Shown: positions 1 through 64,000 of the stretch, one piece after another | How the letters are laid out: each line of letters starts with the position of its first letter | How positions within the stretch are numbered: position 1 is the stretch's first letter | Origin: Marsupella aquatica | Taxonomy: Eukaryota > Plantae > Marchantiophyta | DNA: 64,000 bases | Direction: 5' to 3' | NCBI GenBank assembly: GCA_973895155.1 | Contig: OZ316899.1 | Coordinates: forward strand, 15,279,974 to 15,343,973 | Program-made: the position numbers and the translations under genes | Notes under the pieces: generated by a model | Told to the model about the DNA's origin: nothing | The model's database searches: none | Seen by the model: the letters and a program-made list of their open reading frames with translations, nothing else

Positions 1-1322
1 TAGTATGTAAAGAAAATAATAGAGCCGCATCAATCACCCAACCTTTATTATCTATAAGGTGAGAGTCAACATGGCCGGAACAAGGTCCTTACGGGGAGAA
101 CCTCAGTAAGCCAAGGGTATCCAATGTGACCTACAAAACCCAAAAAGGACAAAACAAACAATTGAAGAAAACTAGTCTTCTTCACATAGATGCTACCTTG
201 TAAGCATCGGAGTTGTAATCAAACTCTGTGTTGTAATCGGAAGATGCAATGTGATCCTCTACCCAATAGATGTGGTTCTCTCTATCAATCCAATAGGCCT
301 TCTCCTCTTTGAGTCTCTTGCGCTTGGAGGGGGCCGTGAGCTGATTCTTCTCGGTTTGGTCAGGAGCTTTGGCGGATTTATGAGATTCAAAAAGCACAGT
401 AGAAGGAGTTTGTGGCATGATGGAGGATGAGCCCACTGACGGCGCACAGGAACTATCATTCTTGGCACAGGGTGTGAGCCGGATGATTTCTGTGGCTCAG
501 GGTGTGGTATATGTCTTGGAGGAGAAACATCCTTGAGTGGGTCATCGGTTTTCGGATTGTAACACTACACCTCCAACTTGGGTATGACTACCATGCGAGG
601 AAACAGGAAAAAAAATGCTCGTAACAGGATTTTATTTGCTGTAAGAAGGTTTTTTTTGGCAAAATGGGCCCTTTTTCTCTCATAACAAGGTTTAGATGTC
701 AACCCGCTAGTTATAACTTGCCTCGCTAGCCAAAAATGGCCGAGCAGTTTGGTTGGATTTATCAGAGAAGGTGCTGTAAGCCAGCACAATTCAGGCAAAA
801 ATTACTAACGGTCTCGAGTTCTACTTTTCATTTCCAACTAGGGTTTAGGGTTTGGGCAATCATACAAAGACCACCCCACTACAAACATGATATTTCACCT
901 TATGAGGGGAAAATAACCTCGCCATTCATAGTCTGATACAATCACACCTCATTCAATAATGTAATATGATTCAGGCATCCTATTTCGTATGCACAAGGAA
1001 AAACAACAAGGGTGTTTCTCTGAATAACCACCATTTGTTCAAATAATACACCATAAATGAACTGTTTTAAAAATGAAGGCTAGCGACCTCGCTAGCAAAA
1101 AAACAACCAACATATGGTATTTTTGTATATGCTTGAAAAGAACATTCCTTTATTAATGGAAATATCTATGCTCACAACTTAGAAACAAAATATTCTACTC
1201 CTTATGGTCATGATATCATGGTCAAAATATCTCACCCTCCGAGAAATCTAAATTAATTAAAACAAAATCCAACTTACTTCTCACTTAAAAACAAAACTCT
1301 TTCCAAAGAGGACCTGTCCATC

Positions 1323-4300
1323 TCAAACCTCAAGTGCCCGTTGAGTAAGATCAGAAATTTCAGCTATGGTTAAAATAGGCTGCTTAACAATATCATCACT
1401 ATCCAAGTTCAAACGGTAAACATTCTTAAAAACCCAAAGAATATGTTTGCAAGACATATAAGATTTTCCATGCGAATGCCGCTTGAAGAAATCTGGACAG
1501 GAACAACAAGGAAAAGAGCACAACTGAATCCAATATTTTCTCGACTTACTTGGATTGTTTTCATGAGTAGCAATCAAAAACTGTGATCCCCATCCGTTTC
1601 CTTGGACGACTTTCTCAGAAGCTACGACCCTCATTTGTTCGTCATTTGCAGCCTGAATCCTTTTCAAGAGTTATCCTGTGAAGTTGAAACGCTGCGAGTA
1701 CCTTTTCCATTCCGTATCTTCATTCGTCTATTTGGGTAGGTTACATCAACCTTCTCTGGAAAAGAGTTCACGTCAATGCGAAGTTCCACCCGGTTTGGAG
1801 GAGAAACAATGCCATCTGGTTGGCAGTCCATGTAGTAGAGACCCTCAATTTGAAAACCCATCTGAATCAAGAAGTTGATTTCAGGAGGTGTTAACCCTGT
1901 CCCTCGATGAACTTTCAGAGATTGACTTGTTTTGTGACAGATATTGTTTGGACAGAAGTACAGAAGTTGAGTGTGCAGCGAAGTGATCCTCAAACCGTGG
2001 ATGGCAACCCCAACAACACCGCATGATCTTTTGTGATACCCGACTTCCTTGATGAAGTTCCTACACTCGTCTCTTCCAGAAATGGTTTGATCCATAGACC
2101 CATTGCAGACTAGACCATTTCCGTTTCCACACCTCCGGAAGTGCCAAGTCCCAAATGGTATGTCTACTTCATGTACAGCTGGTATTCGCCAAGGTGGAAT
2201 ATGAATTGGTTCCCCTGTACCAAGAGGAGATACAGCTTCTTCATGCAACGGCCTTGGAATTTCTTGAGTGTCATCAATCAACATATCAGTGCCATTTTCT
2301 TCATTATCAGAAAGAAGGATCACAACGGATGGGTCCAAAACAACTTCTGGACCTCTAGACGACATTGAGTGATGGAGTATTCTGGAAGTTTCCAAAACAT
2401 CTTGCTTATCTTCCACCACTTTCACACTTCCAAAATCCGAATATAGATTTCTCGGATGTACCCCCCTGGTCACTGCCTCGGTTCGCATTACCCTATCATG
2501 TCAATGAGAGTCTTCAGCACCAACTCTTGCCGAAGCAAGACCTTTTCGCTTTCCAGACTTTGTGCAAAGATCCCCGTGAAGTGGTTGGGTATGATGGAAA
2601 TCGTACTTTGGAGACGACTCAAGCAAAAGATTTGATGCTTTCTTGAAAGCATCAAGAGATCCAAGAGTATTCGCATTCCGATATGCAAGTTCAAAAATGG
2701 TTGGTCCATGTCCCCTGTGACATCCCTCAATGTACGCAGCAAAGGCAGCAATCTGTCCACCAGCTCGATTTTGATCCAATTCACAAGCTTCCAACAATCC
2801 GATCTTCCTCTTCATTTGACAGGCTCTCATTGACGCATGTACAGATTCCGCTCCAATACAATTTGGCATCAATGCTGACTCCTTTGTTGTTTGAGTCTGA
2901 AATCCAATACAAAAACAACATAAGATTGTGTATCATGATGAAAGGCCCCAAACATAAACTCCCACTTAACCGGAATGCTAGCGACCTCGCTAGCCAACTC
3001 AAGTGGTTTACTTCACTTGTCAGTCTGAAGTAGTTTCCCCATTGTCGCCAACGAACAACCCACCAGGCAATCCAGCCTTGCAAAGCCCTCAATTTACCAT
3101 GATGACAATTCCCTGATTCCACCACTCTTGAATCTCGTCTGCCACTCTGTATGCCTCAACATATGTTTGGAGCATTCTGAAATTTCTCCCACATCTTGTA
3201 ATGCTCTGAATGTTTCCCGTCACAAATTCCCTCCAATGTATGACGTCTCAGAGACTGAGACAAATGGAATGCATCACTATGTTCTCTTTCTGGGAACCGG
3301 ACACCATCAAAGAAAACATTTCTCACAGCAATCCATCCAGCTTCAGCATTGTCAGCCATAAAACCTGCTATCTCTACCTCACTAATACCATTCTTGGCAG
3401 CAACCTCCAACATTAAACGCCATGCAGTTTCCAAAGAGTCAGCATCCTCAGCTTTCAATTCACAAGTGAATATTGTACAAAGGGCACGGTAAGTGTGATC
3501 ATAAACATGAGCACTGAAAGTGAGCCAACCTGTTGTTATCCTATGCATCACGTCAAAACTCACCCATGCCCCCTCTAAAGTTCCTCCTCTTTGCATGCGA
3601 CGGAGAATGTCAACACTTGAACCTGGACCCTTGGTACTCATCTTGAACACATGAGCTCGGATGGAATTCCCAGCCTGTCCCGGGAACATGAACCTCTGAA
3701 GGCATGGAAATCTCACACGCGTTTGCATCTCACGAAGTGAATCCAACTCACTTTTCTTGGGATTTCCTATCTTAACACTTTGAAAAATTGCATGGAACTT
3801 TGCCGGCGATGACACAACTTTCATTGAATTCCACAATTCAACCTCCTCTTCTTTTGAAAGATCTTGGCATGACTCGGGATGCAAAAGCGATATCAATGTA
3901 CCTATAGAAATGTTCTTCACCCTGGAGGGTGTTGCTAGTGGATGAGCTATCTGGACGCCTTGAATAACTTCTTCCGCTTTCTTCTTGGCAACTCGACACT
4001 TCCCCGTTTGAACTGGATGATCATGAAATCCCATATGCACAGCAAGTCGAGACATATGCTTTGATATATGTGAATCCAAGGCCGGTTTTGCGCACACATA
4101 AAACACTTAGCAGGAGAGGGCCTTACACAAAAAGGTCTTTGGTCACAAAACCTGCAAACCAAACCTCCTTCAAGAACAAGGGAACCCGGCTGGAAGACAT
4201 CTGTAAGAAGAGACCTTCCTGGGAATGCAGCTTCATTCTTGGCCCAGTCTCTTTGAATTTTGAACAATTCAAATTTTGACATTGAATAACACCTATGCAA

Positions 4301-5064
4301 CGGACCTTGAAAACAGACCAGTGGTCGCGTGGCTTCAGATTAGCAGATGTGGTGACCAATCTTGTCCATGGATATTCATCATTATCACGGTCCATGTCTA
4401 GAAGCCCTTGCCCTTGACCAAATCTAGATTCCACCGGAGGAAGCTCATAGACCTTGTCTCCATTGTAACTTGTGGGAAGCCAGTCAACTTGGAAATCAAC
4501 CCATGCAACATCTCTTCTGAATCTAGCAAGCTCACTGGCCCCAGTAATCTTCAAGAATGCTTCAAATGCACCAATTCTGTAGACTTTGGTCAATCTATCA
4601 GAACCCACAGCCTTAGGTTCAACCACCTCCTCCTTCAAATTGTCCACCACAATTGTTGACCCCATCACCGACACCTCATCATTAATTCCTATAGACTCTA
4701 GAGGGTCCAGGTCCACAAAAACCCGTTCATGAATCATCTTAGAATTCTGTCCAAGGAAAGGGATCCCTGGAACATCTGCAAATGACTCAGGATCTTCATC
4801 CTTTCCGGAAACAAGCTCAACAATATCTCCAGACTCGACCTCCCAAACTCTTCCTCCATCAAGACTTCTTGGAATGAATTCATCCTTTCGAGCACCATGA
4901 ACAGAAACAAGGAAAAATAACTTTGAGATGTAGTCACCATTTGTGATACCAAATCTCGTCAAGAGGAATGACTCAGTCACCGGGGTGATCTTCCTCATGG
5001 AAGACACCTCCAAGTTAACAACATCACCATTGCTCCTTTGCTAGAATATGACCACCAAAGCCAT
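1323..5064 (-). pseudogene. MULE transposase, disrupted: WRKY-GCM1-like Zn domain, DDE core, Cys-rich domain, C-terminal SWIM finger
   Basis: ORF pieces 4123-5013, 3947-4300, 3156-4106, 2781-3125, 2501-2872, 1664-2488, 1323-1667. Motifs KVRCIGVIQC..C, CRFC, GFHDHP (GCM/WRKY-like); WVSFD, FMAD, (C/D)xxH=DAFH, AESVH (DDE); CSC..CKH (SWIM). Intron about 2897-3020. Several frameshifts and stops. Confidence 0.85.
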
Positions 5065-5209
5065 CGAATTGAGATGGAGAAACATTACCAAAGGTAGTGG
5101 TATAGAAGATATGTAAGAAAGTCCAAAACGACATCTAACGGGATTAAATGTGAACGTTGAATAAACGACAAAATGTCCAACGGATACATTAAATCAAGGA
5201 GATGTAATA

Positions 5210-5901
5210 TAGCTAGCGATGTCGCTAGCTAAAACCTCTTAATTTTGATTAACCACTATACATGTCATATTCTATATAGAGAGATCATTTAGAGACTATT
5301 TAGAGACCATTTAGGGACCTATAGGGTACGATATAAAGGAATATTCTGTCAAGCCCTTCATTTTGGGGAAAAGACAAAGGAAATATAGAAGATTAGTTTT
5401 AAAGACTACTTTTTGTCAAACTTCACAAACCAAAACCTTCAACTCAGAAAGAATGTATTGCCAGCGATCTCGCCTGCAAAAATCCAGACGGTTCTAGAGG
5501 ATCCATTGAGTCAATGACTAATACATAAATTTGTCAAATAAACCCTAGTTATCAGGTCAGCGATGTCGCTAGCAAAAATCACCAATATTCATCTTATCTC
5601 TTTGATGTAGTAAAGGTCAATATCCCTAATATTTTGTTGTCTTATTCAATACCCTAGTTAAGCTAGCGATCTCGCTACCCATAATGGATGACCAAGAAAC
5701 AACGACTGAAAATATATTTTCCATCTAACATCTTTAATGTTTATACTTTCTTTAGACAAATGTTGGTTTGGGGAAAGGCATTTAGAGTCCCTTAAAATTA
5801 AACAAGAATCAGAAACGCTTAAAATTTAGGGTTTACGTTCTTTTGTATTAATATATTACCGTTGAAAATCTGATGTCCATTTGGATAGCGATCTCCCTAG
5901 C
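5210..5901. promoter_or_regulatory. Cluster of five GCTAGCGAnnTCGCTAGC palindromes in the divergent intergenic region
   Basis: Copies at 5212, 5460, 5556, 5662, 5884. Further copies at 1079, 2977, 9412, 10655. The sequence is seen directly; a regulatory role is inferred. Confidence 0.7.
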
Positions 5902-6297
5902 TAAAATCTCAAACTGTAATGACCCGGAAATATATGGGTATGGTTTACTCATAAGTCTTTCCTAACGGAAACCCAATGGTAAAATAGAAGGTTGATCAAC
6001 GTTAAAATTGATAGTTTCCCGTTAACAACCTCTAAAGGGAACGTCACATGGGGGTTAATGCTGAATATTATGGTTATTCTAGTTGCTCAGCGTATTCATG
6101 ACGTTCCAACTTCAACCGATGCTATTTAAAAGAGACTTGCATTTTTTTATTGCCATCTGTGAGGGACGTTGGATTATTCCCTGTCAATGTCAGATACGCA
6201 GTTCACAGTATGTGGATTACTTAGGATTATCCCTCTAATCCAACTTTGGATTCCCAGCTCGGTCCTTTGCTAATCTCGGTTGTCGTCCTCCGCTTTA

Positions 6298-6357
6298 CTT
6301 TGGATACTCTCTCGAATGAGACTTTGGATACTCCCTCTAATCTGACTTTGGATACCA
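6298..6357 (+). repeat. 24-bp tandem repeat (~2.5 copies) upstream of the accessory gene
   Basis: CTTTGGATACTCTCTCGAATGAGA / CTTTGGATACTCCCTCTAATCTGA / CTTTGGATACC. Confidence 0.8.
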
Positions 6358-6426
6358 ATTAGAAGTCACCGTACTCGCTGCAACACTTCGTTCGTGTGTT
6401 ACTCCCTTCCATTTCTTTATCAGCCG

Positions 6427-9400
6427 ATGGCAAATTTTGCATCACCAGAGTCTGTCTCTTCTCAAGCTTCACAGTCTGCAGCTTCTCAGTGTCGAGAGAC
6501 AAGGTCTTCGACTACCAACAAGGCACTAGCTTTGGGTTTGAAGACACCTCGTCAAAGGAAACTTGTTGATCCAGTGGAGATTTTGCCACCACCGATGGAG
6601 TCTTCTAAGTCGGAACCGTTCTCCGTGGTGATCAACCGTCACCTCTACCACTTTGGGCCAAACAAATTTGGGTATCCCCTTGTTCCCCCTCGAATTCCAC
6701 TGTGTAGGATGCGAAACATGCAGCTTGTCAGGTCGCTGCAGACTGATTCCAATGCAATCGAAACGCTCAAGAATGAGTTTCGAGCTCAGGGTTACATTGA
6801 GGACGCGCCCAGGTTTTACGTTCAGATGACGAACAAGAATGGTGAGGTTCAGTTCATCAATGACACTATTCAAATGGGTTGGGATCCGATATGGGCGTTG
6901 CAGAACAAAGATTTTGAGAGAGAGTGCGATTCTCATCCAGACTTTGCTGTATTGAAGGACAAAATGTTTCACGTTTTTGATGGTAATCATCGTCTGTACT
7001 CGTGGAATCTGCTGGCCATCGAGAACCCACATGATATCAAATATCATCCTCGTGTTGTCACCAAGATTTTCAAAGGGGAGAAAGACACGTTTGTGCAGAT
7101 TGAATCTATGCATGCCCTGAACCGGTGAGCATCGAATCTGTTCTGATTGATTCAATGCTGTCTGTCACTTCACATTTCAGGTTTTCTTATCTCTGATTTG
7201 TACTCGAAACATCTTTGATACTTTTGTTCATTGGCAGGCTCACTCAATGCCACATTGAGAATTCATGGGTCCTGGAAGCAGATCATGTCCAGAAGATACT
7301 GAACACGGACTTGTCGGTCTACAAGGATTTGATTGATGCAGACAATTTCAAGTTGTTCCAACAAAAGATGCAAAATGTGAAGAAACCCTCTTGGTATTCA
7401 AAAAATATGACCCTGGATGCTTGTATTTACATTCTATCAACTACAAATATAGCTTCCCAGACTGCAGATTTGCAGAATAAGTTTTCTCTCAAGGAGGATC
7501 TTGGAGAACCTTTGTCAAAAGCTGCGAAGGACACTGCTCTACGAGAAATGATGAAGGAGCAACTATCTGATTGGAATGTTAAAGTTCCAAAAATTGCTCC
7601 TCTTCTCAATCCCGAATTCAGAAATGTGTGGAGATGCACAACTATTGTGAGAAAGAACGGAAGGAAGCACAAAGGACTAATGATAAAGGGAGAGGCAATG
7701 TCTCATGTGGTCTTGATCGAGCGAGGATTTTTACCGGGGTAACATCTCTCAGCCCATTGCTTTGTTGCAATCTACTTGAAGCGCAGTGCAAGCCCGAGCT
7801 ACGGAAGCAATATTTTCATCCTGGGCAATTCTCAGATAGTGAGACTAAACTCTGGCTGCATAGGTGGGCTACGTGGGAACAAGTAGAGTCGATTGCTAGA
7901 TCTCCTTTGTCCGAAGCTGTTTCAGAAATGATTCTAAGTGTCCCTGAATCTCAAGTTCTTTCAGCCTCAGAGAAGAACAAGGCATCACTTGTTCTTGATA
8001 TTAGTGATGAGTTTGAGGACTTTTTGCAGCAAGTTAAATCCAGGTTTTTCAAGAGCATTTGGGCCCCAAAAGTAGGGGAAAAGATAGATATTGTCGCATT
8101 TCGGAGAAGGGCAAAAAGATACGTATACTGATTTTTTGTTGACCGGGAGGTGGCCAATCGAGCATTCTGGTGGTGTTACCCCGCGTGTTTCTCCCAGTGG
8201 GCCAAATACGTGACTAACGATTTAGGAAATCAAAAATGCGGCGACTACTCAATGTACCCTTGTGAGGACGTTGAGCCACTCCGGAAGATGAGTGAATGGG
8301 AGGTTTTACACTGTCCATGGTACTTAGATTCAGAGAATTGGTCTCTAACATTTGATGGGTCAGAGAAGCTTGCTTTGCAGAAGATAAATCGTGGGTTAGT
8401 CCCAGAGTTTTATATTTCTGAATAAAAAATGCCCAACCTCGAAGTAGTGCAGGCCGGGTGTGAGGCGATGGAGCAGGCTTGCCTTGGTGTTGCACCAATT
8501 GTTGATAGAAGCCGTTCCAAAAATTTGAAGAAGGACGTTGTGAAGGAGGTGTCGAAAGAGACCTCTCAGGTTTCCGGCAGGAGAAGTAAGTGTGCTCATC
8601 GTCCTAACTCTCAATCGGCTTCTAATGTTTAGCCCTTTCTTTGCAAATTCTCATTTTCTGAGGTTTTTGGTTCTCTTTTGTTTTCCAGAAAAGAGAAGGT
8701 CGACTGGTTCAGAGAGTGTCCAGACCGTGCAGAATCGTGGGCGACAGGATCCCATTGAACCTGAATCTCTGGATTTTGAGATTGTGATGAAACCGATTGG
8801 TGATAAGCTTAAGAAGAAGAGAAAAGTTCAAGTGCTCTCAGATTCAGAAGATGAGGAAGGGTCGATCAGTGAGGGTGTGATGAGGATATGTGGACTTCAA
8901 CTGGATGGGAATCGACATTTCTTTGCCAAGAGTAATTTACGTTTCACAACAGACTCAATTGCTTTGAAGAAAGTTTGACCTTCGTGGATGGGGGAGGGGG
9001 ATCGCTGGCTGAGTGAGATTTTGAGTTCTTCAGAACATCCGAGTCCCCTAAGAATCAATGGCAAGCCTTACACCAGTACCAGTGCCCATCTTGGGTTCAT
9101 TGCTCTTCCTACAGGACTAAGGCCTCGTGTTACTGATGTGAAGGTGCCAGAATGGAAAGTTTGGATGGAGAAACTTCCTTATTACTTCTTTGGAGTCATG
9201 AGACCCATGCTGTCCGATGATGGATATGTGGCTGTTCTCCATAGTGGAGAATTTAACCACATGAAGCAGATTTTTGCTGCCATTGAGCAGAAGAATAAAT
9301 TCAAACATCTTCGCCAGTACCACGTTTTGTTGAGTAGCCCAATGTGGATGCCAGACATCGATGTTGAGGTGAGATGTCAAGAGTTTTGGGTTTAAATTAT

Positions 9401-10453
9401 ATGTGTTTTTTGCCAGCGAGGTCGCTGGCCTTCACAGCCTCAATATTTGACATATTTTTTGCTTTTCCAAGTTTGCAATCTCAGTCTGGATGTGTTTTGT
9501 CGAACTGAATTCGATGGGAAGATCCCCAAGGACCCGAAGTACATCCCCATGGCAACATCCGAGGATGCATCTCATAAGAAGTTACTCAGTCTTTGTTACC
9601 CAAAAATCAATGTCAGGACTGAGTTAGCTTTTGCAGGGTCTTGTCGATTATCTGTTGGATTCATACAGGCGGTGATGGAGCTTTTGACAAAGCCAAGAGA
9701 CATTGTGCTAGATTGGAATGTTGGAGATGGAAGTTCATTCCGAGCGGGGGAACTCTCCGGGAGGTTTGTAGTAGGGGTTGAGGATAGGGAATTTCTCCAT
9801 GATGCTGCGCAGGAGTCGTTGAAGTTGGTTCTGGATCGTCATAAGAAAATTGAAGACATCACTATCGGGATGGGTACTGAGTCATTGGAGGATGGGGATT
9901 CAGATGACAAGTTTATTCTTGCCGGATCGAGTGGTGGAAGAACGAAAGTTCCTGCTCCGGATGAGAAAGATGACCACGATGAATTTGACCTGGAGTAATG
10001 TACTTATCCTGTCTCATACCAAATCCAACTGTGTTTAGAAAGTTAAGTTCAGTTTTTTCCACCTTGAATTAATCGGCTGCTGATTTTGCTTCTTACAGTG
10101 ATTGGCGTGTAGATTGGTTCTCGGAGGAGAGATTTTGGCTCCGCAAGGAAATTGAGGGCGCTTTTCTCTTCTCGCCTGAGAAATTGTTCACTCTACCTTG
10201 TTATGCGGAGAAGTCTGCAATTGAAGCAGATGAGACTTTTGTTATGACTTGGGAAGGAAAAGGTCGGAGGTCAGATCGTGGCGCTCGGAGGAATTTGTAC
10301 AGCCTTCCTTTCATGGATGTTGAGGCGGGTCATGTGAAGAGATATGTGGACGAGTCCGCTGAGTCAACTGATAGGGAGTTTGGCAGTGAGGAAATCAGTA
10401 GTAGTAGTAGTAGGAATGATTTGGAATCAGATGAAAGTCATTCCACAAATTAG
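6427..10453 (+). pseudogene. TE accessory gene: ParB/Srx-like N-terminal domain + beta-class amino-DNA-methyltransferase-like domain (5 exons, disrupted)
   Basis: Exons about 6427-7124, 7238-8585, 8689-9368, 9471-9994, 10099-10453. Introns are GT-AG, with one acceptor decayed to CAA. ParB-like: RIPLCRM..R..D..IETLK..F..QGY..VFDGNHRL. MTase-like: HLGFIALPTG..W..RPMLSDDG..LTKPRDIVLDWNVGDGSS..GRFVVGVE. In-frame stops at 8129, 8423, 8976; frameshift near 7620. Confidence 0.75.
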
Positions 10454-11530
10454 TGTGAAGTTTGATTCTGCTTGTGTGTCCCCTGAATGGGAAGCAGCAT
10501 AATAAGCTTGATCTCTTTAGCCATTCTGGAGAACTTACTCTCAGATTCAATAAAGTAATCGAGGCAGCCAATTTTGATGAGTGGGAAATGTCTGTAACTT
10601 GAGTATAATCTTTATTGGTTATCTTGTTTTGATCAGTTTTGTGTATGATGGAAGGCTAGCGCCCTCGCTTACAACCCATGTGCATTATGAAAGTTTTGAC
10701 AAATGCTTAGTTTGGTTGTGTGAAATCCTTTCTAGGCCAGTTTGTAGGCACTAAATATGCCATTCAAAAAATGACATATCCCTCGCTAACAAAAGCTCAT
10801 GTCGCTAGCAATTTCTCCTGTTTCCTTGCATGGTACAAACCCCCCTCCAACTTCCATTTCATGTTTGTGCCAGGATTCTGAGGAGGTCCCAAGATTGTTC
10901 TGAAACATTGAACAAAATAACAGGGATCAGAAACAAATCAAAACATGACATTGTAAAAGAATATTCAGAAACTAGTGAAATTCAAAGTGGTTCTTACCTT
11001 CCAGAGTGGTAGTAGACTGAAGGAAGAGTGGGGGCGGAAGATTGGGAAGGAGTAACCTGGTCTGAAAAACTTAAAGCACCACAAGGGGAGGATGAGTTTT
11101 CTATCATTCGTTCGGGCAGAACTTGGTGTTTGTCAAGATAATAAGGAGAGGGGTCTGGGACCTGATGTATAGGAAGAGTGGGCCATTCCTTCGCGAGGGC
11201 AGAGCCTAGATAATGATGACTTGGATGCCAACGTCCCTAAACAACTTACGCGTGAAAAGACTTAATCATGGATCGTGATCACGCGGACGTTGTGGCTAAC
11301 TTGTGTGAATGAAGTTACAGTTTATTGATGTGTAATCACCTGCCTCGAGGTGGAATAGTTGGGATTGCATACCTGGAACCACATTTAACTCACAGGAGGG
11401 AAGAGTGTGATTGGACTAGCAATTTCACTGGCCTGTAGGACATCTCCGTTTCAACATGAAAGTTTTGTAGGTGTGTGAGATGATGGGTGTTTAAGTGAGG
11501 CTTTCAAGATGTGAGATTCCTTTAGTCCGT

Positions 11531-11642
11531 AATGCTTGCCTCATGTAAGAATATTTGGGATTAGATGCCTTTAACCATGTTTTGCATAATGCTTGCCTCA
11601 TGTAAGAATATTTGGGATTAGATGCCTTTAACCATGTTTTGC
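11531..11642 (+). repeat. 57-bp tandem duplication
   Basis: AATGCTTGCCTCATGTAAGAATATTTGGGATTAGATGCCTTTAACCATGTTTT at 11531 and 11588. Confidence 0.9.
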
Positions 11643-11820
11643 TCATGGGAGGGAGGACAACCATTGCACTGGCATAAGGTGGAGTGTTGTACTTGTTGGT
11701 ACACATTTCTTGGCTCCGTCCTTTTGTGAGACCAGAACCAATGAAAATGGAAGAATGGTTAAGGCAGGCTTTTAAGAAGTTACAAGGACAGTCTTACTAG
11801 TGTCTGAGGTGGGTGTCTAG

Positions 11821-11929
11821 GCTAGCGAGGCATAAGCAAGGTGGTAAATAGGGTCACTTTAAGAGGGAAATTTTGCTCTTGGGATGAATTTTTTACAAAA
11901 AATTTACGATTTGCTCGTTACAATTACCC
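11821..11929 (-). mobile_element. Orphan terminus of an older related MULE
   Basis: Revcomp GGGTAATTGTAACGAGCAAATCGTAAAT resembles the family TIR (GGGTA...AGCAAATAGTAAAT). Half-palindrome GCTAGCGAGG at 11821. Confidence 0.45.
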
Positions 11930-12588
11930 AAAGAGGTCTACATTGCTACTTCTTCCATAGAGCTAGTGGGATCTTCTTTTCAGTGGATCAAGTAAACAAG
12001 ACTATTTTCCTGTGGGAAAGTAATTGACAAGGCTCGTCAGGTCTGTCTTCGCTGATGCCTGCCTACACTGTCAATTTGATTCCGGCGACTAAATCCGTAG
12101 TGCGTGCACCAATACCCAATTGTGAGTTTGTGGTTAGAGTAGTTCAGAAAGGAAGAACTACAGGAGATGGTGACAATAGCTCCTTTTAAAACGGAAAAGG
12201 CACTGTAACGTCGTATGGCAGGGTTGAGTTCACTTGTGTCAACTGTGGCGGTTGTCGAGGAATTGCCGAGTTTCAAAGTGGTCCTTCGAGGTTTGGAAAG
12301 TACTGGCGCCAAGGTCTTTGTTGCCTTTAATAAGTGATGGACGGTAAGGCGTGTTTGGTGTACATGGAGATAGGCAGTAGATACGCGTGCGATCCCACCT
12401 CCGTTAGAAGGCTGCTGCGAAAAGAGGAGGTTTGGGAGTAAATGTTATGCGTCCTGGGAAAGGGAGGGGCGGCCGGTCTTGATCCATGAAAACCTTGCTA
12501 TTCAAGGAACAGTAAGCGACTCTCTGTTGCGAGAAGTCATCGCCAGAGAGTTGAGTGCTGGGGCAATTCAAGAAAGAGAGCGAAGGAG

Positions 12589-14904
12589 ATGCCTCGGTCA
12601 ATTTCGAGATCTCCCCAGCGCAAGAGGAGGCGGCGATCCGTTGAACGTTCTCCATCGCCAGTGAGCCATCGTCACGTCAGTAGGCGAAGCAGACGTGAGC
12701 ATAGAAGTCGCTCTCCGCCCCACGCACAGACGCACGGAAGGTTTGTGACAGTGAGAAACAAAGGCTTGCCTTGTCCTTGTCGTTCTTCATTATCCTCCTT
12801 TTGAGCTACTGTTGTATGTGAGATTGCGCTGGAAGCCGTAGCTTGTGAGTGGAGTCATGTTGGTGAAAGCGTCGTGTCTCGAGAAAACGGAAAATATGAG
12901 AATGAGATGGGAGCACGCAGGCTCGTGATGGAAGGAGGGGGCTGCTGCTGTTTGGGAGAATAGGAATTGGCCGATGAAGATCTCCTCTGGAACCTTGTAC
13001 TCGCTTCTTCTGCTGAACCCTGATGGCCGTCCTTTGCCCTCCGGTAATGGCACCGTAGATGCGCCCTATTCCTCTCAGCTCCTAACGCCTTTCACTTTGT
13101 TCTTACGTTAGTTTATAAGCTACGGTTCTGGTTAATCATTTCCGGGTTGGCGCGAGGGTGGGGGAAAGTGTATGATTTGTACTGAGGCCGGTCTCTATGT
13201 TCGTCGTGTACAAGTCGGTTTTATCACAGAGAAGCCATTTTCGTTGTGGGTTCAGCAGATGGATTTGACCAAGTGTGTAGCGAACAGTCCGTCAACGGTC
13301 GAACGAGGGAATTTTCAGGGCAGTCATTAATATTGACAGGAGTAATGATGAGGACTCTTTTGAAATGTTGGTTTAATAAAAGTTCAACAACAGCGTGTTT
13401 GTGGAGATCAGTAAGCAAGGCTTTTGTGGTGGTTTAAGGGGATAATCTGGTAGTACGAGAATCTTGTAAGATACCCTTGTCTTCATGATTCATCTTTTCA
13501 GCCGTCTATAAACAATCACGCTGATGTTCATTCTGGTCTCATTACAGGCGAAAAAGCTGGTCCTTGTCTCCAAGACGTGGAAAGAGGCGGGCGAGCCGCT
13601 CCCCCCTTGTTCACAAGTCTCGGAGTCCGAGTCTTTTGTCATCCGACGAGCGAAAATGGGCTGCTAGTAGAGCATGTGAACAGGAGGAGAAGAAAAGGTA
13701 TTCGTGTTGTTTTAACGATTTTATATATTAAAACAAGTGATAATGAGTACGGAAGAAATTGAATGCGATAGTCTGCTTGGCTGCCCCCATTGTGAAACCC
13801 CTCCTTTCCTGGATACAAGCTGGAACTCGTACCTGCCCAAATAGAAAACAAGAGCAAGATAGCGAAAACAGATAATTTGTCCGAATTGAATATCTTGACT
13901 GCCATCTGAAGTCCATAACCTGATTTGGGGCCTTGTAGTGCCTTAGGGTCATCAATATTTATATCTTATGTTTATCTACTGCAGTCACTTTACTTACTGT
14001 GATTTATCCGCTTCCAGCTGTTGGTAAATTATTTTTTGTGAATTTCTAGGTCTGGGCGGACACTGGCACCCTCCGTATCTTGTGGTAATCTTTCGTGTTC
14101 GGCTGGTGATTGCCTCCTTGTCGGAATATATTTAACATTTGTAAATCACGCTTATTCTGATGATAGTAGAGTATTAATATAATTGTTTTAGGGTATCCTA
14201 TGTCTCCTCTGGGTTGAACTGTACTAATGTATGTTGCATCACTCATTATATACCATTTCCAGGCGTCGGCATGAAGCAGAGCTGAAACTTATTGAGGAAG
14301 AGACCTCTAAAAGAGTTGAGGAAGCAATCCGGAGAAAAGTGCAAGACGCTTTAGAGTCTGATTACTTCCAGCGGGAACTGAAGTCGCAGATAGACGAAGG
14401 TCGCAAAAGGATACTTGAGGATATTACTCTCCAGCTAGAACGAGAGAAAGAAGAATTGCTATCAGAAGCCAGGAGAAAAGAGGTCCTTTTCAGAGTTGTT
14501 GTCAGATTGGGACCGGTTGCGTCATGCTTGTGCGAGGCAATTCTGCGTGCCGATGTTCCCAGTGTTATTGTGTTTTTCCTCTTCTGTTATTACTCAATTG
14601 ACGGACCAGGTCATGTTCCTTTCTGTCTACATTGCAGGAGCGAATCCAACAGGAAAAAGAAGAGCTTGAGAAGATGCTGGAAGATAATAGGAGAAAGATA
14701 GAAGAATCACAGAGAAGAGCAGCTGAGGAACAAGCTAGAAAAGAAGAAGAGCGGTATAGGGAACTAGAAGCTCTCCAGCAACAGAAAGAGGAGCATTTGC
14801 GCCGAAAGAAGTTGCAAGAAGAACAGAACAGAACTGAACAAATGAAGATCCTAGGAAAGAAAAATACAAGACCCAAATTGTCATTCGCTCTTGGTTCCAA
14901 ATGA
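12589..14904 (+). CDS. ARGLU1: Arginine/glutamate-rich protein 1 (ARGLU1/UPF0430 family), 262 aa, exons 12589-12740, 13548-13697, 14263-14482, 14638-14904
   Basis: RS-rich N-terminus; EAELKLIEEETSKRVEEAI coiled coil; C-terminal QMKILGKKNTRPKLSF motif. Three GT-AG introns give an open 789-nt frame. Confidence 0.9.
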
Positions 14905-17229
14905 TGGGTAACAGTGGAGATCCTGAGTAGGTTTTTCCGTCGGTTTTTAAATTTTTCAGTTTGGGCGAAAGGTTGTTATAATCCCTGGTGAATATCTCCA
15001 TGATCACGGTGTCTCCTTTAGCCGATCTTGGATTACAGTCGGCCTTGCCCTATTCACGCTACTGAGTAATGAGCGGTAAAGGGGACTAGTTCAGCCTAAA
15101 ATCCAAGATTGGCTGTATGTGCCACTGACAGATGTATGGTCAGAGGAAAGCTGAACTTTGTTACCGTTCTGTTTCGAGATTCGACAAGTTTAGGGCAAAA
15201 GTTAGGGAGACCGATGTGGCTCAATTTTGGCCATCTTAGACAAAAACACTTGCCTTCATATATTGTAAGTTAGGATGGGTATAAATTGGTCATGGGCAGG
15301 ACTGGTTCCAAGGAAGAGAAGAATGAGGGGTTGGGAGGGTGATATCATTAGATCTTAATTTGATATTGAAGCATTAACTCTGGAAATGGATTTAGAAACT
15401 GGGGGTTGGGTTGGGTAGGGTGAAGTGACTTTATCAGAGTTTGATACTAAAGTCGTTTTAGAGTATGGATACACATGTGAAGTATGATAACGTAGTCAAT
15501 GATGTACCACTTAGATGTGTCTAAAGGACGATGATTACTTTCTCTTCTCCAATGTGCTTCGACTGATCACCAGGACGATAAGTGAATGAAGTATGCAAGT
15601 CTTGTGTCCCTTGTAAAAGTGTCATGGACATTATATATGACTAGAGGCAATTGATGATTACTTTCTTGTCTCGACGAAAGGACTTGAATAATATGAAAAT
15701 AAGTGAATAGGATGGAAGTACCGGTGACACTAAAAATAAATGTTATTGCTAGGGTCACTAAGAAGATCAATTTCAAATAGTCTGCCAGACAAGGGGAGCA
15801 ATACAGATGATTTAGGATGACCTGATGGGCACGAGAGAAGGTAGTCTCCAATCCACAAGCTAGAATTAAATTATGTTATGGTATAGAAGGAAACATGACC
15901 TGCAGGGAAGAAACAACATTCACGTCCATCCACAAGCTGGAAGGTGATGTTGAGGTGCAATTTAATCATGTTCAAAGGACTGGAAGGGAAGAAGATTCAT
16001 CTCTATTCCTCCCCTTGCTTGGAGAACTGTAATGGTTTAGGACAAATTTATATGAAAGGGAGAAAGATCCATCTTCATGCCAAGCTCCGAATTGCCAGAA
16101 TAAATTCATGATGGGTTTGCATCGAAGGAATGACTGAAAGAAAAGAAAACTTCGGTCTCTGTCCCAAAGGTTCAACTTACCACAAACTAGAGTAAATTGG
16201 GTTTGGGGAGAAATGTCTTATCGCCACAAGAGAATAAGATCCCCCAAAACGGGAAAGTGCCGTGATGGTTTGGTTTTGGGAAGGAATGACCGGGAAGGGG
16301 AGAATAAGATCCGCCTCGATCTCAAAGCTGGAACGCGAAATAATGGCTTTTGGTGCAAGGAAGAAAAGGGGGAAGGTGGATCGGTACTGTCAAGCAAGGG
16401 AGGAGGGAGGGGTTGCGAACAGGTGGGAGAAGCCGGGACCAATTGGATCGTGACCACAGAGGGAGCAGCTTTAAATAATTTATATTTCAGTTATGATGCC
16501 ACCTCAAATGCCAGCTCAATGAGATGACACTGCTTGCAATTTCTGCTGCAGTTCGAGTCATGCTTCGCCTGTGGTGGGCTGGGCTTCTGGGAGACAGAGG
16601 ACAATGGCAAGGTCAGCAAGTTGGATGGATGGAACCGATGAACTGACAAAGTATGCACAGATGAACCTCTCAACAAGCACGACCGCTCGTTGTTGTTGTT
16701 CCAGTTTCCATAGTTTACTCCGTACTCTCCGGTCATGAAGGGCAAAAAGTCACCCCAGAGGCTACGACAGTCAAGTTCAGCAACCATGTACAGTAGGTGT
16801 GTGACCGCCACCATGGATTCCGGAATTGGTCATTCCTGAATTGTGAGGTCTAACAATAGCAAGTATAGTCACTAAGAGAATTTACTTCCAAAGGTTCTGC
16901 CATACAAGAGGTGCACTATGAGCATTTGAGACATGCATGAGACTCTTTGGTTTCATTGCAACCTGTTCTGGACAATTGTTGGATTATGTTTCTGGTAATG
17001 ACATCACATCATGAGAGGATGTGTGATTAGGATTGCACATTTCATCTTAAACTTGTGTCATGCAAACTAAAAACATCAGCTAAATTGAATCTACCATCAA
17101 TCTTGTCTAGTGTTAAATGTTTTACCAGACACAACTTACCTGTAGAGAGGTATCTGATATCAATGGACTTCATCCTATTGTCATGACATAGTTCACAACA
17201 AAATATGCTTCAAAGCTCCCTAACAACTT

Positions 17230-17525
17230 GCATGAATCCAACAGATAATTGAAAAAAACTCTGCAAAAGCTATTCTGTTATGAAATCCCTTTTGGGGTAA
17301 CAAAGACTCAGCATTGTCTTATGCAATGCATCTTCAGATGTGGCCAGAGGGACACAGGGAAGACTATGACCAAGTATCTAAAGTGATTGCAGCTTGCCAA
17401 GATTCAAAGAAATTTCAGTGTATCTCGACCCACAATATAGTCATGGGCACCCCAATGTACAGACCCCATTCTGATATTCACGTAAGAATACAAGCCCCTA
17501 GTGTATAGTAGCACCCTTTGCTACT
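17230..17525 (+). pseudogene. Fragment of the ParB/MTase-like accessory gene (element-2 type)
   Basis: HREDYDQVSKVIAACQDSKKFQCISTHNIVMGTPMYRP is nearly identical to ORF 31507-31977. Splice donor followed by decayed palindrome TAGCACCCTTTGCTA at 17509. Confidence 0.8.
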
Positions 17526-18237
17526 CTACTGATCCTACTGTTGTTAGGTTAAGGGTCCCAGGCAGTTCAGTTGTTGGCTGTTCGTTGCACTAGCACTAGA
17601 CTCTGTTATATACATCCTGTTGTGGAGACGGGTTTAATCATTTTTCAATACATCTCTTGGGTGATACTGACCGGATTGAAAATTCTTTCTGCAGATTGTA
17701 TAGTTTTCTGTCAAGTCGAATGCATGGCAACTATACCTTCTGCAAAAACTAAAGGAAGGGTCTCACTGTTGGGTGCCAAAACCATCTCCTTGCCCTTGAG
17801 TATCACGATGGGGAGGCTTGTAAAAGCCAGTTTATCCCCTTAACACCAGACTATCATAGTAAGACTCTGTCACACGTCACCCAAGCACAATCCCAAGGAA
17901 CCAAGGTTGGGAATCAGATCCCGTGCTCATGATAGTTCTGGTGAGAAGAAGTCTTCATATTGGGCCTGTATACACTGGGCCTAGCGCTACGGTGCGTCTA
18001 TATCTATATGTATGCTTACCGCCGTAAGCATGTCTCTATTCTACCATCAGAATGTACCCATAACAAGTGAATCCTTATTGGTTCCCGGCTTAGGGACTTC
18101 TAAGCCATTGCCCCATTACTCTGGCATTCCACTCCCAGCAATTGGAGCTATGATAGTCCTCACCCAAACCGCTTCAATCACCCGGTACACCTCTCAGTGG
18201 TGTTGTTGGTCCCATCATACACTCAGATTCCCTCTCC

Positions 18238-18255
18238 CACACACACACACACACA
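18238..18255 (+). repeat. (CA)9 microsatellite
   Basis: Direct. Confidence 0.9.
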
Positions 18256-18998
18256 TCTATGAGAGAAATGAAGCCTCAAAGGAAAACTCAATTAGATTCC
18301 AAGATGTGCATAATTATTCATTGAAAATACTTGATCTCAACAATAGGCCCTGTCTACTCCAGATTGCGATGTGCTTTCCCTGCAAACACCCTGCTTGCCT
18401 TGCATGCTCAATTGTGAACTCAACCTCCTCTGTTGCTCTTCATTCTTGGTGGCACATACAGGTCTCAATCCTCCATTATCAGTAATTTCACTAATTCTGG
18501 AAATTCTTTTTCCAAAGTGCCTTAATAAAATTTCCAAAATAAATAAATAAATAATCCAAAAACCTTAAATGAAGTTTCCAAAACTTGGAACTGGAAATTC
18601 CAGAACACTCATTCAAGTTTCGTAAACACCAGTTGAAATTTCCAAATCCATGTAAAATACATTTTTGGTGTAAGAATTTGGTGGAAAATAGTCACATGAA
18701 TAATGTCCCATTTTCATTGTCAACCACTAACGGGCATAGCATACAGAAGTCCATAACATTTGTGTACTTGTCCCATCAATGTTACAAGTCTCCATCTTAC
18801 TAAACAATGATCAGTAAATGTCCCTCTTACATATTTGAGCAAGTTAGTGTACTTCCTGACTTAGCAACCTTTCTATCTCGGTTGCAAGCGTCTTTAGGAT
18901 ACAAGTTTTTAAACTTAGAAGTAAGGTCCCTAAACAAATTGCCGCTTATTTTGCAAATATGGGCGGGAATAACCATCTCCAGGTAGAGATTTTGCAAT

Positions 18999-19810
18999 TC
19001 AATTGATGTCATGGTCACTCAAATCCTCCATCGGTGGCAAACATTGCACGGTATTCTTCACTTCCCAGGAAATCCCGTCTGCTTTGTGATCAAGGATGGT
19101 GATATTATTGACAATGCCAGCAACTCGATGCCCCCAGGCTTGAGTGAGTCCCGCAAAGATATCAACATGCCTCCTTTGGGCTTCACCCTTATTGTAGGCG
19201 GACCATTTTGGGTAGTTAACATTCGAAAAGTGTCTTACATCAAAAGCATTGTGCCTTATCTGAAGAAGTGGAAGCAATATCTCCACCAGAAAGGTGTCGC
19301 CTCCCGCATTGTGAACAAATGGAATTGGAAACAACGTGTTAACATTTGGATTTGCGAAACACTTCAGAGGAGAGTCATCAATGAGAACAGTATTTGTCGG
19401 ACCATATCTATTGCCAAAACGGACCCAAACAGTTTTAATTTCCTTGAGAAGTATGTTTGCCTTCCCATCCATGATATCTGGCCTCAAAAAGCATGTGTCA
19501 AAAGCTTCTTCTTGGGTGAATACAAACTTGAACTGCTTTCATTCAACATTGTTGAAAACAAGATCTATCATTTCATTTGTTCTCGGCCTTCCCGCACAAG
19601 TCCAAGTTGCTACATTGTAATACCTGAAAATCATTTGTAGAAATCTGTGAAATCCTGGACGCTCCACATACATAAATGTGTTCCCACCCCGTCTTCCCCA
19701 ATGAACACCCCTCACATATGTGGGTCTCTGAAATGGTTTGGAGCTTTACTCTTTACGGAATCAAAACAAAACTTATCAAGGTAAATAATCAAGAGCTTTC
19801 GCTTGATCTC
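18999..19810 (-). pseudogene. FCP1/NIF-family HAD phosphatase domain, decayed
   Basis: RKLLIIYLDK (DxD motif with D>Y), ERPGFHRFL..YNVATWT, LLKEIKTVW, NTVLIDDSPLKCFANP. Confidence 0.75.
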
Positions 19811-20010
19811 AGAGTGGAGTTTGGGAACAAACTCTGCAAACATAAAAATATCAAATTTGGATGGCTAGTCATTGCAATAGTCCTGAACAAAGAACATTTG
19901 AAGTCAAGTCAGTCCTTGACATCAAATAACCCGTCTATCACCCTCTACATGCGTCTCATGCAAAAATCATTGTATTGCACAGGAAAGCTCAACTTATTCT
20001 TGGATAGACT

Positions 20011-20640
20011 TTAAAAAAATTGTCTCCTCTCAAAATCTATGTCCTCTCCTGTGAAATCAAAAGGAAGGTCCAAACTACGGTAGTTCGTAAACTTCATCAC
20101 TAACAGGCCACAATTGTAGTAATCAATTTGTTGTGGAATGTCCTTGGGGATATGTTTTGGCCATATAGTAGCTAAGACTTGTTTGTGACTCCTGCTTTGA
20201 AATTCATCATCAACATATCTGGCTAAGTTTTCAGGAATGTCTGGCCTATTGCCATGCAAAGAATCAAGATATCTGAAATACTTGTGTTCTATGTCAATCA
20301 CAACTAATGCCCAATGATCGCCACCTTCATGAATGGGGACTAATATTCAATGACAATCACTTAAGAAGTACTTCAATCATGAAGTCCAAGCCTCCACTAA
20401 GCGGTAAGAGTAACCATCCCACATAAGTGCAGTATAGAACCAAGTATAAAACAGGTGGCACTTCAAAAGCCTTCTATGGGATTGTTCATTCCTCTCCTCT
20501 ATTAGACTTAAGTAGGCATTAAGAATATGAAAAGTTCTACAATTTCCAGGACTCAGGCACCTCATATGTCCACAAGTTATTAGGCACCCATTAGTCCTGA
20601 CTAGAACAACATTTTGAGCCAACAGATCATTAAGGTAATT
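20011..20640 (-). pseudogene. Ulp1/C48 SUMO-protease domain, decayed (TE-type)
   Basis: ILNAYLSLI..LFYTWFY, VPIHEGGDHWALVVID..YLDSL, PQQ..YNCGL (H/D/Q/C catalytic set). Confidence 0.8.
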
Positions 20641-21804
20641 GTCAATCCTTGTTTTGTTATCCATTGGATCAGGAGACGGGAGAGAACTTTTGCTTATGAT
20701 TATAACGTTAGGACTTGAGACAAGAGAGAGGAAATTGGCACCTGCCTCATTGGTTGCCTCACCACAATCAACTTGCCTATCTGAGATCTCAGGAGGATGC
20801 ATCAAGAGAGGAAATGAGTTCTCATTCTCTCTTGTTGCTTCCGCGATAGGAGGGTCTAGAACCACATTGCATGGATATTCAATTGGAGTCTGATCTTTTT
20901 CCACAATCCCAGCCACCTCCACAGAAATCCCTTTTGAGGGTCCACAATCCACCGCCACCATCTTGACATCCTTGCTTGTAGTTTTTGCCTCACATGAAAA
21001 ACTGGGCCACTTGGAAGAATTGAAGCATCAACCAGTAGAGATTGTTTGACATCTCTATTGCACTCCAACCCCGGAGGGTCATACAAATTTTGAGAATCTA
21101 CACAATACTTGCATAGAGAGACCGTCTCCACAACATCTTCCAATTTTTTGTTCAATTCAATCAACCCCACATCCGCCCGTAAGTTTTTAGAATTATCTGC
21201 CAAACCATCCTCTCCTTTTGCCATTAGAAGTTGAGGAAAACCTTCATGACTTGCAATCAAATTGATGCACCAATTGTCATCTCTCCAATTGATAACAAAA
21301 CTTTTCCTCCGCTTCCACCCTGGCGTAATGTAAAATTGTACCGGCAATCTGATAATGTTGGTCCTCTTTTGCTCCACTAGCATTGGAGTTTTGAGTCAAA
21401 CTCCCATCAAGCCCTACAGGTTTCCACAATGATTTGGCAAAGTGTGCAATCAAAACTAACAATTTAAGATTCTCAACATAAGCCATGAGGTCAGAGACAT
21501 CCTCACGGTCAGAGCATAATGAAAAACACTCACGCTCAAGCATTAATGCATTGATTCATCAAGACCTGCCCTCCTGTAAAAAAATCCAGGACAATGTCCC
21601 CTCTCAAAGAAAATGCTTTAATCAAAATCTGCAAGATGCAACTAGGCTTAGCATTTGTTGTTAATGGCTGTCCAATCATCAATTTGAAAGGAACAAGGGC
21701 TTTAAGTCATGATACTTGCTTGAACGATAGAATTGAAGTATTGCCCCTTTCAGTTTGTCTGACATATACTTTGCTTTTTTGTCAATTCTAACATGGCGGG
21801 AAGA

Positions 21805-23290
21805 TCATAGTGGTGGACCTTGCCACCCAGCGCCCTCACCAATCCCAACACCCACGCCTAAGTGCCCTTGGTGCCCAAACGCCTCCACGTAATTCCTCAA
21901 GCAAGCGACTTGGTGCCCTCAACACCACCTACGGCCCCTCCCATACGAAGCCGCACTTGCTCTCTAGCACGACCATTGCTCAATGGTCCTCGTTGTCTGC
22001 ACAAGTGACCAAGCCGTCCGGTAAGTAACCCATGAGGATCTTGATCTTCCAAGTCTGGCATCCTAACTTAAGCTCAACAAACGTTTGATAAGTAGGTCAG
22101 CGATAGGTCCTCCCGATGCCATAAGCCAGAACTAGAACCGACACCCACAGTTTGTCCAGAATAGCTCCTTCCTTGGGCACGGCCTGGGTTTTCCCTTGTA
22201 CCTATCCATCACCAACTGACCGCCCTGCTCCTAGGACATGTTCATGGCCCAAATAGCATAGCTTGTCCTAAAGCTTGTCCTAACATGTTGGGACCAAAAT
22301 GGCCTTGACTCTATCAACCAACTCCCAATTCTTGCCCTGCTGATGGTCTAGGGGCCAAGCTTCCTTGGAACTCAGTCTCCATGCCCTACTTGGCCTTTCC
22401 TCCCCAATGCAAGCTCCATGGGAGATTGAATATGGCTTGGCTGCTGTTTTGGCAGGATTTGGCAAGTAGGCAAGCTAGCCCCCGCAAACCTCAAGAACCC
22501 ATGGCACCCCTAGACCCAGATAAGCTCAGGAGGATGTAGTCCTTCTTGAGATATTTCCAACACATCCAAGAAGTCCTCCAACATACTTCCCATTGGGAAG
22601 TTATCACTATTTCCATTTGGCATTTTCCCTTAGTGTCGCGATTGCCGTGGCCCACAACTTTGGCTCGCCCTTAGCCCCCAGGGAGGCACCACTCCCCTCA
22701 TATATGCTTCTGGAGACTGCCACCCCCGGACCTACTTTGGTCCCCAAATTTTGGCCCCCCACCTGGACCCCAACCTGCATGTCTAGGCGTGCCACCAAGT
22801 GGCAATGCCCATAACTTTCTAGTTAGGTGTCTGCAAGTGGAGTGCCTTAGCCCGTTGTGATTGGGCCTACCTAATGCTCATGCCTAGGCCCTCAGATCTT
22901 GTCGTCGCCTAGGACCCACGATCGGCCAAACCTGGATTGGGCCGTAACTCATGCCCCAAGCGTCCGTTGCCCATGGAGTAAACTCCATTTGCCTTTGGCC
23001 CAAGAGGAGCTCTCACTAAAGCCATCGGAACTCAAAGTCCATCCGGGGATCCAGACAGTCAACCTTGAGCCCGGCCCTTCCCCCTTGACCCAACCAACCC
23101 TCAACTAGCCTAAGTCCTTAGTGTGTATCACCAGCTTAGCGCCTTGCCTTTTGCCAGTGCCACTCCCTATTGCCCACAAGTCTCTCCATGCTAAGTCCTC
23201 CCCGGATGGCCATTCCGGGCCTGGACCATAGGGGAGCTTGGCGTCGGAGTTAGTGACGTTGAAGCTAAGTGTTAAGGTAGTCAAGTTTTG
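21805..23290. repeat. Dispersed repeat, inverted homologue of ~49215-50620 (retroelement-derived)
   Basis: Collinear reverse-complement match, e.g. GTGGTGGACCTTGCCACCC and AGCTAAGTGTTAAGGTAGTC. Confidence 0.8.
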
Positions 23291-23842
23291 CAACTATCAG
23301 TCAAGGCATGTTTCTTCTTCATCAAAAGTGCCTCCCTCAAATTCACTTTTTGGAGGATTTCCAAGATATTGGATTCAATGGCACCCTCAAAAACCCAGAA
23401 GATTGTCCTTGTTAATTGCTTTGCTTCTTTTGATTTTCCTGTCATTTGTCCAATGGGATCCAAGAGATGGCCAACTACTACAAACCTCCCTCCATAAAGT
23501 GTAGAGTTTCTTGGACGCAAACAAAATCCAATTGTACTTGCTGATGTTATTCACCTTTAACGTAACTTTCACGAGTGTTTCATACTCCTAGGTGGAAAGA
23601 CAAAACAACTCAAAGTAAGTCAACAACCCAAAGCTAGTCAACTCAAAGTTTGTGTAGAAAAGACTTGAATCCCAAAATATTGGAAAGGCTCTACACAACT
23701 CTTGTGTAGAAAGGAGAGAATGCCAAAGTGTACAAATTTTCTTTACAACTCTCATGGGGAACCTACTTGAAATTATGGACATTTCCGACCCGATGGAAGT
23801 GGACAGGCTGGTCGCCCCATATCATTGTATTGCATTCTTGCA

Positions 23843-26800
23843 TGTTAATACGCCACCAGCATGGGTGGTAATGAGTAATATGGCTTAATCCGTGTTATGC
23901 ATGTCCAAAGTAGACTAGGAATCTGTAGTTATTAGCATAATGACACAATCTTAGCTAGTCATGATGTTTAGAATGGGTTTAGTAATAATGGGAGTTTACG
24001 CTCGGGTTGGCGGTGTGGCACTTGACGTACCAACGGATTGGGGACCGTGCGTTATGGCGGTCACCCTTGGGCCTGTTTAACAGTGCCACAATCAAATCTT
24101 TGCCACGCTTGGACTCAAACTAGAGGAGTGATCAAGAAGCCTTGAGCGGAATAGGCTCGGCCTATCATAGGCAGAGGGAGCCGAGTGTTCGACTCGCAAC
24201 AAAGGTATAAAAGGCAAGCCCTTCCCTTTCTTTCCTCTCCTGATTCTCTCCTTGCGCAAGCTCTAAGCTCACCTCCTTGCACACTTAGTAATTCAGCTAG
24301 CCCTCAACACCTTGCCATCTGTCTGTCATGGTTATGTCTAGTTCTGCCATTTGCTTTTGGTACCAATTTTTAGGCATTGGTAACCATCTTGCGATCTCAC
24401 TTGCCAAGCATAACCCGCGCAATTACAAAGCCAAAAGATATTACAAACGGCTTATCCGTTTGAGCGGGCGCCATCACTACAACAACGACCTTAATCTACC
24501 ATTCGAGAGCAAGTATTGCGGGATGACGAGATCAAAGTTGAGTTCTTCTTTGAGGGATCAAAGTACCTGGGCTTCGGAGAAGCGCTCCTCCAACTCCCGG
24601 AAGAGGTCTTCAAGATCCATGGCATGGTGGACTTATAGCGTCATCACTTTGACGACATACCCGCTAGGGTGTAGTCCTTCCTTGACTGTCGGTTTGGCAC
24701 TAGCCTGAACCCGGGAGGTCCTTCATCAATCTCAGCATTGCTGGGCTTCCCATCTGGAAGGTTGGGTCCTATAGTACCTCCTCCAGCAGCACTTACAGCC
24801 AATTCACAGGCACAAACACCACCCGGGCACCCTCAAGCCGCTCCCCACCACTGGTCACACCACCCGCTTGGGTACAGTCCGTGGTAAATGCGATCAACCT
24901 CAGCTCAAAGGATGAGAAAGGCCCTTCTCTTCACCGCAAACCTATTGAACCGGGATGGGAATTGCACCACCGTCCCAATCCCAAACCCGGGAGGCAACCC
25001 TGGTGGACAACACGGTGAAGATTGCAGCCCGACACCAGTATTAATGGCGATAGCAATACCACCACTGGATAGAGAAGACAGGGAGATGTCCCTCTCCACA
25101 AGTCACCCCGAGACTCAATCTCAGGGTAGGAAGTGGAAGGAGTCGGCTTTAGTATCCGGCTTACCATTAGCCACCGTTGCAATGGCCAAATTAACCATGC
25201 ATCAAATGGGGGAGAATGTTCACAAGAACATTCTCCACCCCAAGCATGCAGGGTACCTAAAGACCCAAGGGTTTGAGCAGCTCGCGCCCTCCCTTGGAAC
25301 ACTTGCAGGTATTACATGCAGGACATGATGGAGTTCATCCAGAACTTTGACGAGGCCCGTCAATAGACCCGTGCGCACAGACGAGTGATGTCCCTGAACA
25401 AAGCATGGCTTAAACTGATCTTTGGCCCACCCTAGGGAGAAAATTGGGTAGAATCGCGGGCGCCAGGGGGCAAGGGAGCAAAGTACCAGTCCTCTAGCTT
25501 CCCAACCCAGGGATTGATGGACAACGGCTTCCTCATGCATACATGCCTCATCCCAGAGATAGAGGAGCAACTTGAGTTCTAGAGATATGCGCTCCACATG
25601 ATGGAGCCGGGGGGTGAGATATTTGCAACCCAGATTATTCAGGTCGAGAACTACCGGCCTAGGAAGTGGGCTTCTTTCTTTGTCAAGAAGTTCCCGAGGA
25701 GATGGAATGACAAAGGAAGACCTTGTACCTTGGGTGGAAGGCGTACTTGGCAAGCCACATCAAAATTATCATGGAGTGGTACGCCCATTTTGACCGCCAA
25801 ACCCTTCCTCAGTGCAACAAGCCCAAACTCACCCTGGCCAGGTGGGTCTTTCCTGCTCAAGAACAATGGCCTCAACCCAAAGCCCGGAGTCCAGCACCGA
25901 TGGTGTCCACCCCAACCCCACAAACAACTGTTGGAGCCCCTTCTTCTATGCCGGACTCGGCAGTCACCGCGACCCTGGATGCCCAAAACCAGGCCCGCGC
26001 GATCATGGTCGATTTGGTTGAAGCTGGCCCCAAACCAGAGGCCGTGATCCCGGAGGAAGCCCCAGTACCCTCCACACCCGTACAAGCGGGTTCCCTTTTC
26101 CCTTCGGGAGACCCCTCTCCCTCTGTCCTCATCACCCCAGGTCTGGATGTAACCACTCCGGCCTCCTCCAGTGTTGAGATTTGTCCTTGCCCTAACCCAA
26201 GTGGGCACAACCTGGTGAACCCAGAACTCTTTGCTCTAGGCATGTATTTGAATGGGTTGTTGGGTGACTTCTCCCAACAAGTTGATCGGGATATGGGGGA
26301 GTTCATGGCCAATAAGGTGGCTTACTTCTTCAGCCAAGAGTTGGTTGCAGCGGTAAAAGTAGGCAAGAAAGTAGGGCATGCTCAGGTTGAAGCCGCAAAG
26401 AAGATTGAGCAGTATCAGGTTGAGGCAACCAAACTATTAAATGAAGCCTCAAACCGAGAAACCAAGCTTCAACTTCTCCAGCCTCACCTGACGACCGCTT
26501 TGACCCAGGTCACCAACGCTGAAGCCAAGATAGCCTTGGCCGCGCAAGCCAGAGCTGGAAAGGACGTTGAGATCTCACGGCTTTGGACCCAAATTGACAG
26601 TTTGAAAGGGCAATCCATCATCTGGCATAAAGACGTGGAGGAGGCCGATGATCGGTCCCAGAGAGATGCAACCAAAGTGGACGCCCTAAAAGCGGAATTG
26701 GCACGGCTTCTACAGGAAGCCACTAAGCAAGACCAACTAGTGGCGCAGCTGACGAGCGACGCCGAGCAGTTGGAAGAGGCGTGCCAAGAGGCCGCGGAGG

Positions 26801-27357
26801 AGACAGGCACGACAAAACAAGAGAATGAGTCTCTCCTAGACCAAGTCCAACTACTCAAGCAGGATGTAGACCGGCGGAGGAGACAGCGGGACGGCCGCTC
26901 CAAGTCCAACTCGAGTGGGTCTGGCAAGCGTGCCAGGCATTAGCGGCATAGCAGGTTTAGAATAGATTTAGGTTTAGTTAGGAAGGTGAGACGCTAAAGA
27001 CAAGCGCCAAAACTAGTTAGCAGCGCTGTCCTGTCTGATCGACCCCCTTTAGCATAGAATCTTAGAATAAGACACGCCATTTTTTGGCCTAACAAACAAC
27101 AAAACTTAGAATAGATTAGATTTGAGCGCGTGGCTGTTCCAGGCCATGGCTCTTAGTTAGTATTTAGTGCACCCCTTGGTAGAGGCAAGGGGGGGATTTT
27201 AGGTTTAGAACCGGGTGTCCGTAGGATGTGCGGGGAGTCCCGGCCTTAGTGAATACAATAGCGCCATGAAGTGAGGGTGCAACTAATCTCGTCGGGCGAG
27301 TACAAAGCCGGGCTCCTTTGTAGTGTACGCCTCACTACCGTTGGGCCTGTTCATTCA
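23843..27357 (+). mobile_element. 3'-truncated second copy of the ORF-containing LTR-like unit (family of 43175-47144)
   Basis: Collinear with the revcomp of 43660-47144. TATAAAAG at ~24206. Frameshifted ORF 24888-26943 (HKNILHPKHA.YLKTQGFE; C-terminal coiled coil). Confidence 0.75.
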
Positions 27358-27359
27358 TA

Positions 27360-28810
27360 AGAAGTTGAGTCAATCGTGTGTATAAGTGGGATGGATTCTG
27401 AAAAAGTATTTTCCCCATCATATCCTTCGTGTAAACCAAGATTGTATGTTGTGAATTCCATTGCAATTGTCATTCTTGCACGGCGTATACGGACCTGTTG
27501 GTGTGACACATGTTTCACTTGATCAATAAATGGAGACAAAACCAATGTGCCTCCACTTGAAGGTTGTTTGCGTGTGAAATTTCCACAAGGATTTTTACCA
27601 GAGCTGACCCTTTGAGAATTTGTGCTTGTCAATATTTCAGAAAAAATTGGTTGTTTGCATGAGAGATGGCTGGGTCTTTGAACTTTGGATAATTTTCTTG
27701 GTGGCCATTGTGAAATGTTGACCACTAATTGCAAAGAACTTGAACTTTGCAAGCTTCTTGGTGTCAATATCTTTTCTCGCAAGGTCAATTAAACTTGGTA
27801 CTCCTTCAATCATCTTGTAAGGAACCAAATCTGTAGGTAAAGGTTCTTGCCTTGCATTTGTCATCATCAGTTGCGCAAGATGGTTCACATGCTCCTCATT
27901 GAGGAGTCACTCATTCATCTTTGTAGGAGGGACATGGATGTTATCAACCGGGACTAAGAAAATTTTTGATATCCCAATACAATACCAAGACTTATTCAAC
28001 TTCAACGTTTTCTCCGTAGACGAGCATGGTCCACAACTTGTTTGCGGAACTAGGGTTCTCATTAATTTCAACAGTGTCCTGACTTTTCTCTACTTTCTTG
28101 GGCTTGCGAGAAACATCTTGAGAGGTGGTCACCAGCTTCTTCTCAACGTTTGGGGCCTTCTTCTCCATGGCTCTGACCACGGGAAGTTTCTCAACAATTT
28201 CAACCGCCTCTGTGGTCACACTCCTTTGTTTGGAAGCCTTTGCCTTGGATTCCACAACTACTGATTCCACATCAAGATTTGCTTTTTGCTTTCCATTTGG
28301 TGCAGGATCTTTTACAACTCCTTTCCGCTTCCACCTAGTGATCTCCTGTTTGGTCTTCTCACCAGCTCCAACTTTTCCTGACAGGTTTCACAGATTTGGA
28401 TTTATGTGCAACTCAAGACTCTTGAGACAGTTTCTCCTCCTTTGTTATGCTAGTGAAGGAATTTCTTTGCTTTGCTTGATTTTGGGACTCTGTCCTTGAT
28501 TGCTTTCACTTCTACAAGAAGTCAAATTCTCTTCCAAGATGATTTTGCCTCTTCTTGCTTCTCTTCCAAATATACTTTATTTCAAGAAAAATTCCCTTTA
28601 AGCGCTACTTTGCCCGGGTCAAGGACAATAACTCTCTTCCAAGATGGTTTCTTCTCTTCTTTTTGTTCTTCCAAATGAACCTTGTTGTGGCCTGTTTTCC
28701 CTATTGGCGGTTCCTCTCCTTGGGCAATGACTAATACTCTCTTCCAAGGTGCTTTAACCTCTTCTTCTGTTTCTTTCAAACCAACCTTCTTTCGGCCTAT
28801 TTTCCTTGAT
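27360..28810 (-). pseudogene. K/E-rich N-terminus + ParB/DndB-like domain; probable 5' part of the Ulp1/FCP1 gene
   Basis: FLVPVDNIHVPP..E*LLNEEHVNHLAQLM..PLPTDLVP..FAISGQHF (27640-27990). Same strand as 18999-21790, separated from it by an insertion. Confidence 0.5.
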
Positions 28811-28818
28811 GGTGATCT

Positions 28819-30060
28819 TGTTAGAAAACCGTCAGCTCCAGACTAGACAACAATGCAGAACATGAGAGCACTCAATCTCACACTACACCAACAAGAGAAA
28901 CTCCTAAAGGATCCATAGATCATGAGAAAGTACATGTGAAGAATGAGGGAGAGAATGTTCTCCCTCCAACCTATAACCCCCCAAGGAGGACAAAGATGTG
29001 TGGGCCTAAATTAGTGGATCTTATCCTAAACTAACCAAGGGTCAATTAACCCTAGTAAGGCCAAACTAACTAAAGCCGGGAACTTAAGATTCAGTTCCTA
29101 TTTACCAATCCTCACCTTGAATCCAGTTCACACAATGAGTCAGGTGATATATAGTATGTAACTATGTAACATATCTATATAGTCTCCGGTTTGGCCCTAA
29201 CATTAATCATATCCACACAATGACTAAAGCTATTGGTAGGTAAAACTTTAGTAAGCATGTATGTTGCATTCTCCTCTAAAGCCACCTTCTCTAGAAACAT
29301 TTGCTTTGTCTCAATCACCTCACGGATGAAGTGTTAATGGATGTCAATGTGCTTTGTCCTAGCATGAAACATAGGGTTCTTAGCTATAGATGCAAAGCAC
29401 TTTGACTGTCACATAACAGCACCGGTGTCTCAGGTAAAACCCAAATCAATCACCAATCTTTGTAGTCGGATCAACTCCTTGGTTGCCTTGCAGGCAGTCA
29501 TGTACTCAACCTTAGTTAGTAGACAACGCAACACAGGATTGAGTTGCCAACTTCCAACTGATACAACCTCCACCTAGCATAAACACATAGCCTGTAGTAG
29601 ATTTCTTGTTATCCAAGTTACCAGCATAATCTGAGTCTACAAAACCTCTCAACTCTAATGTAGAGTTTGCTTTATCGTCAAATAGAATCCCACAATCTAA
29701 GGTACCTTTTAAATATCTAAGGTAACTTTTAAATATCAATATGCTTTGTCCTAGCATGGAACACAAGGTTCTTAGCCATATGTAAAGCACTTTGACTGTC
29801 ACACAACAACACCAATCTTCATAGCTCCTTGGATACCTCACAGGCAACCATGTACTCAACCTCAGTAGTAGACAATGCAACACACGATATAGTTGCCAAC
29901 TTCCATCTAATACACCCACCATAACCTCCACCCAACATAAACACATTGCCTATAGTGGACTTCTTGTAATCCAAGTTACCAGCATAATCTGAATCTACAA
30001 AACCTTCCTTCTCTAACATAGAGTTTTCTTTATCGTCAAATAGAATCCCACAATCTAAGG
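28819..30060 (-). mobile_element. Ty1/copia 3' portion: RT-end/RNase H (partly duplicated), PPT, 3' LTR ~28819-29107
   Basis: GFVDSDYAGNLD..KSTTGYVF..ISWK..VALST twice; HARTKHIDI; PPT-like CAAGGTGAGGAT at ~29108-29119; LTR ends TG..CTAACA on the minus strand. Confidence 0.85.
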
Positions 30061-30488
30061 GGGGGATCTCTCCATGACAGCAAATAGCAAACAGCAAACA
30101 GCAAACAACAAACAACAAAACTCATACCAGCAAATGTGCACCCAAAAAAAGACACCGAATGATAAGAAAATATTGTCACATATATTGGACCTGAAGCGGC
30201 CATTGAGTACATTTATACTAGCGCCGGGCGCTATAAGGAAAACATCCAAATAAAAACCTCTTTGAACTACCGGCTATAGTAATTGCGTCGGGCGCTACTC
30301 TAATCCGACACGTCATGGCGTTCTTATTTAGTGTCGTCGTTCTCCACGAACGGGTAAATAAAACAAGGAAAACTAAAGACCAGATCCACAACCACCACTC
30401 GACTCTGAGCCCAATTCAAAACCGCTACTTTCTGATCTATCAGTGGACTCTACTTCGTCGTCCACATACTTGGATTTTGCAATATCAT

Positions 30489-33400
30489 CTACAAAGTGAT
30501 TCTGCACAAACTTTCTATCTGAGCCTCTCCTGAGTCTAAGACCCTTACTCTCCCAAGTAATCGTCCTGACTGAATCTGCCCGTCGTGCCGCCTTTTCAGC
30601 ATAAGAGGGGAGAACAAATGGCTTCTCCGGGGTCTGTACAACATTCCTAGAGACGTTCCTTCAAAGTTGAAAACGCCTCCGAAGATTCCACTATGACCTG
30701 AGAATTTGAACTGGAGTTCTTTAGTCGAAGTTGGGAAATTGGGCAAATTTTCTAGACAAAAGGGAGTATAGGAGTTCTCTGGAAAAAAGTATACAATGAG
30801 AGAAAGAAAGCTAAAGAACATTACTCTTCTGACTCTTCACTGTCATCTCCAGATCCAAGGTCCACCACATTCTTTGACACCTCATCATCTTTAGATTGTT
30901 GAGAAGCATTGCCACCCTCATCCTCGTCTTCCGAATCAAAATTTAGAATAGCACGGAGCCTGTCCTGCTTCTTACTTCCAGGAATTTTCTTAGGAGGAGT
31001 TGGTGCAACCACTTCTTTGTTCTGTAAAAGATCGAGGAAGACCTTACCGGAAGTATCAACAAACTCTGGCCAATTTTCCAGCCCAATAACAAAGCGACCA
31101 GAATAATCTCTAGCCACAAACGTACTACCGGAACCTACTGTCAAGTCCATAACGATATCTCCAGGAAGAGTTACCAATTCCAAAATAGTTTGCATGAAAC
31201 CCACAGGCAAGCGTGAATTTCCTGCAAATTGGAGCTCAGGAGTCGGGTCATGTCGCGGCAACGATAACCCAATAATGTTAGTGACGGAAGGGCCTTCTGC
31301 ATTCGATAGTGGCCGGAACTTGGGGTCTTTTGGGACCCTTCCCTTTGTCGAAATGCGGCAAAATATATTAAGAGTAAGTGTGAATATCTGCAACACAGTT
31401 TCCCAATGAAGGCAGTATAAGAAAATAGACACATATATATTAGCGCTTGGCGCTAGTCAACCCGTCATCCTTACGAAAGATAAGTGAATTGTAGATATAG
31501 CGAATGCTAATAGTAGCGCCGGGCGCTAGTATGTGCAAGAGGAATTGTTACCTGAGTATCAGATCGGGGTCTATACATTGGTGTAGTCATGACCACATTG
31601 TGGGTTGAAATACAGTGGAAACACTTAGAATCCTGGCAAGCCGCAATCACTTCAGATACCTGATCATAGTCTCTTCTGTGTAAAATTGCAAGTAGGCCAT
31701 TGTCTGCCAGGAATGGCTCCATGGCTCGGAAGAAAGAGCTAGGAATAGTGTAATCCTGAAGGTTCCACTTGGGAACCTTCCGATCAATAAGTGTTGGTTT
31801 TAATCCAGTGGGAATGTAGATGAAACCAGCATCCACACCAAAGCCCCTCTCTTTTCTGCCACGCATTACTCCCTTCTCTCTGTCTCCCTTTCCCCAAGCC
31901 TCAACTTTAGTAACCCACATGGGCTTCATCCCCTTGTTAAATACCGAATCGTAAAATTCGTTTAAATTGGACTCCACAAAACAGTGTCTAGAACACCTTC
32001 GCTTAAAATTCTCGACATCTCTCTGGATTCCACAGGAAATAACATCTCGAGTAGATGATGCTGCTCTGTCCTCACCGGTGCCTCTCTTTTTCTTTTTCTT
32101 TGTGCTAGTTGCGTCAACAGGGACAATGGATTTGCCAGCACCATCCGGGGTCCCTTGATCCGGGGTTTGCTGAGCTCTAGTGTTTGCCTCCGATGCCTAA
32201 GGAGTTGCATCATTCTTCCCTTTGGCAGCCGGGACCTCCGTGTCGGACTTTCAACCTCCTGTTAGGCACAGAAACTTGCATGAGTCCAACCTTTCAGACT
32301 AGCGCCAGGCGCTATTAATCAAAGGAATTTCCAAATGAAACTCCCGCATAAGCAGCGCCAACAAGTAACCAAAAAGCGCTTAGACTACTCACTTTTCTTG
32401 AAGGACCTTGTGGAGTCACTTGGTGCAGCTGACTCATTCTTCGCCTTTGCTCTTGGCTTACGGCTTCGGTCAACGTGCATGAGAAGAGACTCACAATTCT
32501 TTTGTAACTCAGATGCAGATTTGTCAACATCAGACTGGAGCCCTTGCTTCATTGCAGACACATAGTTGGCATAGATCTGGGACTTTTGCAACTTCATGAA
32601 GGCATCCTTCTCAGCTTCGTCGAACGGTAAATCCCATTTGTCTGTGTCGAGGTACCACGGACAGTGAAGTCTCTCCCACTCTGACAATGAACATGGTGGA
32701 AGCTTTCCTTCCGCTGGGTACATCGAATACAGGTTGGCAAGAGCGTCTCCCTCTTTGATAGACACTCATTTCTGAAATGCAGCCGGGTATGCACACAGAG
32801 TGTCAGGAGATCTAAGCTCCATCCACATGTAAAACCGGTATAGATATCGTTTGGCTCTCTTCCGGTTCCGCTCTGTGTAATCTTCCTTGTCCGCATATTT
32901 GGAAGGCCACAAGTTGTTGAAGAATTTTGCCTTGACAAGATCCCCAAAGTTTCTGAATTCATCGAGAATGATCTTAAGCATGGCCTCCATTGACTCACAC
33001 CCAGACTTTGTGAGACGGTCAGCCGGCATCCGGTCAGAAATCTGTTTGAAGGAAGTGTGAAGCATTCCAGTTGCAATTCCCTCCACAGAATTCCAAGTAT
33101 GCCATGTATGGCACCACTGCTTCACAGGCTCGTTGACACTTGCAGGATGGAAAAACTGTTTCCTAATCTCGGGAGTGCAGTGGGGTACTAGAAGGGTGCA
33201 CCTCAATTTTGGATCCAGGTACGAAACAACAGTAAACAACCTGGCTTGATCCATTGTGCATACAACTGTGTCTGGCTTCTTCTCCCGTTTGTTCTTCTCA
33301 GTTACGGGATACATCTCAACACAGGTTCCCAAATAATCTCCAAAATCCAGATGAAGTAAAGGGGTGATCTTTGTCACTTTGATCGACCAATCTTTGGTCG

Positions 33401-34562
33401 CCTCCTTCATCATTGCCTCATGCCTCTTTGTGGTCTCCTCTTCTGACCAAGGAGCCCCTTGAGCTTTGGCTAAAGCCATATCAGACTTAAATTGATTTGA
33501 GTAAGACTTGATTTTGTCCACACACATAATGTAGATGAGGGCATCCTGTGGCATTTTATGTGTAAACCAAGACCCCTTTCTCGTCTTCTTTTGGATCGCC
33601 TCAAACTTGCCATGTTCGCGTTGTCAATGAGTGGCTTATAGTGATCAAGATCATGCGACAGAATTCGGGAAATTCTGTTTGCGTCAAGAATCCAGGAAGG
33701 CTCGACGACTGCTTGTCCAAGCCTGGATGCAATGAAAAGGAATTAGTAGCGCCGGGCGCTAGCAAAAATTGGGGAATGAACACTTTTGCAAAGCATGTTT
33801 GGTCCAAAATGAATGACATGGGTAACAATAGTTAACGAATAGAACTTATTGGTTCACGGTGTGCATTTTTGCCTCGAGCTCAACTAGCAAACCTCTGTCA
33901 CCATTGAAAATGATGCAAATCACATGAGGATGACACTTCAAGTTGTCTGGATTCTCCCTCGTGATGATTGACCAAGAGTACAATCGATGATTTCCGCCAA
34001 ACACACAAAACATTTTATCTTTCAGAATATGGAACGCTGGGTCCGCATCACACTCTTCCTCAAACTTGTCATTCTCTTCGACCCAAATTGGATCCCAAGA
34101 GTCTCGGATCTCGCTGGTGCATATCTGAGGAACCCCATCGGCATTCGCAGGCTGAACGTAGAAAGGCATCCCAATGCGCGAGTTGTACCCGGTGACCCAA
34201 AATGATTCTTTCAACTTCTCGATCGATGCACTTTCTTTCTGTAAGGTTCGAACAACCTCCATGGGGAGCAATCTACACAGAGGAATTTGAGGTGGCTCCT
34301 TATCGAATCCTCGAAAATCCTTCTCGAACGACAATGCATGCTTTGATATTACCTTGTCCATCGATAAGCCTTTGTCACTGACTTCACCCATGGAGACCTC
34401 CTTAGGGTCCATTCTCCATCTCCTTGACCTCGGGAAGGGCTATGCAGATTCAGCTTCGGAAGTTGACAGGGACGTAGTCGATCGAGTGATGCGACGGGTG
34501 TATACTGAACTAGCGAACGAAGACTGAGAGGACTCAGAATGACCACCATCAGCCTCCCCCAT
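30489..34562 (-). pseudogene. ParB/Srx-like + amino-MTase-like accessory gene, copy 2
   Basis: QIPLCRL..VFGGNHRLYSW; VDAGFIYIPTG..W..EPFLADNG; RLPVGFMQTILELVTLPGDIVMDLTVGSGST..GRFVIGLE. Intron positions match copy 1. Premature stops. Confidence 0.78.
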
Positions 34563-35710
34563 TCTCGTATCACCCAGCCAAAAGTTGCCGTGGAGAGCGA
34601 CTCGACCACCCGGCACTATCGTACGCGCCGTGCAGTTCTTGTGAAGATCACATCTCAAAATGTACGGGACCAATAAAGGACGCACATATGCACTTGACAA
34701 ACTTGTATAGTCCGAGGTCTAAGCGATTAGACGGACTAAATTATCCCCAATGAGCGATCTCAACCTCGTATTAAGACACCAATACAATGGACCCAGCCAT
34801 TCGAACAACGGTCCCAAGTACAGATGGCATTCTCCGATTGGACTTTCATCCCAGACAAAAGCAAAAAGGGTTCCGTGAACCTCAATCTACTATAATATTA
34901 CCATTGGAAAGTGATTGTTGGAACCACAACAGTGTCGGTAGTTGTGGATAGCGCCAGGCGCTATTATACAACATACCTTCAAATGTATTTGAAAAATCGT
35001 CTTCATGTAGCTACGGGAAGTACTGTCGATACTATTGTCTATAAATTTGCAAATTTTGTGTAGGTGTCGACAAGCCAACTTTAGTAGCGCTCGGCGCTAG
35101 TATTCAAATGAATCATGAAATCGGAGTCCAATGACAACAAACATGAATGCATGAACCCATTCATTCAGCGAATATTCCAATAAATTACAATAGCGCCTGG
35201 CGCTATTCAAATGCACATCAATTGAACAGAATTTGTTGAAATAAAAGTAAAAAATAACTCCGAACGGGTATGACTTGTAATTCCTTTAATTAATAGTGCC
35301 CAACACTATCAAAAACAATTTAAGGACAAGCCATGTCACAACAATGTTAAGGACACTTTGTTTCTCATAATAGCGCCAAATGCTACTAAAAACATTGACA
35401 GTAAACGAGTATTTACGACAATTTCAAAGAAATCGATCAGGTTCGCATTCAAAAATACAATGCAAACACGGGAGTAGAACCGGAAATTAAAGCTTGGTAT
35501 TCTGAATTCAAAAGCATTGACATCGATGTAAAAATGAACGGCTGTGCCATTCATGTACAAAATGTTACAGTGCACTAGAAATCCAACATACGATGAAGGA
35601 ACGGTATGCATTTTCTATCAAAAAAAAACATGTGGAAACAGATCCTATCAACCTCGATGGATCCTCCAAGTCTCTCCAGCACTTGAACGATACGCTCTGA
35701 CAACGAGAAA

Positions 35711-36135
35711 TCAGTCTTCCCACCAACTTGGCTTGTACGCATCGTAGTCGTCATTCGAGTCGCTTGATCCATACCACGCAAATTCTCGCCTGCTCGGTGA
35801 TGAGTCCCCACTCGAAGAACGATCACTCTCAGTGGATGAAGAAGGCTCGGAGAGACCCGTGCAGATAGTGTCAGCTCTCGGACGGCCGACTGAAGGGGCA
35901 ATATTCCTAGCAGGAACAGAAGTCGGGCCGCTCGGATTTGGCCGACTGGATCCTTTGCCGCGGCCTGCAAGTGGGGCATTCTTCGTCTTTGAGATGAGTT
36001 TGCCCTTCTTCGAGATTGGAACCGTCATCCTCTCGGCATTCCGCTGAGGTGGTAAGCTATTTGATGCGGGGTCTCCCGGTCGGTTTTGCTCGGGATAAGT
36101 GCCTCCTCCTTTGCCTTCCCTCGTGGAGGTGCCAT
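35711..36135 (-). other. Possible third small basic/Ser-rich ORF (frameshifted) in the element 2 intergenic region
   Basis: MAPPRGKAKEE.. frame joined to ..KKGKLISKTK..SSDSNDDYDAYKPSWWED; no recognised domain. Confidence 0.3.
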
Positions 36136-36606
36136 TGAAAGTGAGGACAAGGATGAGAACAAGAAGCGCAAACAAGAACGCGAGCGAGGACAAGAGCACG
36201 AACTAGGACGAGAATGAGAAACAAGGATGAGAAACGAGGACGAGAACAAGAACAAGAACGTGCACAAAAGTGAAGTAGAACCACTGGGCCCGAAAGCGAG
36301 AATGAGAACCACGCGCCCGAAAGATGAGCCACAACTACGACTCAGTGAAGAATGGCTCGACAATGAGGACATCGGAGGAGAACGATGAGATATAAGGAGA
36401 ATTTGCACTTGGTCCCGGGTACCCACTTCGAAGAGGACCCTCTGAGAGCACTTTCAAAGACGCTTCCTTTCTGACACATCTGGACCCGGGCGGATCGGAT
36501 TCGCAAAGATCCAGTGGAGATCTTCAAGCGTGCCAACTTAATGACTCGTACTATATCGCGTTATCATACTTTTCCTTCCATTGAATGTTTTCAAGTCCAT
36601 TGAAAT

Positions 36607-36753
36607 AGGTAGCGCCAGGTGCTATTATTAATTGCCTTTGTACTCCTCACCCAAGAATGTTCACACCCAGAGGTAGCACCAGGCGCTATTATTATTGGCA
36701 TTCGTAGTCCTCACCCAAGAGTGTTTTACACTTAGAGGTAGCGCCAGGCGCTA
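36607..36753 (+). repeat. ~64-bp tandem repeat, each unit carrying a TAGCGCCAGGCGCTA palindrome
   Basis: Palindromes at 36610, 36674, 36739 with shared flanks (TATTATT..TCCTCACCCAAGA..AGAGG). Confidence 0.85.
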
Positions 36754-36927
36754 GTAACTATGAACCCAAATCTTGCCATTGGTAAGACGACAAAACATCA
36801 TTGATGGAGTGCGTCCAAATCTATAACGACTCTATAGTGAGAATGAAACATTTACTTCTCGTACTCGAATCTCATGATAAACATATTTCATTTCGCGCGG
36901 GCAAAGGCATATCCCTCTTTTGAAGCT

Positions 36928-39900
36928 ATGGCTCAAAATATCGTTGTCACGAGGAAGGACACTCGGGATGTAATCACAATTTCCGTCCTTGACTCATCTG
37001 AATCAAAGCGTGTTTCAGAGGAATATTTGGGAGTGAGATTTGATGTCGCCAAGGAGTCTATTTTAGCGATCTCATTAGTGTCGGTTTGTTCGGGGGAGAC
37101 TCCAGTTTTCTACGATGTTGTTCATGGTCAAAGATATTGGACTCTAGAGGCTTAGAAAGAATATGAGGTTTTTGTTTTGAGAGATTTTGGGGCCTCCTGT
37201 ACTCGTCCTCCCACAGCAGCTGAACTCAATGTCATCAAACTCTCGGAAATTTCTGGAGATGATAAGCAAGCGACAACTACTCTCGGAGAGAAGATTCCAG
37301 TTTACCCATCGAGGTTAAAAAGGAGTCTAATGCGAATCGAGAAAAGATTATGCCTTTGACTGTGTACCGGCAGAGTGCAATGGATACAATCTTGAAATCC
37401 AAAGGTCATAGTGAATTGTCTCGGTTTATAAGGGGGAGTGATTTTGTTCATCATGTAGTGCCTAGTCTTCCCACATCTTACAATGGGAATGTGGTTTTTG
37501 AGTTACCCCCGGTAGACTGTGTGAACGCAAAAGGTGAACGTTTGAAAGATATGGATCGCGATAAGGATTGTTATTATTGGACTCGGATTGTGAAAACGTC
37601 TTCAAATGTTCTTTCGAAGAAAATGTGGGATTTTGGGAAAGTCCAGTGTACGGGATCGTTGCAATGTCGAAATAATGCTTGTCCGTGGTGGAAAGACAAC
37701 AAGTTTTGAAATAATGAGATGTGGGCAAGAACCCCAAAACTTTTGGGCCCATTCCGAGTTGGGGAATTGATCTCCGAAGGTGGAGTTGTTTGTCACCATT
37801 GCTCCAAACCTCCGATGTGCATTGAGGCCTGCCCTGCTCTAATGTTCTACATGTATCCATTTGCAAAAGTTGACGTTAAGTCTTTGGCCCACATGTCGCG
37901 ACTAGCTATTCATATGGGATTTCACAATCATCCCAGTCGACGGGTCTTTTCGAGGGAGGCAGAAAAGGTTGCAAGGTCTCATCTGGAGAAGGGATTCACT
38001 GCAAACCCCATGGCATCCCCAGCAGGGATAAAAAACTCTGCGACTTAGACATTGACGAATACATTTTGCAAGGCCTTTGTTGAAGAAATCTCTCTTGAAG
38101 AAGAGAAGGAAATTTGGGAGTCCCTTATGGTCGTGGCATCTCCTCAGAAGTTTGCATCCGTGTTAAGGAGTGTCCGTCAAGATTAGAAGGGGAAAGGGGA
38201 ACTGGAATTTCTTGTGAGGATGCAAAAGTGTATCCGACTGCCTTTTCTTCATAGGTTCTTGCTCCCTGGTCAAGGCTGTCGGGACGAGAGTGCTCACATC
38301 TTTAAAATGACCGTAAAAGGTGACGGGAGTGGTCTGGACCTGCTCCAAAGAATGAAACCTGGTGGGTTGTTAGAGGGTTCATGGGTAAGTTTTGACGTGA
38401 TGCATTGAAGCACGGCAGATTGGCTTACTCTTAGTGCCCATGTATATGATCATCATTACCGGGCACTTTGCACCAAATTCACTTGTGAGCTAAAGGCCAA
38501 AGATGCAAAATCTCTGGAGAGAGCCTAGCGTTTGATGCTAGAGGTTGCCGATGAAAATGGTTTACAGGATGTTACAATTCGGGGATTCATGGCGGACAAT
38601 GCTCAGGTTGGTTGGAATGCTGTTCAAAACGTGTTCTTTGACGGTGTACTCGACCCAAAGCGAGAAAGATCAGATGCCTTTCATTTTTTCCAATCTTTTC
38701 ATCGTCATTCCCGAGAAGGTGTGAAAGATGGAAAGCACAAAGAGCACAAGGAGATGTGGGATCATCTTTGGAACGCGCCAACTTTCTTGAAAGCATATCG
38801 AATCTTGAGGGAAATTGATGACTGGTGGAGGTCTGGCAATTGTCACTCAGACAAACTTTGGATGCTGCAAGGGTGGCTATCTTGGTGGGTTGTCCGATGG
38901 AGACTATGGGGGAACTTCATAAGACTGGTGAGTTATACACTGCTCTAGGATGCATGTTCCCATTAAGCGCTCGGCGCTAGTGAAGCATGTGTGAGACATA
39001 AGAGTTCCTTATCCGCAAGAGTAGCGCCGAGCGCTAATAATCCGTTTGGACTATGAGTGATGTAAGGACTACCTTTATTCTGTGTTCAACGGTACTTTAC
39101 ATGGAAATATCATCATCAGTTTATTAGCGTCTGGCGCTACTATTATTACCATTGTGTTGCCACTTTTGTGTGCAATTTCTTACATGTACTAAATCCTTGC
39201 GTGCAATGTTTCAAAGCAAGAGTGCCGAAGAAGCTGGGATGATTCCTAATTGTACTGGTTCGGAATCTAGGCATGCTGGAATGAAAGCATGGCAACAGAA
39301 AAAAGAAGGTTGGTCTGTTTGAAGGATGCAAAACGAACCAAAATAGAGCGGTTGCTCAAATTGTTGCTTATACTGCATACAAAAGGGGATTGAGCAGAGG
39401 AACTGGCCCAACTATTTTTGAGCTTGCCTTCAGATCGGCGGACCTGGCGGGGTCACCGCGTCTCTTTGAGGAAGCCACCAATCTCCTCCTCTCGAACGCT
39501 GCTGAGTTTGATTTGGAAAGAAGTGTTCCATTGAATGGTGATGTTGTAACTCGATCGGTGAAACGAAAAGGACATGCAACTGGGAACGTCTCGGCAGAAG
39601 ACTCGCACAGGCATGATACCATCCTTGTTACTTCACCAAATACAAAAGGTTTGAAAAGGAGAAACCTGCATTCCACTGATTTTGAGAAAATGCCTTCTAT
39701 GCCTTCAGCCGGTGGAATTGATGCGGTCCATAATTTGTCAGAAAGCGATGCTTCTGAGGAAGTTGTGGTCATTGACACACCTTCGCGTCGAGCAACGAGA
39801 TCCTCTGTCCCACTAGTGACCCCTGCAAGACTTGTCCAGACTGCATATTGTCATTCAGTTTCCCCAATGGAAAGTGAAGTACCTCCCGGTGCCTGGCAGT

Positions 39901-40742
39901 TGCTTCGGACCTCAAAACAGGGTACGGGTCCAGTGTGTAACGGAACCCTTGGACGGGGAGGAAGTCGTGATGAATGTCGAAATCGAGTAAAGAAGGTAGG
40001 CCTTTCAAATCCAGATGGTGTTGTTGCAATTTCCGTGAGAGAATGCAGAATGTTCAGGGGGCAACCTTATAATGATCAGATATGGTTTTGCCCCAACAAC
40101 CACTGTCACCAAAGCACAACAAGGAGAGGAGTCTCGAACATTCCCAATGTTCCTTCACATCTCCCAATTGCCAGAGGGACCAATCTTTCTGGAGCAGAGA
40201 TCCAATTTTTGAAAGAACAAGGACTTATTCTCTCCGAAGGCCGTGGAGATGAAATTGAAGCACCATTGCCTTCTGCATTACGGATTGATGTCAATATTTT
40301 CCCGGAGAGGATCAACCTAACTGACCCATCTGTGAGGTGCGCTTCAAGGAACGGGAAGAAATGCTTGCAAAGAGTGCATCTTACCCAAACACATTTGAAG
40401 AGAATTGAAGCCTCTAAAAAAGAAATCATGAGCGTCATTGGAGAGAGAGAGATCACGAGTGGAAATGCGTCGGGGAAACAGTTTTGTATCCGGACCCATG
40501 AACATGAGAGATCAGTCGCCTCTTATTGGGTTCAGATATGTTGTTTCCCATGTTGCTCCTGCGAGGATTTCTACCGTCGACATACTTATCGGAAGCCTTA
40601 CATGCCTTGCAAACATGTGTATTGGGTGTTCAAGAATGTGTTCAAACTGGATGTGCTCGATTCAACATTATGTAGCCAGCCAATTCTAACGTTGGGAGAA
40701 GTCCATTACATACTTGATAGGCAGTTGGGAACGAGAATGTAG
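36928..40742 (+). pseudogene. MULE transposase copy 2 (GCM/WRKY-like, DDE, SWIM), disrupted
   Basis: KVQCTGSLQC..C, CHHC, GFHNHP, WVSFD, FMAD, DAFH, SESRH, CSC..CKH. Intron 38928-39214 at the same position as in copy 1. Confidence 0.85.
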
Positions 40743-41029
40743 ACTGTTGCTTTATCATTGAACAACTACAATTGTAGTTTGTCTTTTCTAACGAGCAGAA
40801 GTGTGAGTTCTTAAAGTGTTGTTTTTTTGTATAATACAATACTAGCGTCGGGCGCTAGTATTGTATGACTTTGTTTTGACTTCATATTTCGTTGCAATAT
40901 ATTGGAGTCCATGTGTGAAATCGTCAAGAAATTTCCTCTGATGTTGTACAATGGTGGGACCCACCATAATATTGTCCGCACAATTATTGCATATATGGAC
41001 GCTACATACCCTGAAGAGAAGAAACTAAA

Positions 41030-41190
41030 ATGCATACAAGAAAAAAAAATACTCGTACAAGAAAACAAAAACTCATACAAGAAAACAGAAACTCGTACAA
41101 GTAAATAGATATGCTCATACGAGTAACTTGTTTACTCGTACGAGACAAAATTTTGCTTGTACGAGGCAAAATTGGCTCGTATGAGAATAT
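41030..41190. repeat. Subterminal ~21-bp repeats with CTCGTACGAG-type core
   Basis: CTCGTACAAG, CTCATACAAG, CTCATACGAG, CTCGTACGAG, CTTGTACGAG, CTCGTATGAG. Confidence 0.75.
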
Positions 41191-41234
41191 CTATTTACTA
41201 TTTGCTAGCACGGTGGTTATACCCCAATCTAAGG

Positions 41235-41902
41235 TACCTTTTCAAATACTGCAAAACCTACTTCACTACTTCCCAGTGAAGCTTACTAGGTTTTGCCATA
41301 AATCTGCTCAAAATGCTAATAGTGTGGGCAATGTCAGGTCTAATGCATGTCATCACATACATCAACCTACCCACAACACTATCATAGGGAACCTGTTTCA
41401 TTGCCAGTCTATCACTCTATCATTTGTTGAGAGTTTAAAGTGGAAAGCCAATGGAGTACCAACTGGTTTTGCATTCTCCATCTTGTACTTGGCAAGTACC
41501 TTCTCCAAATACTATCTTTGAGACAACCATAATTGCCTTTGCCCCTGTCATGATAAATCTCCATCCCTAGAATCTTTTTGGCCCGACCCAAGTCCTGCAT
41601 TGAAAACTCCTTACTTAGCATTGCTTTCAGATGGGCAACATCAGACTTACGCTCAGTCAGGATCAACATGTCATCCACGTATAGTGCCAGCACAATGGAA
41701 CCAAAGCGTGAGTACTTTTCCACCTCCTTCATGTAAATACAACAATCATGTTCACTCTGCGTGAACCCTTGAGACAACATGAAGGAATCAAAACACTTAT
41801 TTCGCTGTCTGGGACTCTACTTCAAACCGTATAACGAGCGCAAGAGCTGACACATCAAGTATCTGGGCTTCTTGTCAATAAAACTTGGAGGCTGAGACAT
41901 AT
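41235..41902 (-). mobile_element. Ty1/copia reverse transcriptase fragment (continuation of 28819-30060)
   Basis: LYVDDMLI, FSMQDLG..KKILGMEI, SLYGLK. Confidence 0.9.
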
Positions 41903-44900
41903 TGTGACGCCAATGACATGGGCCTTATTCAATAATACAATGGAATTGGTATGTTGTATGCAATAAGTAATTGTGAGACTGCATCGCGATGAGCAAGATG
42001 GCAAGAATAAGGGATATCATGGCATTTAGAGCAGGACTAGGGTAGGTTAGCCAAAAGAGCACACAGTCGAGGCAGACATAACGGAGATAGTCATTGTCAA
42101 GGCCACAAATAAGCATTTGGGGAAAGAGAGGATTCACATCCTCTACCATACTATCATGCTGATGAGCACAATGGAGCACGAAGGCTCTCCAAGATGCAAG
42201 GGCAAGGGTAGATGTGGTAATTTGGGGAAACAAGTCTCCGCAATTAAGAAAATGACTATGTGGTATGGTGGTTGTTCTCATGATAAAATCTGAATGTCTT
42301 GGGTGTGTATCTTCATTTTGTTGCTTAGGTTAGTGATTCATAGTCTAGTTTTAGTGTGTGAGGGAAATAAAAAGCTATGTTATGGGTGGTCGGCAATCAT
42401 ATCTCTTTCAATACATCACCAAATATGGATATGTAAAGAGCATTGGAAAGATCTAGTCAAGGCAAGTATTATAGATATAAAACACTCTCAAAACCAAGGT
42501 GTATTAAGAAAGATACGGCCTGATTAGTGTGATGGGTTGACTTGTGGCCGGAATGAACGGGTTCGGTTTAGGTTTCGGGTTAACCTAAGCTTGGCCACTG
42601 CTTAGCTTAGTTGAACTTAGCCACGGCTTAGCTCAGGTCAGCACAACTTCAACTTAGGCTTAACCCGGGTTTGGGTTAGAGTGAGCCCGGGTTAGACTGA
42701 ACTCGGGTTAGCCTAAACTCGGGCTTGAGTTAGCATAGGTAATGTGGAATGGCTTGATATAGGTTTATGTAAGAAACTTGTCATTTTTTTTGCTTTTTGA
42801 TCAAGGAATAGTAAGAAAGATGTTTTAGTGTTAGCAAAGTATTTAGGGTTTGCAACCCTAAGTAACTAGGGAAGGCTAGTAGGAAATAATGTAAGGGAGA
42901 AGATATGTTGTTCTAAGAAAGTGTCAAGGGATAAGTGAGGTCTTTATGGTAGGGCAGCAAATGTTCCATCCTTAGTTAGAATAGATGACTAAATTGGCCG
43001 GAAAATGACCCGACATTTGAAGTCTTAGTTTTGGTTAAATATTTTTCCATAGGTGCTAGGAGGTCCTTAGGGCACCCTTGTGAAGTATGACGTCAAGTGG
43101 GGTCTCAACCTAGGGTTTCCTTGTGTTTTGGTGGGATTTAAATTAACAAAATAACGGGTCTTGGGAAAAATAGTTGTCACGTCGTCAGCCTAGGCCTTAA
43201 CCCAGGCTTTGGCTTAGACAGACACATCCTTTGTGAATATGAGGGTTCGAGCAGGGAGGGACGCACATAATGCTCCTAATTCACATAAACTAGCGCTAAG
43301 TGCGCTTATTGTTATGTACAAACACCTCCTAGGTATAGTTTGTGTTCCGCCGCCGGAACGTACCTTAGTCGACACAGGGTCGACCCCGGCTCACGGACTT
43401 CTAAGCCTTTGTGTTACCAACTTTGATCCGGATTTGTTAGTATAAGAGCTCAACCCGGGCTTGCAACCCCGTACCCGTATCCTGCACCCCGTGCACGGTT
43501 GGCATAACGTGTTCGGCCCGGCATTGATACTTGCACACGAGACTCATACATGCATACATACATAACAAAAATCTTGATTTACACGAAGGAATTTAAGGAG
43601 AAATGATTTCATTCATTTATGATAATACACTTTAGGATTGGTTGACCCGACACCTCTTGAACGACCAGGCCCAAGGCCGAGGAGTATACACTACAATGGA
43701 GCCCGGCTCCACACTTGCCCAACGAGCTTAGTCGTATACCCTCCCCTTGGTACTCCGGTACTTCACCAAGTTTGGGACTCCCCGTGCGTACTACGAATGG
43801 CCAACTTTTAAGTCTAAAATCCCCCTCCCAACCTCTACTAGGGGGGGTGACTAAATACTAAGGGCTGAGGACCGGCCTGGCCTCGTGCCCGAATCTACGC
43901 TAACTTATATCCTTACTAAGCTGGTGCTTGCTTGTCCTATTAGTCTAACCTATTCTACACAGGCTGGCCAATGTGTCAGCGCCGCTATCTTCTGGCCGAC
44001 ACTTGTCCTACCAGCCTGTTTTAGCTACTCCTAAGTCTATTCTAAGCCTAACCCTCCGCTAATGTCTGGTGCGCTTGCCAGAGCCATCCGAGTGGGAGCG
44101 GCCATCCCGCTGCCTATGGAGTCTGTTGTTGTCTACCTTGAGGAGCTGGACTTGGTCCAACAGAGATTCATTTTCTTGCTTTGCCGCGTCCGTCTCCTCA
44201 GTTGCCTCTTGGCATGCCTCTTCCAATTGCTGGGCGTTGCTCGTCAGCTTGTCCACCAACTGGGTCTGTTTCTCGGCTTCGGCTTGAAGCCGTGCCACTT
44301 CGGCCTGCAGGGTGGCAATCTCCGCAGTGTCACGCTGGGCCCGCTCTTCGGCCTCCTCTAGGTCTTTTTGCCAGATGACAGTTTGGTTCTTCAAACTGTC
44401 AACCTGGGTCCGGAGCCGTGCAATCTCGGCCTCCTTCCCGGCTTTGGCCTGTTTGGCCAAGGCGGTAAGGGCATGTGCATTTGCTAACAACTCATTGGCG
44501 GCTGCAACCTTGGGTCGTAGTTGTAGAAGCTCAGCCTCTTGAGCTACAACTTCATCCTTTAGGTACACGGATTCAACCCGATACCGCTCTATCCGCTGAA
44601 GGGCCTCCGACTGAGCCCAACCTGCTTTTACTGTGGTAACCAACTCCTGATTGAAGAAGTAGGCTACCTTTTGAGCCATGAACTCCTCGGTATCCCAGGC
44701 TATCTATTGGGAGAAATCTCCCAAAAGCCCATTTAGAAATGTACCCGGTACGAAGAGTTCGGGGTGGTCCAGGTTATGCCCGTCTGGAGTTGGGCACGGG
44801 CAGACGTTAACTCGCGTGGGAGCCGGGGTAGTGACATCCAACCCTAGGGATGTAGTGTTGGAAGGGGCTGGAGTGTCCTCCTCCACCATTGGGCCGTCCT

Positions 44901-47900
44901 CTGGGATAGCCACTGGTGGGTCTTCTGGACCTTTGGGCTCGGGCAAGGCCTCCACCGCCCCGACTTCTGCACCAGGCCCGGCCTGGTTGAGCGGCTAAGG
45001 TTGCAATCACTGCCTCTTCTGGTACTTCTTCAGCCACGGCTACCGCTACCTATGGAGGTTGGATGGGTGGGCCTGCGTCACCGCCGGACTTTGGGCCTCG
45101 GGTTGAGGCCGTCTCTCCAAGGCCGGAAAGATCCACTTAGTCGGGACCAATTTAGTTACGTTGACCCGGGGAAGGGTTCGTCGATCAAACCGGGTGTACC
45201 ACTCAAGAATGATCTCGATGTGGCTCACAAAATACGCCTTCCTGCCAATGTATAGCGACTTCCTTTGCCGCTCCATCTCTTCATGGAACTTCTTAGCAAA
45301 GTACAAAGCCAACTTCCTAGGTCAATAGTTCTCGACCTGGATAACCTGGGCAGCGGAGATCTCGCCCCAGGGTTCCATCATGTGGAGGGCGTACCTTTGG
45401 AACTCCAGCCGCTCAGCTATCTCGGGGATGAGGCAGGTCCTCATCACAAACCCGTTGTCCACTGACCCCTCGGAGGGAAAACTCAAGGATTGGTACTTGG
45501 CTCCCTTGTCTGTGGGAGCCCGTGATTTGACTCGGTGATCGCCCTCGGGTAGCCCAAAGATAATCCTGAGTTGTTCCTCTGTGAGGGACATATTCCTCCC
45601 CCACAGCCGAGTATGTTGACGGACGTCGTCATAATTCTTGACGAACTCCGTCATGTCCTCCCCGTAGTATCTGCAGATGTTCTAGGGGAGAGAGGCGAGG
45701 TGCTCAAACCCCTGAGTCTTCAAGTACACCGCATGTTTGGGGTGGAGGATGTTCTTATGCACGTTTTCCCCCATGCGGTGCATTGTTACCTTGGCCGCGG
45801 CTACCGTGGCCATGGGTAACCCGGATATAGCTGCGGGTTCCTTCCTCTTCTTTCCCCGAGACTGGCTCAGGGAGGGTGACTCCTCCCCATCCTCTCGATC
45901 GGGTGTAGGTAGTGCCACCGCCGTTAGTATGGGGGCCGGGGCGGCTACAGTCACCGTGTTGTCTGCTGGAGCCGCTACTCTGGTCCGGGCCTGGGGAAGG
46001 GGCGATGTAGTGCCGGATCCTTGGGTACTTACTCCTCTAGGCCGCCTGAGCAGGGGTAAGGTAGCCTCTTTGTTATTGCTGAGGTCCACAGCGTTGATGA
46101 CGGATCTCACCTATAGGGCCGGGGCAACTGGTGGCAGGGGTTGGCTAAGCTGAGGCGGAGCCTGAGCCTAAGCTGGTGCTGGTGCTGGTGCGGGCACGGT
46201 TGGGCTGGCACCGATGGTCGATGGTGTGGTTGCCATGAAATTCTGTAGGTGTCGGTAGAGGTTTTCTGACGCAAGTGTAGACGCCCTTGTAGATCGGGTA
46301 GCGCTGGACTTGCTGTTGATGATGTCCCGGACCCAAGCAGGGATGTGGGCAAAGTGGTGCTAGTGTAAGTTGATCATGCCCGGGATATTGAAGACCTCGT
46401 CCGGGAGCCAAAGCAATGCCTCCCAGAAGCCGATATATTTGCCTCCGTCGAAGAAGTATCCTGATATTTCTTCGGGTCGGTAAAGCTCGCTCTGGGACGG
46501 GTAATCAAAGTTAAGGAGATAGTGATGACGGCCTGCTAGGCGGATGGCTCTCTCGTACTCGCATTCGATCTCGTATCAGCGCAGGTTGGCGTGTTTCAAC
46601 GAGTCGGCCAAGTGCCCTCCGATAGATAGGAACTACGTCCAAAATTGTATGGCCAAACTGGAAAGGATCGTGTGCGACATTCAGAGGAGATGGAAGGCGA
46701 CTAAGAATAAGCAAGAGAACTAGGGTCGAAGCTGGCGCGTGGGTTGAAGAACTAGTGCACTACAAAAGATTGGCCCCCTTTTTATACCCTGAGAGCTTGT
46801 CGATCGCTCGTCGCCTCCTTGTTGCTTATAGACCGAGCCTTTCACGCTTGGAGTGTACCGGCCACTCCGCCAGTCCGGGTCAGTGCGTGTCAGTGGCTGC
46901 CTCCCAAAATTTGTTATACGGACCTGAGGGGAAAGAGTGGAGGGCCCATTACACGCTCGCAACCCGGGTGTGCGAATGAAGACCCGCCGCCAACCCGAAC
47001 ACAAACGCCCCTTATTGACTAATGATTTCCTACTCATAATGGATACCTAAATACTGTCGTTATGCTAATAATTACGGCCTAAGATACCCCCAACGCGCGT
47101 GTTAGGCCAAATCACTCATTACCCACCGTACCGGCGGCGTCACAATAGTTGATGGGGAAATGTAGGGGTTCCAAGTTGGAAAGTAGGTTAAATATGGTCC
47201 ACTCTATCCCTGGAAACTTGTGGGAGAACTTGGTTACCTTTGGTTATTTTGGGGGAGCATCTCAAAGTTGAAAAGAATTTTGGAAAATATATTAACCCTC
47301 TTTACCTAATTTTATAAAATCTTTTATAAGGTTTTGTGTTGATATTAGTAAATCAGAACATATTTTTATGTTTATAGAATCTGTGAATCTACTCAAAAGT
47401 CATTTTGGACTCGTGTGATTTGTGGGGGCAATCCAAAATGGCCTGGAAATCCTATTTTTTCCAACAAAAAAATCCAATTTTTTTTCCAAGTGTCAACCGC
47501 GTTGGCGGCGACCACGACTTAAGCACGAGGCCTGGGAGACTCAAGCACAAGGTTAGGAACACCACAAGGGTCAATGCATGAGATGCTTGCTTTGAATTGG
47601 GATCAAGAGGCAGCTACGAAATTGAATTGAGCCGCTATAGCTTTAGGCATGGGATGCTGATCAGAATTGGCTGGCTGCCTCGATGCTGCTGATTGGAATA
47701 GAGCTGCTTGCTATGGAGAAATAGGCTGCTGCTGATCAAGAGATGGTTTGCTGGCTGTGAGCTATGGTGGGCTACAAAATTGAAGGGCTGGCAACTGATC
47801 AGATTGACTGCTGCACCAGAATTACAAGGGCTAGCTTCAAGCACGAGATGTTGAGTGCTGGCTTATTAGTAAGCATGTTGCAAGCTCAATAGTGTTGTTG

Positions 47901-50900
47901 CTTTGCTAGCTACAAAGTTGAGAAGGGTGAGCTATGGCTGGCTGCTGGAGAATAGAGCTAGGCTGCTAGCAAATTGATTGAATGTAGTAGCGAAAGGACC
48001 AACTGCAAGGAAGAAATTAAGAGGGCTAGCTGCAAAATGGTGGGCTATGGCTGCTGCAAAATTCTGCTACAATTTTTAATCACCTGCAAGGCTGGATGGC
48101 TATGGAGGTGGACTAAGAGGGCTGCTGCAAACCTGATTGAGCTGTCGATTGACCTGCTGCCATTCGAATCCAACAGAGAATGCTACCGTTTCAGATTGAA
48201 TTCAAGAGAGAGGAAAATGGCTGCGCAAATTGATGTCCTTATCAAATTCTTCATAAGAAACGTGAGTATAATGAGATTACCCCTCCCCTCACGACATGTG
48301 GAATCTCCATAAGGGGCATGTAAATAAGTGTAATTGCGATGCGGTTTACACCTATTTTACACCCAAATGAAAACGGGCATAACTTTGGCTAGGGGTATCC
48401 GTTGGGGCCCAAATTTATTTGTGCTGAGTAAGGGGAAGGTAAAACACCCCTTGGTAAAGTAGAAAACCCAGAAAAGAACCACCCAACTATATTTTTAGCC
48501 AAGGCCATGAGGGGGTCCCGTTAGCTTGCAAATCAGAGCTAACATAGGCGAACGAACCAGATTTGAAGACTGACCTTTCTCGCACCCATACACCTTTAGT
48601 TAGGCTCTAGGGAAGGGTACTTACCTTTGGTCAAAGGTGTAGGGCCGTCAAGTTAAGAGAATTAAGTATAGAGGGTAATTTACTTAGGGTAGTAAAAAGG
48701 TTACAAGTAAAATAAGGCCAACTTTGACTAGGCATAACTTGAGACTCACTCACTCTTTTTGAAAGTTTTCAAGTGGGTTAGAAATCTGGTGAGGAGGACC
48801 ATAAGTGGGAGCAGGTTTGGAGGTCAAATCATGCAACTCATGTGTGGCATATTCCAGGGCTTGAAAGGAGGCAAAATAGCAAGTAGTAGGGTGGGCTATG
48901 AACTATAGAGTTGGACTTTGTGTGTTAGGAGGACTTGGGGGAGGTATAGTTAGACCCCAGGTCAAGCTTGGTGTAGTGTGGAAGGAGAATAGTATAAAAG
49001 GAGGAAGTTTTCCTTTGTTAGGGACCGAGAGTCTCATCTCTTAAGTGGAATCTCTACCTTGCCAAGGTAGGGCTAAGCTTGAGAAGGGAGAGGTGGTCCA
49101 TGCTTAGTGTGGAGAATGTGTAGTGAACTTTTGTTGTAAGGATTAAGTATGCAATGAAAGGAGTCTTCCCAATCTTCATTGTGACCATTAAGTGTGAGAG
49201 ATTTTGAAGTAGTCGTGGAACTCGACTACCTTAACACTTAGCTCTGGCATCGCTGACTCCGATGCTGAGCTCCCTTATGGTCTAGGAAATAAGACGTGGC
49301 ACTAGCGAAGGCAAGGAGCCAAGTTGGTGATGCACACTAAGGACTTAGGCAAGCTGAGAGCTGGTCGGGTCAAGGGGAAAGAGGCCAGACTCAAGGTCGA
49401 CCGTTCGGGTCCCCGGACGGACTTTGAGTTATGAGGGCTTGAGTGTGAGCCCCTCTTGGGCCCAAGGCCAATGGAGTTGAAGCCATGGGCAACAGATGCT
49501 GGGGGTGCGAGTTATGGCCCGATCGGGGACCCCAATCAGCGATGAGACCTGAGGGCCTAGGCATGAGCACTGGGTCGGCCCAATCACAACGGGTTAAGGC
49601 ACTTTGCTTGCGGACGTCTAACAAGAAAGTTATGGGCATTGTCAATTGGTGGCGTGCCCGCTATGCGCGATAGGATTTGGGTTGGAGGCCAAATGTTTAG
49701 GGACCAAAGTTGGTCCTGGGGTGTCAGGTCTCCAAAAGCATATATGAGGGGAGTGGTGTCTCCCTGGGGGTCAAAGGCGAGCCAAAGTTGTGAGCCGCGG
49801 CGGTCATGACACTAAGGAAAAGCGCCAAAAGGAAACGACAATGTATTCCAACGGGAAGTCCATTGGAGGACTTCTTGGGTGCGTTGGAAATCTCCCAAGG
49901 AGGGCTACATCCTCCTGAGCTCAGCATGGGCATCATGGGTTCTTGAGGTTTGCAGGTGTTAGCTCGCCCGCTTGCCAAATCCTGTCGAACGGCAACCAAA
50001 CCGCATTCAGTCTCCCAAGGGAGCTTGCCTTGGGGAGGCAAGGCCAAGTAGGCGTGGAGGTTGAGTTCCAAAGGTGCTTGGCCCCTAGACCATCAATGGG
50101 GCAAACCAGGAGTTGGTTGCTAGAGTCGGGGCCATTATGGTCCCGATGTGTTGGGACAAGCTTTAGGACAAGCTACACTATTTGGGCCATGAGCATGTCC
50201 TAGGGTCAGGGTGGTCAGTTGGTGATGGAAGAGGGAACCCGGGCCGTTCCCAAGGAAGGAGCTATTCTGGACAAACAATGGGCATGGGTTCTGGTTCTGG
50301 CTTATGGCATCGGGAGGACCTATTGCTAACCTATTTACCAACGTCTGTTGAGCTTGAGTTAGGATGCTAGACTTGGCAAGTTCTAAATCCTGGAGGGTTA
50401 CTTACCGAGATGTTTGATTGCTTGTGCAGACAGTGAGGACTGTTGAGTAGTGGTTGTGTTGGAGAGCAAGTGCGGATTTGTATGGGAGGGGCCGCTGGCG
50501 GTGCAAGGGGCACTAGGTTGCTTGCTCAAGGTATTCCATGGAGGTGTTCCGGCACCAGGGGCACTTAGGGGTGAGTGTTGGGATTGGTGAGGGCGTTGGG
50601 TGGCAAGGTCCACCACTGAAGTGTATGAGGGCAAGAGAAGAGTCCATGTTTGGGTGCAATCTTGGTCTAAGCTTGAAGGGGATGTGCTGGTACATAACCA
50701 AGGCCAGGGAGGAAAGGTTAAGGTGAAGCACTACTTTGGGACTTAGAGAGGATTGTACCTTGAGGATAGAAAGTACCTTGCCTTGAGTGAGAACAAGAGG
50801 GAAGAGTCCTTAGAGAAAAGAGTTGTCTCTAAGAGCCCAAAGAGGATGTGTGGGCCCAAACCAAGGCCAGGGGGGCAAGGTTAAAGGGTAGCACTACTTT

Positions 50901-51560
50901 GAGGGTCTAAGGGGGACTTAAGCTTGAAGGGGAAAGTACTTTGGCTTCTTGGGTGTTTGTGTGAGAATCTACTCTAAGGTGACAGCTTGGAGCGGAGATC
51001 CCCCTTGTTGATCCTTGGAGTAGAGGAGAGAGGAAGGGTGTGAGTGCAAAAGTAGTCAAGGGGACTACCTCTCTAGAAGTTGAGAGTTGAAACTACTTAT
51101 GTATGGAGTGATTAGACATTGCAAGCATATCTCAAAAGTTTTGTCAATCCTTTATGCCCCTGGTATGATATGCAACAGGTATTAGGTAGTTTTTTGGAGA
51201 GAAAAGCCACTTAAGCTCCTTGACAAGTGTTTGACATAGAGTCTCACCCTTGTTTTGGCATAGCTGTCGGGGATAACTCTTTGCAATTTTTGTTGTGGGA
51301 GTGGAGCCACAAGACTTGGGGGTGTGTTTTCAGGTTTGTTGTTTAAGAGGGAGATAAGAAGGTGATTGTGAGTGGCATGCCCACTACAAGGAGTCAATCA
51401 CTAAGAGAAGCCTCTCTCAGTTCCGACTTTGGTGACCAGCTGGAGCAACCAGATTGGGTGGACATTCATTTGCAAGCTGAAGTGGAACCCAGTGTAGGGT
51501 GGAGTGATACATCCTCTTCCACTTCCAACACAAGTGAAGAGCAAGAAGCAGCCATGGTAC
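41903..51560. mobile_element. Long non-coding LTR-type repeat starting TGTGACGCC, interrupted by 43175-47144; right end uncertain
   Basis: Abrupt junction with copia RT at TGTGACGCC. Contains a homologue of 21805-23290. No long ORFs. Confidence 0.45.
43175..47144 (-). mobile_element. 3.97-kb solo-LTR-like unit containing a decayed ORF (~46350-44059)
   Basis: Ends TGTCACG...CGTCACA; 5-bp TSD ATAGT at 43170-43174 and 47145-47149. No terminal direct repeats or gag/pol. TATAAAAAG on the minus strand at ~46786. Confidence 0.8.
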
Positions 51561-51562
51561 TG

Positions 51563-54073
51563 TGTGATGCCTAGCCAGGAATCACTAGGCCAGTTTAAAT
51601 GGTAAAATCAGGAGTGTACCCTAGAAACACATTAGTATAGTAACAAAAAAAGGAAAATATAAACAATTAAGGATGACTATGGAACCCGAGCCAAGGCCGG
51701 AAGTAAGGACGTCGGGGGAGGGAACACGATTAGGGTTAGGGCGCGCTGAGTGCCCGCGGCTATGGGTAACCAACGGGAAGGAAGACCAGGCAAGAGGGGG
51801 GGTAAGGACCGATCGCAAGGAATGATGGCTCATTTGCAAGCATGAACTAAGCAAACAACTACGTGAAGCAACTATTGTCAGCTGCTTAGGCAAACACTCT
51901 GGGCGGGAGCAGATACCGACTATCAACTCAAGAAGGGTATGAGCAACGCCAATCAAGCTGCTCATTTTTGGGGATGCCTGTTCAAACGGGCAATTGAGTA
52001 CATTGGGACCTACAAGGACAAAGAATTGGAAAGAGCAGCTTGAGAACGGCAGGAGCTCGCTCGACTATGGGAGCTACAAAAGTCTGCCTTCTTAGGAGGA
52101 GAACTCATCAAGGCTGAATTCCTGTGGACACCTACTAGCGACGAGCTAGATGACCTTCTGTTTTGCGAGAACATAATCGTCGGCATCCGAGAAGCCATCA
52201 ACCGTTGCAACGACATACACTGGGAGTTGAAGGGTAGCACGGAGGGGTGGACAAAGGCAACCGTGCTTGGAGAAACATCCATGGCAGCCGCTATGAAGAG
52301 GAAAGGGGCCAACAACGAAGAGGCCACCCCCGCGAAGAGAACAAGGTCGGCAACACCAAGGAAGCCAACCAAGCAGGAAAGCAGGAGGCAGGAAGAAGCC
52401 AAAGAAGAGGAGGTCGACCCCATCAATGTCGTTCCAACAAGGGATGACACCTGGAAAGGTTGGGCAACGACCCTCCCCAAGGAAGTGCAATTACACTTTG
52501 CACGTGAAGAGGATGCATGCTTTACGGCTATGCAGACTTGGAAGTGCCAGGGCTTCATGGCCGGATCCGGCTTGGAAGCCTTTGTGAAATTACCATGGCT
52601 GAAGCCGGAGGTGCCGGATTCAGACTTATTAGAATTTGTTGGATCATGGGAGCCCGAGACCAATTCCACAAGGGTGTATGGGAAGGATTTCTATTTCACT
52701 CCCCGGGTGATTGCCAAAGCGTTTGGCTTGCCAATGGGCAATAAGACCAAAGTCGATACCAGGAAGACCTTGCCTGACAAGGAATTCCGGTCGTTCCCAA
52801 GGCCATCAACGAAGAATGGCTTCTTCTGGAACACTTGCACCAACGCGTACATCGGAGAGATGATCAATTTCTTGCAGGTAACCATGCATTACAACTTGCC
52901 AAGGCCAGAGATCGGCAAGGCATAGGTCTACCCTGGCGGAGAGGCCAGACCCAAGCCGGGACTACAACGGGTACCTCCTCACCCAACTGAAGAAGATCTT
53001 GAAGGAGGAACAACAGGTGATTGGCAAGGGAAGCATGTCCCGGCTTGGCTATCACATGCCGCTGTTGTGCCGGTATGCCCGGAGTCAGATCTTTGCCCCG
53101 GTACTTCCCCTGCAGGCAAGGGCACCAGAGGAGGTTCCAGAATAGAGGCCGACAGCAGAGAAACCCAACCACCCCGACAGTCCTACGATCGAGCAGGTGT
53201 TTAGACCGAGGACGGAAGGCTTGCCGATGCAGCAACCAGGCATGCAAATTCTGCTGAAATTGCTGGAGAAGGAAAAGAGGACGGCAACGGCAACGGTACA
53301 GGACACTGCCCCAGAAGTCGGCCTAAGCCGACTCATGAGGGAAAACCCCTTTACCGGAGCCAAGGAAAGAAGGAGGCCAGAACACGAGCCAGGGGTTCGA
53401 ATGTATGTGGGAGCCGCGAGTCCAAAAGCCAAGGGAGAGCAGCCCAAAGCTCCTGTTTGCGGTAAACAGAGGGAGAAGACAGCCTGGAAGCCGAAGGAGG
53501 AACTAGGACCTGTGAGTTATGATTGGCAAGAGGCCGTGTTCACCGCAAGACAAGGAGAACAGCGGGGGGGAGTCAGTAGTCCAAGCCAGGGAGGAGGTGG
53601 TGGAGGACTACGGCAATGATGACTCCGGCTACGGGTCAGACCATCATATCCCAGGGATAAGGACCTGTGGCCGGTTCATCCCCACGCTTCCAAGAGTAGT
53701 TCGAGGGGACCCCACCCAATAGAGCAGCCCTGAGTCTCCCCCACCAGATGTCGCTCCCCCAAGCTTTGACGAGATAAAACAGACGGCACAAGAGTTTTAG
53801 GAGCGACTCAGGGAAGCAAAGAAGGCAGCCCTGGCTAGGGAGAAGGATTTACATGGGAGAGAATGGTCATAGGACATCCGGCGGCTAGGAGAAAGACGGA
53901 GCAGCCCTCCAGCCATGATAGAAGAAATCCGGAAGGCGGTGTTGCGAGGACTTAAAGTTAGGGGCTCCTCGGGCAAACTGTGCATTTCTGGCTGCGATTG
54001 GGACAGGCGACAAGCACTTTTTGGAGCGAACTCTCACTCCTTAATTTTTTTCACTTTTCTCACAAAGGTTACA
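51563..54073 (+). mobile_element. Retroelement segment starting TGTGATGCC with a decayed PMD/gypsy-accessory-like ORF (~52000-53900)
   Basis: LLEFVGSW..TRVYGKDFYFT..IAKAFGLP resembles MTEFVKNY..TRLWGRNMSLT..RIIFGLP of 45322-45654. Boundaries approximate. Confidence 0.45.
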
Positions 54074-54271
54074 ATGGGTGCCCTCGAGTAAGCTTGCCCG
54101 CAAGAGTCTGGTAGCTGGCCCTATGGCGGGCCGCTACCTCTAACTTGTCGAGCTGAACTCCTCGAGTGACTATCTACTCAAAATCTGACAGAAAAACTCT
54201 CCTCCTTAGCTCACAAAACCAAAACTTGACTAGCTACTCCACTAATCTAAAATAGCTCTCACAAAACTCGG

Positions 54272-54392
54272 GCCTGGACCAACAAGGCTCCAAACTTGAG
54301 AAATCCCCGCCTGGATCGACGAGGCTCCAAACTTGAGAAATCACCGCCTGGATCAACGAGGCTCCAAACTTGAGAAATCCCCGCATGGATCG
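54272..54392 (+). repeat. 37-bp tandem repeat, ~3.3 copies
   Basis: GCCTGGATCGACGAGGCTCCAAACTTGAGAAATCCCC units at 54272, 54309, 54346, 54383. Confidence 0.9.
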
Positions 54393-55110
54393 AAAACTCC
54401 ACACCTGGATCCAACACTTGCCCAGAACTCCAAAACCGCTGCACAACAATCGAGTTCTGTAGAACGGAGCGGAACTCACAGAACAAAACTCAATAGATCT
54501 CAATAGACAACCGCCAACCTCAATGAGCCGAGGCTCAAGTCTTAAGTAGCATTGGAAACCCAACCATCCAGCTTGAGCCAACTGCCATCAGCAAGGCTCA
54601 TCCAAACTCCAAGCCTGGTGACTCACCCAAACACCAAACCTGGTGACGACGAGTCACCCAATTGCCAAACCTCAATCCATCCAACCAAGCAGCCCCTCTC
54701 AGTCAGCATGCACGCAACCCAACCAGGAGGCCTTGCCCATCATTCCCTATAAAAGCCATTCCTGAGCCAAAATCTTTCGGCACGACATCCTCCCCCAGTA
54801 AACCTGAGCAGCCTCCAGTCTGCTCCAATCCATCAGATTTCCTCTAAGTCTGAGTCCGAACTCAAGCCATGCGCCTGGACCACTTTCTCCTCAAGAAACT
54901 CAAAACCAAAGCCTTCAGACTCGGTCTTAGGCACTCCACTTTCCAGAAACTCAAAGTCCAACTCATCCGAATCAGAACCAGTCAAGCCACTTTCAAAACT
55001 CAAGTCCAACGGATGCACCTGGACCAATGCCTCGTCTTCAAATTCACTCAAGTCGGAACTTGAGTTCATTCCCTCTCTAGTTTGCACCTTGCAAACCTTC
55101 ACTCTCTCCT

Positions 55111-55467
55111 GGAGGTGTTTACAAAAGACAGCAAACAGGAAACAGGATTTAATAACAGAAACTGGTAACAGGAAAAAAACTGGTAACAAGAAAATGGGTG
55201 GAATTTTTTTTTGAATTTTTTTTTAAAATTTTTTTTTGAAATTGTTTTTTTGAGAAAAAAAAATTTCGGTCGACCAGATTTTTTTGCTAGCGCCCAAAGC
55301 TAGCAAAAAATGTTGCATTGTTAATTTTTTTTGGAAATAACATGTTTTAGGAGACATTTTTAAATTGTCATTTTTCCTGGTAATAGTGATTTTTTCCTGG
55401 TAACAGCATATTAAAAACAGGAAAAAAAATTCCTGTTTACCTGTTTCCTGTCTCCGTCGCTATACCC
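55111..55467. mobile_element. MITE-like non-autonomous member of the same MULE clan
   Basis: Right end revcomp GGGTATAGCGACGGAGACAGGAAACAGG; left GGAGGTGTTTACAAAAGACAGCAAACAGGAAACAGG; CTGGTAACAG repeats; central GCTAGCGCCCAAAGCTAGC. TSD only partial (CTCTCC). Confidence 0.6.
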
Positions 55468-55469
55468 CT

Positions 55470-56450
55470 CTCCCATATGTCAATGACTTGATAGTCAATC
55501 CGATCAAGCTCTTGAATCTGCCTCTGCAAGTTGTGATGGATCCCTCAATTGTCAGCATACTCCTGAACATCCCAATACAAATTTGGCCACCAATACTCCT
55601 TTTGGATCTGCTCACAGACCTTCGCCCTTATTCCTTTCAAACCACCTTTGACCTCAGCATCATAGACTTCCTCCAAAATCCGCTTCTGCTCATCCTTAGA
55701 ATCGACAACTCTCATTGATACTAGCATGGGGCCCTTAGGTTTCCGCCAAAGGTAGCCCTCTCTAAGAATGAACTTATCAGAATTCACTCGAATGTCTTCG
55801 AACTCTTCACCATCCTGTTTCAGCCACTTCCCAAAGTCACTCAGATACTTCCCAATGTCCAGTAGCTCTCCTGAGTAACACTCTTCCTTGAACACTAGAC
55901 TCCCCATCTTTCGGTCGGCAATTGGCTCCCCTTTGAACTTTGTACTTAGATCCATCTTAGCATCTCGGTTCTCCCCCATAGCAATGCTAACTTCTGCGCT
56001 GTTGGATCTCGCAGTTGCTTTCGGTTCCTCTCATTTCCAGGTAGAACCACTGGAAATTGAACCACCTCCTTATCATCTTTGCCTCGAACCTTCACCGTGA
56101 AGGTAGTATCGTCCAGAACCTTTGTCTCCATCCTCCATTCCGTGATTAACGGCATGCCCAGTATCACTGGAAACAACAAGTGCTCATGAACAAAAATGTT
56201 ACAAGCCTGCTTGACATTCCCAAACTTCACCATCACATTTGGACATCCACCCCAAAGATAGTCCTTCATTGAACTCACCGAGTTCACACTCCAAAGCAAC
56301 TCATTATCCACCGGCCAATTCCCCTTTTGAAACACCTTGGGATCCATCAAGTTGATCTTCGAGCCAGTATCAATGAGCGCCCGCACCTTGCCTTCCATTC
56401 CTTCCAACTGGCACTCGCTCTCCGGACTTGCTCAAGCCCAATATCTGTGA
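55470..56450 (-). pseudogene. Ty3/gypsy pol remnant: aspartic protease followed by integrase Zn-finger-like region, RT/RH absent
   Basis: VRALIDTGS..VILGMP; FILREGYLWRK..EQKRILEEVYD..YWWPNLYWDV. Confidence 0.7.
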
Positions 56451-56451
56451 G

Positions 56452-59400
56452 TATTGGGTAATACCGAAAAACTGAAATTACTGAAAATTTTAAACTTTTT
56501 ACAATGTTTAAGCCTGCTGTTGCTGTTAAAGTGCCAAGTGTAAACTACGGGTATACTTTATAACGGGATTACGCATTTACGCGTATGAGCGTTACGAGTT
56601 TATAGGTTTACGGGTTTACGATGTTATGAGTTTACGCCGATACAGGATTATGGCTTACGCCTTACACTTTTAAGGAAAGTTCACATTACGGCGCTACGGC
56701 TAACTTTGCAACGGGACTTAGAAACGGATTGGGGACTTTATACCTTGATAGGAATCAAGCATAGAGTTCAGGCGCTCATTCCTGTCTTTTCACCACCCCT
56801 ATTCACTTGCTCTTTCTCTTCGAAAGCAACCTTCGCAACACGCAAATCACCGTTGCAGCTATGGCGAACCTGGGTGCTGAGGAACAGTATCAAATTGAAG
56901 CTCTAGCTCGACTCCTACTTGCAGGATTTTGTGAAGGGGATTATCCTCCCGATTGAATTCAGGCGAACGATTCGAGCTCACCCCAGCCTGTGGACTGTTG
57001 AGCAAATTGCTTACGCCTTTGGATGCCCGTCAGAAGGAGAGGCGTTATATTCCAAGAAGTAGGACTTATCTACTCCATACTTCTCAGGAACTCAAAATGC
57101 CAAGAATGGTTGGAACTTGTCCCAGTGTACTTATCCTGAATTGAGAGTGCTCATGGAATTTTGGTACCCATTCTTCATCCGAAAAAGCCAACTCTCTGTC
57201 CTATGGTCTTGGCTAACACCATTGTAGCTGCTCACAGTGGAGCTATAAAAATAAATTGGGCCCTACTTCTGTTTAATGTAATGAAGGATCAAGTAAGGAG
57301 CTTGGAAGTAGGGAGGACCACTTGCTTACAGAATTATCTCTCTCAGCTCTATTATACCCATGACTGTTTATATCTGGAGGAAGAGACAGAGAGGGGGTTA
57401 CTCCTGATTGACTTGTGTATTGAAGAAGAAATTCCTATGGAGGACATTGTACATGTCACCCCATTGAATTCGAATGATCAGAACATTGAGGAGAATGCTG
57501 ATGTTCCTATGGAGGATACTTCATTAGAAGTCCCTACACATTCTCCTATGCATAGCAGGGAAGTTGTTTGCCAATCAATAAGTAATGAGAATTCCCCTAG
57601 CCGGACTATGGATGCAGATCCACTAGAAGCTGAAGAAGTAAGGAGCATTCATCAACAAGATGATGTTGCTACACCAACTCATGCTACTCCTCATGAGACC
57701 ACCAGGTCCACTTCTTCGAAGGCAGAGTCGAATCAGCAGCTTATTGATAAGTTGACATCTCTCCTCAGTTGCAGTAATGATGGACTATATGATGCTATTA
57801 ATAATTTGAGAATGGAGGCTGTTAGTTTGAGATCACCATTTCATGATCAACTAAGTCCTGTCAGAATGACCTCTTCCCCAAGAGAACTAGCACCAATGGA
57901 GTTTGTGATCTGTACTCCTGTCACTGTACAACCCCCTCCCCTAGAAACAAGTGAACCTGTTCCAGTAATAGATAGTACCAGCTGTGTGGCCATTGTGGAT
58001 GACTTGCTAGAAATACTATAGTGTGAACCTCGACAGATAGCATCTGTGGTTAGCAACTTGATCCAACAATGTCCAATTGCTAGTCCCACTCCTAGCCCAG
58101 GTTCGCAACCTTACAGCCCTGATTCCAACTACAAACCCACAGAAGGACCCACCTACAATCGGTCACAATATGAACACCCTTATGTCAGAGAGGATATACC
58201 TGAAGACTCTGATCCACCCTCAGATGGTGAAACTTATAGATCTTATGATAATTCTCTTGAGTCATCCCCAAGGCAGGGATTTGAAGATGTTGATACTACC
58301 TTAAGATCCAATCCAAATTTAGTAGCAGTTGTCACCTCATCTACTCAGACACCCCGGAATGCCACCATCGAGAGTAGATACCCGAGACATCCAGAGTCCC
58401 AAGTGCACAGGTATGTGGAGACCTGTAAGATTATGCAGGCCAACAGACCACCGGTTGGAGAGTTTTGGAAATACTACTATCTCAAGAAGACAGAGGCCAG
58501 TTATATCTTTGACCTCAGGTGTTTTGGAACTTCCAGACTGGAGATGGCACAATTTGATGAGTTCTGGACTGACTCTCTCTATTTCCGGCCCATTCTTGCT
58601 GTGATGCTACTTCAGGGTGATGTAGAGGTGGAGGATCCAAATTTAGTTCTGGCATATTTTGGAAATTTGGCAGCTTATGCCCTAGATTTGTGGTTTCTTT
58701 TCTCATGTAGAGTAAGAAATCTACTTCTCCCCAGAACGCTTACCTTCCTCGAGAGCCCAAGGTTACCCTTGTTTCAACCAGTTCATTAGCTGAGAAATAG
58801 AGAATCTGGAACAATGTCACCTCTCAAACTCTAGCCAACTTCAACCGGTATTTCAGAGATGTCAAATGGAGGCTTCACCCTTTCTATTCCAGGATGCTGA
58901 ACTCTGATGAATTTCTATACCATTATCCCCAAGTATATGCTGCTACTTGCAATAATTATGACGTGATTGGGATATATAGAGAAGCTCTTCGAATAGACAT
59001 ATCTAAGGAGAAGAATGCCCCTGATGTATCCTGAAAGGCAATTGAGATGCCTACCCTACTCTCGAGGATCCCCACGCCAGGGTGAGCTGATGGAAGTTAC
59101 TCAAGCTCGGACTGTTACCCTCGTGGAGCTACTCGAACCAGACGACATCCAACAACAAGCTTGAGGCAGAATCTGGCAAATTTTCAGAATTTTCCAAGCA
59201 AGGAGTAGAAAGTTAAAAATAGTTGAATTCGGTAAGTCTTTAAGTCTACCGCATTCACCGGATTATGCCTTTACGTTTTTATGCTTTACGAGTTTACGTC
59301 TTTACGCTTTTACACTTTTACGGGTTCTTACTTAGCCATTTTCCGGCTTTTCACTTACTGAATCATTGTTTTGACTTTTTGAGGAGTATGAAGAGGCATG

Positions 59401-60235
59401 TCTCTTCGACCCTATGACCTCTTACCCTATAGGTTTTTACTATAAGACCCCCCCACCACTAGTGTAGTTTATGGTTAAGTTATGCATTTTTGCCTTTTCG
59501 TTGTGTTAAACTAGTTGATCACGAATCTATGAGTTCGAGATCAGGTTTAACATTTGGAGAGACTTACCTCCTTCTTGTGTTTTTACCTATGATTATAAAC
59601 ACGGGAAGTAAAATTCCTTTTGTACAAATCTTTTGAGTTGTAATGACAGATTCCTTATTGGTGACTCATTGCAATCTCTTGAGTTCTTAAAGTTAACTCA
59701 TTGAGTTTAAGCCTTATTGAAATTGATGGATTTTCTTTCGTGTTGCTTAGTACCATCTAAATGTTGAAGTAGCTACCTTTTAGAACTTATCTGAGTAACC
59801 ACTTAGAAAGAAAGGATAAGACATATTGACGACATTTTAAAAGGTACTCTAGTAAGCAGTTTAGATCTGAAAAGCAATGTGGATTTGAATTCTTAAGTCT
59901 TTTCATTTTGACTTATGTCTAAGGAGTAACCTTGGTCTATTCCAAACTCCCTTAGCATACTTTGAGATATTTTTCCTTGTGTTTTTGTTAATCATTTCCT
60001 TTTCATTAATTTATGTTTACATGATGCTGAGTTGTCATTGAAAACCACTCACCGCTGTGGAGCGATCTTCAAAATACCTTAGTAAAGTAATCAAACTTGA
60101 TTACTATGTGTGGAAAACATTTTTAGTTCTTTATTATTGATTAAATCTATCAAACCAACCCATCTTGTTCTTTACGGGAACGAATACCGAGTTTGAAGAC
60201 CTTTAAGTGTGTTTTAAATAGCAAACTACATGAGA
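56452..60235 (+). mobile_element. Putative long 5' LTR region of an Athila/Tat-like Ty3/gypsy element, containing decayed ORF ~56861-58789
   Basis: Interrupts the protease remnant and lies immediately upstream of the PBS. ORF has ILHPKKPT..NTI..INWA motif. Left boundary approximate. Confidence 0.5.
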
Positions 60236-60238
60236 TTT

Positions 60239-60256
60239 TGGCGTCGCTGCCGGGGA
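60239..60256 (+). promoter_or_regulatory. Primer-binding site, tRNA-Asp type
   Basis: TGGCGTCGCTGCCGGGGA, 2 mismatches to the Athila-type TGGCGCCGTTGCCGGGGA. Confidence 0.8.
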
Positions 60257-60547
60257 ACAAATCAAGGAAGGTTTGAAGTACAGGCAGTAAATGCCAAAAG
60301 AAGTTTTGAGTTCAGTAAAGATGATGGAATAAAATAAGGGTGATTGCCACCATGGAACCTAATGGAGAATGGGCAATTCCAAGGCTAGAAATTCGACCTT
60401 ATACAGTGAAAAATGCACCAGAGGCATTTATGGAAAGGATTGGAGGAGAAAATCCTGCCACAATTTTGGAAAGAAAGAGGAAAGCTAAGGCCAAGAAGGA
60501 AAGATTAAGTGGTGCTTAGTAAGGGAATTCTTTTTTAGAGAAAGATA

Positions 60548-61409
60548 ATGGTAAGAAAGAATAGGCCTCAGAAAAGAGAGAGAGCCTTAATTAGGTCTAG
60601 GGATAATCAAACACACACGATTATCAGTGCCACTGCACGAGATAGAACAACTATTTTGAGAAGGCAAGCGTCTAACCAAGGAAGGGGAAGCTACTTTTGG
60701 GGTGGCGAATTGGTGAAGGTTGACTCATGGGACACCATCATTCTGTATGATTGTGTGTTTGTTTTCAGAAGAGCCATAGATGGAAGACTGGAATTGATTG
60801 AAGCCACTCAAGATGATGAATTTGATGCCAATTTTATTTCCCCCTTACTAAAAGAACATGACATTAAGGAGGAAATATTGGAGGAGGAACTTGAGTATCA
60901 ATTAAGGAAAGCATTGGCAAGATTAAAGGGGGGATCCCTTATGGAGGAACCAACTTGATTATGTTTTAACAGAGTTTTATCAGGACAATCCCAATTTAAT
61001 ACTTCGGGAGGAAAGACCGGTTATGACCTCCAATAGAAGGGAGCTGGTTGACACTTGTAAATGGCATGCCATAAGTGGATGGGCTTTGTTAAAATGGAGG
61101 GATTCAAGTACAGAAAGAGCATCCTTTAAATGGACCTCCACCCTCCCTCAATGGTCTAAATTGACTGATGTAATAGTCTTTAAGAGAGTTTGGATTGATG
61201 ATGAGGAATATAAGTTGCAGCCCATTAAGGAAGAACATGATTTAGAATTTTTAATAAGCAAGAATGGTCAAATTAGTAATTGGGTTACTGGAGAAGAAGA
61301 ACTGAGAATCAAGGAGGTGCTGGAAAAATTACACATTGTTGAACACCCTTGGGTGGATGCCTTGGACACTCTAGAAAATTTGTTGAATAACTACCGGATC
61401 TCAGCATAA
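60548..61409 (+). pseudogene. Extra ORF(s) between PBS and gag, unknown function
   Basis: Two ORF pieces sharing VF.R..D..P..(K/E)EHD. Confidence 0.4.
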
Positions 61410-62117
61410 AAGAGGACAACAGAAGAGGAGATTCCCCCAAATTAAAACTTTGATTCCAACTTTGAATAAGCAATTTGGTGAAATAATTGAAATGCCTCCT
61501 ATCAGGTCTTTAGGCACTTTGAGACTAAGGAATTTGCATAATCGGTATGTTCAAACATGGGTACTGTCCCTAAGAGGACGGAGGGGGCTTCATTGGTTAA
61601 GTATTACCTGGTGGTAAGGAGGAGTTTTGCATTTGGTTATTTTGAAGTTGAATGGTAGAATTACTGGAGAGGAGTATATCATTATCTCCATACAAGAATT
61701 AGCTAGAAAAATATTGCAAAATCAAAATAGGAGACTTAGATAAGGAACGACAAGCCGAAGTTGGTTGTAAACCAATGAGGGGAGAGACACTTTCCAAGGG
61801 GCACCCCGTAATATGAGGAGGCGCCATTACAGGTAAAACGGTACAGGTTTACGACTTTACGGTTATGCCTTTATGCCTTTACGACTTTATGGGTTGACGA
61901 GTTGACGATTTCACGAGTTGACGATTTCACGAGTTTACGAGTTGAAGAGTTACGAGTATAGGTTGTGGCGCTTCAACATGCGACCGATCCTTACGCCTGT
62001 TCAATCACGGACGTCCACAAGCGTACAGGACAGAGGCATGACGACAAGGGGGCGCGACTTCTCCAAGCGATGGGAACTATTCGGGTGAACTAAGGGTCAA
62101 CCCGACACCATAAACTC

Positions 62118-64000
62118 GTGCCAGAAGAGTGCCGGTGTTCAGAATGTGGGATGTCTGATAAAGGGAAACGAGGTTGGAGAACAAAACGAGAAGAGAAAGC
62201 AAAAGCAGAAGCCTCTCAAGACCCACTTAACCCGAGAGAATTACTGCCGGATTTCCAATCACCGGATTATCCGACACCTGGAAGTGTAGCAGAGCGAGTC
62301 ACCCTGATCCAGCAAAGTGAAACAGAGGGAATAGTACAGAATCCAACAACAAGTCGACCTGTAATTTATAAATTACGCTCCAGAGATGTGCAATACATTT
62401 CACCCAAGCCTAGTAAGAAAGGAGTTGACATTGTCAAACCGTTAAGAAGAACGCAAAGCTTGGATGAATATGAGGGTACACCTGCGTTGCAGATAATAGG
62501 AACAGAAAAGATTACCAATACAAGGCATGAAAGTATAATTGGAGGAGGAATTCAGCAAATTGAATCTTTAAAATTTAATTCTGACTCACCTTCACTTCAG
62601 AGAACGCCCATTGGAGAATCTGCAAAATTAGCAGAGATACCTCCCTCGCTTGGTTATGGAAGTGCTAGCAACAGCCTTAGCACAATAAGCACTCCCAATT
62701 CTTTAAATTCAACTTCACCATTGACGTCTCAAGGATCAGTCACCAGCACTAGTTCACAATATTTGGGGGCCACTCCTCCAATCAATTTAATCCCGGTTCT
62801 TGTAAGGAGAACTCAAATGGCTCGAAACAATATTCGCTATGATACCTTTAAGGAAACATCCAAGGAGGATGCTGAAACCTTTTTGAAGGAATTTGAAGCT
62901 ACAGCCACCTCAAATGGGCAACGAAGATGCTGAAAAAGCCACAATTTTTGGAGGCTTGTTGAAGAAAAATGCCCAAAAATGGTATGATCGATTCCCAGAC
63001 AAAAATGATTGGGGAAAAACAAAGACCGGTTTTCTGGACAAGTATAAGGAGGATGGTGTTGAGGCGAGAGCCTTTGCCAGAATTCTCAACTCACCATGAA
63101 GAAACATGGATCAGTCAGGAAGTATGCAGATAAATTATTGGACCTGGTGGACAAATACAATCCCAATACAGCTAAATCTACCACGAGAGATTGGTTTATC
63201 AACGGACTTCCCTCCCGAATTGCACGATATGTGAGAAGGGAAGGTGGTACAACTTTTGAAGAGGCACAGGAAGCAACCCAAAAATATGTGGACTCTGAAG
63301 TCTCTGAGAAGAAATGAGTTAAGAAGGACTTAAAAAAGGGCAAAAAGAAAAAGAAAAAGAAAAAGACGAAGTCTTCATCAAGCTCAGAGTCTGATGATAG
63401 TGATAGTGGCAGTACTAAGGGAATAAGTTCTGACTCAAGCTCCAGTAGCAGTTCAAGTAGCAGTTCAAGTTCTGACGATGTGGACTCTAAGCCAAAAAAT
63501 ATGCAGAAAAGCTCGGTACCCCAGAAGGCTAAAACCTTGGATAAAATGATGGATTCCTTGACTAGTAAGTTAAACAAACTCTCGGTGAATGCGGCCATCT
63601 ATAAACCAACTAGAAAATTGCCACCTGCCATTCAAAATAATGTTTGGTGCACACGCTGCAATAATCAAGGACACTACCACCACGAGTGCCCCACATTACA
63701 ACGAGCTGTTAATTATGGAGAAGAGGAAGAGTTGATAGATTATGGAGATATCTATGCAGTCCAGGCACCATTTGCAAGGCAATACTTCCCTCCAGCTGCA
63801 GGACCAACTGCATGGACCCAGCAGAAAATAGCAGGATCATCCTCATTTAATCGACCGGGGCCAAGACCACCGATGGGACCTCCGGGAGGATATCCACCTA
63901 GAGGAGCACCAAGGGTACAAGGGACTTGTTACAATTGTGGTCAACCAGGGCATTATTCGCTAGAGTGTCCGTACCCAAAGAGAGAAGTAGGATACACTCC
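62118..64000 (+). pseudogene. Ty3/gypsy gag, frameshifted, runs off the window
   Basis: EDAETFLKEFE..LKKNAQKWY..W..FL capsid-like region; FINGL; two CCHC knuckles at 63648 and 63927. Confidence 0.85.

Follow-up and report, generated by a model that had tools for sequence, protein, structure and literature searches.

Two Mutator-like elements in the window

The window, the whole 64,000-nucleotide stretch of Marsupella aquatica DNA that was analysed, holds two large elements, Element 1 (E1) and Element 2 (E2), and a short non-autonomous derivative (Table 1). In both elements, a gene for a DDE/GCM-like/SWIM-like transposase is divergent from a second gene, here called gene B. The target-site duplications are exact and 9 bp long in each, the range of the Mutator/MULE superfamily being 8-11 bp (PMC6446971), and the inverted ends, about 30 bp long and degenerate, beat 300/300 shuffles in each element. 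Terminal inverted repeats of the superfamily are present in both in this short, degenerate form, and E1 and E2 are Mutator-like elements. The E2 copy is defective, with stops and frameshifts in both genes. Its subterminal CTCRTA-type repeats are likely transposase sites; the terminal short repeats are partly common to E1 and E2, unlike the palindromes described below. The motif-free stretch of E2 is possibly a third gene or a 5' exon, and a family search with it gave no match.

With motifs masked, the CpG observed/expected ratio (o/e) was 1.04 (undepleted) in the E2 intergenic region, 0.73 in E2 and 0.29-0.58 in the non-genic flanks. For E1 overall it was 0.55, not above neighbouring repeats. 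Promoters are often CpG-rich anyway, which tempers any argument from this ratio for anti-silencing.

Table 1. Features of the window (positions are those of the whole stretch).
Feature	Position	Strand	Remarks
Element 1	580..10844	.	E2 layout inverted; 9-bp duplication CTCCAACTT
E1 palindromes GCTAGCGA-nn-TCGCTAGC	1079, 2977, 5212, 5460, 5556, 5662, 5884, 9412, 10655		nine copies
E1 transposase gene	1323..5040	-
E1 gene B	6424..10453	+	ParB-like, helical, methyltransferase-like
Left target-site duplication of E2	30051..30059	+	CAATCTAAG
Element 2	30060-41224	.	11,165-bp Mutator-like DNA transposon; 9-bp duplication, degenerate inverted ends
Palindrome	30219..30233	.	perfect; subterminal
Palindrome	30283..30297	.	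2 mismatches; consensus A at 30284 in contigs of 3/4 runs, fourth without cover
E2 gene B	30489..34440	-	start codon not fixed; four predicted introns
N6/N4 methyltransferase-like domain of E2 gene B	about 32043-31028	-	gene B also has an acidic tail
Palindrome	31441..31455	.	1 mismatch; gene-B intron 3
Palindrome	31514..31528	.	perfect; gene-B intron 3
Palindrome	32300..32314	.	perfect; gene-B intron 2
Helical region of E2 gene B	about 33715-32388	-	includes predicted DNA-binding part
Palindrome	33747..33761	.	perfect; gene-B intron 1
ParB/Srx-type domain of E2 gene B	about 34334-33852	-
Intergenic cluster of five palindromes	34949..35385	.	34949, 35085, 35191, 35294, 35371
Motif-free stretch	35575..36453	-	between two intergenic palindrome clusters; open frames broken
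Three palindromes	36610..36753	.	36610, 36674, 36739; 64-bp tandem repeat, upstream of transposase
E2 transposase gene	36900..40742	+	GCM-like zinc domain, DDE core, intron about 38929-39212, C-terminal SWIM-like motif
Three palindromes	38965..39139	.	38965, 39022, 39125; transposase intron
Palindrome	40843..40857	.	1 mismatch; subterminal; inside 33-bp perfect-armed hairpin 40834-40866
CTCRTA-type short repeats	41052..41185	.	subterminal, transposase-side end of E2; distinct from palindrome
Right target-site duplication of E2	41225..41233	+	CAATCTAAG
Non-autonomous derivative	55111..55467	.	357 bp; family-type ends; duplication matching 7/9

A private palindrome in each element

The sequence-only reading had listed 18 copies of the palindrome TAGCGCC-n-GGCGCTA, and all 18 lie exactly where it placed them, every one within E2. 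Seven are perfect, seven have one mismatch and two have two; the most degenerate are those at 35371 (3 mismatches) and 35294 (4 mismatches), the latter by itself at chance level, with 10 other 4-mismatch matches within the window. At ≤2 mismatches, the window holds 16 matches, all in E2, whereas 100 dinucleotide shuffles gave a mean of 0.11 and a maximum of 1. The wider consensus is TA-N-TAGCGCC-N-GGCGCTA-N-TA, and 16 of the 18 deviations from the palindrome consensus are C>T or G>A. The palindrome of E1, GCTAGCGA-nn-TCGCTAGC, was found at ≤3 mismatches in 9 copies, all in E1 (chance mean 0.04). The two motifs do differ in spacing and inner sequence, E1 having solely its version with a 4-nt spacer and E2 its own palindrome. 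The reported lack of mixing was also seen at 1 mismatch (TAGCGA-n2: 6 in E1, 0 in E2; TAGCGC-n3: 15 in E2, 0 in E1), with a partial exception in E1 copy 10655, whose left half is TAGCGCC at E1 spacing.

That the palindromes are confined to non-coding DNA was borne out for E2, since 0/18 fall in the homology-based exon model; this model covers 62.5% of E2, and random placement would avoid exons in 18/18 cases with P about 2e-8. Eight of the 18 lie between the two genes. Introns were predicted from homology gaps and splice signals (in E2, one donor is mutated and one acceptor ambiguous), and the same two, the transposase intron and gene-B intron 3, hold the motif in both elements, as had been noticed. 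The description of the positions as equivalent in E1 and E2 holds by region but no further, the motif being present in 4/5 predicted introns in E2 versus 2/5 in E1.

As sister copies of E2, contigs from four public runs were compared with it. Flanks vary among them while the motif is kept. In contigs of 4/4 runs, copy 35294 agrees with the consensus at both 35297 and 35305, as does copy 35371 at 35381. The stretch 34900-35420 has 45 family differences, of which 40 are listed. Non-motif DNA (446 bases) accounts for 36 of these 40 and the three intact motifs (45 bases) for 0; the remaining 4 are in two degenerate motifs, where three restore the consensus and the fourth is at the free centre (Poisson P 0.026, Fisher P 0.064). 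Because degenerate sites are nearer the consensus in sister contigs, these observations point to selection on the E2 palindrome. The proposed element-wide turnover of the motif is thus supported by one private palindrome per element, unrelated flanks and retention in sister copies.

Palindromes were also scored at related loci. Of 80 fetched, 55 were of at least 1.9 kb, and 4 of these reached a repeated-palindrome score of at least 5. Some related elements thus have palindromes of another sequence, but shuffles overstate these because the copies are in tandem repeats. A CATATG array at locus L074, where gene B was not detected, was rejected as a motif, being a 9-bp microsatellite. All of the related-locus arrays are tandem, and three E2 copies lie in a tandem repeat, which would suit palindromes that are neutral by-products of local duplication. 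This reading, like that of host transcription-factor sites or intron RNA hairpins, is nevertheless quite improbable. Flanks of the E2 palindromes are mostly unrelated (median identity 0.32 vs 0.28 background), so the copies are not one recent duplication. Moreover, the roughly 53 kb of the window outside E2, host gene included, hold 0 copies at ≤2 mismatches, and the spacing differs between two elements of one genome. As for RNA hairpins, a 1-nt centre is too short for a loop if the arms pair in full, and compensatory changes were not seen.

The transposase and gene B as candidate readers

The predicted fold of the transposase of a relative, P0005, had its best Foldseek match in the ISCth4 transposase (E 2.3e-4; Z 7.8 over 215 residues), which we take to be of the IS256/Mutator type. 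FMADxA and a H are invariant (22/22); the third acidic residue of the DDE core was not located, and neither the Pfam MULE profile nor a PDB sequence search with the transposase profile gave a match. As to the zinc fingers of the superfamily (SWIM, FLYWCH/WRKY/GCM class), a SWIM-like CxC-xn-CxH motif is visible, with the SWIM profile below its cut-off (E 0.28).

A serious, though unlikely, rival reading is that the transposase recognises the palindromes by its GCM-like zinc domain and so activates its own element or assembles there, gene B having another role. The P0005 model does match a GCM domain (Z 6.2, rmsd 3.8, 129/157 residues; Foldseek E 0.017), and several palindrome loci are without detectable gene B, most of them being too short to show it. 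According to 10.64898/2026.08.24.746577, an Arabidopsis Mutator transposase alone causes sequence-specific hypomethylation and activation; its binding, however, is at terminal repeats. The ends of E1 and E2 bear a different, partly common short repeat, whereas the palindrome is internal and divergent, and the transposase core, the most conserved part, is 53% identical between E1 and E2 versus 32-36% for the gene-B helical region. The Myb domain of Diphasiastrum P0002 was rejected as a palindrome reader, having no match in E1 or E2.

Gene B is predicted to have a nucleotide-binding domain of the ParB/Srx type and, next to it, a helical DNA-binding region like that of KorB and Noc. The fold was modelled for a Riccia relative, P0176, 24% identical to the E2 helical region (E 6e-18), with a pLDDT of 88.5. 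Its seven best Foldseek rows are ParB/Noc chains, the best at E 0.23 and none at E 0.001. The model superposes on the Caulobacter ParB N-domain (Z 9.1, rmsd 2.3, 99 residues), KorB (VIA; 203/209 residues, Z 8.9, rmsd 4.3) and Noc (VIA; 204/221 residues, Z 8.3, rmsd 4.9), a level that unrelated models nearly reach (Z 7-9). When 48,161 chains were searched without Foldseek, the ParB-family proteins KorB, PadC and pNOB8 ParB took the first three ranks. Across the region where a ParB-type clamp has its central helix-turn-helix DNA-binding domain, which in P0176 carries a long insertion, the superposition is a whole-chain one only (KorB 203/209, Noc 204/221, pNOB8 ParB 226/250, Spo0J 168/186; rmsd 3.9-4.9). 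Pfam and NCBIfam made no ParB call on gene B, and the transposase domain was likewise unrecognised. The residues of a G-N-H-R motif are conserved at 94/99/93/83% (141-142 of 150 homologs) and a later Asn is found in 87/87; both are present in E1 and E2. Judging from position, this Arg and Asn would be the equivalents of KorB R117 and N146.

PF01555 matches gene B in both elements, and the methyltransferase profile matches DpnA and CcrM (E 3e-10 to 2e-9), with the SAM-binding motif retained and the beta-class domain order. The canonical catalytic motif of N6/N4 methyltransferases is D/N/S-P-P-Y/F; that of gene B is degenerate (YIPT in E2, ALPT in E1, DLPT/DFPT/DMPS in four relatives), and the domain is probably inactive. 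These matches, and the retained SAM-binding motif, would also fit an active N4-cytosine/N6-adenine methyltransferase targeted to the palindromes (E2 core CCNGG) or marking them as self, which we regard as very improbable: the usual targets of such enzymes are far shorter than sites of 15-21 bp. Marchantia has 4mC enzymes (10.1101/2021.02.12.428880) and phages carry ParB-methyltransferase fusions (PMC12704722 and PMC4738411), but the degenerate motifs of E1 and E2 stand against TSPPY in MpDN4MT1 (10.1101/2021.02.12.428880).

The gene-B family occurs in liverworts, lycophytes and ferns, the named homologs being from seedless plants, and its proteins form at least 475 clusters at 50% identity. 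Among 14 related loci that extend 4.5 kb or more upstream, 1 has a clear gene B, and a methyltransferase remnant was found in L076. L075, alone among the related loci in having a clear gene B, carries repeats of a different palindrome in the DNA that separates its two divergent genes. The comparison covered two complete elements with both protein and motif. A quick transposase tree had 69 rows, 60 of them from loci or elements that cover 150 or more core profile positions; it left out L045, L074 and L075 and had too few motif-labelled rows. A viral-contig scan found no relative.

Known systems and the proposed clamp

E1 and E2 resemble the VANDAL/VANC system as presented in PMC5735166. VANDALs, which are non-TIR MULEs of Arabidopsis, are also Mutator-type, with short degenerate ends, accessory genes and family-specific non-coding motifs, partly tandem, that differ between related families; VANC sites lie in introns, between genes and in terminal DNA. 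Both E1 and E2 have that system's trait of family-specific motifs with enrichment in non-coding DNA. VANC motifs, however, are 8-9-nt non-palindromes (YAGTATTAY, AGTTGTCC), whereas those of E1 and E2 are spaced palindromes of 14-21 bp. Gene B is set apart from VANC by its predicted ParB-like and methyltransferase-like domains, and anti-silencing, established for VANC, would apply to gene B by analogy.

A second likeness is to ParB-parS, Noc-NBS, KorB-OB and VirB-virS. According to PMC10770331, PMC11790492 and PMC7383237, ParB acts as a dimer on 16-bp palindromes, a change of four residues converts its specificity to that of Noc, and VirB anti-silencing runs on the same mechanism. As in these clamps, gene B is predicted to start with a ParB/Srx domain, after which comes a helical region whose model superposes on their DNA-binding domain, and it has conserved GxxR-type and Asn motifs; its G-N-H-R differs from G-E-R-R, so hydrolysis may differ. 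In both cases, several palindromes of similar length lie on a mobile element, and paralogs have different palindromes. The KorB OB core TTTAGCGGCTAAA and the present palindromes have common TAGC..GCTA arms, which may be coincidence. Unlike the bacterial clamps, gene B is nuclear, with spliceosomal introns in a plant transposon, and has large insertions and a methyltransferase-like fusion; no ParA was seen, and no canonical C-terminal dimer domain was identified.

The same two domains are joined in phage and prophage ParB-N6_N4 methyltransferase fusions (PMC12704722, PMC4738411), a plausible source of gene B. Its degenerate catalytic motif sets it apart from them, and tblastn with P0176 found no match at E 0.01 in 50,697 phage records; the words 'plant' and 'transpos' are absent from the main text of PMC12704722. 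Fungal Starships have DUF3723 (PF12520) as a conserved auxiliary gene (10.1101/2021.12.13.472469). Like gene B, it is accessory to a large mobile element of eukaryotes, and by language-model features its clusters are the nearest named ones to the ParB-plus-helical region (0.95-0.96, 173-185/256 common). No Pfam DUF3723 match was found among the family members scanned, so this kinship is a lead only, and Starships, unlike the Mutator-like E1 and E2, employ a tyrosine recombinase. Marchantia DN4MT1 is likewise a prokaryote-type amino-methyltransferase fold in a seedless plant, but it is a host enzyme that is active and retains TSPPY; 'ParB' is absent from the main text describing it (10.1101/2021.02.12.428880). 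In the literature searched, mostly non-subscription main texts, no description of the present system was found; supplements of PMC4738411 and PMC12704722 could list such proteins. Sequence-specific ParB clamps are known from bacteria, plasmids and phages. For eukaryotes, the ParB-fold protein named in the survey consulted is sulfiredoxin, which has no DNA-binding domain.

From its predicted fold, the ParB/KorB/Noc-like protein of the element is a strong candidate partner of the changing motif, and the gene-B product probably binds the palindromes. That it also serves anti-silencing or activation has somewhat less than an even chance. We propose that the E2 palindromes serve, like parS, as sites at which a ParB-type clamp of the element itself is loaded. 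By analogy with ParB, KorB, Noc and VirB, a gene-B dimer would read the two half-sites, bind a nucleotide (CTP most likely), close and slide, so that sites every 0.1-2.2 kb would cover the 11-kb element. Coverage would likely keep the element free of host silencing, as VANC does in VANDAL, and the methyltransferase-like domain, its catalytic motif lost, may serve as a DNA- or protein-binding module.

Such a clamp could also load on the palindromes in a mechanical or repressive role, bridging or compacting the ends for transposition or, like KorB, repressing its own divergent promoters at long range. The ParB-like fold and the motif evidence fit this equally. The E2 ends are poorly matched, eight of the 18 sites lie between the two genes, and KorB is described as repressing over long distances when bound to palindromic OB sites. 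The derivative retains one central palindrome, at 55288, but with 3 mismatches, and this may be a remnant; sites in 4/5 introns fit coverage of whole-element chromatin better than end pairing. We consider this role a minority possibility, albeit a serious one.

Under the anti-silencing clamp, the DNA-binding region would drift while matching sites are kept or regained element-wide, and each subfamily would therefore activate itself alone. Taken in full, the proposal is tentative and on balance doubtful: a widespread transposon family of seedless land plants may have a nuclear ParB-parS system, in which a CTP-switched clamp with a dead methyltransferase and a private palindrome per subfamily spreads over a 10-kb element and blocks silencing, clamp and site changing specificity jointly, and Starship DUF3723 may do likewise. 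If true, a clamp that a transposon encodes together with its matching palindromes would independently solve the problem that VANC solves, and sliding would explain how few sites affect a whole element. With its many clusters, and a candidate site of its own for each element, the family offers a large natural panel for joint change of a protein and its multiple sites, and may yield orthogonal DNA-loading tools for use in plants. The clamp reading also yields a testable hypothesis for Starship DUF3723.

Number, placement and conservation of the palindromes

The sequence-only reading had placed 18 copies of the palindrome TAGCGCC-n-GGCGCTA in element 2, a Mutator-like transposon, with start positions from 30219 to 40843, and every one was recovered at its position: seven are perfect, seven carry one mismatch, two carry two, and one each carries three and four. 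When the window was searched at up to two mismatches, 16 matches were obtained, whereas 100 shuffles averaged 0.11; all 16 are within 30219-40857. The motif of element 1, GCTAGCGA-nn-TCGCTAGC, gave nine matches at up to three mismatches, all within 1079-10672 (0.04 expected by chance). The absence of mixing noted between the two motifs held insofar as no site was found at one mismatch with the spacers swapped, but the left half of the element 1 copy at 10655 and a three-mismatch site at 55288, outside both elements, depart from it. The extended consensus of element 2 is TA-N-TAGCGCC-N-GGCGCTA-N-TA.

As also proposed, the copies lie in non-coding DNA, with none of the 18 in predicted exons, which make up 62.5% of element 2. 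The two introns said to hold the motif in both elements do so, but overall it occurs in four of five predicted introns of element 2 versus two of five in element 1. The flanks of most element 2 copies are unrelated (median identity 0.32 versus a background of 0.28), the clear exceptions being the pairs 36610/36674 and 30219/40843. Among the 40 listed family differences in sister contigs between 34900 and 35420 (five more were hidden), 36 are outside motifs and the three intact motifs have none; the other four are in the two degenerate motifs, where three restore the consensus and the remaining one is the free centre. On its own, this deficit is of borderline significance (Poisson P 0.026, Fisher P 0.064). 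At copies 30283 and 38965, sister contigs are likewise nearer to the consensus. Deviations from the consensus are C>T or G>A in 16 of 18 cases, 5 at CpG positions versus 11 at the inner CC. With motifs masked, CpG observed/expected ratios were 1.04 for the intergenic region of element 2, 0.73 for the whole element and 0.55 for element 1, compared with 0.29-0.58 for the non-genic flanks and 0.83 for a host gene region; these ratios give weak support for element 2 and none for element 1. The motif of element 2 looks to be under selection, and a host or neutral origin of the palindromes is, in our view, improbable.

The element family and its surroundings

Both elements (see table) end in degenerate inverted repeats of about 30 bp. 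Within each element these exceed all 300 shuffles in score, and they are similar between the two elements. Element 2 interrupts a frame that we take to be Copia RT/RNase H, on which Pfam gave no match. There are public contigs in which its two flanks are joined without the element; instead of empty alleles, these contigs may represent further Copia copies. In each of four public runs the element 2 region is covered by 187 to 5,578 contigs, mostly of 90-99% likeness, so that the family is multi-copy, depth yielding no copy number. In the copy in the window, both genes are interrupted by stops and frameshifts. Between two intergenic motif clusters, 35575-36453 contains broken minus-strand frames with no counterpart in element 1 and no Pfam match; within it, at 36067, sister contigs differ by an indel.

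Gene A encodes a transposase. Among its 21 longer homologs, ten were examined, and most of these stop just past WRQWG, the intron position. The model of its relative P0005 (pLDDT 77) matched best the ISCth4 transposase (Foldseek E 2.3e-4; Z 7.8), and also a GCM DNA-binding domain (Z 6.2); a SWIM-like motif in the transposase scores below the Pfam cut-off. These matches and the 9-bp duplications fit the Mutator superfamily as PMC6446971 describes it, and the family belongs there. In a quick transposase tree, both elements share one clade with relatives P0003-P0007 (support 100). Residues 1-96 of the P0005 model, at the start of this relative, adopt a ubiquitin-like/DWNN/DIX fold (Z 7.6).

The 357-bp derivative has a single central palindrome (55288) combining element 1-like outer arms with element 2-like spacing, at three mismatches, and is compatible with a mobility role. 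In the degraded remnant, 17212-17489 is methyltransferase-like DNA, 77-80% identical to gene B of both elements, 18999-19538 is a NIF/FCP1 phosphatase-like frame, and one further frame resembles a Ulp1-type protease; no intact palindrome was found in this remnant. The Adiantum homolog P0117 likewise ends in a NIF domain. The two related repeats are probably retroelement-like, and we take the product of the probable host gene to be ARGLU1-like.

Features of the window and of metagenome loci with related transposases
Feature	Location	Strand	Description
Element 1	580-10844		bounded by two copies of CTCCAACTT
Probable host gene with introns	12000-15100		Arg/Glu-rich coiled-coil product; CpG-rich 5' region
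Degraded remnant	17200-21650	minus	
Two related repeats	21800-27400 and 43600-50800	opposite orientation	70-90% identical pieces; coiled-coil open frames
Element 2	30060-41224		bounded by two copies of CAATCTAAG
MITE-like derivative, 357 bp	55111-55467		family-type ends; duplication CTCTCTCCT/CTCTCCCAT
Retroelement protease and integrase zinc-binding remnants	55545-56431		adjoin MITE-like derivative
Repeated palindrome, score at least 5	L003		TCTCGG-nn-CCGAGA
Repeated palindrome, score at least 5	L011		TTTCGG-nn-CCGAAA
Repeated palindrome, score at least 5	L075		ATGTGC-n4-GCACAT, decayed
CATATG-type microsatellite	L074, 3520-3850 and 4346-4420		9-bp period; upstream of related transposase

Gene B and its relatives

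Gene B is oriented opposite to gene A. The profile of its first domain gave 475 clusters at E ≤ 0.001, 150 of them listed, and nine homologs were looked up, from Riccia sorocarpa, Diphasiastrum complanatum and two Adiantum species. The D. complanatum homolog O6H91_08G053900 (P0002) lies behind a fused Myb domain and has seven annotated isoforms; it may have been domesticated, or gene models may have been fused. The fold was taken from the model of the Riccia relative P0176 (537 residues, pLDDT 88.5), to which the helical region of element 2 is 24% identical over 263 residues (E 6e-18). Foldseek gave no match to this model at E 0.001, yet its best seven rows were all ParB or Noc. By VIA, the N-domain aligned with Caulobacter ParB at Z 9.1 (rmsd 2.3, 99 residues), residues 18-384 covered 203 of 209 KorB residues, and residues 1-380 covered 204 of 221 Noc residues. 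A Foldseek-independent search of 48,161 chains placed KorB (Z 8.0), PadC (Z 7.2) and pNOB8 ParB (Z 7.0) in the top three. All of these are moderate Z values; what speaks for a ParB-like fold is the recurrence of one family together with the motifs. G-N-H-R is conserved at 94/99/93/83% among the homologs listed and a later Asn in 87 of 87, at the positions of R117 and N146, the CTP residues of KorB according to PMC11790492. Gene B is predicted, from the P0176 model, to have the fold of ParB; it has the ParB motifs and a putative DNA-binding domain.

The C-terminal domain folds like an N6/N4 methyltransferase (PF01555, E 7e-8 in element 2 and 5e-4 in element 1) and matches DpnA and CcrM. Its catalytic motif, however, is YIPT, ALPT or DLPT/DFPT/DMPS, which is not that of an active enzyme and makes an active methyltransferase very improbable. 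ParB-methyltransferase fusions are described from phages (PMC12704722; PMC4738411); the literature searched contained no description of such fusions from plant transposons, nor of the palindromes. By language-model features, DUF3723, a Starship auxiliary gene (10.1101/2021.12.13.472469), is nearest to the ParB-plus-helical region, a relation that we treat as a lead only.

Related transposases are encoded at 80 metagenome loci. Repeated palindromes scoring at least 5 were detected at 4 of the 55 loci of at least 1.9 kb (L003, L011, L075 and L074), the L074 array being discounted as a microsatellite; no gene B was detected at L074. L009 and L045 have two long perfect palindromes apiece, picked by eye. 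Each motif is restricted to its own locus, save one common to L003 and L045, and the arrays sit, where detected, in 64-103-bp tandem repeats, so that shuffle values overstate them. Fourteen loci, several of them near-duplicates and old, extend at least 4.5 kb upstream; one of these (L075) has a clear gene B, divergent from the transposase and with the palindrome array between the two genes, and L076 retains a methyltransferase remnant.

Candidate binder of the palindromes and proposed role

The element ends carry a CTCRTA-type repeat distinct from the palindrome, and the transposase core is more conserved (53%) than the gene-B domains (27-41%); both features favour gene B. A Mutator transposase alone can activate its family (10.64898/2026.08.24.746577), which would suit the transposase as binder, but in view of the same two features we consider this quite unlikely, and the predicted gene-B product is probably the binder. 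Its candidate specificity segments, picked by eye, are DWSIKVTKITPLL in element 2 versus DWNVKVPKIAPLL in element 1, and TMDQAR versus GLDRAR.

Short palindromes are the loading sites of ParB-type dimers, which close with CTP and slide, and VirB counters silencing in this way (PMC10770331); four residues switch specificity from ParB to Noc (PMC7383237). In Arabidopsis, VANDAL elements have family-specific motifs in their introns and in intergenic and terminal DNA; the protein VANC binds these motifs and removes methylation across the elements (PMC5735166). Element 2, which encodes a ParB-like protein and carries many private palindromes, matches both patterns, from which we infer that the protein would load, spread and act against silencing. 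That this is a true eukaryotic ParB-parS clamp system seems somewhat doubtful, and a mechanical or repressive role of the same gene-B clamp is unlikely. We tentatively propose, at slightly less than an even chance, that the gene-B product would load on the palindromes of its element, spread along it and counter its silencing; the likeness to VANDAL and VANC would then, by inference, be one of mode of action.
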